DNA of 63,583 nt, filler included. It is 6 parts of 6 records of this genome, joined end to end, with 100 filler letters (N's around TTAATTAATTAA, not from the genome) between each part and the next. Parts side by side here need not be neighbours in the genome. Positions count along the whole stretch, not along the records: positions 26,790 to 46,696 come from SRR31156797_34340; 5 more parts are not named here. The stretch is one strand, 5' to 3'. Shown piece after piece: positions 1 to 63,583 of this stretch. Each line of letters starts with the position of its first letter. Position 1 is the first letter of the stretch. The notes under the pieces are model-generated. The model saw nothing but the letters and a program-made list of their open reading frames with translations, made no database searches and was not told where the DNA came from. The position numbers were made by a program, and so were the translations under genes.

Positions 1-1
1 A

Positions 2-82
2 CTTACCGTTTCGTACACCAGCGGTAAAAAGGGGAAAGTTAAAAACATGTTTGATTTTAGTGAAATATTAAAAGAAGAATAA
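2..82 (+). CDS. 3' end of an upstream gene, truncated by the window start (LTVSYTSGKKGKVKNMFDFSEILKEE*)
   Basis: Open frame from position 2 to TAA at 80-82, ending 24 bp before the TonB receptor; too short to identify. Confidence 0.4.
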   Translation, partial: LTVSYTSGKKGKVKNMFDFSEILKEE

Positions 83-106
83 AGGATATCGCCAAAAAAG
101 ATAATT

Positions 107-2977
107 ATGACACATTATTTTAAGAAGTTATTTATCCTGACAGTCCTAATGATTCCCTTGTTTTCAATGGCTCAGATGAATTATTCCCTCTCAGGAATTG
201 TTGAGAATAAGGAAACCAAGGAAAGAGTTGTATTGGTAGCTATTCAAATTTTAGAACTAAACCGATGGACAACGTCAAACATGCAAGGTGAATTCAACTT
301 CGATAATGTTCCGGCAGGTAATTATACGTTGCAGGCAATGTGTTTAAGCTTTGAAAAATATAAATATCCGATAGAAATTACACGAAACATTTCAAACTAT
401 TCAATTCGAATGGTTGAGACCTCTTTGGGATTGGAAGAAATTACGGTAGTTGCCAAAGAAAATACAAGTTTAAGTTCATCTTCAAAAATTGAAAATATTG
501 CAATTGATCACGTTCAGCCAACAAATCTTGCAGATATTATGCAACTGGTTCCAGGGCAAATAACGCTTAACCCCGACATGTCGAAATCGAACCAAATAAC
601 AATACGTGACATAAATAGATATTCCGACAGAAACAACATTTCAAATCCAGATGACAACGATGCAATGGGAACTGCCATTATTGTAGATGGAACACCCATT
701 GACAACGATGCAAATATGCAATCTCTAAATACGGCAAGCGGTGGAACTTCACAATCGTATTCAACTGCCGGGCAGGGAATAGATTTAAGACAAATTGCAA
801 CCGACAATATTGAATCTATTGAAGTGATACGTGGAATTCCTTCTGTTGAATACGGCGACCTTACTACCGGAGCTGTTTTGGTAAAAACAAAAGCGGGAAA
901 AACAAAATTAAATGCAAAAGTCAAAGCCGATCCCAAAATAAAACAAATTGCTTTATCAAAAGGATTTCTTATTCCGGGAGAAAACAAAGGAGCCATTAAT
1001 TTAGATTTAGATTATGCCCACTCATTTAACGATTTAAGAATACCTTCAAAAAGTTTTAAAAGGATTACCGGGCAGGCAGGATATTCCAATACTTTGTTTA
1101 AAAACACAAAACCACTTAGCATAAATGCGAAACTAAATTATTTTAGTACCATCGATAATGAAAAAAACGATCCTGATCAATTAAAAGAAGAAATTAAAAG
1201 AGAAAAAGAACAAGGCATCGATTTTAAACTTTACGGAAAATGGTCGATTCAAAAGTGGTGGTTAGGAAATGTAACTTATAATTTTTCAGGAAGTTTTAAA
1301 AAACAAGATTATTACGAATATAAACTTTCGGCGAACAACAGTGCTGCACCGCTGCCGCTAGCTTATGAGTCAGGCGAATCTGTTGGAGTTCTTTTGCCTT
1401 CGCAATATTACAGCGAATTTAATATTGATGGTCAACCGTATAATTATTTCGCAACCATAAAATTAGATGCAAAACTGAATATTGGAAAAGTCAGAAATAA
1501 TATCATGTACGGTGCCGACTGGAGAACATCCGGTAATAAAGGAGAAGGAAAGATTTACGATGAAACAAGGCCTCCTACTGGTGCACTTTCAACCCGGCCA
1601 AGAGCATTTAAAGATGTTCCCGCAAGTCATAAACTTGCCTTGTTTTTTGAAGATGAAATAAATATTCCAATCGGGAAAACCCAGCTAACAACCCAGGCAG
1701 GAGTTCGGTATAACAATCTTTTACCAAAAGGAGTATTTTCTACCAAAGGTTTTATAACTGTCGAACCACGAATAAATACAGTTTACGATATATTAAAGTA
1801 TAATAAAAAAAGAACAGTCAGAAACCTGTCATTTCGTTTTGGATACGGGCAGACTTCCAAAACACCTTCAATGTTATATTTATATCCCGACAAATCGTAC
1901 CAGGATGAATTAAGTTTTAATTACTATCCCGATTTAATAGTTGTAACAACAAAAGTAATAGATGATACGAGTAATCCGGACTTAAAACCCATAACAAATG
2001 AAAAATTTGAAATCGGCACTGATTTCAATATTAAAGGGATTAAATTTATTATAACGGCATTTAAAGAAACCATTAATAATGGATTTAAATGGGACTGGCA
2101 ATATTTTGGCATGAATTATCGGAAATGGGAACAATTGGAAGGTGAAGGTAAAAGTCCTTACTTTGAAGATAAAAACATTTATTATACCGAAAACGGACAA
2201 ATAAATACCCTTGGTTACGATAATTACAGAGACTTCCATCGTTATAAATCTCCGGTAAATAATTATAATGTAAATAAAAAGGGTATAGAATATGTTATCG
2301 ATTTTGGACAGATTCGTTCCATTAGGACAAATTTCCGGGTCGATGGTGCATATTATCATATAAACAGAATTGACGACGTAAACCCTTTCCCAGAGAAAAA
2401 AAATATTTCATACTTAGGAGGTAAATTCCCGTTTGTAAGTATTTTCCCAGGAGGAAAGGGTTCTACAGATGAGAGATTAAATTCAAACATCAAAGCCACA
2501 ACCCATATTCCTGATTTGAAAATGGTATTTACCCTAAGCACACAGCTAATTTGGATTGATAAAGAGGTTTACTACTGGAAAGATGAAAACGGTAATCCTT
2601 TGGCATACTCACTAGGAACAAACAACGAAAAACTTTATGGACAATATGAAGGTGTAGATAAAATTTATCTGGATCCTATCGGGTATTACGATATTGACAT
2701 GGTATTTCATGAATGGCAGGAAAATTATTCTTTTGAATCACCCTATAGTTTTATGGTAAAAGAGATGGACAGTGATTATTTCGACACAGACTCATACCCT
2801 CTTCTCTGGCAAGTAAACTTAAAACTAACCAAAGAATTAGGGAAAAATGCCAAACTTTCTTTTTTTGCAAACAACCTATTCAATCACAGGCCTTTACATA
2901 AAAATAAAAGAACAGGATATTACAGCAGACACAATCAAACTGCCTATTTTGGAGCTGAATTAAAATTTAGTTTATGA
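107..2977 (+). CDS. TonB-dependent outer-membrane receptor
   Basis: Signal peptide, N-terminal carboxypeptidase-regulatory-like domain, plug motif (DNIESIEVIRGIPSVEYGDLTTGAV), barrel ending YFGAELKFSL. Confidence 0.92.
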   Translation: MTHYFKKLFILTVLMIPLFSMAQMNYSLSGIVENKETKERVVLVAIQILELNRWTTSNMQGEFNFDNVPAGNYTLQAMCLSFEKYKYPIEITRNISNYSIRMVETSLGLEEITVVAKENTSLSSSSKIENIAIDHVQPTNLADIMQLVPGQITLNPDMSKSNQITIRDINRYSDRNNISNPDDNDAMGTAIIVDGTPIDNDANMQSLNTASGGTSQSYSTAGQGIDLRQIATDNIESIEVIRGIPSVEYGDLTTGAVLVKTKAGKTKLNAKVKADPKIKQIALSKGFLIPGENKGAINLDLDYAHSFNDLRIPSKSFKRITGQAGYSNTLFKNTKPLSINAKLNYFSTIDNEKNDPDQLKEEIKREKEQGIDFKLYGKWSIQKWWLGNVTYNFSGSFKKQDYYEYKLSANNSAAPLPLAYESGESVGVLLPSQYYSEFNIDGQPYNYFATIKLDAKLNIGKVRNNIMYGADWRTSGNKGEGKIYDETRPPTGALSTRPRAFKDVPASHKLALFFEDEINIPIGKTQLTTQAGVRYNNLLPKGVFSTKGFITVEPRINTVYDILKYNKKRTVRNLSFRFGYGQTSKTPSMLYLYPDKSYQDELSFNYYPDLIVVTTKVIDDTSNPDLKPITNEKFEIGTDFNIKGIKFIITAFKETINNGFKWDWQYFGMNYRKWEQLEGEGKSPYFEDKNIYYTENGQINTLGYDNYRDFHRYKSPVNNYNVNKKGIEYVIDFGQIRSIRTNFRVDGAYYHINRIDDVNPFPEKKNISYLGGKFPFVSIFPGGKGSTDERLNSNIKATTHIPDLKMVFTLSTQLIWIDKEVYYWKDENGNPLAYSLGTNNEKLYGQYEGVDKIYLDPIGYYDIDMVFHEWQENYSFESPYSFMVKEMDSDYFDTDSYPLLWQVNLKLTKELGKNAKLSFFANNLFNHRPLHKNKRTGYYSRHNQTAYFGAELKFSL

Positions 2978-3008
2978 TCTATTTTTTAACACATAAATAT
3001 TTTTAACT

Positions 3009-4220
3009 ATGAAAAAAGCTTTAGTCGTCACACTAACATTAATCTTCGGTTTATTTGTCATAAACTGTAGTGAAGAAGTTACCCCAAGCTATTTATTAAA
3101 CTTAAATCTAACTTTCCCCGATGGATTTACGGCAGCTGATATTCCTAACGGCGTATCGGTAAAAGCAGCAAACACACAAACAGGAAGAGAAACCACTGTA
3201 GTTGCCGATGCAAACGGAGTTGCCGTTTTTGAACTTGTTGAAGGCACTTACAATTTCTCTACAAGTTTTTCTGTAACTGCCGGCAATGATGAATACACCT
3301 TTAATGGAATTTTATCAAATTACTCTTTATTGCAGGAATCAACTACTTCTTTGGGTTTGATATTGGCTGACAATACAGGTGGATTCATTTTAAAAGAAGT
3401 ATATTTTTCCGGTTCAAAAACTCCGGAAGGGAAAAATTACTATGCCGACCAATTTCATGAAATATACAATAACTCAGGCGACACCTTATATGCAGATGGT
3501 TTGTGCTTAGGAGTTTTATATCCTACAAGTACAAAACCGAGTGATTGGTCGAATGAAGATGGAAGTGTAATGGATATTCTTCCTTTAAGTTATCATGTTT
3601 GGACAGTTCCCGGTAGTGGAGAAGAACACCCGGTTTATCCTGGCGAAAGCATTGTTATTGCTCAAGACGGAATAGACCATCAAACCGATGAAAATGGAAA
3701 TCCAAATTCTCCTGTAAATCTGGGGAATGCAGACTGGGAAACCTATGTTGAAGTTTCGGGAAAAGATTTAGATGCTCCAGGAGTACCAAATCTAACCATG
3801 ATGTATACAACATCAACCAGTATGATGGATTGGTTGCATTCAGTATTTGGAGCTGCTGTTGTTATTTTCAGACTTCCAACCGACTGGGAATCTTATGTTG
3901 CAAATCCAGAAAACTTTATGACTAGACCTGGAAGTACTTCTTCTACCGAATTCTTTATGATTGATAAGGAAAATGTTATAGATGCAATAGAAATTGTGCG
4001 CGTTGAAGAGGAAAAACGTTATAAAAGGCTTCCCACCGATTTAGATGCTGGATATACTTATCTTGAAGGTGGTACTTACTGCTCTAAATCAATTCGACGT
4101 AAAGCAAAGATGGTTGTTGGTGGCCGTGTAATATACAAAGACACCAATAACTCTACTGAAGATTTCCTTCATGATTTAGATCCGACTCCAGAAATAAATC
4201 CTTCTGCTGCTGAAGAATAA
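3009..4220 (+). CDS. DUF4876-like surface lipoprotein
   Basis: Lipobox-like FVINC; motifs FILKEVYFSGS, DQFHEIYNNS..LYADGL and DTNNSTEDF recalled as typical of DUF4876; follows a TonB receptor. Confidence 0.8.
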   Translation: MKKALVVTLTLIFGLFVINCSEEVTPSYLLNLNLTFPDGFTAADIPNGVSVKAANTQTGRETTVVADANGVAVFELVEGTYNFSTSFSVTAGNDEYTFNGILSNYSLLQESTTSLGLILADNTGGFILKEVYFSGSKTPEGKNYYADQFHEIYNNSGDTLYADGLCLGVLYPTSTKPSDWSNEDGSVMDILPLSYHVWTVPGSGEEHPVYPGESIVIAQDGIDHQTDENGNPNSPVNLGNADWETYVEVSGKDLDAPGVPNLTMMYTTSTSMMDWLHSVFGAAVVIFRLPTDWESYVANPENFMTRPGSTSSTEFFMIDKENVIDAIEIVRVEEEKRYKRLPTDLDAGYTYLEGGTYCSKSIRRKAKMVVGGRVIYKDTNNSTEDFLHDLDPTPEINPSAAEE

Positions 4221-4234
4221 AAAATGATATAATA

Positions 4235-4259
4235 AACCTGCCCGATTATTGGGCAGGTT
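4235..4259 (+). terminator. Intra-operon stem-loop (partial terminator or mRNA stabiliser)
   Basis: AACCTGCCC-GATTATT-GGGCAGGTT, 9-bp stem. Confidence 0.55.
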
Positions 4260-4278
4260 CTTAAATGTTTTGATTGAG

Positions 4279-5850
4279 ATGATTAAATTGAATAAAATAA
4301 CAATAATCCTTCCCCTGATATTCATTGCCGGATATGTAATGGGAATTAATAATCCAGACAGTACCCATTCTTTCAATTCATTTAAATTGTATGAGCTTAA
4401 AAACCAGTGGTTAAAAACCGGAAATATTGCAGGTATAACCTTTAACCCCGAAGAGAACATTGGAGAGGTTTTAGGAGGATATCAATTAACTGATGGAGAC
4501 TTTCATCGTATAAGGGAGGCAAATAGTAAGAATGATTTTTTTATTCAGACTGAAAGTTTTCAGAAAATAAAAGGCATCAGCTTTTATGGTAATTTCTCGT
4601 ATCACAACAGCAATGAAAAAGGAAATTTATGGAGTGGTGTTTTTTCTCCCTATAGAGGAAATCCATACATAATGGGCGATTCAATACCCGGAGCAAACTA
4701 CCATAAAGAAACATTTACACTTGCAGGTGGCATTGCTAAAAACCTAAACGACAATTTCTCAGCAGGTTTATCAGTAGATTATTTTGTTGGCGTTGGAGCA
4801 AAACAAAAAGATCCCCGCCCGGAAAATATAGTAATGGATTTTTCTATAAATCCCTCTGTTATTTTAAAACTCCAAAAAATTAAAATTGGATTTGATGCAG
4901 GGTACAGAAACCGAAAAGAAGAAACCGATTACAGACAGGTTGCCAGCGATAATCCCGATCCTACCTTTTTTGTATTTAAAGGCTTTGGATTTTTTAAATC
5001 TTCAATTGGAACAGGAGAAAGTCGTTTTCAAACCGAAAAAAATTATTTCGGTGGAATTCAACTCGAAACCCAACTTTTTGGATTTGAATCGTTATCAGAA
5101 ATAAGAGGTAATTACACCCGCGAATCAACCGATGACGGAAGTTCAATTATAAAAAAAGCAGATGCCGGAGACTGGGAAACAATTCATTTAAAATTAAACC
5201 AGCAGTTCTCTTTACAAAAAGAAAATGTTATACATAATATCATTTTAAAAGGTGCATTTTTAAATGGCGATGGTATTGAATATACACAGGAAATTGTTTT
5301 CGATGAAGATAAACATGCCAATTATATTACTGTTGCAAAAAACTTGAAATTTAACAGGCAAACAATTTCTGCAGAAATAGAATATAATTATTTAAACCTT
5401 ACTGCAGATAAAAAAATAGACTGGGATATTTCAGCTTTTGCACATTTTTTAATGAACAACGAAAAATACCATTATATACCAGAAGTTTTTAATGCCGATT
5501 ATTCAAATGTAAATGCAGGATTAAAATTCGAAAAGAATTTCTATTCAAATAACATTCACATCACTCCTGGTTTATCAGGCTCATACATAAAAAATTTATC
5601 AAACAATTACCTCTTATCGAATGACGCTGAGATTACAAAAAAACAAAACAAAGAAGTTTATCTTTTTGATTTTGATTACTATACTCAGGATCTTTTAAAG
5701 ATTAACGGTTCTCTGAATATTGGATTTGACACCAATAATTTAAAAAGTATCGATCAGGTTTATTGCAAATTAAATTATAGCAATTGGTTTCCATTTAATG
5801 TTGAAACAAAAAAAGAAATTTATACGGTAAATGTAGGATTCTTATTTTAA
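4279..5850 (+). CDS. DUF6850-like outer-membrane beta-barrel protein
   Basis: Signal peptide from ATG 4279, amphipathic beta-strands, KQKDPRP motif, C-terminal Phe; typical position after DUF4876. Confidence 0.7.
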   Translation: MIKLNKITIILPLIFIAGYVMGINNPDSTHSFNSFKLYELKNQWLKTGNIAGITFNPEENIGEVLGGYQLTDGDFHRIREANSKNDFFIQTESFQKIKGISFYGNFSYHNSNEKGNLWSGVFSPYRGNPYIMGDSIPGANYHKETFTLAGGIAKNLNDNFSAGLSVDYFVGVGAKQKDPRPENIVMDFSINPSVILKLQKIKIGFDAGYRNRKEETDYRQVASDNPDPTFFVFKGFGFFKSSIGTGESRFQTEKNYFGGIQLETQLFGFESLSEIRGNYTRESTDDGSSIIKKADAGDWETIHLKLNQQFSLQKENVIHNIILKGAFLNGDGIEYTQEIVFDEDKHANYITVAKNLKFNRQTISAEIEYNYLNLTADKKIDWDISAFAHFLMNNEKYHYIPEVFNADYSNVNAGLKFEKNFYSNNIHITPGLSGSYIKNLSNNYLLSNDAEITKKQNKEVYLFDFDYYTQDLLKINGSLNIGFDTNNLKSIDQVYCKLNYSNWFPFNVETKKEIYTVNVGFLF

Positions 5851-5963
5851 AACAAAAAGACGACACAGACTAAAGCGAAAATAATTTACACCTACACATG
5901 TTAAACATTAAAAAAAACGGCTCCGTTTAATAAATAGAAATTAAAATCGTTAAAAAGATTCTT

Positions 5964-8132
5964 ATGAAATTATATCATTTTTTGCTGTTACTTATAGCAA
6001 TTACAGGAGCCTCTTGCACAAATCAGACGCAATCGGGGTTTGCAATAGTGGTAGACAGTACCAGTTACAATAATGCAAAAAAGGAAATTGAAAACTATGC
6101 AAATTCTGTTGAAAAACAAGGATTAAAAATCACCATAATTGTGGACAAATGGCATCATCCCGATTCCATTCGAATTGAATTACAAAAGCTATATCGTGCA
6201 GATGAAAATAAAATTGAAGGTGCAGTTTTTATTGGAGATATTCCTGTTCCTATGATTCGCGGAGCTCAACATATGGCCTCGGCTTTTAAAATGGATGAAG
6301 AACGGTTTCCAATGTATCGATCGTCGGTAGCATCTGATCGTTTTTACGAAGATTTTGACTTGAAATTTGAATTTATTCAACAAGATGAAAAAGATTCTTT
6401 ATTGTTTTATTACCGCCTTTTACCTGAATCGGCGCAGGTTCTGTCTCCCGAAATTTATTCAGGCCGAATAAAACCAAATGAAAGCAATGAAAAATATACT
6501 TTGCTAAAAAACTATTTAAACAAAGTTGTTGATTATAAAAATAATCCGCTGAAAGTTGACCAAATTATGTTTTTCACCGGACATGGATACAATTCCGAAT
6601 CCCCTATGTCGTGGATGGATGAAAAAATAACATTAAACCAGCAATTCGACTATTTGCTGTCTCAAAAAAATTTAATTGAATATATTAATTTCAAATACGA
6701 AACACACATAAAATTCAGGTTACTTTCTGCATTAAAAAGAGATAACCTTGACATCGCATTTCTTCATAATCACGGCGGAATCACTGCTCAGTATTTAAGT
6801 GGAACCCCCGAAAATAAATCAAATAATATTGCCATAGAAAATGTAAAATATTATTTAAGAACTAAACTACGAAGTGCAAAAAACAGGGAGGCAGACCTGG
6901 AAGAAGCCAAGCAATATTATCACGAATGGATGGGAATTCCGATGGAATGGTTTGAAGGAACATTTGATCCTTTACAAATTGAAAAAGATTCAATTTTTAA
7001 TGCCAACCTCGATATCTACATGGAAGATCTGAAAGACTATTCTTCAAATGCCCGGTTTATTCAGTTCGACGCCTGTTTCAACGGTTCTTTTCAAAAGGAT
7101 CAATACATCGCATCTGAATATATTTTCGATGAAGGAAAGACCATTACCGTGCAGGCTAACTCAGTAAATGTATTGCAAGATAACTGGCCTGGAGAAATGG
7201 CAGGTCTTTTAGGACTTGGAACACGCATCGGATTCTGGCATAAAATGAGTTGTACACTCGAAACGCACATCATTGGAGATCCTACATTAAGCTTTGTTTC
7301 ACCCGATAAGGAGTTGGATGTAAATAAACTTCTAAACTCAAAAGCGAACGATTATAAATATTGGGAAAATCAACTTAAAAGCAATTACGACGATATTCAG
7401 GCACTTGCACTTCGAATGGTTTACCAAATTAAAGGGAATGAAATGTCTGATTTATATTTAAAAATGTTTAAAGAATCAAAAGCTAATTCAGTAAGAACCG
7501 AAGCATTTAAAATACTGAGTTATTGTAAAGATCAGAATTTTATTGAAGCAATAAATCTGGGAATTAACGATTCTTATGAATTTATTCAAAGATGGTCAGC
7601 ATTACATATGTTAAAAACTGGCGACAAATCACATATCCCATTTCTTATCGATGCGCTTTTACAACCGAACAAAGGGAAAAGAATTTTATATCACCTGAGA
7701 GATGCGGTTGGGATGTATGATCCTAACGCATTACTTGCTGAACTTGAAATTCAAGTCCCTCAAAAAGAATACCTTCTAAACCCGGAAGAGAAAAAAGAAG
7801 AAATCAAGAATATAATTGAACGTGGCACCGGAAATATGGCCCGATATATTGAAGAGCTACAAAGTAACGAAACCACAGAAAAAGAGAAATTTAATAACAT
7901 CAGGGCTTTTAGAAATAAGCCCGTTCATGCAAAAATTGATGAAATTATCGAAATTATTGATACGGTTCAAAGTGAAAAAGTAAAACTGGCCGGAATTGAA
8001 ATGCTGGGATGGTTTAATTACTCATCGCAACGAAAAAAAATAGACCAGTTTTGCGACAAACTAATTAATGATAACACTTTATCGGAGGCTTGTTTAATTG
8101 AAGCGAATAAAACGAAAAACAGAATAAATTAA
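5964..8132 (+). CDS. Lipoprotein with a peptidase C25 (gingipain)-like domain and C-terminal HEAT-like repeats
   Basis: Lipobox TGASC; GAVFIGDIP, HNHGG (putative catalytic His), FIQFDACFNG (putative catalytic Cys) and IIGDPTL motifs; helical-repeat C-terminus. Confidence 0.7.
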   Translation: MKLYHFLLLLIAITGASCTNQTQSGFAIVVDSTSYNNAKKEIENYANSVEKQGLKITIIVDKWHHPDSIRIELQKLYRADENKIEGAVFIGDIPVPMIRGAQHMASAFKMDEERFPMYRSSVASDRFYEDFDLKFEFIQQDEKDSLLFYYRLLPESAQVLSPEIYSGRIKPNESNEKYTLLKNYLNKVVDYKNNPLKVDQIMFFTGHGYNSESPMSWMDEKITLNQQFDYLLSQKNLIEYINFKYETHIKFRLLSALKRDNLDIAFLHNHGGITAQYLSGTPENKSNNIAIENVKYYLRTKLRSAKNREADLEEAKQYYHEWMGIPMEWFEGTFDPLQIEKDSIFNANLDIYMEDLKDYSSNARFIQFDACFNGSFQKDQYIASEYIFDEGKTITVQANSVNVLQDNWPGEMAGLLGLGTRIGFWHKMSCTLETHIIGDPTLSFVSPDKELDVNKLLNSKANDYKYWENQLKSNYDDIQALALRMVYQIKGNEMSDLYLKMFKESKANSVRTEAFKILSYCKDQNFIEAINLGINDSYEFIQRWSALHMLKTGDKSHIPFLIDALLQPNKGKRILYHLRDAVGMYDPNALLAELEIQVPQKEYLLNPEEKKEEIKNIIERGTGNMARYIEELQSNETTEKEKFNNIRAFRNKPVHAKIDEIIEIIDTVQSEKVKLAGIEMLGWFNYSSQRKKIDQFCDKLINDNTLSEACLIEANKTKNRIN

Positions 8133-8147
8133 CCAAAAAATTTCTTA

Positions 8148-9032
8148 ATGAACGCAATTGAATGTAAAAACCTGACCCATTATTACGGGAAGAAAATGGT
8201 TTACGAAAACCTGAATATTAGTGTTCGCGAAGGGAGTATTCTTGGGCTTCTCGGGAAAAACGGGGCAGGTAAAACCACAACCATAAATATATTAAACGGG
8301 TTTTTGCAACCACGAAGCGGCGAATGCCTCATTTATGGTGAGAACACTCAATATCTTACCCCGGAGAACAAGGCCAGGATCGGATTTCTTATTGAAGGGC
8401 ACATTCAGTATTCTTTTATGAATATCCATCAAATAGAAAAATTCTATTCCGGTTTTTATTCAAAATGGGATAACGAGCCTTACTGGGAACTGATGTCGAA
8501 ATTAAAAGTTACGCCAACACAAAAAATCTCGTCCATGTCGTGCGGGCAGCGTTCGCAAGTAGCACTGGGATTGATTCTGGCACAGGATCCCGACCTCCTG
8601 ATTCTGGATGATTTTTCAATGGGACTTGATCCCGGTTACCGACGTTTGTTTATTGATTATCTGCGGGAATATGCCAAATCGAAAAACAAAACCATTTTTA
8701 CAACTTCGCATATTATTCAAGACATGGAACGGTTAATTGATGATGTACTTATTATGGATTACAACCGTGTATTAGCCCAACGAAATGTGACTGATTTCAT
8801 GCACAATTTCAAACAATTCTACCTCGAAGTAGAGAATCCCGAAATCGACCTTTCAAATGAAGATTTTGTAGCCAACTTCGAAAAAGTACATAATAAAGTG
8901 GAAATATATACTTACGAAGAAGAAGATTTTGTTATACAGTTTCTTTCGAAAAATGGGATTGCTTATACCAATTTCAAAAAGGTGGAAATGGGACTCGAAG
9001 ATGCTTTTATTGGATTAACCGGAAAATATTAG
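8148..9032 (+). CDS. ABC transporter ATP-binding protein
   Basis: Walker A GKNGAGKT, signature MSCGQ, Walker B LLILDD, H-loop TSH. Confidence 0.93.
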   Translation: MNAIECKNLTHYYGKKMVYENLNISVREGSILGLLGKNGAGKTTTINILNGFLQPRSGECLIYGENTQYLTPENKARIGFLIEGHIQYSFMNIHQIEKFYSGFYSKWDNEPYWELMSKLKVTPTQKISSMSCGQRSQVALGLILAQDPDLLILDDFSMGLDPGYRRLFIDYLREYAKSKNKTIFTTSHIIQDMERLIDDVLIMDYNRVLAQRNVTDFMHNFKQFYLEVENPEIDLSNEDFVANFEKVHNKVEIYTYEEEDFVIQFLSKNGIAYTNFKKVEMGLEDAFIGLTGKY

Positions 9033-9035
9033 AAT

Positions 9036-9710
9036 ATGTGGAAATCAGTTATATACAAAGAATGGCTTAAAACAAGATGGTTTATATTCATTTTTGCAGG
9101 CATTGGAATTTTAACCGTTGGAAATATATTTTTAAAAGTAAAACACGATTTTGCTTTTAACGAAGCCACCAACTATCTCTATAAAATACTTTTTATGGGA
9201 TATCAGTATTTCAATTACAGTCTGTTTAAATTTATCCCAGTTATTGGAGCTCTGGCAATTGCCATTGCACAGTACTTTCCTGAAACAGTAAATAAACGAA
9301 TTAAGCTTACTTTTCATTTGCCTTTAAACGAAAACAAAGTAATGTTAATGATGATGTTGTTTGGAACAACATGTTTACTTGCAGTTTACCTGATAATATT
9401 TTTACTGTTCCTGTTTTTATCGTATTTGTTTTTCCCTTTTGAAATTATTCAGGCCGCATTGCTATCAATTTCACCCTGGTTTTTATCGGGATTCGCCATC
9501 TATTTTCTGGTCGCCTTAATTGTTCTTGAACCTGTTTGGAAATACCGGTTCTTTTACCTGGTAGTTGCCGGTGCATTTATTCCCGTTTACCTGGAATCAG
9601 CAGTTGCCGGTGCATACGCACCCGCTATTCCGGCATTGGTTATTTTGTCAGTAATATTAAGCATATCGCTACTGTTTTCAGGATATAGATTTAGAAAAGG
9701 AGAAATGTAA
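9036..9710 (+). CDS. ABC-2-type membrane permease
   Basis: About 6 TM segments, N-terminal KEWLK motif, starts 3 bp after the ATPase stop. Confidence 0.7.
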   Translation: MWKSVIYKEWLKTRWFIFIFAGIGILTVGNIFLKVKHDFAFNEATNYLYKILFMGYQYFNYSLFKFIPVIGALAIAIAQYFPETVNKRIKLTFHLPLNENKVMLMMMLFGTTCLLAVYLIIFLLFLFLSYLFFPFEIIQAALLSISPWFLSGFAIYFLVALIVLEPVWKYRFFYLVVAGAFIPVYLESAVAGAYAPAIPALVILSVILSISLLFSGYRFRKGEM

Positions 9711-9712
9711 TT

Positions 9713-10327
9713 ATGGTAAAAATTAGTAGATATTTTTTAATTATAATAGCTGTTATTGGATTTGCAATAACACTACCACGACTTTATTGGATGGCCTTTT
9801 CCAAACCCATTTATTTGCCATACGTCAGATACAGTTGTGTCGATGACGATTTTGTATTCCGGCGCAGTAACAACGGGATTTTATGGAAGGATAACAAAGG
9901 CAACGAATTAACGCGCGATGAATTTGAAGAAAAACTTCCACTGCTATATATCAGGCAGCTTTTAATGTCGAATACTATGCCCGACTCTATAAAAGGAGTT
10001 GAAATGGACACGCATGAAATAAGCAGGAACAACTCTACATTCAGAGTTAAACCCAGCGAATTACAAACGCCCGATCCGGGATTATATCCACTTTTTGAAT
10101 CAAAATCGGGAAGGGCAAACCTGGAAATGCCGGAAGACTATTTCAGAATTATCTGGAGAATGGAATTTATTGAAGCCGGAACAAATAAAATACTGGAAGA
10201 AAAAAGCCGGATGTTTTCTGCCGTTCTTTATAAACGAGGATTTAAATTTCCCGCAAAATCAATCAATGGTATTCCAACCACCCGAAAATCGTGCGATGAA
10301 GGTTATTTGGTAATCGACTCTGAAGAT
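9713..10327 (+). CDS. DUF4857-like membrane-anchored protein, truncated by the contig end
   Basis: N-terminal TM segment; LYPLFES..GR and PTTRKSCDEGY motifs; runs into the N-linker. Confidence 0.65.
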
Positions 10328-10427
10328 NNNNNNNNNNNNNNNNNNNNNNNNNNNNNNNNNNNNNNNNNNNNTTAATTAATTAANNNNNNNNNNNNNNNNN
10401 NNNNNNNNNNNNNNNNNNNNNNNNNNN
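10328..10427. other. Artificial contig linker
   Basis: N44-TTAATTAATTAA-N44. Confidence 0.99.
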
Positions 10428-10641
10428 ATAACAATAAATAGCTCTGATGTGAGTTCCGAACTATGTCAAGGGTGATTCGTGGGGTGATGTTAAAATTATC
10501 GTTATTGTATTTTCACGATATGAATTTCAAAAAGTATGCACTTGGCAACCAGATCGCAGGGAAATAGGAATGCTGATGTTATATACCCGAAATCGCCCAG
10601 TTTAACTCTCAACTGGAGATACCACATGTTGTGTGGAAACC

Positions 10642-13600
10642 CTACAAGCCCTCTAAAACCTCACGCGTCTTTTCAGGCCAAAAACCTATCGTGCCCATAT
10701 CGCTGAACATTCGAAGCGCTGTGTCCAATATTTCACGCGCCTCATCCAAACGCCCGCTTTTCCAGAAAAGCTCTCCTAAACAGTAGTATCCAAGAGCTGC
10801 AAATGCTTTCCCTTCTATATCCTCTGCAGTTTTAATTCCCGCTTTAATATATTCATCAGCTTTATCATATTGAGGTGGGTACCTCCCCCCCAGGATCCTA
10901 CCTAAAGCCATCATCGACATTGCTTGCATAGACTTTTCTTGATTATTTGTTGCCAGGGATAAGGCTTCTCGGGCAGCGTCAAGAGCTTTCTCATGTTCGC
11001 CTGAATCATACAGAAGCAAACTGAGACAGATATATGAAAAAGACAAGTAGGATTGTCTTCCTGCCTCGGTTTGTTGTTTGATTCCCATTTCAATATGTTC
11101 TTTGGATGTAGATAGATTACCCAGATAGTAATGAGCTAACCCTAAGTTTGCATGAATATATCCCAAAAAAATATCAAATCCCCCTAGTTCGCTCAATGCT
11201 ATACTTTTCTCTAAATGTTCGATACTTTCTTGTGCCTCCCCTTTCATAATCAAGATAATGCCGTAGTCTAGTTCTATCAGTGCTAATCCGAACAGATCGT
11301 TCATCCTGCCGGACAGATCAAGTGCCTTCTTAATCAATTCCAGACCTTTTTCTGTATTTCCCAAATATACTTGGCCATGGGCGTAGAACGCATGAAGCAC
11401 AGAGTGAATATTGACCTGTATACCAAAGAAGTCCGATTCTCTTTTGGTTTTTTCAAGCAGGTGGATGACCGTAGAAGCAACCTCACTAAGCTTGATGTAA
11501 TCTCCAAGCATTACATAAGTATTACTGAGTCCTAAGGCAAGAGGAGCCATCAGCTCTATATCTTCTGCTTTACTGGCTTCGTTGAAGCTGTTTTGGTTAT
11601 ACTTCAAGGCTGTCATGGGATTGCCTTTGTGATAATGATAATATCCGATCAGAAAATAAATACGGGCCAAACTTTTTTCATCACCCAATTCTTCGGCCAG
11701 TTTTTCGCCTTCCTCGAGAATATCAATAGAATCTTCCGGGAAAATCAGAGCCATCATGGGACCAGACATTGCCAATTGTACTTCAATCACCCTTTTTTTG
11801 TTTTCCTCTGTCTCTGGGAGGCAGCGAAGAATGTTTATTGCGGTTTTATAAAAACCAAAAGCCTCCCATTGAGAGTGATTGCTACAGGCCTTTTGACCAG
11901 ACTGCATCAGGTATTCAATAGCCTTCTCAAAGTGTTCGCTCTTAGAGTAGTGATAGGCTAATATCTCGTAAAATTCTTCCAGTCGCTCCACATAGAGCTG
12001 CTCGATGGCCCGGCCGATGTTCTCATGAATCTCCTTCCTTCGTTTGTGGAGCAGGCTGTTGTAGGCCACCTCTTGGGTCAGGGCGTGTTTGAAGATGTAT
12101 TCCAACTCCGGGAAGAGCTGTTTCTCGTAGATGAATTCCAAGCCTTGAAGGTTTAGGAGACAGGTTTTCAGGTCCTCGCGCATGTATGGGATGGACTGGA
12201 GAATGCGGAAGGCAAAGTCCCGGCCGATCACCGAGGCCACTTGCATGGTCCGTTTTATATTGTCTTCCAGACGGTCCATACGGGCGGCAATGATCCCCTG
12301 GATCGTATCCGGAACCTGGATATCCGACGGTTTTCGGCTCAGCACGAACCGGTCATCCTGCTTTTCTATGGAACCGTTTTCCAGGAGAGTATGTGTCAGT
12401 TCCTCCATGAAAAGCGGATTGCCCGCTGCCCTTCCCAGGATCAGCTCACTCAGTTCCGGGACGATCTCACCCCGGCCCAGGACGACCTGAACCAGTTCCG
12501 CGCTCGACTTTGTAGTCAACTGATCCAGACCGATGCGGTTGTAATAGGTCTTGCTGCCCCACTGGTGGCTGTATTCAGGCCGGTAAAGAAGCAGAAGAAG
12601 AATCCGGGATCCGGCCATCCAGTCAATGAAATAGCCCAGGAATTCTTCCGAGGATTTGTCCATCCAATGAAGGTCCTCGATAGTCAGGATCAACAGCCTC
12701 TCCTGACTAAGACGGATCAACAGATCCCGCAGAGCCTCAAAGGTCTTTTCCCGTTTCTCCTTGGGTTCAAGGTTGGTCCAGGCCTCGTCATCGACCTGGA
12801 CCGACAGCAGGTCTTGAAAGGGGGCCAGGGTCCACTTGAGCTGATCGTCCAGCTCCAGGATATTTACCGACAGTTTCTTTTTGACCAGGTATTCCCTTTC
12901 CCCTTCCTCGATCCCGCAATATTTTCGAAGGATATCCAGGAGCGGGAGAAAGGCCATGGTCCCGCCGAACTGTATGCAACGTCCTTCCAGATAGGTGAAG
13001 CCGTCTTCAATCCGAGTCCTGAATTCTAAAAGCAGCCGGGACTTGCCCACACCGGCCTCGCCCACTATGCCCACGACTTGACCGGCTCCTTCACGCACCT
13101 TTTCATAAGGCTCCATCAAGGCGGCCAAGGACTTTTTCCGGCCCACAAATTTTGTCAGGCCCTTGGCCACCGAGGCCTCGAATCTTGACCCGATATCGCT
13201 GGGCCTAAGTAATTGCCAGGCGTCCTGGGGATCCTCCTTGCCCTTAACTTCCACCCGGCCATAAGACTCGAACTCGAAGTAATCCCGGACCAGTTTATGG
13301 GCGTCGCCGGTGAGCATGACGGTTCCGGGCCGGGCCAGGCTTTCCATACGTGCGGCCAGGTTGGTGGTGTCGCCGACAGCGGTGTAGTCCATGCGCAGAT
13401 CGTCGCCGATGGCCCCGACAATGACAGGGCCGGAATTGATCCCGATACGCATTTTGAACTCTTTTCCGGTTTCCTTTTCGATTTTGGCCCCGTATTCCTT
13501 CATGGCCTTTTGAATGGCCAGGGCGGCTTGGCAGGCTCTCCGGGCATGGTCTTCATGAGCCACGGGCGCGCCGAACAGGGCCATGACCCCGTCGCCGGTG

Positions 13601-14007
13601 AACTGATTTATCGTGCCCTCATACTTGTGTATCTCGTCTATGAGGATCTTGAAGCAGCCATCCATAATCTGATGGACTTCTTCGGGATCGAGCTTCTCAG
13701 ACATGGCCGTGTAGTCGGCTACGTCGGCAAAGAGCACGGTCACCAGCTTGTGCTCGCCCTCGATGGAACTACGCGTGGTCAGGATCTTGTCGGCCAGGTG
13801 TTTGGGAGTGTAAGACTGGGGGGCTGTGTAATCAATTGGAGGCGCCTCTTTGGGCTCTCCCACATCATGGCCACAACCATCGCAAAATTTTGCCGAGGGA
13901 GGTAATAGTCTTTGGCAATCAGGGCATTCGAACTCAAGTGCATTTCCGCATTCAAGGCAAAAGCTAGCCCCGACACGATTCTCAAACTGACACTGCGGGC
14001 ATTGCAT
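10642..14007 (-). CDS. Double zinc ribbon / class III nucleotide cyclase / AAA (STAND-like) ATPase / TPR protein
   Basis: Four CxxC pairs at the N-terminus; VLFADV, TGDG and GDTTNLAARME cyclase motifs; Walker A GEAGVGKS; EDLHW; GNPLF; C-terminal TPR-like repeats. Confidence 0.92.
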   Translation of the reverse strand: MQCPQCQFENRVGASFCLECGNALEFECPDCQRLLPPSAKFCDGCGHDVGEPKEAPPIDYTAPQSYTPKHLADKILTTRSSIEGEHKLVTVLFADVADYTAMSEKLDPEEVHQIMDGCFKILIDEIHKYEGTINQFTGDGVMALFGAPVAHEDHARRACQAALAIQKAMKEYGAKIEKETGKEFKMRIGINSGPVIVGAIGDDLRMDYTAVGDTTNLAARMESLARPGTVMLTGDAHKLVRDYFEFESYGRVEVKGKEDPQDAWQLLRPSDIGSRFEASVAKGLTKFVGRKKSLAALMEPYEKVREGAGQVVGIVGEAGVGKSRLLLEFRTRIEDGFTYLEGRCIQFGGTMAFLPLLDILRKYCGIEEGEREYLVKKKLSVNILELDDQLKWTLAPFQDLLSVQVDDEAWTNLEPKEKREKTFEALRDLLIRLSQERLLILTIEDLHWMDKSSEEFLGYFIDWMAGSRILLLLLYRPEYSHQWGSKTYYNRIGLDQLTTKSSAELVQVVLGRGEIVPELSELILGRAAGNPLFMEELTHTLLENGSIEKQDDRFVLSRKPSDIQVPDTIQGIIAARMDRLEDNIKRTMQVASVIGRDFAFRILQSIPYMREDLKTCLLNLQGLEFIYEKQLFPELEYIFKHALTQEVAYNSLLHKRRKEIHENIGRAIEQLYVERLEEFYEILAYHYSKSEHFEKAIEYLMQSGQKACSNHSQWEAFGFYKTAINILRCLPETEENKKRVIEVQLAMSGPMMALIFPEDSIDILEEGEKLAEELGDEKSLARIYFLIGYYHYHKGNPMTALKYNQNSFNEASKAEDIELMAPLALGLSNTYVMLGDYIKLSEVASTVIHLLEKTKRESDFFGIQVNIHSVLHAFYAHGQVYLGNTEKGLELIKKALDLSGRMNDLFGLALIELDYGIILIMKGEAQESIEHLEKSIALSELGGFDIFLGYIHANLGLAHYYLGNLSTSKEHIEMGIKQQTEAGRQSYLSFSYICLSLLLYDSGEHEKALDAAREALSLATNNQEKSMQAMSMMALGRILGGRYPPQYDKADEYIKAGIKTAEDIEGKAFAALGYYCLGELFWKSGRLDEAREILDTALRMFSDMGTIGFWPEKTREVLEGL

Positions 14008-14891
14008 GGCGGCCCCCTTGCAGCTTGGTTATATGAAGTGATGGCTCGGATTAGTGAATAGAGTAACCAAAGCCCTTGGCAGCAACAAAAGCCCGATCGA
14101 ACGCTAAGGGTAGAAATGGAGGTGGAACGAGGAATCCTGCCCAAGGCCGAATCCTTAATTAAAGGATCAGGAATCCTAGCAGAATTGTCAAGGGCTTTCT
14201 TATGTTTGGACCTCTTACGGCTACTGGGGAATATGGTGTGAATGCAGCGGGCGTAGTACGAGAGATGTCAGTTTTTCTCAGAATAGATAAAATTATCGTT
14301 CATGGAAACGGCTTTTTTGCTCGGCTGCCTTGTATCGCATTATCTACACTGAAAGGAATGGCTGCGGCGGAGTAGGAATGATGATGATTGTTTGGTCATC
14401 GCTTGGGAAGCTGGTCACATTGCTGATAACAACATGCTGTGCGCTGTATTCAGCAAGCTGTTTCCTTGTTAAGAATATTGCCTTATTTTTATTGTTACGC
14501 GCCGATTTATTTAGATATTCGAATACGATTATAGTTCATCGCACTATTAGTAATCAGTGCTCATAAAACCTTTAATCATGCTATTATGGTTAGTCCAGCA
14601 AGCAAAAGCCAGTGACTGCCTAGGTGAAGAATATAAGGGGCTTCTTCAAATTCGTTCATTTTAGACCGGTTCAGATTAGAGATTAGCATTTCCCTGATCG
14701 GCAGTTCTTTGAGAATAGGCCCCTTGGGACTTGCTCGTCGGAAATGCAGCGCCGCAGCAGAGCAGAGCGCATCCCCGAATGCGTTCAGGGTCACTCAATG
14801 GATCTATCATGCTGATAATCATGATTAAACAACTGCGGCTCCAGATAAATCAGCCAACTTTTTGGATAAAAGCCTAAATTTGATTTTTTTG

Positions 14892-14920
14892 TTGACACAA
14901 ATTACAGGCTGGCTTATACT
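14892..14920 (+). promoter_or_regulatory. Sigma70 promoter of tetR
   Basis: TTGACA-N17-TATACT. Confidence 0.8.
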
Positions 14921-14940
14921 TAGGTTGTGCAACCAAACAA
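14921..14940. promoter_or_regulatory. Putative TetR operator 1 (autoregulatory)
   Basis: TAGGTTGTGCAACCAAACAA directly after the -10 box; 16/20 identical to the palindrome at 15610. Confidence 0.65.
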
Positions 14941-14955
14941 TAAAAGAGTGTGATT

Positions 14956-15540
14956 ATGGGAAGACCTAGTAACGCCCCTCAGAGGAGGGAACAAATTGTA
15001 TGGGCTCTATACGACTGTCTATCTGTAAATGGTCACGAAAAGGTCACTACAAAAGAAATCGCCGCTCAAGCCCAATTACCTCCTGGTGTAATCCATTATT
15101 ACTTTAATAGCAAAGATGAGATTGTTGCCAATTTGGCTGAAGCCATCACTGAGAAATATAGCAAACTACTAGAGCAAAAAGTGGCTGAGGCAACTTCAAG
15201 GGAAGAACGTATCGATTTAATAATCGACTTCCTCATTGATTTTATTTTTAATCGTAATCTAAACCGCGTCTTCTATAACCTTATACAGATGGCCTTCGAA
15301 AGAGAACAACTTCATCAAGTTATGAAAACAATGCTCAAGAACTATCGAAAGAAGCTTGCCGAGGTGTTTAGAGAAGCAGGCGCCGGTCAAGACAGTTCAT
15401 TATTAGGAGCGGCCTTGGTTGCGGTGACAGAAGGATTTACGGTGCAATTATTGGTAGATCCTGGTGCATTTAAAAGAGCCGAAGTCCGGCAACTAATCGC
15501 CCAGGCTGTGATGGATCGTTTGGCAGCTGTTGAAAGTTAA
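14956..15540 (+). CDS. TetR family transcriptional regulator (BetI-like)
   Basis: MGRP start; HTH segment TTKEIAAQAQLPPGVIHYYFNSKDE. Confidence 0.92.
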   Translation: MGRPSNAPQRREQIVWALYDCLSVNGHEKVTTKEIAAQAQLPPGVIHYYFNSKDEIVANLAEAITEKYSKLLEQKVAEATSREERIDLIIDFLIDFIFNRNLNRVFYNLIQMAFEREQLHQVMKTMLKNYRKKLAEVFREAGAGQDSSLLGAALVAVTEGFTVQLLVDPGAFKRAEVRQLIAQAVMDRLAAVES

Positions 15541-15609
15541 AGCAGATTTACCTGACTGAATTTAAGCGGCCCATGGAAGTGTAAATGCCGGTATTTTTTA
15601 CTGCTTTGT

Positions 15610-15629
15610 TAGGTTGTTCGACCAACCTA
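15610..15629. promoter_or_regulatory. Putative TetR operator 2
   Basis: Palindrome TAGGTTG-TTCGAC-CAACCTA, 41 bp upstream of the oxidoreductase. Confidence 0.7.
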
Positions 15630-15670
15630 TTTACTTGAAATTATTATTATGAAAAAAAAGGAGATTTAAC

Positions 15671-17008
15671 ATGCAAAATGATGATTTCAAAAAGAAAAGC
15701 TACTGGCTGACAACCAGGGAATACACGCCTGACGCCCCGTTAAGCGGAAGAGTCGATGTTGATGTTGCAATTGTAGGAGGTGGTTTTACTGGTCTGTCTA
15801 CAGCTTATCATCTAAAAAAATCCGACTCAAATTTGAGAGTGGCGCTTTTAGAAAGCCAGGTCATTGGTTATGGGGCCAGTGGAAGAAATGCAGGCTTTGT
15901 CATGACCAAAATCGGCATGATGCACAGTGTCACGGCAATTCGTTTCGGGAAGACCAAGACAAAGGAAGCGCATCATTATGCGGAGAGAGCAGTCGATTAT
16001 ACACGAGATCTGATCCGGGAATTGAATATAGACTGCGACTACGAACATTCAGGTTTTTTATGGGTGGCCACTTCCGAGAAATATAAAAAGCGTCTCCACA
16101 ACGAGTTGGAATTTATCGACAAGCTGGGCTTGAAAGGTATTGAGTTGATAGATGAAAAAGAGCTTTCAGACAGAGTGCGCAGCCCATTGTATGTAGGGGG
16201 AGCCTGGTGGGAACCTCGGAGCGGTATGCTAAATCCAGCCAAGCTAGCCTGGGGTTGGAAGGATATCATCACTCCGTTGGGTGTTCAGGTCTTCGAGAAT
16301 ACCCCGGTTGAGGAAATTAAGAAGGATGGTAAACAGTTTCGGTTGGAAACATCTGAAGGTAAGGTATACGCTGATAAAGTCGTTTTGGCAGCTAACGCCT
16401 GGTCTCATCATATATCGAAAGTTAAATTTAAGCAGACGCCGGTCTGGACCTATATCGTTCTCACCGAACCCCTAAATGAATACCAACTTAAGGAAATTGG
16501 CTGGGCCAGCCGCGAGACAATCGAAGACTTTCGCGATCTTGTGCATTACTACCGCTTAACTGCCGACAACCGGCTCCTTATAGGCGGACGGGATGTTTCC
16601 TTAAGTTGGGGAAAGAATATGGACTTGGACGAGAACGAGAAGATTTTTAAAGGATTGAAAAGAGATGTCGCGCAAACATTTCCGGCTTTAAATGGGATTC
16701 AGTTCACACATCAATGGGGAGGACCGGTGTCAGCCACCTTGGACTTGTTTCCCGCCATGGGCTACGTTGGCGACAAAAATATGATTTATTCTCTAGGACT
16801 GGTAGGGCACGGGGTTTCACTGTCCCAACTCAATGGCAGCACTTTAGCGGATCTCACCCTGGAACGGGATACGGATCTAACTCGCGCGTTTTTTGTAAAC
16901 CGAAGAACAATCCCGGTTCTTCCCGAACCATTCCGCAGAATAGGCTTTCAGGGAATCGTATCGTTCATGCGATGGGAGGATCGTAAATATGACGTTTTAA
17001 AGATGTAA
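15671..17008 (+). CDS. FAD-dependent amine oxidoreductase (DAO family, PuuB/OrdL-like)
   Basis: GGGFTG Rossmann motif, GYGASGRNAG, QWGGP, GHGV; RBS AAGGAG. Confidence 0.88.
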   Translation: MQNDDFKKKSYWLTTREYTPDAPLSGRVDVDVAIVGGGFTGLSTAYHLKKSDSNLRVALLESQVIGYGASGRNAGFVMTKIGMMHSVTAIRFGKTKTKEAHHYAERAVDYTRDLIRELNIDCDYEHSGFLWVATSEKYKKRLHNELEFIDKLGLKGIELIDEKELSDRVRSPLYVGGAWWEPRSGMLNPAKLAWGWKDIITPLGVQVFENTPVEEIKKDGKQFRLETSEGKVYADKVVLAANAWSHHISKVKFKQTPVWTYIVLTEPLNEYQLKEIGWASRETIEDFRDLVHYYRLTADNRLLIGGRDVSLSWGKNMDLDENEKIFKGLKRDVAQTFPALNGIQFTHQWGGPVSATLDLFPAMGYVGDKNMIYSLGLVGHGVSLSQLNGSTLADLTLERDTDLTRAFFVNRRTIPVLPEPFRRIGFQGIVSFMRWEDRKYDVLKM

Positions 17009-17104
17009 ATGGATGCTCAGACAACATATGTCGTTGGAGGAATGCTCTTTCAAACAAAGCTGTCCTTTGACCATGCGGGACCAAAAGCAGAAAGGAGTTT
17101 CAAG

Positions 17105-18583
17105 ATGACTTTTATTATTAGGAAATCCGTTTTTTTATTAACAGTCGCCGTATGTTTATTAATGAGCGTAGCGACCATTCATGCGGCCCAGAGTGAAAAA
17201 CCGAACGTAGTTATCATGATGGCCGATAACCTGGGCTATGGGGACGTTTCCTCGTACAATGGCGGCATCCGCGGTAAAATGCTCACACCCCGGATTGACC
17301 GATTGGCTTCAGAGGGGATGCGCTTCACCCAGTTTCTCGTCGAGCCCGGTTGCACCCCGAGCCGGGCCGGACTGATGACCGGCCGCTATTCGGTTCGCTC
17401 CGGTCTCTCACTCATCATCGCCCCCGGAGGAGTTAACACTTTGCAGCCGGAAGAAGTTACCCTGGGCGAGTTATTCAAGAGCGCGGGATACAACACAGCC
17501 TACGTCGGTAAATGGCACCTTGACGCAGAGCCGAAAAGCCAGCCGCAAAACCAGGGATTCGACCAGTGGCTAATAGGCTTCTCAGGTACGACGGATGTAG
17601 TCTCTTACTCGGAAAAAATGGCCGAAACAGGCGCCCCTGAACCTCTGCAAAAAGCCATGCAATACTGGATCGTCGAAGCGAAGGAACCAGGAAAACCCAA
17701 GGCGGTGCGGCCTTATGATCTGGAGTATCGCAAACAGATCGAAGGCGACATTGCCGAAGCCTCCATCGAATACATTAAACAGCAGGCCGCCGAGAAATCC
17801 CCCTTCTTCCTCATAGTCGGATGGACTCGCCCGCACTTTCCTAACGACGTGGCCCCGGAGTTTGAAGGTATATCCGGGACCGGCGAATATGGCGACAGCG
17901 TGGTTGAACTGGATCAACGGACTGGTGAAGTTCTCGACGCCATTTCCGAAGCCGGTATCGAGGACAACACAATTGTGATTTTCATCTCTGATAATGGTCC
18001 CACTACTACCGGCGGTTCGCTCGACGAACTATATGGCGGCGACACAGGACCTTTTCGCGGAGAACTCGGCGATGCATATGAGGGTTCGATCCGCACCGTG
18101 GGTATTGTCAAGTGGCCGGGGCGTATCAAATCCTCCGTTTCCAACGAAATGTTTGCCATTCACGATTTCTTTCCCACCCTGGCGAAGATTATCGGCGCCG
18201 AGGTTCCGAAAGACCGACCCATCGACGGGATTGATCAGATGGCTTTTCTGCTCGGACAGCAGGACAATTCAAACCGTGATCATCTGTTGACGTTCATTGG
18301 CGACCGCCTTGTGGCAGTGCGTTGGAGACAATGGCGGATGTATCCGGTCGAGTTCCTGGGTTCGCGGGGGAATCCTTCAACAGCCGGCTATGTCGGGACG
18401 ATCCGTGAGACCGCCGGTTATCCTCAGGCCTATAATATCGAGGCCGACCCCAAGGAGGAGGTCAACGTGATTCACACCAACGCCTGGCTGGGGGCTCCCT
18501 ATATGCAGCTGATCATGCAGTATCGAAAGTCGCTGCAAGGGCACCCAAATCCGCCGGCGCCGAACCTGACGGTTATTCGATAG
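17105..18583 (+). CDS. Exported Cys-type arylsulfatase
   Basis: RBS AAGGAG before ATG 17105; signal peptide; PNVVIMMADNLG, CTPSR formylglycine motif, GKWH, SDNG. Confidence 0.92.
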   Translation: MTFIIRKSVFLLTVAVCLLMSVATIHAAQSEKPNVVIMMADNLGYGDVSSYNGGIRGKMLTPRIDRLASEGMRFTQFLVEPGCTPSRAGLMTGRYSVRSGLSLIIAPGGVNTLQPEEVTLGELFKSAGYNTAYVGKWHLDAEPKSQPQNQGFDQWLIGFSGTTDVVSYSEKMAETGAPEPLQKAMQYWIVEAKEPGKPKAVRPYDLEYRKQIEGDIAEASIEYIKQQAAEKSPFFLIVGWTRPHFPNDVAPEFEGISGTGEYGDSVVELDQRTGEVLDAISEAGIEDNTIVIFISDNGPTTTGGSLDELYGGDTGPFRGELGDAYEGSIRTVGIVKWPGRIKSSVSNEMFAIHDFFPTLAKIIGAEVPKDRPIDGIDQMAFLLGQQDNSNRDHLLTFIGDRLVAVRWRQWRMYPVEFLGSRGNPSTAGYVGTIRETAGYPQAYNIEADPKEEVNVIHTNAWLGAPYMQLIMQYRKSLQGHPNPPAPNLTVIR

Positions 18584-18899
18584 AGTAGACATCGCGTCCT
18601 GACCTGCTGACAATCGGTTTCAGCGGACAGCGTTATCCTGTCGCCGCTGAACCGAATCGGTAAGGCTACTGATACCTGGCGACCATGTAGGTCAAGTAAC
18701 CACATAAAGCCCGACCAAACAGCATTTGGCGCAGGTTTGGTTTGCCTAACGCTTAAAATTAGTAACTGAAAACAAGGGGGCGGCCTATTACAACTGCTGT
18801 CGGATACGAGTGTAGAAAGCCAAGCCTTTCCTACTCAAGATGCCAAACCGCTCCGAGTGCATAAACTTACTAACTTATTGAATAATCAAGTTGTAAAAC

Positions 18900-18999
18900 N
18901 NNNNNNNNNNNNNNNNNNNNNNNNNNNNNNNNNNNNNNNNNNNTTAATTAATTAANNNNNNNNNNNNNNNNNNNNNNNNNNNNNNNNNNNNNNNNNNNN
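18900..18999. other. Artificial contig linker
   Basis: N44-TTAATTAATTAA-N44. Confidence 0.99.
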
Positions 19000-19065
19000 C
19001 GCCCGAAATTTCAAAAGCCCGTAATTATATGATGTTTGGCATATTAATGCAAGAGATTTTTTAAT

Positions 19066-19093
19066 GCAGAGACGCAAAATCTTGCGTCTTTAC
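19066..19093. repeat. Degenerate GTAG-type REP-like palindrome
   Basis: GCAGAGACGCAA-AATC-TTGCGTCTTTAC, just downstream of the S8 gene. Confidence 0.5.
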
Positions 19094-19104
19094 ATATCCT
19101 TCCT

Positions 19105-22100
19105 CTATTTCAAAAATATCATCTTTGCAGTTCTGATCTTCTTAGATTGTTCAAGCACATAAAGGTATATTCCGCTGGCATAAGTTGACATGTCAATATT
19201 GATCTTATTTATCCCAATAGCGGGGTTTGATATCTGTCTTGTCATTGTCAATTTACCATCAAGTGAATAGACTTTTAAATTAACCGGTGAGTAATCTCCA
19301 ACTAAATATTTGATCGTTGTTGATGGATTGAATGGATTGGGGGCATTGCCCAGTAATTCAAAACCCTGTGGTAAATTAATATTATTGATTCCGGTAAAAA
19401 CGTATGACAATGATCCTTTTCGTTCTGCTGATCCACGATGCATGGACCAAAAAACTTCCTGGCTTGCGTTTTTCAGATCAGTAACTGAGACACCCGAATA
19501 ATTCCCGGAGATGATATCCGGGTCGTTGTCATTGTCAATATCTGTGATCGCCAAGGCGGATTTAGATAAATATTTTGTGTTTATGGGGTATCCCGGCAGA
19601 AGCTCACCGCTTAGATCCAATGCATAAATATAGCCATTATTCCCCATTGCCAATATATGTGGTTCCATGGACAAATCATCTTGAACATCTGCAACGATCA
19701 AGGAATGATGAACAGAATTAATTTCTGTTGGCCAACCGGCCACCACAGAATCTCCGCCAACATCGATCATATAGACTTCGCCCTGAGTTGTAGCAAAAAA
19801 GGCATAAAGCTTATCAATATAAATGCATAAGGCGGGTGATGCTTTAATTGAGCCATCACCATCGATCATAAATCTTTGGGTACCATCAAGGTTATACCCA
19901 TACATATCACCCAGATCATTACCCCATAGAATAATGGCAGAACTGTCACCGGTCACGATAACTTGCGGTTCTGCTGTTGTTGAACCGCCTACATTAACCG
20001 GCATACCGCTTAACATGCTTCCATCTGAAGCAATTGCACCTAATTGTCCGTTCTTACTGACATAAACGATATCATCTTTTCCATCAGCATTCAAATCTGC
20101 AAGTGAAACGCCGCTATGTAAAAGCTGTCCCATTGTATAGGGGAAACCGGGAACATCCGTACTGTCATGGTTCAGAACATACATTTTTTGATCATAAGAG
20201 CCAACGACCACTTCAAGCTCGGGGTCATCATCAAGATTTCCGATAGCGGGAATGGCTGTAATAAAAAAGCCCGCATGGCGGCTCCATTCGTGTTTACCGG
20301 TAATATCATAAACTGATACCAGTTTATCAAAACCGGTTGCCACGATCTCCAGCGTATCATCCAAATCGATATCTGCAACAGCTATACCACCTGTCTGAGA
20401 ACCCAGAGAAACGGGAAAACCGGGAAGTGTATCTCCCAAATGATCCACGGCATAGATATTTCCGCCCTTATCGGCAAAAATAATCTCTTTTGTGTCATTA
20501 TCGTCAACATCAATGAACAGAGGTGATGCTTCAACTTCAGTCTCGGCATAGAAAGGAAAACCTTCCAGTTCTAGTGATAAGGATATTGTTAAGTGCTCTG
20601 TAAAGCTATACGCGGAACTTTCATCCGTTGCAGATTCCAGTATTAATTCAAATTCGTAGTCACCCGGCAATAGATCTTCTGAAAAAGTTACCGAATACCC
20701 GTTGCCGTCATTCAGGGCGCTGGTATTTTGTGGGATCGTACTCCAAATAGCAATACTGTCAGTGATCGTAATGCCTTCTTCGTTCGTTCTTAAAACACCC
20801 ATAACGTTAGATGCTTGAGACCAGCCCGAATCGTTCTTGACTTCGATCATCAAATTGACCGTTTCGCCGGGATTTAATATAATATCTCCATCACCGGAGC
20901 TAATGCTTTCAAATTGATCTTCAATACTTAAATTTGGCCATTCATCTGAAACCAGTGCTTTTAAAATATTAATTCGACCTGCCCCGATCTGCCCGGCGTA
21001 GGACGGATTCAGGTGATCGATCGGATCTGTGTTCGATATCATGCGGTCGATCAGCCAATCGTTACTGCTGTCCGGATAAACCGATTTCAATAAGGCAAAG
21101 CATGATGCTACAAAAGGCGAAGCCATGGATGTGCCCATTTTATAACCATAAGAGCTATTCTTTGTCAGCACCGTACTCAGCATGCTTTCACCCGGAGCGG
21201 AGAGATCCACACCGTAGAAGTTTCCGCTTGCAAATCCATAACTGGCCCAGGAAAAATTATCATTCGATCCAACTGCCGTAACCGATACGACATTATCGTA
21301 TCCCGAGGGGTAGTGGGGATCATCTTGTTCGATATCGTTCTCTGAATCAGCGCCATTACCGGCTGCCGCTACGACCATAGAGCCATAATTATTATATACG
21401 TTATTAATAATATCTTGAGCATAAGAGCTATAACCGGGGCCGCCCCATGAACAGTTGATAATATCAGCTCCCGCTTGAGCAGCATAAAGAATGCCATCCC
21501 AACCGGTATTAATACTTAAAACCGTTTCATCGCCCGTTGCCTTTACCGGCATAATGGAGATATTGTATGCGGCGGAAGCCACACCTTTATTATTGTCTGT
21601 AGTCGCACCTACAAGTCCAGCTACGTGGGTTCCATGATCATTGTTGGTGACCATAGGATTTCTATCATCATCCGAACTGGAACCGCTTGCGTCGGTATCC
21701 CAACCAATAATATTATCAATATAGCCATCGCTGTCATTATCGATCCCATCAACAAGAAAAGAACTCGATGAAATAACATCTCTAAGATCGCTTACTCCAT
21801 TAGAGTTGACATCCCCTACTCCATTTACAGCTTCTTCGGCTGTAACAAAGCCATCTTGATCGGCATCAATTAATGCTAAGTATGTCGCGATCTCATCCTG
21901 GTTGATCCAGATATTCTTCCAAAGATCGGGGTGTGTGTATTCTACGCCGTCATCCACGACAGCTACCACGATATTGCGATCACCGGGTATTTCTCCACCT
22001 TCAAGATCCCAGAGGTTCCAGGCTTCTTTAACTTTTGTTTTGCTTAAATACCATTGATTCCCGATCATGGGATCATCCGGTATTGCAAGAGTGCGCATGA

Positions 22101-22464
22101 TCGCTTCCGGTTCAGCATTTTGAATTGCGGGTGAACTTGTTTTGATCTCGGAAGCGATAAAATCAGGGGATTCTATATTTGCATTTGTCGTAAGGCGATA
22201 GATCCTATTTAAATACACATCACCATTGCGGTCTTTTTCCGTGGCATTCGTTAACCATGGCTCGATCTTTACGACCCCGTATTTCTTAATAATTTTATTC
22301 AATTCAGGATATGGTGTATCCAAAGAAAGCATGTGCTCTTTGCTTAGAAGATCTTCATCGGCGTTCAGTGAGAATAAAATCCTGTTCGCATAATATGCCG
22401 GTGACGCACAAAGCGTGCCGATCATTAATATCAGAGAAATTAAAAATAAGGTCGTTTTTTTCAT
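19105..22464 (-). CDS. S8 (subtilisin-like) serine protease with FG-GAP-like repeats and a T9SS C-terminal sorting domain
   Basis: Catalytic triad VVDDG / HGTHVAG / GTSMASP; DxDxD repeats; C-terminal PNPFNPSTTI...SGIYL...KMIFLK; signal peptide from ATG 22464. Confidence 0.92.
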   Translation of the reverse strand: MKKTTLFLISLILMIGTLCASPAYYANRILFSLNADEDLLSKEHMLSLDTPYPELNKIIKKYGVVKIEPWLTNATEKDRNGDVYLNRIYRLTTNANIESPDFIASEIKTSSPAIQNAEPEAIMRTLAIPDDPMIGNQWYLSKTKVKEAWNLWDLEGGEIPGDRNIVVAVVDDGVEYTHPDLWKNIWINQDEIATYLALIDADQDGFVTAEEAVNGVGDVNSNGVSDLRDVISSSSFLVDGIDNDSDGYIDNIIGWDTDASGSSSDDDRNPMVTNNDHGTHVAGLVGATTDNNKGVASAAYNISIMPVKATGDETVLSINTGWDGILYAAQAGADIINCSWGGPGYSSYAQDIINNVYNNYGSMVVAAAGNGADSENDIEQDDPHYPSGYDNVVSVTAVGSNDNFSWASYGFASGNFYGVDLSAPGESMLSTVLTKNSSYGYKMGTSMASPFVASCFALLKSVYPDSSNDWLIDRMISNTDPIDHLNPSYAGQIGAGRINILKALVSDEWPNLSIEDQFESISSGDGDIILNPGETVNLMIEVKNDSGWSQASNVMGVLRTNEEGITITDSIAIWSTIPQNTSALNDGNGYSVTFSEDLLPGDYEFELILESATDESSAYSFTEHLTISLSLELEGFPFYAETEVEASPLFIDVDDNDTKEIIFADKGGNIYAVDHLGDTLPGFPVSLGSQTGGIAVADIDLDDTLEIVATGFDKLVSVYDITGKHEWSRHAGFFITAIPAIGNLDDDPELEVVVGSYDQKMYVLNHDSTDVPGFPYTMGQLLHSGVSLADLNADGKDDIVYVSKNGQLGAIASDGSMLSGMPVNVGGSTTAEPQVIVTGDSSAIILWGNDLGDMYGYNLDGTQRFMIDGDGSIKASPALCIYIDKLYAFFATTQGEVYMIDVGGDSVVAGWPTEINSVHHSLIVADVQDDLSMEPHILAMGNNGYIYALDLSGELLPGYPINTKYLSKSALAITDIDNDNDPDIISGNYSGVSVTDLKNASQEVFWSMHRGSAERKGSLSYVFTGINNINLPQGFELLGNAPNPFNPSTTIKYLVGDYSPVNLKVYSLDGKLTMTRQISNPAIGINKINIDMSTYASGIYLYVLEQSKKIRTAKMIFLK

Positions 22465-22562
22465 AGGGTCTATACCATTCTTTTTATTAGGCATAAGTTT
22501 AAAACCTTCACAGGTATTAAACAAGGCAAAATTCAAAAGGGAAAGGACAAATTATATAGCAT

Positions 22563-22597
22563 GTCATCCCGGAAATCCCTTTGGGGTTCCGGACGAC
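22563..22597. repeat. REP-like GC-rich hairpin
   Basis: GTCATCCCGGAAATCCC-TTT-GGGGTTCCGGACGAC, imperfect inverted repeat. Confidence 0.45.
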
Positions 22598-22624
22598 GTG
22601 TTTGTTTGCTTTATACTTAATAAC

Positions 22625-22655
22625 AAAAAAAGCCGCTCGAATGAGCGGCTTTTTT
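22625..22655. terminator. Bidirectional intrinsic terminator
   Basis: A7-GCCGCTC-GAAT-GAGCGGC-T6. Confidence 0.85.
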
Positions 22656-22674
22656 ATTTATGATGTAAATCTGA

Positions 22675-25566
22675 TTATTTAACCAGAGACATCTTCTTGA
22701 TATCGGTGAAATCACCTGATGTCAAGCGATAGAAATATACACCGCTTGATAATGCCGAAGCATCAAATCTCAAGTCATAAGCACCTGCTTCAACGGTACC
22801 GTTAAGAAGCGTTCTGACATGACGTCCTGTAATGTCAAAGACTTCCAGTTTGGTCATGCCGGCATCTTTCAATTCGAAACGAATTGTAGTAACCGGGTTG
22901 AAGGGGTTCGGATAGTTCTGTGCCAATTCATATTTGGCAGGAACGATTTCCGGAACTGAAGTTGTATCGATATCTGTATCGAAATAACCACGGATCATGG
23001 GGTTACAGCGCAAGTAAGCTGCGATTGAAGTCCAACCGCCGCCGGGAACCTGCATAGTAGCCATACCGGAGAATCCATCGGTATCGGCACCGAGCCATGC
23101 CGGGTAATCACCCGGTGTTGCGCCCTTAACACCGACCCAAACACTTTCGCCTTCGCGAAGGACAACGCCGTCGCGTCCCAGTGTTGTGGTCATAATATCA
23201 GGAACAGCAAAGGTATTCCAACCATCAATGGCTGTTACCGGAGGTTCGATCAGCAACCAGCTGTCGCCGGGCATACCGTTGTCATCTTTATAGATCTTGA
23301 CTTTATAAACATCGCCGGCCCAAAGAGCAGCAAAACGCATAGCAACGAGTTTTGCAGGATATTCTGTCGGAGTAAGTTTTACAACAACTGTAGTATCCAT
23401 TGCAAGGTCAAAATGGGCTTCAGGAGTACCGTCGTCATGTTTTCTTTCTTCATGATCGACAGGCAGAACAAAAACAGCAGCGCCGTCACCGGCCTGACCT
23501 TCAAATCCATCGGATATACATACTACAGTATATTCGTATTCGGTCAAAGGATCAGCGGTTTCATCCGTAAAGCTGTTTGTTCCCAGAGGAGCTGTATTCA
23601 GAAGTTCCAGAGTTGTTTCACCGACTACGCGACGGTAGACGTTATATTCAAGACCACTGTAGGTAACCTGAGTATAACCACGGGCTCCGATCGGGGTAGA
23701 TGAAGCACCATCGGTATAGAATCCAACACCCGGATAATAGATCTTAAGACCTGCTCCGTCATCAAGGAAACATGCAGGGTAATAAGGGCTGGTTTCCCAG
23801 CTGACCATGACCCAGAATTCACCGTTCCACGCCAGGCTTTCACCTGTCACGTCGAGTGTCTGGAAATCATTGGTGGTATCCGGAACAAAATTATCTGACC
23901 AGTACAACATATGTAATGAGGTATCAACACCAAACAGTGCAACACTGATACTGTCACTATAAGGATTCAGATCATAAAGAGCAAAATCCAAATTGGTGAA
24001 GCTTAGGTCTTTACCGCCGGTGTTATAAACTGAAGCCAAACCGAAACCTACGGTTGAGTCATTACCAAAATAGGTATAACCCGGAGCATAGTATGCGCCA
24101 ATAGTTTCAGATTCAGGTGTTGTAGCCATAAATCCTTTGGGTAGGTCATAGGTTCCATCCATATCATTCCATGCGACATCAACATTGCCTGCATTCATTA
24201 CAGCAGTAACGCCTGTAGGTACGGGAAGGTCGGGTTGTGAATAAATGACAAAGTCATCGATCATCAAACCGCCACCGCTGGGAGCATCGGCATCGGAACG
24301 GAAATAAAAACGGAATTTAACTGTCTGACCTGCAAAAGGGGTCAGGTCACAAGCTTCGCCGTAAGCATACTGGAAGCTGTACCAAGCCGGGATCTGCTGA
24401 CTATATACATAGTCTGGGGCATCAGTTCCTTCGGGGTCAGAAATGGCATTCCAGGTCACACCGTCATCGGGTGACACTTCGAGGCGCCAGTATTCAACAT
24501 TCGGGAAATCATCAAGATCAGCGAAATCTGCAAAAAATTCGAAATCACAGTAGATCAAAGTTGCCGGTTCATCGGGCAATGTGATCGAAGGTGATACGTA
24601 ATAATCTTCAAGGTTCAACGCGTAAGTTGTATCACCGGGGATATAGTTACGCAGAACATGTGTGGGTGAAGGAATTGAATCTGTTCTATCTTCAATATTC
24701 CAGTAAGCACCTTGGGCTGCATTAACGGAATAAGAAACCAGACCGTCAGCTTCACTACCAAGATAAAGTGCATCGCCGGCAACATCAATAGAATCTACCA
24801 ACATACCGTACATGCTTCCGTCATCATGTGAATCATATCCACCGTCTGCACAGAAAACAAAACGAACACTGACCGTATCGCCAATATAGGCGCCGAGGTC
24901 AGCTTCTACGATACCTTCATGAACGCCGCCCCAACCGGGTGCAGGTTCATTGAAAACATAACCGAAGCCGTAAAGGCTTGTACAGTTATAGGGAACGCCT
25001 GTAGGATTCAAGACTGTCCATGTTTCTCCACCATCGTTGGAAACCTGGACATTACCGCCATCCCAGCCGTCGTAACCTGTAGGTTCGCCGCCTGGTCCTT
25101 CACAGTCCAGATCCAGATAGAATGATAGAGTAGAATCACCTGCGGTCAATACGACTTCCGGTGTTTCCAGAGCAACATACCAGTTACTTTCGTAACCACC
25201 TAATGTCATATCTGCACACCACCAGAGTGAATCACCATCACCAAAATCCAACAAATGCCATTCAGCATTGGCTGCGGGTGCGGTACCATCGAACTGCATC
25301 CAGCCATTGGCGCCGTTTTCAAAGTCCTCAAGGTACACCAGGCTAACTTCTGTGGTATCGATCAGGATGCCGGGGGCCTTCGCTGATGTGATATCCAAAG
25401 AACGTTTGTGAGTGTCTTCCTCAATCTGAAGAGGCGCAGCCTTGATTTGAGCGGCCGGCATCTTCTTCATGGGATTGCCTGCATTTACCTTGAGATCACT
25501 TTGAGGTGCCACTGCTGCGAACAATGCAACAGAAGCGATCAATAACAAAGCAACTACACGTTTCAT
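22675..25566 (-). CDS. T9SS type A cargo protein with repeated beta-sandwich modules and an FN3-like domain
   Basis: Signal peptide; two similar modules (VSNDGGETW / VSPDDGVTW); C-terminal LAQNYPNPFNP...SGVYFYRL...KKMSLVK. Confidence 0.85.
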   Translation of the reverse strand: MKRVVALLLIASVALFAAVAPQSDLKVNAGNPMKKMPAAQIKAAPLQIEEDTHKRSLDITSAKAPGILIDTTEVSLVYLEDFENGANGWMQFDGTAPAANAEWHLLDFGDGDSLWWCADMTLGGYESNWYVALETPEVVLTAGDSTLSFYLDLDCEGPGGEPTGYDGWDGGNVQVSNDGGETWTVLNPTGVPYNCTSLYGFGYVFNEPAPGWGGVHEGIVEADLGAYIGDTVSVRFVFCADGGYDSHDDGSMYGMLVDSIDVAGDALYLGSEADGLVSYSVNAAQGAYWNIEDRTDSIPSPTHVLRNYIPGDTTYALNLEDYYVSPSITLPDEPATLIYCDFEFFADFADLDDFPNVEYWRLEVSPDDGVTWNAISDPEGTDAPDYVYSQQIPAWYSFQYAYGEACDLTPFAGQTVKFRFYFRSDADAPSGGGLMIDDFVIYSQPDLPVPTGVTAVMNAGNVDVAWNDMDGTYDLPKGFMATTPESETIGAYYAPGYTYFGNDSTVGFGLASVYNTGGKDLSFTNLDFALYDLNPYSDSISVALFGVDTSLHMLYWSDNFVPDTTNDFQTLDVTGESLAWNGEFWVMVSWETSPYYPACFLDDGAGLKIYYPGVGFYTDGASSTPIGARGYTQVTYSGLEYNVYRRVVGETTLELLNTAPLGTNSFTDETADPLTEYEYTVVCISDGFEGQAGDGAAVFVLPVDHEERKHDDGTPEAHFDLAMDTTVVVKLTPTEYPAKLVAMRFAALWAGDVYKVKIYKDDNGMPGDSWLLIEPPVTAIDGWNTFAVPDIMTTTLGRDGVVLREGESVWVGVKGATPGDYPAWLGADTDGFSGMATMQVPGGGWTSIAAYLRCNPMIRGYFDTDIDTTSVPEIVPAKYELAQNYPNPFNPVTTIRFELKDAGMTKLEVFDITGRHVRTLLNGTVEAGAYDLRFDASALSSGVYFYRLTSGDFTDIKKMSLVK

Positions 25567-25598
25567 GTGTGTTCTCCTTTCTCAAGTTTTTAACTTTA

Positions 25599-26651
25599 CT
25601 ATATTCCTATTTGAATGCTTACTTGGTTGATGAATCCTAAAACTCCGTAATTTACAATAGCATAATCAATATTCAAAGGCATACTATTGACATCAAGTTT
25701 CAGGCCTACACCCACCGAATAACTTGTTTCATCATAATTTAAATGATATCCTGCGCGAAACGCCAGCATTTCTCTAAAGGCATATTCAATACCCGTATTG
25801 AAGCGCAAATAATGATCCAGGGGATCATTTGCATCAAAGGCAAAGCTTACGCGATGTTCAGGATTTTTAATGATCTCGCTGTTCGGGCCCACCAGATCAA
25901 CCATAACTCCCAGTCTAAAGACCAGGGGTAATGACCATTCCTCGGTACTCAAACGCGCCTCCGTATCCGGATTACCCTCATATAAAGGATCCGTATCAAC
26001 ATCTATGGTCAGGTCGGGTCCGTCAAATTTGAATTTCGTTGAGAAATTCGTAATGGACATACCAAGTTTGATCCCCTTAATACCGGTATCAAACTGAGAA
26101 CCGACATCAAAACCAAAAGCGGTAGCACTTTCGCGCCAGATGGTTTCATTTACCATCTTGACCGTTGCGCCCACACTTAAGCGATCGGTCAGAGAACGCG
26201 CATAAGATAATCCTATGGCGATATCGCTAACGGCGAAGTACTCACCTGTACCTTCGGGATAATCCAGTGAAGTCACTTCCATTTCACCCGAATTAAGATA
26301 AGTGATGTGCGCACCAAAGTAATCAGAACGACCGATCGGCATACCGAAAGCTACATAACCGTGTTGTATGCCGGCATATAGAGACGTATACGTACCGTAA
26401 AAGGTTTGCTGTTTGACTTTTGCCAAACCTGCGGGATTCCAGTATAGTGCTGTCATATCATCCACGCCGGCAACGTAGGCACCACCCATCGCTGTTGCTC
26501 GTGGCCCAACCTCCAGCTTCAGGAATTGCGCCGCCGTAGTTGCAACCTTGGAAATATCTTCCGGTATTTCCAGGTCGTCTGTCTGGGCAAATGCCAAACC
26601 CGCAAACAGCAGTGCGAGTATTATAATATATGAACGCTTCATTTTATTCAT
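25599..26651 (-). CDS. PorV/PorQ family outer-membrane protein
   Basis: AAQFLKLEVGPRATAMGGA and YWNPAGL motifs; beta-barrel pattern. Confidence 0.88.
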   Translation of the reverse strand: MNKMKRSYIIILALLFAGLAFAQTDDLEIPEDISKVATTAAQFLKLEVGPRATAMGGAYVAGVDDMTALYWNPAGLAKVKQQTFYGTYTSLYAGIQHGYVAFGMPIGRSDYFGAHITYLNSGEMEVTSLDYPEGTGEYFAVSDIAIGLSYARSLTDRLSVGATVKMVNETIWRESATAFGFDVGSQFDTGIKGIKLGMSITNFSTKFKFDGPDLTIDVDTDPLYEGNPDTEARLSTEEWSLPLVFRLGVMVDLVGPNSEIIKNPEHRVSFAFDANDPLDHYLRFNTGIEYAFREMLAFRAGYHLNYDETSYSVGVGLKLDVNSMPLNIDYAIVNYGVLGFINQVSIQIGI

Positions 26652-26662
26652 CTGCGCTCTCC

Positions 26663-26689
26663 TTATCGAATAATGGCAAATTTGCCAAC
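26663..26689 (-). CDS. C-terminal end of an upstream protein (VGKFAIIR*), resembling a T9SS-type C-terminus
   Basis: Nine codons at the contig edge; the stop overlaps the AAGGAG RBS of the PorV-family gene. Confidence 0.5.
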   Translation of the reverse strand, partial: VGKFAIIR

Positions 26690-26789
26690 NNNNNNNNNNN
26701 NNNNNNNNNNNNNNNNNNNNNNNNNNNNNNNNNTTAATTAATTAANNNNNNNNNNNNNNNNNNNNNNNNNNNNNNNNNNNNNNNNNNNN
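26690..26789. other. Artificial contig linker
   Basis: N44-TTAATTAATTAA-N44. Confidence 0.99.
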
Positions 26790-26790
26790 C

Positions 26791-28023
26791 ACCAGTGCAT
26801 ACCTGCTGGCTCAGGCCGGCTTGGAAACGCTGGTCATCGAACGCGGCAACTTTCCTGGTGCCAAAAACATGACTGGCGGAAGACTGTACGGTCATAGCCT
26901 GGAAAAAATCTTCCCCAACTTCGCAGAAGAAGCTCCGGTGGAACGTTGCATCGCTCATGAAAAAATCTCCTTCATGAATAAAAATGACAGCGCCACACTC
27001 GATTATGCTTCTCCCAAATCTGATGATCCAGCCAATCGTTCTTACTCCGTACTTCGTTCCAAGTTCGACCAATGGCTGGCCGACAAGGCAGAATCCGCTG
27101 GAGCCAGCATCGTCCCGGGCATCCGCGTGGACGATCTCATTGTTCGCGACGGCAAAGTCTGCGGTGTCGTAGCGTCAGGAGAAGAAATGGAAGCCCACAC
27201 GGTCATTCTGGCCGACGGCGTCAACTCCATTCTGGGTGAAAAACTGGGCATGGTTACCAAGGTAACTCCCCATCACTGTGCTGTAGGCGTGAAAGAAGTG
27301 ATTCAGCTCTCCAAACAGCAAATCAATGACCGCTTTGGTTGCTCGGACGACGAAGGTGCCGCATGGCTCTTTGCAGGAGCCCCCTCGGACGGCCAAATGG
27401 GTGGTGGTTTCATCTACACCAATGAAGATTCCTTATCTCTTGGTCTTGTATTCGGTCTTCACAATATCGAAAAGGCCGGAAAAAGCGTGCCCCAGATGCT
27501 GGAGGATTTTAAAAATCATCCCACTGTCAAACCCCTTATCCAAGGCGGCAAACAGATTGAATATTCTGCCCATGTCGTACCGGAAGGTGGGCATGAAATG
27601 GTACCGGAAATGGTCGGTGATGGAGTTCTCATCGCAGGAGATGCAGCAGGCCTGTGCCTCAATGTAGGCTTCACTGTTCGAGGCATGGACCTGGCCATTG
27701 CTTCAGGCGAAGCCGCGGCAAAAGCAATCATTGCTGCAAAAGAAAAGGACGACTTCAGCAAAAGCAGTCTTTCTTCCTACAAGACCGAACTTGAAAACAG
27801 CTTCGTCATGCAAGACATGAAGCTTTACCAGAACCTTCCAGAGTTCCTCGATAACACCCGCATGTACAATGAATACCCGAACATGGTGACTGGAATCATG
27901 AAAGACCTCTTCACCATCAACGGTCCCTCCATGCCCCTACGCAAAATGATTATGCCTCATTTAAAACAGATCGGATTCCTGAACTTGATTAAAGACGGTT
28001 TCAAAGGAGCAAAAGCAATATGA
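26791..28023 (+). CDS. fixC: FixC-like ETF-dependent FAD oxidoreductase, 5'-truncated
   Basis: ERG..PGAKNMTGG, ADGVNS, EYSAHVVPEGG, GDAAG..RGMDLA; ATGA overlap with fixX. Confidence 0.88.
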   Translation, partial: TSAYLLAQAGLETLVIERGNFPGAKNMTGGRLYGHSLEKIFPNFAEEAPVERCIAHEKISFMNKNDSATLDYASPKSDDPANRSYSVLRSKFDQWLADKAESAGASIVPGIRVDDLIVRDGKVCGVVASGEEMEAHTVILADGVNSILGEKLGMVTKVTPHHCAVGVKEVIQLSKQQINDRFGCSDDEGAAWLFAGAPSDGQMGGGFIYTNEDSLSLGLVFGLHNIEKAGKSVPQMLEDFKNHPTVKPLIQGGKQIEYSAHVVPEGGHEMVPEMVGDGVLIAGDAAGLCLNVGFTVRGMDLAIASGEAAAKAIIAAKEKDDFSKSSLSSYKTELENSFVMQDMKLYQNLPEFLDNTRMYNEYPNMVTGIMKDLFTINGPSMPLRKMIMPHLKQIGFLNLIKDGFKGAKAI

Positions 28024-28307
28024 CCACCCCAGTCAACGTAGACGTCAAGCTTGGCGTCAATAAATTCTTTGTAGACGAAGGGAACCCTCACATCGAACTG
28101 GTGGCAACACCTAATGATGAAGAATTCGCAAAACTCGAAGCAGCATGTCCTGCCGGTCTGTACAAAAGAGATGACAACGGCACCATGCATTTTGACTATG
28201 CGGGCTGTCTGGAGTGCGGCACCTGTCGCATCTTGTGCGGTAAAACCATTCTCAAGAAATGGGAATATCCCAATGGGACATTCGGTGTTGAGTTTCGCTT
28301 CGGCTAG
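28020..28307 (+). CDS. fixX: FixX ferredoxin-like protein
   Basis: ACPAGLY, GCLECGTCRILC, WEYPNG..GV.FRFG. Confidence 0.92.
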   Translation: MTTPVNVDVKLGVNKFFVDEGNPHIELVATPNDEEFAKLEAACPAGLYKRDDNGTMHFDYAGCLECGTCRILCGKTILKKWEYPNGTFGVEFRFG

Positions 28308-28465
28308 CATCAATCATTTACTATAAACTATTGAATTAAAACATAAAGAAAGCATAAAACCTTCCCATCCCCCTTGGTAAGTCCAGACTATGTTTCGCAT
28401 CATGACAAAAGACTTCCATTATGTCATTGACATGCCAAGCATACCCCCTCAAACATGGGCTTTCC

Positions 28466-28538
28466 GGTGCCGACAGTGGAAACCAGCACTGTCGGCACCA
28501 CGAAAGGAACCTTACCTCACAGGCTTATGACAAGCCTG
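28466..28538 (+). promoter_or_regulatory. Two stem-loops in the yhdT-panF leader
   Basis: Perfect 13-bp stem GGTGCCGACAGTG/CACTGTCGGCACC (28466-28499) and 7-bp stem CAGGCTT/AAGCCTG (28520-28538). Confidence 0.5.
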
Positions 28539-28573
28539 AATATTTCTTACTTCATCTCCAAGGTGACACCATC

Positions 28574-28897
28574 ATGAATAAACAATCACAAGACCCGCGC
28601 TTCAAACAAGCCAACAAGGAAGCCCTGCTCGCATTGGGCGTATACGCCTTGTATTTTGTCTGGTGGTATGTCTGCGCTTACGGCATGGGCAGCGGAAACC
28701 CCGACAACTATTCCTATGTACTGGGCATGCCGGAATGGTTTTTCTATAGCTGTATCGTCGGATATCCTCTCGTCACCATTCTCCTCTGGATCGTTGTTCG
28801 CTTCAACTTCAAGGACATGCCGCTGGACGCTGATACTGATGCCCCGTCCATCGACATCAACAAGGGCACGGACGCCAACTCCAAGGGGAAACGCTAA
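28574..28897 (+). CDS. yhdT: YhdT (DUF997) family membrane protein
   Basis: DPRFKQANKEA, GMPEWFFYSC and FKDMPL motifs; directly upstream of panF. Confidence 0.88.
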   Translation: MNKQSQDPRFKQANKEALLALGVYALYFVWWYVCAYGMGSGNPDNYSYVLGMPEWFFYSCIVGYPLVTILLWIVVRFNFKDMPLDADTDAPSIDINKGTDANSKGKR

Positions 28898-30367
28898 ATG
28901 CCTACCAATCTCTCAACAATCATACCTGTTGTCGCGTATTTGGCCCTCTCCTTTGCCGTGGCATTCTGGGCTCGTAAAAAGACAGAATCATCTGTCTCCT
29001 CGCAAGGATTCATTGAAGACTACTTCATTGGCGGACGTTCCATGGGCGGCTTTGTACTCGCCATGACCATCATCGCGAGCTACACGAGTGCCAGTAGCTT
29101 TGTAGGCGGCCCCGGCGTGGCATACCGCCTCGGCCTGAGTTGGGTACTTCTTGCAATGATACAGGTTCCCACCACTTTCCTGACGCTCGGCATTCTCGGT
29201 AAACGCTTCGCCATTATGGCTCGAAAAACTCAATCCGTGACCATTACGGACTACCTTCGCGCCCGCTACGACAGCGATGCCGTGGTTATTCTTTGCTCCG
29301 TGGCCATGATCGTCTTTTTCATGGCTGCCATGCTTGCACAATTCATTGGAGGCGCCCGCCTTTTTCAAACAGTGACAGGCTACCCATACATTATAGGACT
29401 CGTACTCTTCGGAGTCAGCGTCGTACTGTATACGGCTGTCGGAGGCTTTCGGGCCGTGGTTCTGACCGATGCCATCCAAGGCATTATTATGATTGTGGCT
29501 GTGGTTGTTGTACTGCTGGCTGTCATCGAAGCAGGCGGCGGAATGGAGCAATGTATATCCTCGCTCAAAGCCATTGACCCAGGCCTCATCACCCCAACCG
29601 GCCCCAAAGATGCCATCCCCCAACCCTTTACTCTTTCGTTCTGGGTGCTGGTCGGCATAGGCATCCTCGGCCTTCCCCAAACAACGCAACGATGCATGGC
29701 TTACAAAGACTCAAAAGCCATGCATAACGCCATGGTCATAGGCACTCTGCTCATAGGCTTCATGATCCTCTGCGCTCACCTCGCAGGAACATTGGGACGC
29801 GCCGTTATCCCCGACCTCCCGGCAGGAGACTTGGCCATGCCAAGCCTCATCGTGGAATTACTTTCTCCGGTATGGGCTGGAGTCTTCATCGCAGGCCCCC
29901 TCGCGGCCATCATGTCCACTGTGGACTCGATGCTTCTTCTGGTCTCTGCTGCCATCATCAAAGACCTATATATCCACTACAGACTCAAAGGCGATGCATC
30001 GCGCATGACTATTGTCAGCCTCAAAAAGGCAAGCCTCATAAGTACTGCCGTCATCGGACTTATGGTCTTTGTCGCCGCTATTGAACCTCCAGACCTTCTT
30101 GTCTGGATTAATCTATTCGCCTTTGGCGGTCTTGAAGCGGTTTTTCTTTGCCCCATGGTTCTGGGCCTTTATTGGGATAAGGCCAACGCCACTGGAGCTA
30201 TCGCCTCCATCATATTCGGCGTGTCCACCTTCATCATCCTGACCATCATGAAACCAGCCATGGGCGGCGTCCATGCCATCGTACCAACAACGATGACCTC
30301 ACTGGCAGCCTTCATCATCGGTTCATACGCTGGTCATCCAGTCCGGCTTCGAAAACAGCAAAACTAA
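28898..30367 (+). CDS. panF: Sodium/pantothenate symporter
   Basis: SSS family; DYFIGGRSMGGFVLAMT, SASSFVGGPG, AAIMSTVDS; paired with yhdT. Confidence 0.92.
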   Translation: MPTNLSTIIPVVAYLALSFAVAFWARKKTESSVSSQGFIEDYFIGGRSMGGFVLAMTIIASYTSASSFVGGPGVAYRLGLSWVLLAMIQVPTTFLTLGILGKRFAIMARKTQSVTITDYLRARYDSDAVVILCSVAMIVFFMAAMLAQFIGGARLFQTVTGYPYIIGLVLFGVSVVLYTAVGGFRAVVLTDAIQGIIMIVAVVVVLLAVIEAGGGMEQCISSLKAIDPGLITPTGPKDAIPQPFTLSFWVLVGIGILGLPQTTQRCMAYKDSKAMHNAMVIGTLLIGFMILCAHLAGTLGRAVIPDLPAGDLAMPSLIVELLSPVWAGVFIAGPLAAIMSTVDSMLLLVSAAIIKDLYIHYRLKGDASRMTIVSLKKASLISTAVIGLMVFVAAIEPPDLLVWINLFAFGGLEAVFLCPMVLGLYWDKANATGAIASIIFGVSTFIILTIMKPAMGGVHAIVPTTMTSLAAFIIGSYAGHPVRLRKQQN

Positions 30368-30384
30368 CAAATCATCATAGCATC

Positions 30385-30423
30385 AAAAAAGCCCAAGTCC
30401 GAGAATTTCGGATTTGGGCTTTT
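30385..30423. terminator. Bidirectional terminator between convergent panF and MCP genes
   Basis: A6-GCCCAAGTCCGA...TCGGATTTGGGC-T4. Confidence 0.8.
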
Positions 30424-30456
30424 CATTATCTTTTCAACAAAGGGACAAAAGCGATA

Positions 30457-32490
30457 TTAAAATCGTTCGAAGCCCTGATCCATCGGATCATTACCTTCAT
30501 TTATCGATGCCGGATGAGTTGAAGCTGCTATCTGCTTACAAGGAGTCTTTACAACCTTGCAGGTTTTGCTCGGTCCAACATAACAGCGCGAATCACTGGA
30601 ATCAGAAACCTTAAAAAAGGCCATCGTTTGCTGAAGACTCGTTGCTTGCCCTGCCAATTCTTCCGACGTTGCGGACATTTCTTCAGCGGCTGAAGCAATT
30701 TGCTGAATCACCAGATCAAGTTGACTAATAGCACGATTGACTGAATCGGCTCCAACATTCTGTTCATTGGTAGAAGCTGCGATTTCCTGCACCAACTCTG
30801 CCGTACGTTGAATATCCGGCACCATAGTGGAAAGCATGAAACCAGCAGATTCAGCAATTTCCACACTACCAGAGGAAAGCTCACTGATTTCTGCAGCAGC
30901 AACACCGGAGCGTTCTGCCAATTTGCGAACTTCGGCAGCCACTACCGCGAAGCCTTTACCATGCTCTCCCGCACGCGCAGCTTCGATGGCTGCATTCAAC
31001 GCCAACAAATTCGTCTGACGGGCAATATCTTCAATAATACTGATTTTATCTGCAATCTCACGCATAGCACGCACAGTTTGATCAACAGCCTTCCCTCCCT
31101 TTTCAGCACTGTCTGCCGAAGACAAGGCGATTCGCTCCGTCTCCTGTGCATTCTCTGCACTCTGACGAATATTCGCTGCCATCTGAGTCATGCTGGCTGA
31201 TATCTCCTCTACATTGGCAGCCTGCTCTGTAGCCCCTTGCGACAATGATTCTGCCGTAGAAGAAAGCTCATTTGAACCGCTGGTCACGTCATCCACTGCA
31301 CTACGCACGTTCACGACAACGGTTTTAAGATGATCGCCCATGCTACTCAAACTACGAGCCAAAGTCCCAATCTCATCCTGCTGCTGAATATTCAATCGTG
31401 CTGTAAGATCTCCGCCTGCGATATGTTGAGCAAACCCGACTCCATCAAGAATAGGACGAACGATACTCCCAGCAAGGAAAAAGATGACGGCTACAATAAT
31501 AACAATAGCACCAATATTCAGCCCTACACTCAACATGGTCAGCCTATTGGCATCAGCAAAAACTTTCGCTTCAGGAGCAGAAACAAGAAGTGCCCAATTT
31601 TGACCAGTTTTCCCTATAGCAATAGGAACACCAACAAATTCAGATAATTCACCGGTACTCGCAGCAATAAGCTCCTCTGAAAAAACCGTCCCGGATTCCA
31701 TAGAACGCATCAACCGATCCGCAAATCCAGAATCAACGACCTCTGTAACATTCTTGCCGATAAAATCCTTATTGGGATGAACAACGACCACACCATTGTC
31801 TGCGATTAAAACAGCGTATCCAGTTTCAAACGGTTTAATCGCTCCAACAATACGGGCAAGGTTATTCATCACCAGATCACTACCGGCTACACCAACGACT
31901 TCTCCCTTATAGCGAATGGGGACACAACCACTGACGAGAGTAACCATCTCTCCATCAGTATTATAGGTCGCCGGTTCTGTAAGGTATTCCCGTCCTGTAC
32001 GCAAAGGACGCTGGAAGTATTCGCCGCTGAAATCATTCATCCATGACAGCTTCTTTCCACCCTTGGTCGCATAAGGTGACAGCCGTCCCTCTTTTTGCAT
32101 ACCAGGCTGGCCAGCAAATTCACTATTCCGACCATCATAAAAATTCCGTTTCAAACCAAACCAGACTCCATCCACCTCCGAGTTGTTATCCCGTAAGTTC
32201 ATAACAACATCAATCAACACTTGGCGGTCTGGACGGGGTTCAGTATTAAGAAAAGTTTCAACCGTACTCGCAAGATCATGCCCTATTTCTGTAGTATGCT
32301 TGAGATCATTCTCCACGGAAGTACCATACCGAGCTGCAATCTCTTCAACATACGCCTTAGATGCCTTCCAAGAAATGTCACGAACGGATGATACAAGTAC
32401 GGAAAGAGAAACCGCCATCACAAAAATGACAGTCAGGACTACTGGAACAAGAATCTTGTTCCGCAAACTCAAAATTTTGTAAAACAACAT
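30457..32490 (-). CDS. Methyl-accepting chemotaxis protein (Cache-HAMP-signalling domains)
   Basis: Two TM segments; [27 protein letters not shown] signature. Confidence 0.95.
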
Positions 32491-32570
32491 ATAGTCATCC
32501 TTTTATACTTTTAAACTTTGAAAAACCATGTCATACAAAATGATCACGATCAAGCTTTGGAGTACGATTA

Positions 32571-33302
32571 ATGACTCATATTTTGGCATTCGGCGACAGT
32601 TTCTCAGATAATGGATATTGTAACGGCTGCGGATATAACAGACTCAGCAACGGCAAGGTCTGGGTTGAACACCTCGCTCAAATGCTGGGAGCTACTTTGG
32701 AAGACCGCGCGTGGTGCGGAGCAAAATCTGGTCAAGGCAATGCTTCCGGTCCGGAAGACTGGTCTGGTTTGGCCTGGCAAGTTGACACATACACTCCCTC
32801 AAGTTCTGAAAGAGATGTTCTCTGCACAATATTAATAGGCATTAACGATGTGTACGATGGGACAGGCAAAGCGGAAGAAATCGTGGCAAATACGGTCTCA
32901 GCCATGAGCACTCTTGAGGGGAAAGGCGTCAGTCATTTTCTAATTTCCAATATTCCCGATATAACCCTCGCACCAGCATATCGTAAGGAATACGCCCCAC
33001 TCAAAAAGACGGTCCAAGACCTCGTCAAAAATATCAATAGCCAACTCGACATGGCCATTTTAGGTCCACATGGATTTTGTAAACACCACCCCGACACAGC
33101 AGTGTATCCTTTGCTGAACACATACGCCCTCTTCAACGAGCTTGTTACAAGCAAGGAGTTCACAAACACCCGTGAACCCTGGAATGGCACGTATTCAAAT
33201 CCAAACACAACCGGTTATATGTGGTGGGACGACTGGCATCCGATGACTCAAACACACAAAACTCTCGCTCATGCAGCTCTCAAGATGCTTGAAACCGATT
33301 AA
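32571..33302 (+). CDS. SGNH/GDSL family hydrolase
   Basis: FGDSFSD, GIND and DDWHP blocks. Confidence 0.88.
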   Translation: MTHILAFGDSFSDNGYCNGCGYNRLSNGKVWVEHLAQMLGATLEDRAWCGAKSGQGNASGPEDWSGLAWQVDTYTPSSSERDVLCTILIGINDVYDGTGKAEEIVANTVSAMSTLEGKGVSHFLISNIPDITLAPAYRKEYAPLKKTVQDLVKNINSQLDMAILGPHGFCKHHPDTAVYPLLNTYALFNELVTSKEFTNTREPWNGTYSNPNTTGYMWWDDWHPMTQTHKTLAHAALKMLETD

Positions 33303-33447
33303 TATAAAAGATCTTAATCAGAGCCTTTCAATCTCTGTCCGAAAACAAAAATTCTAACATTCTCATTGAGCTTTCTTACTGGGACACAAAAAGGAATCGC
33401 GATTTAAGAAGACTATTTACAATAGCGTTTGCAAAAAGCCACAGGGG

Positions 33448-34425
33448 CTATGGAGCGGAACGATCATCATGCCGTATGGTGCACGGCGTAACGCACTTCT
33501 CTTTCATGTATCCTCCTTCGGGAACATCCAAAAAAGGAGGCAGCTGATGCGCAAAATGTTTCGGAATAAATCGAGATGGGAGACTGCTAACCATGGCTCC
33601 GAACAGAGCAACCACCCCACCCCAAAGAGCCATGCTCGGAGAAGTTTCTCCTAAAACAACATACCCGATGGCAGTGGCCAAAATCGGTATGGCATATTGA
33701 AAAACAACAATTCGAGAAATATTGCTCTTGGAAATACTGTAACACCACAAGGCATAAGGGGCAGCAGTTCCCAAAAAACCAAGATAAAAAGTACTCATAA
33801 GGGCACTTGGAGAAGCATCACCCAACTGTATGATCAAATCCGGCATGTAGACACAAAGTGAAAGGGCCCCGGCTATAAATGTATACGTCACATACTCGAC
33901 AGAGGTATACCTTTTAAGCATCTGTTTTTGAAAAATATTATATACACTATCAAAACATGATGCCATCAAGACAAAGAGGGCTCCTACATTCAAGGTCAGT
34001 CCATCCCCTTCTCCAAACGAGATAATACCGACACCTATCATGCTGATAATGATACCAAAAATATTTCTGCGCGTAATCCTCTCCTTAAGGAAAACTACGG
34101 CCAAAATCGTTGCGATAACCGGCACAGTACTCACAATAAAACTCGTCGACCCAACACTAATACGTTCCGCACCATGTAGAATCGCCAAATTAAACGCGAC
34201 GATACCTATTAAACCATGAAAGAAAAAAGTCGGGATATCTCGTAGTTGTGGCAGGCGAATTTTCTTTATTATTCCGAAAATGACCATACACGTCGCGGCG
34301 ATTGTAACCCGCAAAAGCGCTAAAGGTTCCGGATCAAAACTTGTCAGACTGATACGGAAGGCAACAAAACAACTGCTCCACAACGTAATGGCAAAGCCTA
34401 CAGAAAAGGGTGTACGATCAATCAC
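33448..34425 (-). CDS. DMT/EamA family transporter
   Basis: About 10 TM segments in two repeats; FLKERIT and VLGET motifs. Confidence 0.88.
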   Translation of the reverse strand: MIDRTPFSVGFAITLWSSCFVAFRISLTSFDPEPLALLRVTIAATCMVIFGIIKKIRLPQLRDIPTFFFHGLIGIVAFNLAILHGAERISVGSTSFIVSTVPVIATILAVVFLKERITRRNIFGIIISMIGVGIISFGEGDGLTLNVGALFVLMASCFDSVYNIFQKQMLKRYTSVEYVTYTFIAGALSLCVYMPDLIIQLGDASPSALMSTFYLGFLGTAAPYALWCYSISKSNISRIVVFQYAIPILATAIGYVVLGETSPSMALWGGVVALFGAMVSSLPSRFIPKHFAHQLPPFLDVPEGGYMKEKCVTPCTIRHDDRSAP

Positions 34426-34784
34426 TTATAACACTCATTTATTTAACCAAACTCACCAATATAATATATTGATCTCATAATTCTACTCCAAAAAAGGTTC
34501 TCATTCGGTCGATTGTTCAAGAACTTAACGACTTGATAATCGTGCCACATAAAACAATCGTGATCAATATTTAGATAGCGATTGATAAAATTATTTTTGA
34601 ACTTAATGACAACTATTCTGACAAGTGTCGACAATTGCGGCACAATTGATCGGTAATAGCTAGATATGACAGGAAATTCACGCCGATATACAGCTGTAAA
34701 ATACTCTTTTACAACCCATTAAGCGCCTTTATTGTCGAACAAAAAATGAAACGCCCAGCCCCCCCTCTTCGTCTCCACAAAATC

Positions 34785-34831
34785 CAAGGGCTGTACCTGA
34801 TGCCCTCTCTAGTCATCTGGTACAGCCCTTG
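34785..34831 (-). terminator. Stem-loop downstream of fdh
   Basis: CAAGGGCTGTACC...GGTACAGCCCTTG, 13-bp stem. Confidence 0.55.
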
Positions 34832-34913
34832 CTCAGTAGGCCGTCACCCCATATACTTCGGCCTGTTATGCCCCCTGTCTTGAATATGCTTATGCGTAGA
34901 CAGATTTACGTCT

Positions 34914-37676
34914 TCAACGCGCAGGATAATCAATTCTGACAGAACACGCCTTGTATTCGGCTGTGTCCGAAATCGGATCTGCGGCTGAGTTTGTAAGCCA
35001 GTTCGAGTTGTTTTTGTAAAAATGAAAAGCCATCCAAACCATTCCTCTAGGGACTTCATCCGTCACACGCGCTCGAACGGTAATGGTACCGCGCCTTGAG
35101 GTGAGCTGAATCATTTCCCCTGTCTCAAATCCTAGAATCTTTGCATCTTCAGGCGCAATATCGACTATCTCTTCACTGAGCAATTCGTTGAGGCCAACTG
35201 CGTTGGCCGTCTGCGAACTGCAATTGTAATGATAAAGTCTTCTGCCTGTGCTCAGAATGAAAGGATACTCCTTGTCTGGCGTTTCCGCAGAAGGTGTCCA
35301 ATCAATGGCTTGAAAGTGGGCTTTCCCCTGTTTGAATTTGACGTCACGGAACAAATGAGGCGTATCCTTAAACAAATGAGGAGTGCCGGGGTGCAAGGAA
35401 TGAGGAACCGGCCACTGCAATGATTCATTTTCCAATCGATCATAGGTAATTCCATTCAGCATCGAGCACTGTGGAGCCATTTCATTATCCCAGATATCCT
35501 GAGCACTGGAGGATTCCCAAGTGTCTCCCATCCGCTTTGCCAGTTCACGAAAAATCCACCAATTGGGTCGAGCTTCACCAGGAGGAGGAGAAACCTTACG
35601 AACACGATTTACCCGACGTTCCGTATTGATAAATGTCCCATCATCTTCACTCCAGGCAGCAGATGGAAGGACCACATCCGCATATTCGGTCGTCTTTGTG
35701 GGGAAAATGTCGTTACACACCATAAACTCGGCAGACGAGAGACACCCGTGGACATGGTGCATATCAGGCTCGGTTGTTGCCGGATCTTCACCAAAGACAT
35801 AAAATCCACGGACTTTTTTCGTTTTCAGGCCTTCGAGCATGGCAGGAAGCCGCAATCCCTCATAGCCAAGGAGATTGCCAACATTCCACGCCTTCTGGAA
35901 CTTCTTGCGAGCAGCCGGGTTATGCACCTTCTCATAGCCGGGGAAGGAGTCCGGCAATGCTCCGGCATCACATGCGCCCTGAACATTGTTTTGCCCCCGC
36001 AAGGGGTTAACGCCCCCACCGGGTATACCAATGTTCCCAAGCAACAATTGCAGATTTGCACAGCTGAACACATTATGAACACCAGAGGTATGCTCCGTAA
36101 TACCAAGCGTATATATAAGCATTGCCGGTTTCGATTCAGCTAATAACCGTGCGAGATCGACGACTTGTTCAGCTGGCACTCCAGTGACCTTTTCGGCCTC
36201 CTCGGGAGTGTACCTGAGTACGGTTTCCTCAAGCTCATCAAAACCATCAACCCACTGCTCTACGTAATCTTTGTCATACAGATTTTCCGTGATCAAAACA
36301 TTCATTATGGAGTTGATCAGCGCGACATCAGAGCCTACTTTCAGCCGCAAGTGCATATTCGCCCACTCTGTAAGCTTGGTTGCCCGAGGGTCCACGACAA
36401 CCAGTTTTGCACCTTTTTGCACGGCATTATGCACAAACGTCGCAACCACTGGATGGGCTACGGTCATGTTCGAGCCGATAACGAGTATTGTGCTCGCCTT
36501 TTCGATATCTTCAAAGTTATTGGACATTGCACCGGAACCAAGCATTGTCGTCAGACCGACGACCGATGGAGCGTGTCAGGTTCGTGCGCAATGGTCGATA
36601 TTATTGGTGCCGATGGTTGCCCTGAAAAGCTTCTGCATGTTGTATGAATCTTCGGTAATGCTTCGAGCACAACTCAAACCAGCAATGGCATCCGGCCCGT
36701 ATTCGTCACGAATCTCCATAAATTTGGACGCTACAAGATCGAGAGCCTCGTCCCATGACGCCTCCCTAAATTCTCCATTCTCCTTGATAAGCGGTGCTGT
36801 CAGTCGATTTTTGGAATAGATAAAATCATATCCAAAGCGGCCCTTCACACACAATCGTCCCTTATTGGGCTCAATATTCTCATCGGCTGTGACTTTAATG
36901 ATCTTTTCGTCTTTAACGTGAAGGATCAACTGACAACCAGTCCCGCAATATGGACATGTCGTCTGGACTTTTTTGACTTTTTTTTTGGTTATCCCAAGTG
37001 CTTTCTTGTCGAAAAGAGCCCCAACAGGACACGCTTCAATGCATTGCCCACAATGGGTGCATTTCTCCATGTCAACAGAAGGATGCCACGTTCCATTAAA
37101 AGAATGGCGGGAAATAGCGCTCTGCCCAATGTCCTGACAAGTCGCGATGCATTGACCGCATTTGATACAACGACTGTAATCTCGAGCAATAAACGGAGAA
37201 CGATTGTCAACAACCGGCGTTTCAATTTCCAAGGGAACATCCCTGACAGGCACCTTGTGCTTCCCTGCCATTTTTTGAAGAACACATGCTCCTTTTGCCG
37301 GGCATTCATGATCGTGCCATTCCAAATCCCTGGCTTCAAGATGGCCGGGTGCGCATTTCCCTTCCGGCAGCTTGGCTGTAAAACAGTTGTGCGCCCCAGT
37401 AGAAAAGATGGACGTCAATTTGCTTTTTCGCGCCTCAAAAACTTTGGGAGACTCAGTTGTAATATTCAACCCTTCCACGGCAAGCGTTGTCGATGTAGAT
37501 ATCAACTCTCCCGTATCGACATTCTCGGCGACACTGAGTTCACAACTGTCGTCGCAATAACAGGTCTCGCTTTGGCACAATGTCGGGATGCTGATACCTG
37601 CTTGAGATGCAGCATCCAAAAGCGTCTGATTCTCTCTAAATTCCACTTTCTTATTGTTAATAATAACGTGTCGCAT
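34914..37676 (-). CDS. fdhF: Selenocysteine-containing cytoplasmic formate dehydrogenase alpha subunit (about 920 aa; in-frame UGA at 36576-36578 read as Sec)
   Basis: ORFs 36576-37676 and 34914-36545 are in the same frame, giving DHCART-U-HAPSVVGL; Fe-S motifs CIKCGQCIATC, CTHCGQCIEACP and CPYCGTGC; LRGQNNVQGACD; SECIS present; no Tat signal. Confidence 0.93.
36547..36563 (-). promoter_or_regulatory. Bacterial SECIS element
   Basis: GUCGUC-GGUCU-GACGAC hairpin starting 12 nt after the UGA, like the E. coli fdhF SECIS. Confidence 0.85.
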
Positions 37677-37734
37677 TGGATATCCTTTCTATTATCTGAG
37701 TAAAATTAATCAGTTTTAAACTCTTTGTGCCCGG

Positions 37735-38253
37735 CTAAGACGCATGCTTTTTAAAAGCTGAAAAAAACATTTCCATGCAGTACTTCGAGCAAAAATCGAA
37801 ACTTTCATCGATTCCACCTCCTGCGGGGACCTTGGTGAAACTCTGCGCTTCATCGTCCACAGCGTTGAAACGCCTTCCACACTGATCACAAATTTTTATG
37901 TTGCTTGTAATAAAGGCACTGACACAATTTTCAGAACACAATGGGATGTCCCCTTGAGTCTCACCGTAAATACGCCTGCCACAGACATGACAAAAGACAG
38001 CTTCATCAGGCGCAGAGTTCAAGGCCCCACCGCATAAAGGGCAGAAATTTGAAGGTCTGGATTCCATCGTATGATGGCAGTGCGGACAACTTGAACGCAA
38101 AGCTGTTTTACACTGAGGGCAAACAGAGGGGGCTGTCGAATCTTCCACCTCAATTGAAAAAACATTGAAATACGACGCTGGCTCGTGCTTCGTATTCAAA
38201 TGAGGACAACGAGGGTTAGGGCAATACATATAAGTCGAGTGGTCTTTTTCCAT
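37735..38253 (-). CDS. Cys-rich zinc-ribbon / TRASH-like protein (16 Cys)
   Basis: Eight Cys pairs, including CxxC...LCSENC and CxxC...FCSKYC. Confidence 0.75.
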   Translation of the reverse strand: MEKDHSTYMYCPNPRCPHLNTKHEPASYFNVFSIEVEDSTAPSVCPQCKTALRSSCPHCHHTMESRPSNFCPLCGGALNSAPDEAVFCHVCGRRIYGETQGDIPLCSENCVSAFITSNIKICDQCGRRFNAVDDEAQSFTKVPAGGGIDESFDFCSKYCMEMFFSAFKKHAS

Positions 38254-38282
38254 GGCATAACTAATCTTTCTAAGAGTTGATG

Positions 38283-38323
38283 AAAAAGGCTGGAGGTGAA
38301 TGAGGCGATTAACCTCCAGCCTT
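38283..38323 (-). terminator. Intrinsic terminator or attenuator after the UT-family gene
   Basis: AAGGCTGGAGGT...ACCTCCAGCCTT followed by a T-run on the minus strand. Confidence 0.7.
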
Positions 38324-38390
38324 CATAAAAGCCGATCGATACCTTTGGTGCAGCGAGATGCTGTTCACCCCAAAACTACTTTCTCCAAAG

Positions 38391-39383
38391 CTAAGGGTGT
38401 TTCAGATTGCTTTCGGGCGTACCAAGCATCTCCGCAGGAACCGCGGCTATATGACCAAAACCTTTACTCGCGAACATGAACATCCAGGTGACCATGACAA
38501 ATGGCCACGTCAACGACGGCATACCGATGGGAGCAAGGAGTACACTTATGGATGCCTGGGCTATGGAGCCGACAACCATGCAGAATGTTGCATAGAGAAA
38601 TGTTTTCCAATTGAGGTAATAAAAAAGCCCGCCCAGTGCGATGGCACACAGCACCGAGTTGTAGCCATACAATCCAAGACGAAGCGGCGCTTCAGGAGAC
38701 TGCATAATCAAAGCGGTCAACAGGCCAATTAAAGAGCCAAAAATCGCAAAGAATGCGGATATTCTGGAATTAATGAGAATGGCTATGACAAAAATAATTC
38801 CGGTAACGATGCTGTCCTCGAACATGACTTCGCCTATGCCCTTGGTTACACCTTCCATAAATGTCATAGCTGAGATTTTACCAACCACAATCGAAGTGTG
38901 CGGATCAGGGATTGAAGTTGCCAACAATGTTCCAGCCTCCAGAAGACCAAACTTGGAGGCACAGAACATGAGAATCCAGGTGGCGAAGACAAAAGGGGCT
39001 GTCAGAGCAGGCATGCCCCACTTGCCCAGAAAATTGATAAGCGCACTCATGATAATAGTGCTCAAAGCGGCGTTGATAACCACGTAAAACAATAATTCGG
39101 GGCTACAAATAAAATAAAAAGGCAGTGCGATACCCGCGAGTGTTCCGTTAAATCCGAACAACCCGGCCTTGATAAGACCTTTGTCCGCGCCAAGCGCTAT
39201 GGCCGTCAAAGTTGATGCGGCAGTCCCCAGAACAGCACAAGCACCTAATTCCCATGAATTATAGAATATTCCTATAAAAAATATAAAACCGGTCACGGGG
39301 TTGTTCTGGAACATGACCTGCCCACATCCGCGCAGGCATGCGTCTACAAATTGAAATAGCGGATTGTTTTTTGGCGCTTCCAT
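38391..39383 (-). CDS. UT-family urea/amide channel
   Basis: Duplicated signatures [12 protein letters not shown] / [19 protein letters not shown] / [15 protein letters not shown] / PSLTWPFV. Confidence 0.92.
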
Positions 39384-39423
39384 GATCGTTACATCTCCTT
39401 AAATGGTAATGGGCGGGTGGCGT

Positions 39424-39657
39424 TTATACCGTTTGAGCTTCCAGTTCCTTTTTGAGTTTGTCGCGCTCCTGAGATTTATGCATGGCGCTCATCATGTTTT
39501 TCATCCAATGATCAGCATGACGATACGATGTAAGAGAAATGTATCTGCGCGTATCAGCTGAGCCACAATGAACGCAGGGAATTATCTCATCGCTTGAGTG
39601 AGCAAGTGTCTCAAAATCTGTGTCGCAGCCGTTACAATGCAGTTCATAAATTGGCAT
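39424..39657 (-). CDS. FmdB family zinc-ribbon regulatory protein
   Basis: MPIYELHCNGC...FE...CVHCGS motif. Confidence 0.88.
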   Translation of the reverse strand: MPIYELHCNGCDTDFETLAHSSDEIIPCVHCGSADTRRYISLTSYRHADHWMKNMMSAMHKSQERDKLKKELEAQTV

Positions 39658-39691
39658 AGTCTTCTCCGTGAAAAGGTTGTGGCCTTTTCAT

Positions 39692-39707
39692 TGCGACAAC
39701 CATACCA
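39692..39707 (-). promoter_or_regulatory. Sigma54 (-24/-12) promoter of the fmdB-UT unit
   Basis: TGGTATG-GTTG-TCGCA on the minus strand. Confidence 0.75.
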
Positions 39708-39782
39708 ACTTCAGGAAAATCGGTAACCGTCTGTTTATTAAAAATAAATTTCTAAAATTATGATAATATTCAAAGGGAAGGG

Positions 39783-39883
39783 GTACAATAAAGATTGTTG
39801 TTTTATAGACCCAAAAGAATGAAATGCGAGCCATAAGGGCTGAGGCCTTACAACAAAATCGGTGGCTACAATATAACTTGTAG
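39783..39883. promoter_or_regulatory. Putative enhancer (UAS) array, CTACAA-N6-TTGTAG
   Basis: Perfect copy at 39866-39883, abutting degenerate copy at 39848-39865, single degenerate copy at 39783-39800. Confidence 0.75.
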
Positions 39884-40060
39884 GAGTTGCTTTGCCGTAA
39901 TCAACAACGTGCATTGAACAATCGCAGGAGACGCTTTAGAGGACAAAAAAACGCCAGAGTAACACCACAATAGAGGGGTTACCCTGACGCATAAAAAAAA
40001 ATTCTATTCTTTAAAGGTTAGGCAAAAAGCCTCAATGTTCTCGATGAGGAAGAAGCGTCG

Positions 40061-41494
40061 CTAACTATTCATCTTCTTTAATTTCAGACTCAATGACTGT
40101 TGTGAAATACCGAGTATTCGCGCTGCGGCACTCTGATTCCCGCCCGACCGTTCCATGGCTGTATTTATAAGTGTCGTGGATATCTTTGAGACAACTTCCT
40201 TAAGCGGGGGAAGACTTTCCGGCGGAAAATTCACAGTGTCCCATGAAGCGGTCTCTTCAACATGAGGGACCACTCCCCCAAGTGAATCTTCGCTCTGAAT
40301 ATGATTCTTGAAACTGGCGGAAGACAGCATGCGTGAACAATGCTGGCTCACGGCATCGCTTGCCATGGCTTTCAACTCTCGGACATTCCCGGGGAATGAG
40401 TATGTCCGTAAAAAATTCAGAAGTTCAGGGTGATATGCAGGCTTCTTCTTGCCTTGCTCAGTTGCTTCACATTCCAAGAAATAATCCAAAAGCAGGGAGA
40501 TATCATCAAGCCTTTCGCGCAATGGAGGGAGCGTAACCTGATGGCCGACAAGTCTATAGTAGAGATCTTCCCTGAACTTCCCTTCTTGTTTCAAGGTGGA
40601 CAAATTCTTCAGTGTTGATGTCACGACACGAACATTGGCCTTTTTCGGAAGGTCAGAACCAACCGGGAAATATTCTTGCTCCTGCAACAATCGCAAAAGT
40701 TTCACCTGCGAACTCAGGCTCAGGTCTCCAATTTCATCAAGAAACAGGGTGCCTCCATTGGCCTGCTCGACCAACCCTTTGCGCGCCTTATCTGCGCCGG
40801 TAAATGCCCCACGCACATGACCAAATAAAGAATCCGCAAAAACCGGATCATCAAATGCAGCCACATTCACTGCCACAAATTCTCCGCAGCGCATGCTCAG
40901 ATGATGAATGGCTTGAGCAATCAACTCCTTGCCTGTTCCGGTTTCCCCTGTAATCAAAATGGGATTCTGACTACCAGCCACCGCTTCACAATATTTGAAA
41001 ATAGAAAGCATTTTGGAGTTTTGCGTAAGAATCTTTGAAAACATTTCCGGGTGTTTCAATTTCGTTTCAAGAATTTGTTCACGCAGTCTGGCATTTTCCT
41101 GCTCCATGTCCTTGAATTCAAGAGTACTTCGTACCCGTTTTGCCAGTTCAGTCTTATCTACGGGTTTGAATAGATAATCTCTGGCCCCGTCCCTCATACA
41201 TTGGATCACTGATTTCCCATCGCTGACAGCTGAAACAATAATAATTGGAAGCCATGGATACTTTTCCTTGATCATCTTTAGTAGAGCAGGCCCCCCGATG
41301 TGAGGCATCACCAAATCAAGTAAAACAAGGCTAAATTGTTGTTTTTCCATTAACGACATAACTTTTCTACTGTCTTCACAGGTGATTACATTTGAGTAAC
41401 CAGATGCATACAAAGCTATTTCAAAACTTTGCAACGCTGATTTCTCGTCGTCAACAACAAGAATAGGATGTGAAGGGCACAAATGATTTTCCAT
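40061..41494 (-). CDS. Sigma54-dependent response regulator (NtrC family)
   Basis: Receiver domain, Walker A GETGTGKE, GAFTGA, FPGNVREL, Fis-type HTH. Confidence 0.95.
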   Translation of the reverse strand: MENHLCPSHPILVVDDEKSALQSFEIALYASGYSNVITCEDSRKVMSLMEKQQFSLVLLDLVMPHIGGPALLKMIKEKYPWLPIIIVSAVSDGKSVIQCMRDGARDYLFKPVDKTELAKRVRSTLEFKDMEQENARLREQILETKLKHPEMFSKILTQNSKMLSIFKYCEAVAGSQNPILITGETGTGKELIAQAIHHLSMRCGEFVAVNVAAFDDPVFADSLFGHVRGAFTGADKARKGLVEQANGGTLFLDEIGDLSLSSQVKLLRLLQEQEYFPVGSDLPKKANVRVVTSTLKNLSTLKQEGKFREDLYYRLVGHQVTLPPLRERLDDISLLLDYFLECEATEQGKKKPAYHPELLNFLRTYSFPGNVRELKAMASDAVSQHCSRMLSSASFKNHIQSEDSLGGVVPHVEETASWDTVNFPPESLPPLKEVVSKISTTLINTAMERSGGNQSAAARILGISQQSLSLKLKKMNS

Positions 41495-41522
41495 AACTCA
41501 CCTCATTTACGATCTATTGTAA

Positions 41523-44500
41523 TCAATTGGAGCCTGTGAAAGACAAGGTTACGCATGTTCCTTGCCCCTCTTCTGAATCAATAAAAATATCACCGCCATG
41601 CTCCTTGATAATTCCCGCTGAAACAGACAACCCAAGCCCAGTCCCACCCCACTCTCTTTTTGTCGTATAAAAGGGATCCCTAACGTGCTTAAGGTCTTTC
41701 TTCGAAATACCGATTCCCTGATCTGTTATTTTGAAATAGACCTTTTCTTCTATCGCGTAGGTCTCAATAAGAATGGAATCTTCCCGCGATTTCAACGCTT
41801 GACAGGAATTTTGGATCAAATTGACAAGAACTTGTTCAATCCGACGCAAATCACCTTTGAACGAAGGCAAGCAATCGTTGATACTTATGACAAAGTTGTC
41901 CGTACTATTTTTAATGAGATTGGTAAGCAGCATGTGGGCAGATCTAAAGGCCTTGTTGATATCCACATCACCACCCATCTTGACGGGAGATTGTCTGGAA
42001 TAATCTTTCAAGTTTCGGACGATGGTTGAAACACGATCAGATCCTTCATTAATGCCGAGAAGCAATTTGGGCATGCTTTTCTGCACATAACTCAAGGGCA
42101 AATTTCCAATCCAAACCTCTTCACCCTCTTCATTCTGTTGTCTAAGATATTCCATCATACCTTGCCAGATCTCATCCATTGTCTGAGAATTCAGGCTGAT
42201 GAGATTCAAAGGATTATTGATTTCATGGGCCATGCCAGAAACAAGAATTCCAAGAGATGCCATTTTGTCGGCCTGATGCAAAGATTTGTAGCTCTGTTCC
42301 AATTCCTTGGTCCGCTTCTGGATTTTCCCTTCAAGACTCTCATTCAATTCCTTCAACCGTTGCCTGTTTTCCTTCAACGCTTTATCGGCTTTCTTCTGTC
42401 GATTGATGTCGTTGAGAAGCCAGATGACACCTTGGCTGGGATTGCCGGAATCAATGGCGCTGATGGAGAGTTTGCGCCACTCACTCTCTGTTTGGTTCAT
42501 TTTCAACGGTATTTCGCAATTAAAATGTCTTCCCTGTCTCAGAAAATTTTCAGAATCTCTTTCGATTCTTGAATATAAAGTCTTATCAAGAAAAAGGTCT
42601 TTTGTTGCAATTGGCCTTTTTGTACCTTTTGGAACAAAGCAAATTTCAAGGAATCTATTATTACACCATTTCAATTTTGAATTAACGATAAATGCAATAC
42701 CAATCGTTGCATTCTCCAATATCATTTTTTGTTGTTTACTCGTCTTATTCAGCTTTTCACTGATCCTCTTACGAGCATGGACTTCTTGCTCCAATTCATC
42801 AATTTGAATGGCAAGTTCTTCCTCCACTTCGATTCGCCGTTCTTGAATCAAAGTAAACCACCAAACCCAAACAGCAATAATAAGAAGTGTAAAAATATAT
42901 ATTGTTATGACGTACCATTTAAAGTTGTGCCATATTTGATAATCAGTGTGCTCTGAAAGAAACACACTAGAAGAAAAGACTACACCAAGGACAACAGAAA
43001 TAATGAGATAATGTTGAAGAAATCTTTTCGTTTTCTTCATGAAAGCTTCTTTTGGTGAAGGAGTATACTGCCTTTGCTTCTTTGAACTATTTTCTTCACA
43101 TTTTCCGCCGCACACACTGTCAAGTACACAACACAAAGAACAAATATGGTTATCACGCATGGGGCAATAAACCATTTCACTTTGTCCATATTCTTTTTCA
43201 CAAATTGGACAAGTCATAAGAGCATCACTCTGTAAAATAGTATTTTCTCGGCGAATATAATATTTACCTTTGGTAATAATGGCGACCAAAGGTGCAACGG
43301 TAAATGCAACAGAAAATGCAATTAATGTTGAAAATGATTTCCCATATATTCCAAATGAACCAAAATATGCAGGAATGGCTACAGCAAGTGAAACGACAAG
43401 AGAAATAATACCCACAGGGTTTATATTATAAAGATATGCCCGTTTGTATTCGATAGTTCTTGGGGCAATCTTGAGAGGCTTAATGACAGTTAAATCAGCA
43501 ACAATAGTACCAATCCATGACAATGCAAATATGGCATAGATGAAAAGCATGGAATGCATTGTCTTGAATACCCCCAATTGCGCAAAGAGAATTGACATGA
43601 GGATATTGAACAGAAGCCACACAGCCCTTCCCGGATGGCTTCCTGTTATTCTTGAAAAGAAATTCGACCAAGCGAGAGACCCGGCATAGGCATTTGTCGC
43701 ATTAATTTTTACCTGACATATTACAATATATAGCGTGACTAGCAACAATGCATACTGTGGATTATCAATTACTGTATCAAATACGTTGAGATAAAGCTGA
43801 ACAGTATCAATACTTTCACTGCTCACAATATTTCCCGCCTCTATGAACAAAACAACGAGAAAAGCGCCGCAAAGAATCTTCAAGGCACCGATTATGATCC
43901 ATCCAGGCCCGGCAGTAAGCACAGCCAACCACCACTTATATTTATTTTCATCTGTTTTATCGGGAAGAAAACGCAAATAATCTACCTGTTCACCGATTTG
44001 TGGAATCAATGAAAACAGTACAGAAAGGGCTGAACCGAAGAGAAAGGGATCAAATGAGCCAGTTCCAACATGATTTTCGTATGAAACCCATCGGGTGACA
44101 CTGGTAGGATCTTTAAAAATGATAATAGCTATGGGAACGATCCAAAGAACCAGCCAAAGAAATTGCGTATAGTTATGCAGCTTATTAATGACCGTAATGC
44201 CATAAAATGAAAAAGGGATGATCACCAACGAACAGAGCAGGTATCCAATAGGTAATGGTATCCCAAAGCAAAGAAATACCGCTTGCGCCATGATCGTTGT
44301 TTCAATGGCAAAAAAAATGATCGTAAAGAAGGCGTATATGAGTGAGGTAATTGTGGAGCCGATATACCCGAAACCTGCTCCACGAGTAAGCAAATCGATA
44401 TCAATGTTTTCTTTTGAGGCATGATAGGCAATTGGAATACCGGTGAGAAAGATCACGACTCCCAAGGATAAAATTGCCCAAAGAGAATTGGCAAATCCGT

Positions 44501-44687
44501 AATTTATAATAAGTAATGCACCAATTGCTTCCAAAGCGAGAAATGAAATCCCACCAAGAGCCGTACTAGCTATCTGCCATTCCGGCCACCGCCTGAACGA
44601 CTTGCTTACACGCCGAAGGGAAAAATCTTCAATGGCCGTATTAGTGACTAACAGGTTGTATGTTCGCTGCTGCCTGGATGTATTCAC
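41523..44687 (-). CDS. Sensor histidine kinase with an N-terminal permease-like (NCS1/APC-like) domain, Cys-rich linker and PAS domain
   Basis: About 12-14 TM segments; DIDLLTRGAGFGYIGST, QIGEQVDYLRF, NAYAGSLAWSN; CPIC...CSLCC; H-box AHEINNPL; N and G boxes. Confidence 0.9.
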   Translation of the reverse strand: MNTSRQQRTYNLLVTNTAIEDFSLRRVSKSFRRWPEWQIASTALGGISFLALEAIGALLIINYGFANSLWAILSLGVVIFLTGIPIAYHASKENIDIDLLTRGAGFGYIGSTITSLIYAFFTIIFFAIETTIMAQAVFLCFGIPLPIGYLLCSLVIIPFSFYGITVINKLHNYTQFLWLVLWIVPIAIIIFKDPTSVTRWVSYENHVGTGSFDPFLFGSALSVLFSLIPQIGEQVDYLRFLPDKTDENKYKWWLAVLTAGPGWIIIGALKILCGAFLVVLFIEAGNIVSSESIDTVQLYLNVFDTVIDNPQYALLLVTLYIVICQVKINATNAYAGSLAWSNFFSRITGSHPGRAVWLLFNILMSILFAQLGVFKTMHSMLFIYAIFALSWIGTIVADLTVIKPLKIAPRTIEYKRAYLYNINPVGIISLVVSLAVAIPAYFGSFGIYGKSFSTLIAFSVAFTVAPLVAIITKGKYYIRRENTILQSDALMTCPICEKEYGQSEMVYCPMRDNHICSLCCVLDSVCGGKCEENSSKKQRQYTPSPKEAFMKKTKRFLQHYLIISVVLGVVFSSSVFLSEHTDYQIWHNFKWYVITIYIFTLLIIAVWVWWFTLIQERRIEVEEELAIQIDELEQEVHARKRISEKLNKTSKQQKMILENATIGIAFIVNSKLKWCNNRFLEICFVPKGTKRPIATKDLFLDKTLYSRIERDSENFLRQGRHFNCEIPLKMNQTESEWRKLSISAIDSGNPSQGVIWLLNDINRQKKADKALKENRQRLKELNESLEGKIQKRTKELEQSYKSLHQADKMASLGILVSGMAHEINNPLNLISLNSQTMDEIWQGMMEYLRQQNEEGEEVWIGNLPLSYVQKSMPKLLLGINEGSDRVSTIVRNLKDYSRQSPVKMGGDVDINKAFRSAHMLLTNLIKNSTDNFVISINDCLPSFKGDLRRIEQVLVNLIQNSCQALKSREDSILIETYAIEEKVYFKITDQGIGISKKDLKHVRDPFYTTKREWGGTGLGLSVSAGIIKEHGGDIFIDSEEGQGTCVTLSFTGSN

Positions 44688-45084
44688 AATCTTACCTCAA
44701 TCTTCCTGACAGTCCGAAAACTTCACAGAAAGACTCAAACTTCTTCATTCAATCTCGTACAATCACGAATCCACGTCTTTCATCCGTAAAATATTTCGTC
44801 ATTTTGAAAACCATTTCATATAAAGACGCCTCCTACTTTTCAATCTGACGCGTATCCGCATATGCAAAAGACAGCCCAATGATCTCCATCATAGATTTAA
44901 CGTCATAATTCACACATAATTTCATGGTTTCGCGAGACAAAACACATATTAAATCACCAAAGCTATACCAGAAGCACCTTAAATCATTGATGAAAAAAGA
45001 CTGTTATTCTTAATGTGAATTTTACTTCTTTTCAAGCTCTTCACATAAAAAAAGACTTTCATTTAACGCAACAATCCAGAACCC

Positions 45085-45188
45085 CTACAAGTATCATTGT
45101 AGCTACAATTGTCCTTGTAGCCAAAATGATCGCTTTGCTACGGGGATTTTTAAGAATCACACCCGTACGAGCACCACAATATTTGTAG
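45085..45188. promoter_or_regulatory. Putative enhancer (UAS) array, CTACAA-N6-TTGTAG
   Basis: Two abutting perfect copies at 45085-45102 and 45103-45120, plus a degenerate copy at 45171-45188. Confidence 0.8.
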
Positions 45189-45264
45189 GTTGGGAGTCTC
45201 GAATTATATTAGTTTTCTGGATATAATACTGTTTTTTCAGCGAGTTAAATGCAGAAATAAACGT

Positions 45265-45280
45265 TGGCACGATAATGGCT
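45265..45280 (+). promoter_or_regulatory. Sigma54 (-24/-12) promoter of amiF
   Basis: TGGCACG-ATAA-TGGCT. Confidence 0.75.
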
Positions 45281-45371
45281 CTAAGGCAATGAGCGCTCAA
45301 GAGTTTCTGTATTAAAGATTGCCAATATTCGCGATCTTCATAGCAATTCACTAATTAATTGGAGGTTTTAA

Positions 45372-46376
45372 ATGGGAAGCATCGGCAGCATGAATCGTCC
45401 GACTGAAGGTATGCTCATGGGTTTGGTCCAATACCCTGTGCCCATTGTTAACTCGCGCCGCGACATCGAAGCAAACATCGACAGAATCTGTGAAGCCACA
45501 GTGAATACCAAAGCTGGTTATCCTGGCATGGATCTGATCGTATGGCCTGAATACAGCTCACAGGGCCTGAACACAAAGAAATGGGTCAGCGATGAATTCC
45601 TGCTTGATGTCGAAGGGCCTTTGTTCCAGCGTTACGCTCAGACTTGTAAGGAAAACGATATCTGGGGCCTGTTCTCTCTCATGGAGCGCAATCCCAACAA
45701 AGATCAGATGCCTTACAACACGGCTGTCATCTTCAACAACAAGGGCGAACTTGCCCTGAAATATCGCAAACTGAATCCTTGGGTTCCCATTGAGCCTTGG
45801 ATGCCCGGCGATCTCGGCCAGCCCGTATGCGATGGTCCCGGCGGCAGTAAGCTTTCCGTCTGCATCTGCCATGACGGTATGTTCCCCGAGCAAGCTCGCG
45901 AAGCTGCATACAATGGTTGCAACGTTTACATCCGCATCTCAGGTTACAGCACTCAGGTTAACGACCAGTGGATGCTGACCAACCGTTCCAACGCGTGGCA
46001 GAATCTGATGTACACCGCATCCGTTAACCTTGCCGGTTATGATGGTGTCTTCTATTACTTTGGCGAAGGTCAGGTTTGCAACTTCGACGGCACTACCATC
46101 CAGCAGGGTCATCGTAATCCTTGGGAAATCGTCACTGCTGAGGTTTTCCCGAAGATGGCAGATCAAGCCCGCAAAGACTGGGGCCTGGAAAACAACATTT
46201 ACAACGTCGGTACCCGCGGTTACGTGGCCGTTCCCGGTGGAGTAAAGGAATGCCCTTACACATGGATCAAGGATTTCGCCAAGGGTGAATACAAATTGCC
46301 TTGGGAAGACGACATCAAAATCAAAGACGGTTCCATTTATGGATATCCGACAACCGGTGGACGCTTCGGCCTCTAG
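45372..46376 (+). CDS. amiF: Formamidase (nitrilase superfamily)
   Basis: 334 aa; MGSIGSM start, PEYS (Glu), YRKL (Lys), CICHDG (Cys), [11 protein letters not shown] end; closely resembles Helicobacter AmiF as I recall it; RBS GGAGG. Confidence 0.95.
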
Positions 46377-46501
46377 ACCACACTGAATCCCGTTTGTCTA
46401 AAAAGGATGAGAAATAATTACTCTCACATCCTGAGTAAAAACAAACGAACAACAAATATGGCATAGCTACCAGGTGCATGCAGTCTAGCTGCATCTTGCA
46501 C

Positions 46502-46537
46502 AAACGCCCGCGAATTGGTCTTCGCGGGCGTTTTTTT
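46502..46537 (+). terminator. amiF intrinsic terminator
   Basis: AAACGCCCGCGAA...TTCGCGGGCG-T7. Confidence 0.85.
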
Positions 46538-46598
46538 AAATTCATCCAAATGATGAAAGGACTTCCTTTCCTTTCATCGCAACTCCCCTTTCACTCTC

Positions 46599-46643
46599 AA
46601 AAAAACGGGCCACCCAAGTTTCTCAACTTAAGTGGCCCGTTTT
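46599..46643. terminator. Second terminator-like hairpin, probably for a convergent gene beyond the contig end
   Basis: A7-CGGGCCAC...GTGGCCCG-T4. Confidence 0.6.
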
Positions 46644-46696
46644 CTCAACTTAGGTGTCAGCTTAAACGCACACTATCAAAATACATAAAAATCCCA

Positions 46697-46796
46697 NNNN
46701 NNNNNNNNNNNNNNNNNNNNNNNNNNNNNNNNNNNNNNNNTTAATTAATTAANNNNNNNNNNNNNNNNNNNNNNNNNNNNNNNNNNNNNNNNNNNN
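46697..46796. other. Artificial contig linker
   Basis: N44-TTAATTAATTAA-N44. Confidence 0.99.
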
Positions 46797-46952
46797 ATGA
46801 TGAATTTCAAAAACATTTTCACAAAAGCTTACGAAAATGGATTGAATGAATTCTATGTTGAACTTGAAGGTATTAGAGACGGAAGTATGACTCAATTCGA
46901 AGGAGTTAAAGGTTGTTTCGATTATTTGAATAACTCTTCTTTTGTAAAATAA
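46797..46952 (+). CDS. C-terminal fragment, probably a sugar-phosphate isomerase/epimerase TIM-barrel protein (absent from the ORF track)
   Basis: Reads MMNFKNIFTKAYENGLNEFYVELEG...CFDYLNNSSFVK*; followed by a terminator. Confidence 0.55.
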   Translation: MMNFKNIFTKAYENGLNEFYVELEGIRDGSMTQFEGVKGCFDYLNNSSFVK

Positions 46953-46979
46953 TAGAAGTTTCTTAAGCAATATAAAATT

Positions 46980-47012
46980 ATCAGGTGCTGTTTTCAGTAC
47001 CTGATTTTTTTT
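46980..47012 (+). terminator. Intrinsic terminator
   Basis: ATCAGGTGCTG-TTTT-CAGTACCTGAT followed by a T-run. Confidence 0.8.
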
Positions 47013-47354
47013 ACATATAATCGATGGATGTTTTTAAACCTCAGCATTCAATATTATAAATGTAAATTAAAAAAATGCTACTGTTGTTTAAGATGTGGTT
47101 TTATGTGATTCTGGGGGTTAAATGTAGCTATGGAACTGGGAATTGAATTAGAGAGATATTGAAATGAAAACCGGAATGTAGAAACTTGTTTCGTAATTCT
47201 GGGAAATAGTGGGGTATATGGATTAACCGGATTAAACGAACTTTTTCTAAAATCAATAACAAAATTAAAGTAGTTGGTTTAACCCAAAAAGCAATAATTT
47301 GAGATTAAACTATTTGAATGCGATAAAGTCAAAAAAAGAGCTATAAAATCGGTT

Positions 47355-47789
47355 ATGACTGTAAAAACAAAGATTTTACATTTTTTTAATTGGCTTTCAA
47401 CTACTGAAATGTTTGCAATTCCTTCCAAACAATTTCCGGGGAATTGGATATTATCGGAGTATTATTATGAACCGGAAAATGAATTAATTCACGTAAGCGA
47501 GGAAAAAGTAAAATCTGAAAACATATTCTGGAACCTTGAAATACAGCCCAGCAATATTTTTACTCATAAAACAAATCTCAACATCCCTTTAATTCTAAAA
47601 ATTGATTCCGGAATCTGGAGTATTTCAAAAAACTTTGTCAGTTTTATTCATCCCGATGATTTTAGGAACAATGTTGAATTTCAATTTGCCATTGAAAAGG
47701 GAAGACTTAAATTATTGAAAAAAGACGCTTTGGGGAAAATCGAATTTTTTGGTTTTTTTCAAAAAGTGACTGTTTCGGGTAAAAAATAA
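47355..47789 (+). CDS. Hypothetical protein, lipocalin-like
   Basis: GNW(I)L and G.W motifs in a beta-rich 144-aa protein. Confidence 0.55.
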   Translation: MTVKTKILHFFNWLSTTEMFAIPSKQFPGNWILSEYYYEPENELIHVSEEKVKSENIFWNLEIQPSNIFTHKTNLNIPLILKIDSGIWSISKNFVSFIHPDDFRNNVEFQFAIEKGRLKLLKKDALGKIEFFGFFQKVTVSGKK

Positions 47790-47820
47790 ACCCCACGATT
47801 ATCTCGCGGGGTTCATTTTT
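47789..47820. terminator. Hairpin between convergent genes
   Basis: AACCCCACGA...TCGCGGGGTT. Confidence 0.6.
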
Positions 47821-47838
47821 GATTATACTGTTTTTTTC

Positions 47839-49116
47839 TTAGAATCTTCTGTACATGTTTCGGCCATTTCCAAATCTTGGATTAACCACATTATTAAATA
47901 TGGAGCCAAAAGTGTATGTAATACCAACACTACCATTTATTGTATATTCAGTAGCAAGTTCTTGCAGCTGCAATAAAATATCTGCTTCCGATACATCAAC
48001 AGCCGGTAAAGAAATCTGGTCATTAATTTTAGCAACTCCTCCGAAAATGCTCAATGAAAGTCCTTTAACAATTCTGATATTAACATTACCTTCCAGTTCA
48101 ACTCTGTTCTTTTTGAAGTCATTTAAATAATTTGAACCTTCGAGCGAAATGTTTATTGAACCCCATTTCTCCTGCACCTGGTAGGCAATTTGCATTTGAT
48201 GTTTTGGCAAATTTTCTTCTGTTTTTCCATAAATAGTAACATCGGTATATCTGTTTATTGTGGCTCCTATACCATATAAAAATCTTAATTGATGGTGAGT
48301 AGATTCTGAATAAGGAAATAGGTTGTACTCAATTGAAGGAAAAATTTCTGCCTGAAAATCGTAATTTCTGAAAGTTGAACTTTGTAATTCTGTATTTACA
48401 CCCACAGACCAATGTTCACCCAAACTTTTTACAATTAAATTGTCAATTTGAATTTGTGTTCTGATTCCAGTGTTTTCTTCACCATCAAAGGTGTACTTCG
48501 TTTTGGTGTAGCGATGGTCAAAACCAACTTCAATTTTCCAATCCTCGGTTACTTTATTCACATTTAATGAGTTGTTAAATGTATATTCTTTTAATGTTTC
48601 CTGAATTTGAAATCTTGGTCTGGTTTCTAGCTCGAATACCCAATTGTTCCATTTGTCGCTAACTTCTTCCACTTCTTGTTCACCATTATGGTTTATACTT
48701 ACTTCTCTATAAATCGGAGTTCTTGCAACATAGCGCATCAAACCCATTTTAATCATATTGGTACGGCCTTGTCTTTGGTGTTCCATTGTGTCATCCGGAC
48801 GAGCAGTGTAAACCAAAGTATCAGTAAGTCCATCAAAATTTTCTTGCCCTGTGAAAAAATAAGAATATTCACTTCCTCCACTACCAGTCGATTGCCTTGT
48901 TTCTCTTAAATAAAGTTGCGCCTCTTTCACATCTCTTACATAATTTATGTAAGGAATTTCACGTCGTATATGGTTCATGTCACAAAATTCACAGTCGATA
49001 AATAGTTTTACGGCATTTTTACGCAAACTATCGCTTGGTTCAACAGGAATGTCTTGTGCACGAACCGAAATAAAGGGGATGATAGAAACAAGGATTATAA
49101 AAAATACTTTTCTCAT
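47839..49116 (-). CDS. Hypothetical exported protein, probable outer-membrane beta-barrel
   Basis: Signal peptide; D.WN.WVF followed by amphipathic strands; ends YTFGSIFNNVVNPRF. Confidence 0.7.
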   Translation of the reverse strand: MRKVFFIILVSIIPFISVRAQDIPVEPSDSLRKNAVKLFIDCEFCDMNHIRREIPYINYVRDVKEAQLYLRETRQSTGSGGSEYSYFFTGQENFDGLTDTLVYTARPDDTMEHQRQGRTNMIKMGLMRYVARTPIYREVSINHNGEQEVEEVSDKWNNWVFELETRPRFQIQETLKEYTFNNSLNVNKVTEDWKIEVGFDHRYTKTKYTFDGEENTGIRTQIQIDNLIVKSLGEHWSVGVNTELQSSTFRNYDFQAEIFPSIEYNLFPYSESTHHQLRFLYGIGATINRYTDVTIYGKTEENLPKHQMQIAYQVQEKWGSINISLEGSNYLNDFKKNRVELEGNVNIRIVKGLSLSIFGGVAKINDQISLPAVDVSEADILLQLQELATEYTINGSVGITYTFGSIFNNVVNPRFGNGRNMYRRF

Positions 49117-49218
49117 ACAAATACAGATTTGGTTAATTAGTAATTTATAAAAATTTAAATATAAAAAAGGTTGGACGAGTTCAATGGCTTTTGGTTTAAT
49201 TCAGGTTGTAGTTTTAAT

Positions 49219-50448
49219 TTAGACTTGGTTTAAATGGTGAAATGTATCCAATGCTGCAGGAAAAGGTTGCAGTGCCCTTTCGAAAATACCCAGTGAATAG
49301 GCTATTGTTAGTCCGTAATTAGTTATAGCTACGCCGGCTTGTTTTGCCTTTATAATTCTCGAAAGCATTTCTCTCCGGTTCCACATGCATGCACCGCAGT
49401 GAATAATTAATTTGTAATCAGAAATATTTTTTGGAAAATCGTGTCCTCGCGTACTGTCAATTTGAAGTTTACCTCCAACATATTGTGTTAACCAACGTGG
49501 AATTTTTACTGTGCCAATATCTTCTCCTATTGGGTGGTGCGAGCATGCTTCGGCAATTAGTACTTTATCTCCGGGTTTAAGTATATCGATAGCCATTGCT
49601 CCCTTTACCATTTCGGTTAAATCGGCCTGGAATCGTGCAAAAAGAATAGAAAACGAGGTGATTGGAATTTCGTTTGGAGTGTCGGCAGCAACTTTCAGAA
49701 ATGCCTGAGAATCGGTAACCACAAGTTTAGGTGGTTTGTTAAACCGGGCAAGGGCTTCGCGCAGCTCGCGCTCTTTAACCACGGTGCAAAAAGAATCGTT
49801 ATCTAATAAATCGCGAATGCTCTGAACCTGTGGTAAAATAAGTCTTCCTTTTGGTGCTTCTTTGTCGATGGGAACAACTAAAATTGCTGCTTCTCCCGGA
49901 CCAACCAGATCGGCTAAAATTGTAGGTCGGTTAATAAAATCGGATGGTGCCTGTTGCAAAAGTAATTGGCGTAATTTCAGCACACCGGTTCCTTCTGTGG
50001 CCGAAGTGAAAGTATATTTTATTTTAACACTATCGAGTTGCGAGGAAATGTCCAGGTTTTCATTGTGTAAATCAATCTTGTTAAAAAGGATAATAAATGG
50101 AATTTCTCGCGATTTAAATTCACCAATCAGTTGATGCTCGTATTCACCCCACTCTTTAAAATTAGTTACCAAAACGCCTAAATCGGTACGATCGAAAACC
50201 GCGAGTGTTTTATTTACCCGTTTTTGCCCTAAATCGCCAATATCGTCGATACCGGCTGTGTCGATAAAAAGTACCGGGCCAAGTGGCAGTAATTCCATGG
50301 GCTTTTCAACCGGATCGGTAGTAGTTCCTGCTACATTCGAAACAATTGAAACGTCTTGTTGTGTTAATGCATTCAGAATGCTGGATTTACCAGCATTTCT
50401 TCGTCCAAAAATTCCAATATGAAGCCGAAAGGATTTTGGTGCCCTCAT
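49219..50448 (-). CDS. hydF: [FeFe]-hydrogenase H-cluster maturation GTPase HydF
   Basis: GRRNAGKS, GTTTDPV, DTAG, NKID; Fe-S ligands EACSHH...HCGACM. Confidence 0.95.
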   Translation of the reverse strand: MRAPKSFRLHIGIFGRRNAGKSSILNALTQQDVSIVSNVAGTTTDPVEKPMELLPLGPVLFIDTAGIDDIGDLGQKRVNKTLAVFDRTDLGVLVTNFKEWGEYEHQLIGEFKSREIPFIILFNKIDLHNENLDISSQLDSVKIKYTFTSATEGTGVLKLRQLLLQQAPSDFINRPTILADLVGPGEAAILVVPIDKEAPKGRLILPQVQSIRDLLDNDSFCTVVKERELREALARFNKPPKLVVTDSQAFLKVAADTPNEIPITSFSILFARFQADLTEMVKGAMAIDILKPGDKVLIAEACSHHPIGEDIGTVKIPRWLTQYVGGKLQIDSTRGHDFPKNISDYKLIIHCGACMWNRREMLSRIIKAKQAGVAITNYGLTIAYSLGIFERALQPFPAALDTFHHLNQV

Positions 50449-50580
50449 TTTTTAGTAGTTTTAAAAAAACTGTGGAAAGTACTAAAATAGAACGATTTTC
50501 ACAATGATTATAAGTTACTAAAAATATGTTTAATGAATAATTTTCAGGAATTTAATACTTTAATAAACTGGTATAAGGTA

Positions 50581-50847
50581 CTAACTATTTGTATTTTTAA
50601 TTTCTCTTTTTCTAAACCAGTTTTTCGGATTAAGCCGGTTTTTATATTTAGTAAATAATTCTTTTCCTACCAGCAATCCACCCGACCAAAATACAACTTC
50701 CATTAAAACCAGACTGGTTGTAGATGCAATAACTTTTGTTTTTGTAGGAAGATCGAATAACGGAATTATAAATGTGGCTCCAAAAAATACTCCTGAAAAA
50801 ATCATCAGGAAAATGCCCAGTTTTATTTGCCAGTTTTTTTTCTTCAT
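50581..50847 (-). CDS. Small two-TM protein (transporter suffix domain-like)
   Basis: Two TM segments; EVVFWSGGLLVGKE motif. Confidence 0.7.
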   Translation of the reverse strand: MKKKNWQIKLGIFLMIFSGVFFGATFIIPLFDLPTKTKVIASTTSLVLMEVVFWSGGLLVGKELFTKYKNRLNPKNWFRKREIKNTNS

Positions 50848-50965
50848 TTCGATGTAATTATCTATCAACTAAAACCCAAAACGTACGAAAATGTTTTAAA
50901 ATAAATAATACCTTATTTTACATTTCAGTGTAAATAATATATGTTAAAATATAATATCCGGAGTA

Positions 50966-51601
50966 TTAAAAATTGCTTTCATCTAATATAGAATAACTGT
51001 TTGGACCTTCATTAAAGAGTAAATCTAAAATACTGAGGTTGGGAACAAAATCAATTTTGTCTGAAAAAACCTGTGTATATTTTGTAGTTGTAAATAACAA
51101 ATTATGATTTTTATTTTTAGGTGAAATAATTTCTCTGAGATTTAATGTATTATCCGGTATTTTTTCAAAATCTTGAGTTAGTACAAGGTTATTTTCAATT
51201 TCCAGTAATTCGCAAACAGTTTCATGAATTTTTAAATTGAAGTCGAGTAAAAATTTTTCCTTTATATCATAAAAGGGAAAAATATCATCTTTAAAATATT
51301 CAAAGAATGGCGAAGAATTATATGCCGAAAAAATAGTTTTCCAGTGGTTTCGCTGCCAATCCATATCGTACGATATTTGCAAATCTTTAATCAGGATTTT
51401 TGATCCTCGTCCTTTTACAACCGGGATTACCAAAGAAACCGGACCATTTGCTCCCAGAATTACACAACGGTTTCGATAGGTTTGTTTTATGAAATTTTCG
51501 AATTGTTCGATAATAACATTCGGGTGATGCAAAATATGTGCGTAATATTGTAGGGGACCGAAATATGCGGTGCTTAATAAAATCGAATTGGTTTTTTGCA
51601 T
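50966..51601 (-). CDS. WbqC family protein
   Basis: KQTYRNRC, AYNSSPFFEY, NLSILDLLFNEGP. Confidence 0.9.
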   Translation of the reverse strand: MQKTNSILLSTAYFGPLQYYAHILHHPNVIIEQFENFIKQTYRNRCVILGANGPVSLVIPVVKGRGSKILIKDLQISYDMDWQRNHWKTIFSAYNSSPFFEYFKDDIFPFYDIKEKFLLDFNLKIHETVCELLEIENNLVLTQDFEKIPDNTLNLREIISPKNKNHNLLFTTTKYTQVFSDKIDFVPNLSILDLLFNEGPNSYSILDESNF

Positions 51602-51680
51602 GAACAAAAATAATTTGATGTGAAAATATAAATTATTTTTTTAGCAGGTGAACGGAAAACGTCTGTGAAATTTATTTTTA

Positions 51681-52037
51681 CTAATCTTTAAAAAATGCGT
51701 CATCGTCATCGTCATCGTCCAATTCAATTCCTTCCGGATCGGATTCTTCTTCATCTTCAATTGTTTCTTTTTTATGATTCAGATTATGCAGTTCTTTTAA
51801 TTCGGTATTGAATTTAATAAGTTGGTTGTATTCTTTTTTCAGTTTCCAGATTCGTGGGTAGAAATAAATAAGGGCAACCAGGTATCCAATAATAATGCAC
51901 CCAATTAAAACCAAAACAAGGGGAGCTTCGCTAATTTCCCAGAAAAAAATGTTTATGGTAATCTCAATTGAATTTTGCAAAGTGAAAATTACCAGCAAAA
52001 CGGCTAAAATTAAAATGATGATAAGTACTGCCTGCAT
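51681..52037 (-). CDS. LapA-like (DUF1049) membrane protein
   Basis: IFTLQN...FFW...PL motif; two TM segments; acidic tail. Confidence 0.8.
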   Translation of the reverse strand: MQAVLIIILILAVLLVIFTLQNSIEITINIFFWEISEAPLVLVLIGCIIIGYLVALIYFYPRIWKLKKEYNQLIKFNTELKELHNLNHKKETIEDEEESDPEGIELDDDDDDDAFFKD

Positions 52038-52220
52038 ATGTAGTTTTAAAGATTATAGTAAAAGTAGGTATAAATTTTAATGTTCATTTAAATACAAATG
52101 GATGATTAAATGTTTAACTCAAAAAAGTGAAATATTATTGTTTGTTTTGAAGGGTTTAAATCTATAAAAGAACAATAAATAAATAATTTGTGATTATTCT
52201 ATTTGTTATATAATAAGCAT

Positions 52221-52247
52221 AAAAAAAGGGTGCAGCCAGCACCCTTT
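52221..52247 (-). terminator. Intrinsic terminator
   Basis: AAAGGGTGC-AGCCA-GCACCCTTT with a T-run on the minus strand. Confidence 0.8.
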
Positions 52248-52266
52248 AAATATAATTAAGGAAGAT

Positions 52267-52593
52267 TTATTTTTTTTCTTCTTTTTCCTCTCCACAACAA
52301 CTTTTTCCAGCCGTTGCACAACTTTTCTTTTGGGCTTCAGAACAACCAGCTGATGGTTCTTCAACAGTTGCAGCTCCGGCAGTTGTTACTTTTTCAGAAC
52401 CACAGGCAGGAGTTGCTTCAGCGGCTTTCTTTTTGTCTTTTTTATCGTCTTCAATTGTAATGCCATCCGTATCGGCTGTTTCAGTTAATACTGTAATTTC
52501 TGAATTTTCTGTAAAAGCTACTTTTGCAGATACATTCGAAACAGAAATTCCATAAACGGCAACTAAAGCGAAAATCAGTAATAATTTTTTCAT
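52267..52593 (-). CDS. Secreted low-complexity Cys-containing small protein (paralog 1)
   Basis: Sec signal peptide; K/E/A-rich; five Cys in the C-terminal half. Confidence 0.8.
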   Translation of the reverse strand: MKKLLLIFALVAVYGISVSNVSAKVAFTENSEITVLTETADTDGITIEDDKKDKKKAAEATPACGSEKVTTAGAATVEEPSAGCSEAQKKSCATAGKSCCGEEKEEKK

Positions 52594-52726
52594 AATGTTT
52601 TGAATTTAAAGATTTGTATTGATTTTTATTTTACTTATGTTCTAAATTGTTAATGTTTTGACTTAAAGACATTTGAAAAATACAAATTTTTACATTACGA
52701 AATTAAATCTTTTGAAAAAAAGACAT

Positions 52727-52753
52727 AAAAAAAGCTGCCTTTTCAGACAGCTT
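52727..52753 (-). terminator. Intrinsic terminator
   Basis: AAGCTG...CAGCTT with a T-run on the minus strand. Confidence 0.65.
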
Positions 52754-52778
52754 CATTATATCATTTCGTAGTGTTCAA

Positions 52779-53081
52779 CTATTTTGAACCTTCACCTTCT
52801 TTCTTGTCACCACAACCGCTGCTTGCTGCTTTTTCACCACAACCTGCCGATTTTGCAGTTGCACAACCCTCTGATTTTGCTGCTTTTGCATCTTTACTTG
52901 CTTTAGCATCTTTTGAGGCTGCTTTTTCTTCTTCACCTTCAGGGGCGATGTTAATATCGTCAGCTGTATCGGCAACTACAGTTACAGTGGTTTCGTCAAC
53001 AACTACATCTGAAGCACTTGCGCTTGAAACTGATACTCCAAAAGCTACAACTAACGCGAAAATAAATAATACTTTTTTCAT
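52779..53081 (-). CDS. Secreted low-complexity Cys-containing small protein (paralog 2)
   Basis: Signal peptide similar to paralog 1; ASKDAK repeat; three xGC units. Confidence 0.8.
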   Translation of the reverse strand: MKKVLFIFALVVAFGVSVSSASASDVVVDETTVTVVADTADDINIAPEGEEEKAASKDAKASKDAKAAKSEGCATAKSAGCGEKAASSGCGDKKEGEGSK

Positions 53082-53276
53082 GATTTTTAATTTTTAAGAG
53101 TTATAAATAATTAATAAATTAAATTCTTATTATAATTTAGATTCAATAATAATAACTATTTAAAATAATTCCAAATAAAATTACGGGTATTTTTGTCTTT
53201 TATTCCGCATGAAAATGTAAGTTGCTTAATGTCAGTACTATAAATAAATGTTAATGATGTGTTAATTGTGCGTGAA

Positions 53277-54464
53277 TTAATTACCTAATCGGCAAACAGA
53301 CTCAGGGGTTATTAATTCTTCAAATTGAGTTTTATTTAAAAAGCCGGATTTAATGGCTGCATTTTTTAACGAAATGTTTTCTGTTTTTGCTAATTCTAGA
53401 ATTTCTGAGGCTTTTTTGTAACCTGTTAAAGGTATAATAGCAGTTATTGTAGCTGTAGAGTTTTCTACATTTTTACGGCAAGTTTCTTCGTTTGCTGTAA
53501 TTCCTGAAACACAATGCTTATTAAAAATACTACAGGCATTATTCAACAATGAAATTGATTCGAGCAAAGCATTTGCAATGAGTGGAAGAAACTGGTTAAG
53601 CTCAAGGTTTCCTGCACTGCAAGCTTGAGCAATTACCTGGTCGTTTCCCATTACCTGCATTGCTGCCTGAGCAACAGCTTCCGGAATGACCGGATTTATT
53701 TTTCCCGGCATAATAGAAGAGCCAGCTTGTTTTTGCGGAAGGTTAATTTCATTCAATCCCGCATCGGGGCCGCTTGAAAGTAAACGTAAATCGTTACTTA
53801 TTTTTAGGAGGTTGGTTGCATGCGCTTTTAATATTCCTGAAACTTCAACAAAAACATCGTTGTTTTGCGTTCCATCGATTAAATTTTCGCTTCTGGCTAA
53901 CCCGATATTTGTATTATCACGTAATTGGTCGGTTACTTTAAAAATGAATTTTTTGGGTGCGCCGAGTCCGGTTCCAATTGCGGTTCCTCCCATATTTATA
54001 ACGCGTAAACGCTCTTCACATTTATATATTCGCCATCGGTCGCGGTTAAAAGCTTCAGCATATGCACTCATTTCGCGCCCCAGCGTTGTGAGAACAGCAT
54101 CTTGTAATTGAGTACGTCCAATTTTAACTACGTGAGCAAATTCTTTTTCCTTATATTGGAAAACTTCCTGTAAATCCAATACACTTTGTTCGAGTTCTCT
54201 TAATATTCGAATGGCGGCAACTTTTAATGCAGTGGGGTAGGTGTCGTTGGTTGACTGGTGTAGGTTTATATCGTCGAGTGGTGAGACGAAATTGTAATCT
54301 CCCGGTTTTAAATTTATTATTTCCAGGGCACGGTTTGCAATTACTTCGTTAACATTCATATTTGTGGATGTGCCTGCTCCTCCCTGAAATGCATCAACAA
54401 TAATATATTCATTTAATAATCCCTGGCTTAATTCAAAACAGGCCTGTTCAATTGCTTCTGCTTT
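53277..54464 (-). CDS. aspA: Aspartate ammonia-lyase, 5'-truncated
   Basis: QSTNDTYPT, GRTQLQDA and GSSIMPGKINP signature. Confidence 0.9.
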   Translation of the reverse strand, partial: KAEAIEQACFELSQGLLNEYIIVDAFQGGAGTSTNMNVNEVIANRALEIINLKPGDYNFVSPLDDINLHQSTNDTYPTALKVAAIRILRELEQSVLDLQEVFQYKEKEFAHVVKIGRTQLQDAVLTTLGREMSAYAEAFNRDRWRIYKCEERLRVINMGGTAIGTGLGAPKKFIFKVTDQLRDNTNIGLARSENLIDGTQNNDVFVEVSGILKAHATNLLKISNDLRLLSSGPDAGLNEINLPQKQAGSSIMPGKINPVIPEAVAQAAMQVMGNDQVIAQACSAGNLELNQFLPLIANALLESISLLNNACSIFNKHCVSGITANEETCRKNVENSTATITAIIPLTGYKKASEILELAKTENISLKNAAIKSGFLNKTQFEELITPESVCRLGN

Positions 54465-54564
54465 NNNNNNNNNNNNNNNNNNNNNNNNNNNNNNNNNNNN
54501 NNNNNNNNTTAATTAATTAANNNNNNNNNNNNNNNNNNNNNNNNNNNNNNNNNNNNNNNNNNNN
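54465..54564. other. Artificial contig linker
   Basis: N44-TTAATTAATTAA-N44. Confidence 0.99.
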
Positions 54565-54593
54565 GGTCAAATGAATTGTTAATGGGCTATTTT
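54565..54593 (+). repeat. 29-bp terminal direct repeat, left copy
   Basis: GGTCAAATGAATTGTTAATGGGCTATTTT, identical to 63555-63583. Confidence 0.95.
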
Positions 54594-54652
54594 TCAGTAG
54601 TTTATTTAGAATTGGTTTAAATAAAAAGATTAGTAAAAATGTGACTTGAGCT

Positions 54653-55966
54653 TTACTTGTTCTTGATTGCATGCATTATAGGTTGCAGGAACCTATCCAA
54701 AACAGATAAATCATTCGTAATTATTTCAGCAGTTCCAGGCATCTTTTGTCTGAACTCAATTGACTTATTGTATGAGGTGATTAATGGCTTCTCAATAGAA
54801 ATATAAGCCCAATAAAAGGAAGAAGAGTTTTCTTGAACAGGGATTTTAGCAATATCATTTACTTTACCTCGAAGATATCCAAATTCCATATAAGGGTAAT
54901 CAGATAATTTTATATTCACTCTTTGACCTGGAGTTACCTTACCAGCTCCACGAGTGTTTAGTTTTACTCTTCCTATTATTTTTCCAGGGTTATCTGGAAT
55001 AATTGTACATACTGTTTCTCCTATCTGTATAGGTTGTTTATGAGACCAAATTCCTGTAAAGCTAACATTACCTTCTTTATTGGCTTTTATTAAATAGTTT
55101 TCTTCCCAAGCTATTATAGAAGCAGCAAGGCTTTGAATGTTTTCTCGGATACTTACTAAAAGCTGATCTTTTTGATTTTTATCACTACTATTATAATCAG
55201 TAATTTGATCATAATAAGTAGTTAATTGGAGTCTTGCTTGAGTTAGTGAAGCTTGTTGATTTTCGAGAGATTGTTTTTTGCTAATTAATGATTGTTTTGA
55301 TTTATCTAATTCTGCTTCAGCAATAACAGTTTTAGAGAATAGAATGCTGTCTTTTATATATTGTGATCTTGTCAGTTCTAAGCTGTTTTTAGCTAAATCT
55401 AATTGTTTATTAAGGCTTTTTATATAGCTTTCTTGCTGCTCAATCTTTTTTAATACATGGTTGGTCTTTTTATTATAATAGTGTTCTAAAATAAATTGTT
55501 CATAGTTATAAAGACTGGATACCAAAAGTGACCATTGATTTTGCATGTTACCCATAGAAAATGTTTCCTCAGGAATATTTATCAATTTAAAGGAGTAAAA
55601 GGAGAGGTGTTGTTCAACCTCATTAAGATATTTCTTAACCTTTTTAATGTCATTATAGTTTGCTGGATTCTTTATGATTGCTATTTCCTGATTTTCAATA
55701 ACCAAATCATTATCTTTTATCAATAAGGTATCTATATATCCATTTACGTTGCTTTTTAATTCTACAGGCGGGTTCTCAGATAAAATCTCAATATCACCTT
55801 GAACAACGTCTGGATAAGCAAAAAATGCACTTCCAATAAAAAGCATTAAAAGAATGATAAAAAAAGTAGTTATACCCCATCTTACTATCCATGAAGGAAT
55901 GTGCCCAAGAATTTCTTGAACTTCTTCAGAACGTAATTCGATATTTATATTCTGGTTTTCTGGCAT
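54653..55966 (-). CDS. HlyD family secretion adaptor
   Basis: ELRSEEVQEIL..P.WIVRWG, one TM segment, coiled coil, YPYMEFG. Confidence 0.92.
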   Translation of the reverse strand: MPENQNINIELRSEEVQEILGHIPSWIVRWGITTFFIILLMLFIGSAFFAYPDVVQGDIEILSENPPVELKSNVNGYIDTLLIKDNDLVIENQEIAIIKNPANYNDIKKVKKYLNEVEQHLSFYSFKLINIPEETFSMGNMQNQWSLLVSSLYNYEQFILEHYYNKKTNHVLKKIEQQESYIKSLNKQLDLAKNSLELTRSQYIKDSILFSKTVIAEAELDKSKQSLISKKQSLENQQASLTQARLQLTTYYDQITDYNSSDKNQKDQLLVSIRENIQSLAASIIAWEENYLIKANKEGNVSFTGIWSHKQPIQIGETVCTIIPDNPGKIIGRVKLNTRGAGKVTPGQRVNIKLSDYPYMEFGYLRGKVNDIAKIPVQENSSSFYWAYISIEKPLITSYNKSIEFRQKMPGTAEIITNDLSVLDRFLQPIMHAIKNK

Positions 55967-55975
55967 TCCAATTTG

Positions 55976-58165
55976 TTAATTTCCCAATTCGAGTTGATTT
56001 TTCACTAACTCAAAATAATATCCCTTTTTATTCACCAATTCATTGTGGGTTCCAAGCTCGACCATTTTTCCTTTGTCTAGAACCATTATTTGATCAGCGT
56101 TTTTTACGGTGCTTAATCTGTGTGCAACAACTACAACTGTTCTGCCTTCGAAAAACTCATCTAAATTCTCCATAATGATTTTCTCATTATTAGCATCCAG
56201 CGCATTTGTGGCTTCATCAAAAAATATAAATTCAGGGTTTTTGTATACGGCACGTGCAATTAAAATACGTTGTCTCTGTCCTTGGCTTATGCCCATGCCT
56301 TCCTGACCAATTTTAGTGTTAAATCCTAACGGCAGACTATCTATAAACTCACGAATGTTTGCCACATCAACAGCATGACTTAATTTTTCTTTATCAACAT
56401 ATTCATCACTTACAGCAATGTTATTGGCAATTGTATCTGAAAATATATATCCGTCTTGCATAACAACACCACATTTCTCTCTCCATAATCTGCTAGCGAT
56501 TGAATCTAAATTTTTATCTCCGATCTTTAGCTCTCCTTCAATAGGTTCGTAAAAGCCCAATAAAAGCTTTACAAGCGTAGTTTTACCACTTCCACTTGCA
56601 CCAACAATAGCCGTTATCTTTTTTTCTGGTATAGTTAAGTTTATATTGTCTAGTACTTTGGGCGAATGTGGCCCTTCATATTGAAACATTATTTTTTCAA
56701 TAGCTATATTCCTTTCTTGAGGCAATTCTGTATTTTTTACTTTATCAGCAGGTTCCTCATCTTCTCTTGCATGAATTTCTCCTAACCTTTCAAGACTGAT
56801 TTTTGCATCTTGCAATTGTTGAACAAAACCTATAAGCTGACTTACCGGACTGTTTAATTGACCTAAAATGTATTGTATAGCTAACATCATACCCAGGGTA
56901 ATTTCCCCATTAATTACAGCGGTTGCAGCAATTACTGTAATAAGAATATTCTTCCCTTCATTAAAAAAAATGCTACCTATCTGTTGGTATTGACTAAGAG
57001 CCAGTCCTTTCATGTTGACTTTAAATAATTTGGCCTGAATTCTTTCCCAATCCCATCTTTTTTGCTTTTCACAATTGTTGAGCTTAATCTCCTGCATTCC
57101 AGTTATTAATTGGAAAAGTGTACTTTGATTATCTGCTGATTCTTGAAAACGCTTATAGTCCAGCTCGCGTCTTCTTTTCATGAAAAGCAATATCCAACTT
57201 ATATAAAGGGTTGACCCAATTATAAATACAATAAAAATCAATAAATTATAGTAAGCGAGTACAATTCCAAAAACGATCATATTGATAAATGAGAAGAGAA
57301 TTGAAAGGGTTTGTGTTGTAAGAAACTGCTCTATCCGACTGTGGTCACCAATCCTTTGCATGATGTCACCAATCATTTTGGTATCAAAAAAACCAATGGG
57401 TAGTTTCATTAGTTTAATAAGGAAATCCGAAATCAAAGAAATATTTATCCTTGTACTAACATGTAGCATGATCCATGATCTTATGAAATTCACAGACATT
57501 TGACTAATAAAAAGTACTAATTGAGCAATTAATACTAAGTAGATAAACCCAATATCCTGATTACCAATACCAACATCAACAATACTTTGGGTTAGGAATG
57601 GAAGAATGAGTTGAAGCATACTTCCTACAATCATGGCTACAACTATCTGATAAAGAAACTTTCTATGTGGGTATAGGTATTTGAACAAATATTTAAACTT
57701 TGTTCTGTTGTCTTTATCATCTTTAAGGTCATAAAAACTAGGGGTTGGTTCAAGTAATAAACAAACTCCTTTATCTTCTCCGTTTTCATTTGTTTTGGCC
57801 CAATGTTTTATAAATTCCGCTTCAGTATAAGTAATATAGCCAGCTCCCGGATCTGCTGTATAAACCTTCCCTTTTTTGATTTTGTAAACCACTATAAAGT
57901 GATTTTCTCTCCAATGTACTATGCATGGAAGGGGATTCTCTTTTTTGAGCTGTTCGAATGATATCTTAGCGCCAATTGTTCTAAAACCAATAGCCTCAGC
58001 AGCATCACTTATTCCAAGCATGCTCACGCCTTCCCTTGTAAGATGGCTTTTTTCTCTTAAATTCTGTAATGTGTATTTTTTCCCATGATAAGCAGCAACC
58101 ATTCGTAAACATGTGGGTCCACAGTCCATCGCATCTGGTTGTCTGTATATCGGAAATTTAATCAT
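55976..58165 (-). CDS. lanT: C39 peptidase-containing ABC transporter (LanT-type)
   Basis: QPDAMDCGPTCL and HW...HF C39 motifs; TMD; GASGSGKT, ISQGQ, FFDEAT. Confidence 0.93.
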   Translation of the reverse strand: MIKFPIYRQPDAMDCGPTCLRMVAAYHGKKYTLQNLREKSHLTREGVSMLGISDAAEAIGFRTIGAKISFEQLKKENPLPCIVHWRENHFIVVYKIKKGKVYTADPGAGYITYTEAEFIKHWAKTNENGEDKGVCLLLEPTPSFYDLKDDKDNRTKFKYLFKYLYPHRKFLYQIVVAMIVGSMLQLILPFLTQSIVDVGIGNQDIGFIYLVLIAQLVLFISQMSVNFIRSWIMLHVSTRINISLISDFLIKLMKLPIGFFDTKMIGDIMQRIGDHSRIEQFLTTQTLSILFSFINMIVFGIVLAYYNLLIFIVFIIGSTLYISWILLFMKRRRELDYKRFQESADNQSTLFQLITGMQEIKLNNCEKQKRWDWERIQAKLFKVNMKGLALSQYQQIGSIFFNEGKNILITVIAATAVINGEITLGMMLAIQYILGQLNSPVSQLIGFVQQLQDAKISLERLGEIHAREDEEPADKVKNTELPQERNIAIEKIMFQYEGPHSPKVLDNINLTIPEKKITAIVGASGSGKTTLVKLLLGFYEPIEGELKIGDKNLDSIASRLWREKCGVVMQDGYIFSDTIANNIAVSDEYVDKEKLSHAVDVANIREFIDSLPLGFNTKIGQEGMGISQGQRQRILIARAVYKNPEFIFFDEATNALDANNEKIIMENLDEFFEGRTVVVVAHRLSTVKNADQIMVLDKGKMVELGTHNELVNKKGYYFELVKNQLELGN

Positions 58166-58223
58166 GTGAATGGATTAGTTTGCAAGAATAGTCAATTTAA
58201 ATAAAAATTCAAAGGTAATTATT

Positions 58224-59105
58224 TTAAGCCTTGCTTTTGCTGTATTTCGCTTTAGCTATTTCTGAAGTATAATACCTTTCCATAAAATCGTAAATAACCA
58301 ATTCGTGTAAACGCTGCTTTGATTTGAATAAACGATTACATAACATATGCAGATAACTACCTAGTGCATTGTTTACTTTGTCATTGCCTTCTTCAGCTAT
58401 TAAAATGGATTTTATTTGATTGATTGCTTCTATTGTGTTATTTGATTTTTCATTTACGATTTGATAAATGAAATTATACTCTTCGGCTCCTTTCATTAAT
58501 TTGTTTATTTTTGGGCGCTCATTTCTGAACTTTTTATCTAATTGGAACTTCAAATTTTTATTCATTCCAAATTCACGACCAAAATTTTCTTTTAAAGTAA
58601 ATAGAAGTTTTTGTTTTTCCTCCACAGAATATTGAAAGTCAGTTAGTAGTTGATTGATGGCGTAAACAGAGAATAACCAACGGTTTGTTTCTGCTTCTTC
58701 ACCATTAATTGAGCCAATTAACTTGGAAATCGAAATACTGTCGTAATGAAAAAGCTCTTCAGCTAAGTCGATTGTCTTTAAACCATAGCGTTCAAGTTCT
58801 CTGTTGTAAGTATCTGCCTGAACTTTTTGTATGTATTGATTATCAAGCCAGGGTTTAACATTCTGAATAAACAAGTTCATTACATCACCTAAAGAATTTT
58901 GATCTTTTAAATAAACCCTAAATCTTAAGTGATACTTTGGATCAGTATATCTTATAAAAAACCACTTTGTGATGAGATCTTTAGCTTTTAATTCTTTTGT
59001 AAGTGGGAGTAAAGCCTGAGATAAAATGCTATCAGCTGTTTTAGGTCCCGTATAAATTTTGAAATAGAGCCACTTGTCTCCCGGTAAAAATTTCCTTTGT
59101 ACCAT
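58224..59105 (-). CDS. lanB: Stand-alone LanB glutamate-elimination domain
   Basis: WLYFKIY, WFFIRY.DP..HLRFR, YNRELERYG, HMLCNR. Confidence 0.9.
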   Translation of the reverse strand: MVQRKFLPGDKWLYFKIYTGPKTADSILSQALLPLTKELKAKDLITKWFFIRYTDPKYHLRFRVYLKDQNSLGDVMNLFIQNVKPWLDNQYIQKVQADTYNRELERYGLKTIDLAEELFHYDSISISKLIGSINGEEAETNRWLFSVYAINQLLTDFQYSVEEKQKLLFTLKENFGREFGMNKNLKFQLDKKFRNERPKINKLMKGAEEYNFIYQIVNEKSNNTIEAINQIKSILIAEEGNDKVNNALGSYLHMLCNRLFKSKQRLHELVIYDFMERYYTSEIAKAKYSKSKA

Positions 59106-59110
59106 GCTTT

Positions 59111-61324
59111 TTATTCTTTGTTTTTGTAAAAAGAAAATACAATTTGATTAGTAAAACTATTTCCCTTTTCATCTTTTATGATTGCCTTTTCAGGTGAATC
59201 TAAGAATTCAATTAGTTGGAAACTTGGTTTTTTACTAACAGCATCAAACAACATTTGAATATATAGTTCACTATTCAAGTCAATATATAATTCATTATCA
59301 CCTTCAGATAACACTACTTTCTCAGGTATAGACCATTCTTCTCTCAACTTTTTTATTGAATCTAGTAATTCTTTACCTTTAAGTTTGAGCATATCTTTAA
59401 TGTCTTCTTTTGAGAAATTCCATTGTGCCCTGGAAAGAATAATATTTTTATATTCAACTCGTGGTAAAAAACCAAATTGGTTGGCCATAAATCCCCAACT
59501 GAAATATACGCCAGGTCTATTGTTTTGTTTGGCCATATCACTTAAAAAGTGGTAAATAGGCAGTGAGTCCATGGAGTAATTATGCGCGTTTGTGAGCATA
59601 GGGATAATTTCCTTGCCTAGTTTTTTTGATTTTAAAACAATTTGCCCTCTTTTGTATGATATGTAAAGGTCATTAATTGGTATTTGATATTCCGGGTCAA
59701 CTGCTGCTTGTGCCAAATATGGAATTTCATACTCCCTTATTACAGGACGAATTATTACGTTTCCAACTCTAGATTGCGGTAAATGAGCTATTTCAGCTAA
59801 TATTTTGTTCTCATTCAATGCTGCTTCTTTAGCTGTAATATCTTTAATATAAGTAGATAATTCTTCGCTTAAATCGCCAAATCTGCCGAGTAGATTTGCT
59901 GCACTTGATCCTGCAACAGAACCAAGGTAAACTTTAGTTGAATCCCCATCTTTGATAATGGTTGCCATTGAAGACATGGTATCGCTCAAATTATTCCAAT
60001 TGGCTTTGAATCCATATTTATCAAAATCTTTCTCTGTAAATTGTATGGTGTAGTTGTTGTTTTTTAATGCTTCTTTATACTTTAAGAACAGGATATTTTG
60101 AAAAGGTGGCATTTTAAAGGTTGTTTCTGCACTACCCCCCGGCAATTGAAGATCATCAACTAAAGGTGTGTCGTCATTTTGCATTCCTGCGTTTGAAGAC
60201 TTGTAGCCTAAGCCTAATTCTGAATCAAATACAAATGATAATGGTACCTCCTCATCTTCAAACCTTTCATAAAAGTCATCTTTAAATTTCTTTAATAAAG
60301 TTTCTGGTACAGTAGGTTGCGATATTTTTGTTAAAATCTCAAAAGCTTCCATTACATTTTCAGAAATTTCTTTTCCTATTGTAGCTGTTTTATAATGAGT
60401 GTATAAATCAGTTTGGTGAAGATATTTTTTCGGAATTTCTTTTTCGGGAATTTTTAAAATTTCAGCTAATTTTAAAAAGTGGTTTTTACCTTTTCCTATT
60501 TGAGCATTATTTATTTCCAAGAATATTGCTTCTATTTGATTTAGAAATGGCAGTTCTTCGTCTACATTATCCAGCAAAGCTATTTTTGATTTTAAAGTGA
60601 CAAAAAATTCTTCACCGGTTACAGTAGGTTCTAATTCACTTACAAGTATCTGGCTTGATACCAGTTCTTCGATAAAACCAAATGCTTCTTCAAATGTAAT
60701 TTCATCATCTTGTAATTCTTTGGCCAGGTCTTCCAGCAAAGCTCCTTTTGACGCCCGGTTCAATACTTTTTGGATATATGGAGAATCCTCAACTGATGCT
60801 ATTCGATGGGTCCTTTTTTCATCCTTACCTTGCACAAATTCCACATATCGAATTTGCCCGCTTAATGTATAGAAACTATTGTTTGGAAAGAATTTTAATT
60901 GTTTAACTATTTTTTCCTTGGTAAGTAAATATTCGATAAGTGCAGAAAGAAAATACATATCCAAGCGCACTCGTTTTTTTTGTGCCTTTAGTTTGTCTGT
61001 GGTGATTTTGGTTTCTTCTCCTAAAGTACCCATTCCCACACCTGCAAACATTCCGAATGGTGTGCATCGGGTTCCGGCACGAGCAATATATTTTAATAGC
61101 GATATTAATACCTTGTCTTTATCCTTGCCCTCTTTCAGTTTACCTGAAATTAGATCCTGACCTTGTTTATATAAATCTGGTGAAGCTACATATAATGCTT
61201 CCTGAAAAGTTTCATCTTTGATAAATGCTTTTATATCTTCCTCTGTTGCTATACTTGTTCCGTTGAAAAGCGGAAAAAGCGGCGAACGGATAATAACATT
61301 ATTAAATAATTTATACTCACCCAT
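59111..61324 (-). CDS. lanB: LanB glutamylation (dehydratase N-terminal) domain
   Basis: R..TRCTPFGMFAG, LGRF, LPRVEY, DNEL motifs. Confidence 0.92.
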   Translation of the reverse strand: MGEYKLFNNVIIRSPLFPLFNGTSIATEEDIKAFIKDETFQEALYVASPDLYKQGQDLISGKLKEGKDKDKVLISLLKYIARAGTRCTPFGMFAGVGMGTLGEETKITTDKLKAQKKRVRLDMYFLSALIEYLLTKEKIVKQLKFFPNNSFYTLSGQIRYVEFVQGKDEKRTHRIASVEDSPYIQKVLNRASKGALLEDLAKELQDDEITFEEAFGFIEELVSSQILVSELEPTVTGEEFFVTLKSKIALLDNVDEELPFLNQIEAIFLEINNAQIGKGKNHFLKLAEILKIPEKEIPKKYLHQTDLYTHYKTATIGKEISENVMEAFEILTKISQPTVPETLLKKFKDDFYERFEDEEVPLSFVFDSELGLGYKSSNAGMQNDDTPLVDDLQLPGGSAETTFKMPPFQNILFLKYKEALKNNNYTIQFTEKDFDKYGFKANWNNLSDTMSSMATIIKDGDSTKVYLGSVAGSSAANLLGRFGDLSEELSTYIKDITAKEAALNENKILAEIAHLPQSRVGNVIIRPVIREYEIPYLAQAAVDPEYQIPINDLYISYKRGQIVLKSKKLGKEIIPMLTNAHNYSMDSLPIYHFLSDMAKQNNRPGVYFSWGFMANQFGFLPRVEYKNIILSRAQWNFSKEDIKDMLKLKGKELLDSIKKLREEWSIPEKVVLSEGDNELYIDLNSELYIQMLFDAVSKKPSFQLIEFLDSPEKAIIKDEKGNSFTNQIVFSFYKNKE

Positions 61325-61361
61325 TATATTTTATTTATCCAGTCAATTATAGTATTATGTT

Positions 61362-62558
61362 TTAACTAATTAAAAAACAGCTGTCCCATTTGGGCTCGTG
61401 TTCTGAAATGGCAGCCATTAGAGCCAAACCGACACCCGCAATGCCTTCGAGAAGTCCAGTTTCGTTAACCCAACCACCGTTTTTTTCTCCTTTAAATGTT
61501 TTGAATCCGGCATTCTCCTTTGTATTTTGGGCTAGTGCTAAAGTTTCTTCAAACCAGTATAGTGAAGCTTCTTTAAACTCCTCTATTCCAGTATGCAGGT
61601 ATGCTCTGTGAAAAAGGTGCCCATTTCCAGATGCCCCATGACAAAACATGGCGTCATGAACTTGATTTTCATGCATTCCTCTACGCTTTGCTGTATGTCT
61701 TAAGATGTCTATTGAGAATTTTTCAAGCACTTTGTCTTTGATATTAATTGCAGTTACATATAAAGCTAAGCCCATTCCTAAATCTCCATAACACCATGCT
61801 ACTTTACTATCTTTAAGGTATTTATTTGATAAATCGACAGGTACATAACTTGGAAATTTTGAATTTCTCGATTCTTCATTCTTAAAACTAACCATAAATT
61901 GTATGCATCCATCAATTAGATTTTTGCATTTTTCCTGACGTATTCCTTTGGCAAAAATCTTCCCAAGAATGGCTATAATACTAGTCATTCCATGAGATAA
62001 GGAGAAGTTGAAAACATCTTTAGGGTTTTCCATATCTACGGTTGATTTCCAGCGAATTCCTCTTTCATCTTTTATAGCTATTTCATCTAATTTATCTACT
62101 ACCTGTTCAAATACTTCTTTCTTTTGAGGGAATTTTTTATATTCCAGTAAGTAAAAAGTAATACCCAGTGCCCCATGTAAATAATCGAATTGTCCTAACT
62201 TTAATAGCTGAAATATTTTCTCTATAAGTGTTTTGTGAAAGCTTTCCAAGTCACCTTCATCCATTTCAATAAAATCGTTTTCTATTAAATGGTTTATTAC
62301 CCAAAGTGTACCAGTATTTCCTCCTGCCAAGCTAAAATGTGGTATATTGAGATTATCAAGGTCTTGACTAATTAATTCTCCACCTATTTTCAAGGCATCT
62401 TCATTTTGGAATTCCATGGCATAGTAAAACATAAACATTGCTTTTCCACTATTGCCACTCATAAGAGTGCTATGGTTGCTTTGTGAACTCTTTAAAATAT
62501 CGAAAATCACATGAATTTTATCTTCAAATTTTGCCTTTGATTTAGTGTTAATAATCAT
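61362..62558 (-). CDS. lanC: Lanthionine cyclase LanC
   Basis: SHG, WCYGD and CHG zinc-ligand/catalytic motifs; GLLEG.AG; WD. Confidence 0.93.
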   Translation of the reverse strand: MIINTKSKAKFEDKIHVIFDILKSSQSNHSTLMSGNSGKAMFMFYYAMEFQNEDALKIGGELISQDLDNLNIPHFSLAGGNTGTLWVINHLIENDFIEMDEGDLESFHKTLIEKIFQLLKLGQFDYLHGALGITFYLLEYKKFPQKKEVFEQVVDKLDEIAIKDERGIRWKSTVDMENPKDVFNFSLSHGMTSIIAILGKIFAKGIRQEKCKNLIDGCIQFMVSFKNEESRNSKFPSYVPVDLSNKYLKDSKVAWCYGDLGMGLALYVTAINIKDKVLEKFSIDILRHTAKRRGMHENQVHDAMFCHGASGNGHLFHRAYLHTGIEEFKEASLYWFEETLALAQNTKENAGFKTFKGEKNGGWVNETGLLEGIAGVGLALMAAISEHEPKWDSCFLIS

Positions 62559-62778
62559 ATTTCTAGTAAATATTTTGAATTAGTTTAATATGTGCTCATG
62601 CAATTTGTTATAGGATGATTAAGGGAGAATTTTATGCTGACAGTATTGTTTTAGATATAATTTATAGATATCCTTAATACTAGTTTATCTTCCAACTCCA
62701 TTACTAACATAAATATTCATTGTACTTTAATGTACTATATATCTTTCACTGTAATAATTTCTTCATAAATTGTAAAGA

Positions 62779-62816
62779 ACCTTTCTTAATCTAGAATTAA
62801 CTAAACTAAGAAAGGT
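62779..62816 (-). terminator. Stem-loop downstream of the precursor gene
   Basis: ACCTTTCTTA...TAAGAAAGGT, 10-bp stem. Confidence 0.6.
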
Positions 62817-62835
62817 CTATCAGATTATAATATGA

Positions 62836-63087
62836 CTAATTACATCCGTTAGTTACAAGGCATGTGTCTCCTCCACAAGTTTCTCCACAAGTAAGGTAGC
62901 AGGTAACGCAAGTATTTCCATCACAAGTATTCATACAAGTATGGTCCCATTTTGTATTAAGATTAGTACAATTACAAGAATCAGCGCAAGTATGGGCAGG
63001 ACCAGATACTCCACCTTTAACATTCAATTTTTCAGAATTTGTAAGATTACTTACGATACTTTTGTTTAAAAAAAGCTTCTTTTTCAT
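62836..63087 (-). CDS. lanA: Class I lanthipeptide precursor
   Basis: Leader MKKKLFLNKSIVSNL...VKGG (26 aa, double-Gly); 57-aa core with 11 Cys, 11 Thr and 2 Ser. Confidence 0.92.
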   Translation of the reverse strand: MKKKLFLNKSIVSNLTNSEKLNVKGGVSGPAHTCADSCNCTNLNTKWDHTCMNTCDGNTCVTCYLTCGETCGGDTCLVTNGCN

Positions 63088-63142
63088 AATAATTAATTTA
63101 AGTTAATAAAAATTTGGTAATAAAATACAATACAAAAATATT

Positions 63143-63415
63143 CTAGTTTAAGGTACCTATATGTCCTTTTGATTTTTTTGAATAATTGAGATTGTAATTT
63201 AATAATGGAGTAGGTAATTCACCTTTTGTAATAAAGTAGGTTTCTCTTTTTCGTGAGTAGCTTATTTCGACATAATAGAGTTGGCACAAAAACTCTACCC
63301 ATCGTGTAATACATTTCTCACTCACACCCATGCGCTCAGCAATTACATAGCGCGGCCCGGTGTTTTCATTAGCTATAAGATAAGCTAATTGCTTTAGTTT
63401 TCTGATGTTTTTCAT
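63143..63415 (-). CDS. Small winged-HTH protein
   Basis: LI....TG....IAERMGVSEK.I......L.......ISYSR...Y pattern; first gene of the cluster. Confidence 0.7.
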   Translation of the reverse strand: MKNIRKLKQLAYLIANENTGPRYVIAERMGVSEKCITRWVEFLCQLYYVEISYSRKRETYFITKGELPTPLLNYNLNYSKKSKGHIGTLN

Positions 63416-63554
63416 TGGATTATCCCCCTGTTTGTTTTCACTTGTTATTTACTTTTCGAGTCCCTTGTTCGAAAATTTTATGTGTGTAAAACTATTTTAA
63501 AGGGTTTTTATTTCCAATAAAAATAGTGTGAACGGTCATTGTTATTGTATAAGC

Positions 63555-63583
63555 GGTCAAATGAATTGTTAATGGGCTATTTT
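63555..63583 (+). repeat. 29-bp terminal direct repeat, right copy
   Basis: Identical to 54565-54593. Confidence 0.95.

Follow-up and report, generated by a model that had tools for sequence, protein, structure and literature searches.

A conserved AmiF cluster of sulfate reducers, probably for sensing, importing and splitting formamide, with a formate dehydrogenase gene linked to it in one subclade

Introduction

The DVU1156-DVU1164 sigma54 regulon of Desulfovibrio vulgaris Hildenborough (DvH) is said to have its source in Rajeev 2011. In that regulon, an NtrC-type two-component sigma54 activator of a Desulfovibrionaceae species stands over an AmiF-type formamidase. A table lists the response regulator DVU1156 with the target DVU1164 under 'Amide metabolism' (Kazakov 2015; PMC4641369), and the link between regulator and formamidase is already published for D. 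vulgaris. As given in that part of the source, the formamidase is the only target, and fmdB with a UT-family channel gene, an NCS1-fold kinase, an MFS transporter and a formate dehydrogenase (FDH) go unmentioned. DvH can use formamide as a nitrogen source, and in the same study its formamidase mutant had no phenotype on formamide (|fitness| < 0.5) (Trotter 2023; PMC10102598); in our view, ammonia cross-feeding in the pooled assay could explain the null result.

A second relative, the fmdCABDEF cluster, comes from Methylophilus methylotrophus (Wyborn 1996; Mills 1998; both summarized in PMC10781810) and likewise combines a formamidase and an FmdB zinc ribbon with dedicated uptake. This short-chain amide/urea cluster is inducible by substrate, formamide and urea being the inducers named. 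Its formamidase is FmdA, of the acetamidase family, its uptake system consists of a porin and an ABC transporter, and its host is an aerobic methylotroph; as summarized there, it has no FDH.

Three further lines of work bear on the locus described here. CbrA and CrbS/MxtR (SLC5 fold) and Ks-Amt5 (Amt fold) carry a transporter-fold domain fused to a histidine kinase and control catabolism of the compound that is sensed. Of the UT-family channels, the crystallized bacterial 'DvUT' has been studied as a urea channel (PMC3863980, in the part that concerns it), and UT-B is described as conducting formamide and acetamide (PMC3383189). Lastly, AmiF and FDH have been paired in engineered Corynebacterium glutamicum, where the co-expressed FDH clears formamidase-derived formate (PMC10313556, PMC10781810) and, according to the passage in the latter, is required in AmiF strains against formate inhibition.

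Results

Gene content of the locus

The window is the whole stretch of DNA that was analyzed (63,583 nt, filler included), of which we examined positions 34914-46376. Our comparison genome (G001; 3.7 Mb, single contig, 100% complete) is 99% identical to the window across the locus. A preliminary description had listed amiF, fmdB, a UT channel gene, a gene for a 16-Cys protein, a selenocysteine (Sec) FDH gene (fdhA) and a kinase/regulator pair, and all were confirmed at the positions given below. It had also pointed to a similar neighborhood in D. vulgaris, which corresponds to the published DVU1156 to DVU1164 link.

The amiF gene (45372-46376, + strand) encodes a 334-aa member of the nitrilase superfamily that scores 605 bits against the NF009803 formamidase equivalog (cut-off 406) and 232 bits against the aliphatic amidase profile, under that profile's cut-off. 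The catalytic triad E60, K133 and C166 is complete, and the protein matches the solved formamidases 2dyu (E 7e-177) and 5g3o (E 2e-172). A strong intrinsic terminator, with a 13-bp stem containing eight G-C pairs and a T-run, lies 3' of the gene (46502-46533, + strand).

On the opposite strand, fmdB (39424-39657) encodes a 77-aa FmdB-family zinc ribbon (TIGR02605, PF09723) and is followed by the gene for a 330-aa UT-family channel (38391-39383), the proposed entry route for formamide. Next comes the gene for a 172-aa multi-zinc-ribbon protein (37735-38253; Pfam DZR) with exactly 16 cysteines, arranged as eight C-x2-4-C pairs; an Atlas search with this protein yielded weak leads. Here, the formamidase is AmiF rather than FmdA, and uptake would depend on a UT channel rather than on the porin and ABC system of M. 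methylotrophus.

amiF and fmdB share an enhancer and promoter layout

Upstream of amiF is a sigma54-type -24/-12 promoter, TGGCACGATAATGGCT (45265-45280, + strand), that is invariant in all four species with the gene arrangement of the window (arrangement A, below). Further upstream, two abutting 18-bp palindromes, CTACAA-N6-TTGTAG (45085-45120), form the presumed upstream activating sequence for the regulator and are conserved in sister species. The fmdB gene has a motif match to a -24/-12 promoter, TGGTATGGTTGTCGCA (39692-39707, - strand), and an enhancer region (39783-39883) made up of an exact palindrome (39866-39883), an adjoining degenerate copy and a proximal ACAA-N6-TTGT (39785-39798); sister species conserve both elements.

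The shared layout, which the preliminary description had pointed out, is real and beyond chance. The window contains three copies of CTACAA-N6-TTGTAG (39866, 45085 and 45103) where 0.13 are expected, none of 100 shuffled windows contained three, and the exact palindrome occurs in all of G001 only at these three sites. Palindromes and sigma54 promoters are conserved in 4/4 arrangement-A species, three of them sisters beyond that of the window, and within the locus both elements are restricted to amiF and fmdB. The gene for sigma54, rpoN, is present in G001.

A sensor kinase with a predicted NCS1 transporter fold

Between the two promoters lie genes for a 1054-aa sensor histidine kinase (41523-44687, - strand) and a 477-aa NtrC-type sigma54-dependent response regulator (40061-41494, - strand; Rec, Sigma54_activat and HTH_8 domains, with GAFTGA in the translation). 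The kinase consists of a 12-helix membrane domain (residues ~1-475), eight conserved cysteines (493-530), two predicted transmembrane helices, and C-terminal HisKA and HATPase_c domains, which Pfam matches only from residue ~813 on. Residues 1-560 had no sequence match in Pfam or the PDB, and Pfam SSF did not match the membrane domain. In an AlphaFold model (pLDDT 78.9, pTM 0.80), Foldseek ranked CodB and Mhp1 as the best matches to the membrane domain (probability 1.0), and we assign it, from the predicted structure, to the NCS1 transporter fold. Most likely, this domain binds an amide and acts as a 'transceptor'. The kinase differs from CbrA, CrbS/MxtR and Ks-Amt5 in its CodB/Mhp1-like fold and in the 8-Cys block and two extra helices that separate transporter domain and kinase. 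Our literature search found no description of an NCS1-fold kinase family.

The family is large, spans several phyla and adjoins amidase and Urt-type uptake genes. Among the best 80 of 595 confirmed loci, an amidase gene (FmdA or AmiE/AmiF-type) lies within 10 kb in 36, Urt-type ABC genes in 53 and at least one of the two in 58; by a stricter count, 28 of these 80 have Urt without amidase, and three have urease beside the kinase gene. A gene table for Dechloromonas also places a family member beside urease (PMC2907700, the table only). Of the 36 metagenomic AmiF loci, 18 have a kinase homologue, among them those of a lineage in which AmiF is just 65% identical, and two Methylophilaceae loci (L086, L088) carry the same kinase family.

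Formamide or urea

Since some kinase genes of the family adjoin Urt genes without an amidase, and a few adjoin urease, the family might recognize urea or several different amides. We also considered whether the true signal and substrate at this locus might be urea, or else a small amide other than formamide (acetamide, for example), with the UT protein as a urea channel and the kinase as a urea sensor. The frequent UrtABCDE neighbors (53/80) and occasional urease neighbors of the kinase family fit such a role, as does the report that urea, like formamide, induces the fmd genes of M. methylotrophus (PMC10781810).

The channel itself would also suit this reading: its score is 324 bits for PF03253 and, for the urea-transporter equivalog TIGR03441, 287.3 bits, above the cut-off of 274.6. 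It matches the solved bacterial UT structures 3k3f, 3me1 and 3m6e (E 3e-138), which we take to be the D. vulgaris UT protein, and belongs to the same family as DvUT.

Against urea, G001 has no urease alpha (TIGR01792) and no urea carboxylase above cut-off, and a six-frame translation of the window lacks two urease-alpha peptide motifs, as the preliminary description had said of the contig. AmiF, which scores as a formamidase and not as an aliphatic amidase, is the sole hydrolase common to 12/12 clusters (below). The AmiF of H. pylori is reportedly formamide-specific. We consider urea or acetamide an unlikely signal and substrate here. DvUT has been studied as a urea channel, whereas its orthologues here sit in a formamidase regulon of a urease-less genome, which suggests that their native substrate is formamide. 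A literature search found no paper in which urea transporter, Desulfovibrio vulgaris and formamidase occur together.

A conserved core in two arrangements

We searched 401 Desulfovibrionales genomes, of which 12 bear AmiF. In all 12, amiF, fmdB, the UT gene, the 16-Cys gene, the kinase gene and, downstream of the latter, the regulator gene occur together, and seven metagenomic contigs have the core module in the same order. The 16-Cys protein is present in 12/12 clusters (31-89% identity), and its gene adjoins amiF on the sole other AmiF contig in our phylum sample (G591). We assign it to the amide module rather than to the FDH.

The clusters fall into two groups. Arrangement A, to which the window belongs, comprises four genomes in which fdhA is linked to the cluster; arrangement B comprises eight genomes with an MFS gene and without fdhA. 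The gene set of arrangement B is that of the DVU1156/DVU1164 system, relative to which the clade of the window is rearranged, lacks the MFS gene and has fdhA. The UT proteins of arrangement B are 62-71% identical to that of the window. All eight arrangement-B genomes have a sigma54 promoter ~100 nt upstream of amiF and another upstream of fmdB. In several of them, a YNACAA-N6-TTGTRG-like site (at most two mismatches) lies ~85-95 nt upstream of the promoters, while some promoters have none.

The MFS gene encodes an OFA/MCT monocarboxylate-type transporter that NCBIfam assigns to L-lactate (SfMCT equivalog, 416 bits) and not to formate transport. It directly follows amiF in 8/8 arrangement-B clusters and in 0/4 arrangement-A clusters, whose genomes have only a paralogue elsewhere, 31-33% identical. 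For fdhA the counts are reversed, 0/8 and 4/4.

fdhA is linked to amiF in one subclade

The fdhA gene (34914-37676, - strand) encodes a 920-aa cytoplasmic Sec FDH alpha subunit that scores 817.5 bits on TIGR01591 (cut-off 666), with the in-frame TGA for Sec at 36576-36578. Its N-terminus, MRHVIINNKK, lacks a twin-arginine signal, and the protein has an N-terminal FdsA/NuoG-like Fe-S extension (2Fe-2S and 4Fe-4S domains); residues 3-915 align with FdsA (6tg9), and the best score is to FdhF of HDCR (7qv7). A SECIS-like element at the UGA and directly after it (36523-36581, - strand) matches Rfam SECIS_3 (RF01989) with 33.1 bits (E 3.4e-4), under the gathering score of 63. The hairpin is visible, with a fold energy no better than that of shuffles. 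No gene for a partner subunit or electron acceptor of FdhA was found nearby.

The preliminary description had considered the coupling of FDH to amiF the part most likely to be new. As a general feature, this coupling did not hold up in our survey: fdhA is linked in 4/12 AmiF-bearing genomes, all of one Pseudodesulfovibrio subclade, in 0/36 metagenomic AmiF loci (of which L177, cut off immediately upstream of amiF, is uninformative) and not on the G591 contig. FdhA is 86-100% identical among the four species, and elsewhere in the order the best homologue reaches 52-58% identity; we infer a single evolutionary event, so that conservation of the linkage gives little independent support for coupling. 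In arrangement A, the gene order appears to have been rearranged, the MFS gene lost and fdhA gained. We read fdhA as a recent addition confined to a few closely related species, where it stands in place of the transporter gene of their relatives.

Could fdhA be a passenger that arrived in the rearrangement by which the kinase and regulator genes changed place and the MFS gene was lost, and that is expressed and used independently of formamide, for example in general cytoplasmic formate or CO2 metabolism? Its restriction to one subclade would be expected, and the 52-58% identical homologues elsewhere in the Desulfovibrionaceae lie in unrelated contexts, by groEL and by a gene for a 946-aa protein. 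Directly before fdhA, we found neither palindrome nor sigma54 promoter. Moreover, the UT/16-Cys intergenic region contains a terminator- or attenuator-like 13-bp hairpin followed by a U-run (38280-38324, - strand; identified from sequence and predicted fold), kept with compensatory changes in 4/4 arrangement-A species. A standard terminator scan overlooked this hairpin, whose loop exceeds 8 nt. With the hairpin in place, the fmdB promoter would reach fdhA by read-through only, and the induced transcript could end before the 16-Cys gene and fdhA. A search of RNA runs found none that contained this locus.

Other features sit poorly with a passenger. The 16-Cys start codon lies only ~35 nt beyond the hairpin, and fdhA begins 58 nt after the 16-Cys stop codon (58-61 nt across all four species, with no predicted terminator), which leaves little room for a separate promoter. 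The host also has three periplasmic Sec-FDHs, so that an extra cytoplasmic enzyme at this place suggests a local role. Finally, the exact complementarity of MFS and fdhA would be expected of a functional replacement and fits a shared need for formate disposal. A passenger fdhA is thus possible, though we regard it as the less probable case.

Discussion

Overall, the AmiF locus is probably a conserved sulfate-reducer cluster for sensing, importing and splitting formamide. With moderate confidence, we interpret it as a local sigma54 regulon with two promoters that serves the use of formamide, possibly also of other very small amides, with disposal of formate. The formamide module proposed in the preliminary description stands as regards the two promoters, AmiF, the UT channel, the transporter-like kinase and the lack of urease; FDH coupling belongs to one subclade.

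In the mechanism we propose, sensing would begin when the NCS1-fold domain of the kinase binds its presumed amide ligand. The kinase would phosphorylate the NtrC-type regulator, which would act on the CTACAA-N6-TTGTAG palindromes, ~170-185 nt upstream of both sigma54 promoters, to switch on amiF and fmdB-UT; the 16-Cys gene and fdhA would be co-induced through read-through. Formamide would enter through the UT channel, inward transport being the presumed direction, and AmiF would split it into ammonia and formate. Presumably, FmdB and the 16-Cys protein have roles in this module. The main benefit would be ammonia as a nitrogen source.

Alternatively, the module might mainly detoxify formamide that is produced when cyanide or nitriles are hydrated or when neighbors ferment histidine, with any gain of nitrogen or energy secondary. 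Formamide from histidine and cyanide degradation inhibits growth, according to the section of PMC10781810 that treats its sources, and formate removal by FDH or MFS would be compatible. A dedicated entry channel, however, would be unexpected if detoxification were the sole function; both the sigma54/NtrC-type control and the use of formamide nitrogen by DvH (PMC10102598) favor nutrition; and a general, not targeted, Pfam scan of the neighboring genes revealed no cyanide or nitrile hydratase. Detoxification as the main function seems to us very unlikely.

In the mechanism proposed above, formate would have to be removed. In most relatives, the MFS transporter encoded beside amiF would presumably export it to periplasmic FDHs. 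In the Pseudodesulfovibrio subclade, the cytoplasmic Sec-FdhA, with a presumed electron acceptor, would replace this transporter and oxidize formate in place. The C. glutamicum pairing of AmiF and FDH is synthetic and aerobic, and its enzymes depend on NAD(P); the pairing here, seen in the genes, is natural and involves a Sec/Mo-or-W FdhA with an Fe-S extension.

Two aspects go beyond the preliminary description. The sensor kinase, with its predicted NCS1 fold, belongs to a large family whose members, from several phyla, are encoded beside amidase and Urt genes. As for the channel, it is closely related to a crystallized bacterial UT, yet the comparison genome is free of urease, and its native substrate may be formamide.

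Results

Organization of the amiF cluster

The cluster (34914-46376) comprises seven genes, six of them on the minus strand. The seventh, amiF (45372..46376), is on the plus strand and diverges from the kinase gene. The minus-strand series begins with the kinase gene (44687..41523), which encodes a histidine kinase of 1054 aa, and continues with the gene for a 477-aa NtrC-type σ54 response regulator (41494..40061). A gap of 403 nt separates the regulator gene from fmdB (39657..39424), which is followed by a UT-family channel gene (39383..38391); a gene for the 16-Cys protein (172 aa, exactly 16 cysteines; 37735 to 38253, minus strand); and fdhA (37676..34914), which encodes a 920-aa formate dehydrogenase (FDH) alpha subunit and carries an in-frame TGA at 36576-36578.

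AmiF scored 605 bits against the formamidase equivalog NF009803 (cut-off 406) and 232 bits against the aliphatic amidase model NF009802, under its cut-off of 427. Its residues 1-333 align with the solved formamidase 2dyu, the best E-value against solved formamidases was 7e-177, and the catalytic triad is present (E60, K133, and C166, following the Glu-Lys-Cys numbering of Helicobacter pylori AmiF). On sequence, we firmly assign AmiF to the formamidase family and, likewise, the channel and FdhA to theirs. The regulator has the NtrC-type set of Pfam domains: a receiver (PF00072), an AAA+ σ54-interaction domain with GAFTGA in the translation (PF00158), and a Fis-type helix-turn-helix (PF02954).

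The 63.6-kb window contains three copies of the palindrome CTACAA-N6-TTGTAG, compared to 0.13 expected: two abut each other upstream of amiF, and one is upstream of fmdB. Its core, ACAA-N6-TTGT, is found five times, four of them in the amiF and fmdB promoter regions. Downstream of the palindromes, at a distance of ~170-185 nt, are matches to the σ54 -24/-12 consensus: 45265-45280 (plus strand) for amiF and 39707-39692 (minus strand) for fmdB. We used as a stand-in for the window's genome a single-contig 3.7-Mb genome, G001, that shares 99% identity with it across 12.7 kb of the locus. Throughout G001, which contains rpoN, the exact palindrome is present at these three places only, and in alignments with three sister species the promoters and palindromes form conserved islands. 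The palindromes are putative enhancer sites for the regulator, and the target promoters fit the -24/-12 type. A preliminary description had observed that amiF and fmdB share an enhancer layout, and the same palindromes and σ54 promoters are indeed found at both. We regard this regulon architecture as highly probable.

The channel matches PF03253 over positions 1-291 of 292 (324 bits) and TIGR03441 at 287.3 bits (cut-off 274.6), and aligns with the crystallised bacterial urea transporters (3k3f, E 3e-138). The same description had noted the absence of urease, and this holds beyond the contig: the window contains no urease-alpha motifs, and G001 has neither a TIGR01792 (urease) match nor a urea carboxylase above cut-off. 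UT-B carries formamide and acetamide (PMC3383189). Formamide is, in our judgment, probably the substrate of the module.

Searches with the 16-Cys protein in Pfam (E up to 5) and the ESM Atlas returned generic zinc-ribbon leads only, with scores of at most 0.83. By eye, its cysteines follow a TRASH/FCS-like C-x2-C...C-x3-C spacing that no model backs. Zinc-ribbon-like motifs are abundant in the module, occurring in an eight-cysteine block of the kinase, in FmdB (four cysteines), and in the 16-Cys protein.

Nucleotide synteny with G001 ends ~290 nt past amiF, near 46667. The following 5 kb or more (within 46400-52000) are low in G+C (0.31-0.39) and have no DNA-level counterpart in G001, indicating that this segment is strain specific. 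It encodes the [FeFe]-hydrogenase maturase HydF (49219-50448), and three of its ORFs, of 88, 144 (weakly lipocalin-like), and 425 aa, have no family. At the break, a stretch of ~100 nt (46598-46697) immediately past the amiF terminator is 89% identical, partly in both orientations, to C1:2325541-2325631 of G001. It may be a small repeated element and is not a tRNA. Elsewhere in the window, genes for a DUF997 small membrane protein and then a sodium:solute symporter (SSF, 329 bits) form a PanF/ActP-like pair (28421-30367). The pair, which precedes an MCP chemoreceptor gene (30457-32490), is unrelated to the amide cluster.

Conservation of the cluster among AmiF loci

We searched 401 Desulfovibrionales genomes with AmiF and compared the 20 kb flanking amiF in either direction. 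AmiF was found in 12 genomes, representing 6 of 83 genera, and in all 12 amiF occurred together with fmdB, the UT gene, the 16-Cys gene, and the genes for the kinase and σ54 regulator. The clusters fell into two arrangements. Four genomes of a single genus (G001, G265, G350, and G235) have the window's order, in which fdhA follows the 16-Cys gene (arrangement A). The other eight (G306, from the same genus, and G218, G171, G123, G353, G313, G317, and G067) have the order amiF, MFS transporter, fmdB, UT, 16-Cys gene, kinase, regulator (arrangement B). All eight have a σ54 promoter before amiF and another before fmdB, and in several genomes, though not at every promoter, a YNACAA-N6-TTGTRG-like site (at most two mismatches) lies ~85-95 nt further upstream.

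The arrangements differ by a swap: the MFS gene is in 8/8 B clusters and 0/4 A clusters, while fdhA is in 4/4 A clusters and 0/8 B clusters, where no FDH was found within 20 kb of amiF. The MFS protein scored 416 bits against the SfMCT monocarboxylate (L-lactate) transporter equivalog (cut-off 320) and also matches the oxalate/formate antiporter family, under its cut-off. In A-type genomes, the nearest MFS protein is a paralogue encoded elsewhere that is only 31-33% identical.

Beyond the order, a 401-genome sample of the phylum contained AmiF only in G001 and in G591, from a distant family. In G591 (locus L172; G591:C63, 1-3502), amiF is flanked by fmdB, a gene for a 16-Cys homologue, and a σ54 activator gene whose product has no matching receiver domain (68% coverage). 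The 19-kb contig lacks UT, NCS1-type kinase, and FDH genes; thus, FmdB and the 16-Cys protein track AmiF more closely than do the channel and kinase. Among 36 metagenomic AmiF loci, none contained an FDH; one of them (L177), whose contig ends 638 nt upstream of amiF, is uninformative. Seven (L178-L184), whose AmiF is 88-90% identical, follow arrangement B up to the limits of their contigs.

The formate dehydrogenase and its expression

FdhA scored 817.5 bits against TIGR01591 (cut-off 666) and matches the Mo/W-bisPGD domain set (PF04879, PF00384, and PF01568). Its residues 3-915 align with FdsA (6tg9), it has an FdsA/NuoG-like N-terminal extension of the 2Fe-2S/4Fe-4S kind, and no twin-arginine signal was found. 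The UGA lies in the context ...CART-U-HAPSV..., and every close homologue likewise has one TGA. An Rfam SECIS_3 match falls exactly at the UGA at a sub-threshold 33.1 bits (gathering score 63), and by free energy the 66-nt fold was no better than shuffles (z = +0.91). No partner subunit (FdsBG NuoE/F-like, HycB-like, or ForE-like) is encoded among the neighboring ORFs, and the 16-Cys protein was rejected as an electron-transfer partner, since it is kept in the eight clusters without fdhA. Separately, G001, G306, and G171 each contain three genes for periplasmic-type Sec formate dehydrogenase alpha subunits above the TIGR01553 cut-off.

FdhA is 86-100% identical among the four A genomes. The next-best homologues in the order, at 52-58%, are stand-alone proteins of other Desulfovibrionaceae that share the N-terminal Fe-S extension and are encoded beside groEL and a gene for a 946-aa protein; in three such loci there are no NuoE/F-like genes, and the acceptor is not evident from context. 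As the linked fdhA is confined to the A clade and its next homologue is this distant, the linkage reflects a single evolutionary event, limited to one subclade of Pseudodesulfovibrio. The preliminary description saw the FDH coupling as the likely novelty and made it depend on a conserved linkage; with fdhA at 4 of 12 AmiF clusters in the order and 0 of 36 metagenomic loci, the linkage is not generally conserved.

How fdhA might be expressed is suggested by the surrounding DNA. The gene has neither a palindrome nor a σ54 promoter of its own and would be reachable only from the fmdB promoter. A 13-bp hairpin with a U-run after it (38280-38324) separates the UT and 16-Cys genes; a consensus terminator scan missed this hairpin due to its long loop. 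It is kept, with compensatory changes, in 4/4 A species and resembles an intrinsic terminator or attenuator. The hairpin is ~35 nt from the 16-Cys start codon and the 16-Cys stop is 58 nt from the fdhA start, gaps short enough that read-through past the hairpin would be the simplest, inferred route of fdhA expression.

The replacement of a monocarboxylate transporter by fdhA is functionally plausible, as both fit disposal of AmiF-derived formate. The proposed FDH coupling is a narrow variant that arose once, in one subclade, and its co-regulation is putative. We put functional and regulatory coupling of fdhA to the amide module at slightly short of an even chance.

An NCS1-fold sensor kinase family

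Residues 1-560 of the kinase gave no Pfam match even at E 10, and no sequence match in the PDB at E up to 1. An AlphaFold model from a 27-sequence alignment (pLDDT 78.9, pTM 0.80) predicts the membrane domain to be a 12-helix bundle, which most closely matches the structures of the NCS1 proteins CodB and Mhp1 (probability 1.0; target TM-score 0.64-0.78; identity 14-19%). There was no Transp_cyt_pur match, and the resemblance to NCS1 is one of fold only. Pfam SSF also gave no kinase match even at E 10, and the fold search ranks SLC5 proteins under CodB and Mhp1. With no SSF match and NCS1 ranked first, the kinase would work like a transceptor but is not a member of the SLC5 type (CbrA, CrbS/MxtR). 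Residues 493-530, lying after the NCS1-fold domain and before two more transmembrane helices, form a block of eight cysteines (C493, C496, C508, C516, C519, C520, C526, and C530) that is invariant or nearly so across phyla and is modeled, at low confidence, as small strands.

On sequence comparison, the family is very large and unusually conserved: at least 8000 proteins were scored, all passing E 0.001, with identities of 52-57% for the cyanobacterial members listed. In species-representative genomes we confirmed 595 kinase loci, spanning Cyanobacteria, Myxococcota, Sulfurimonas, and Alpha-, Beta-, and Gammaproteobacteria. For the best 80 of these, we clustered the neighboring ORFs and scanned representatives. 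Urt-type ABC genes were present at 53 of the best 80 loci and an amidase at 36 (FmdA formamidase at 24, AmiE/AmiF-type at 19, both at 7), so that 58 have one or the other. A regulator of the Rec plus LuxR type was encoded at 51 of the 80 and a urease-alpha motif at 3. Among the 22 with neither amidase nor Urt genes, 10 span <12 kb. Six ORF clusters without a family match (L023:5498, L024:3467, L042:7224, L042:4851, L047:1968, and L049:8453) were left out of the counts and are probably opposite-strand ORFs in high-GC DNA.

A kinase homologue also occurs at 18 of the 36 metagenomic AmiF loci, many of these contigs being near-identical copies. In L191-L208, many labeled as gut assemblies, AmiF is 65-66% identical, and the region ~7 kb upstream of amiF encodes a receiver protein and a homologue of the NCS1-type kinase, the latter 40% identical over the membrane domain. 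Judged by gene context, the family is tied broadly to small-amide and urea genes, across non-homologous amidases and output regulators. Mainly because of this broad adjacency, we lean, by a small margin, toward the kinase being an amide sensor. Urea is a possible ligand for the family as a whole (PMC2907700 and PMC10781810).

Discussion

The cluster is a conserved σ54 amide regulon, with formamide the most likely amide. Its regulator-to-formamidase core is already published. In Desulfovibrio vulgaris Hildenborough, DVU1156 is listed under "Amide metabolism" as a two-component σ54 regulator that targets DVU1164, with Rajeev 2011 as the source (Kazakov 2015; PMC4641369). Rajeev 2011 gives DVU1156 no Desulfovibrio orthologues and no functional prediction (PMC3333781). 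This organism uses formamide for nitrogen, and no phenotype was seen for DVU1164, its annotated formamidase (Trotter 2023; PMC10102598).

The window differs from the fmdCABDEF cluster of M. methylotrophus, which combines an acetamidase-type FmdA with FmdDEF/Urt-type ABC uptake; here AmiF and a UT channel take these places, and FmdB is the sole common element. Known transceptor kinases include CbrA, CrbS, and Ks-Amt5. Among the open-access article texts covered by our searches, we found no paper on an NCS1-type kinase, on a UT channel in a formamidase context, or on a natural amiF-fdh operon.

We think our overall model of the cluster is somewhat better than even. A wider reading, which we offer tentatively and consider less likely than not, is that NCS1-fold transceptor kinases across phyla sense formamide, short-chain amides, or urea, that certain bacterial UTs are formamide channels, and that the FDH of this clade is fed by formamide. 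The kinases would activate amide-handling genes of three non-homologous kinds (AmiF, FmdA/AmiE, and Urt-type uptake), acting through a σ54 NtrC-type regulator in the window and LuxR-type regulators in Proteobacteria. Formamide would be the native substrate of the UT channels in sulfate reducers that lack urease, among them the crystallised archetype. In the Pseudodesulfovibrio clade, a nitrogen-scavenging module would have been turned to also feed a cytoplasmic Sec-FDH, so that formamide would supply nitrogen as well as electrons for sulfate respiration.

Formamide is released by histidine-fermenting anaerobes and by cyanide hydration. To our knowledge, its sensing and use by anaerobes have barely been described. 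The cluster offers a sulfate-reducer model, open to genetics, that runs from sensor, regulator, channel, and amidase to formate disposal. The FDH linkage is a narrow, single-event feature that should not be generalised, and the MFS/FDH swap is a natural experiment on the handling of formate made in the cytoplasm, a problem that engineers of AmiF strains have also met. More general leads than FDH are the NCS1-fold transceptor kinases and the formamidase context of a structurally characterised UT channel. The latter suggests that a bacterial urea channel that serves as a structural model for kidney urea transporters may work natively on formamide, and the former would give a very large family of transporter-fold kinases a probable ligand class.
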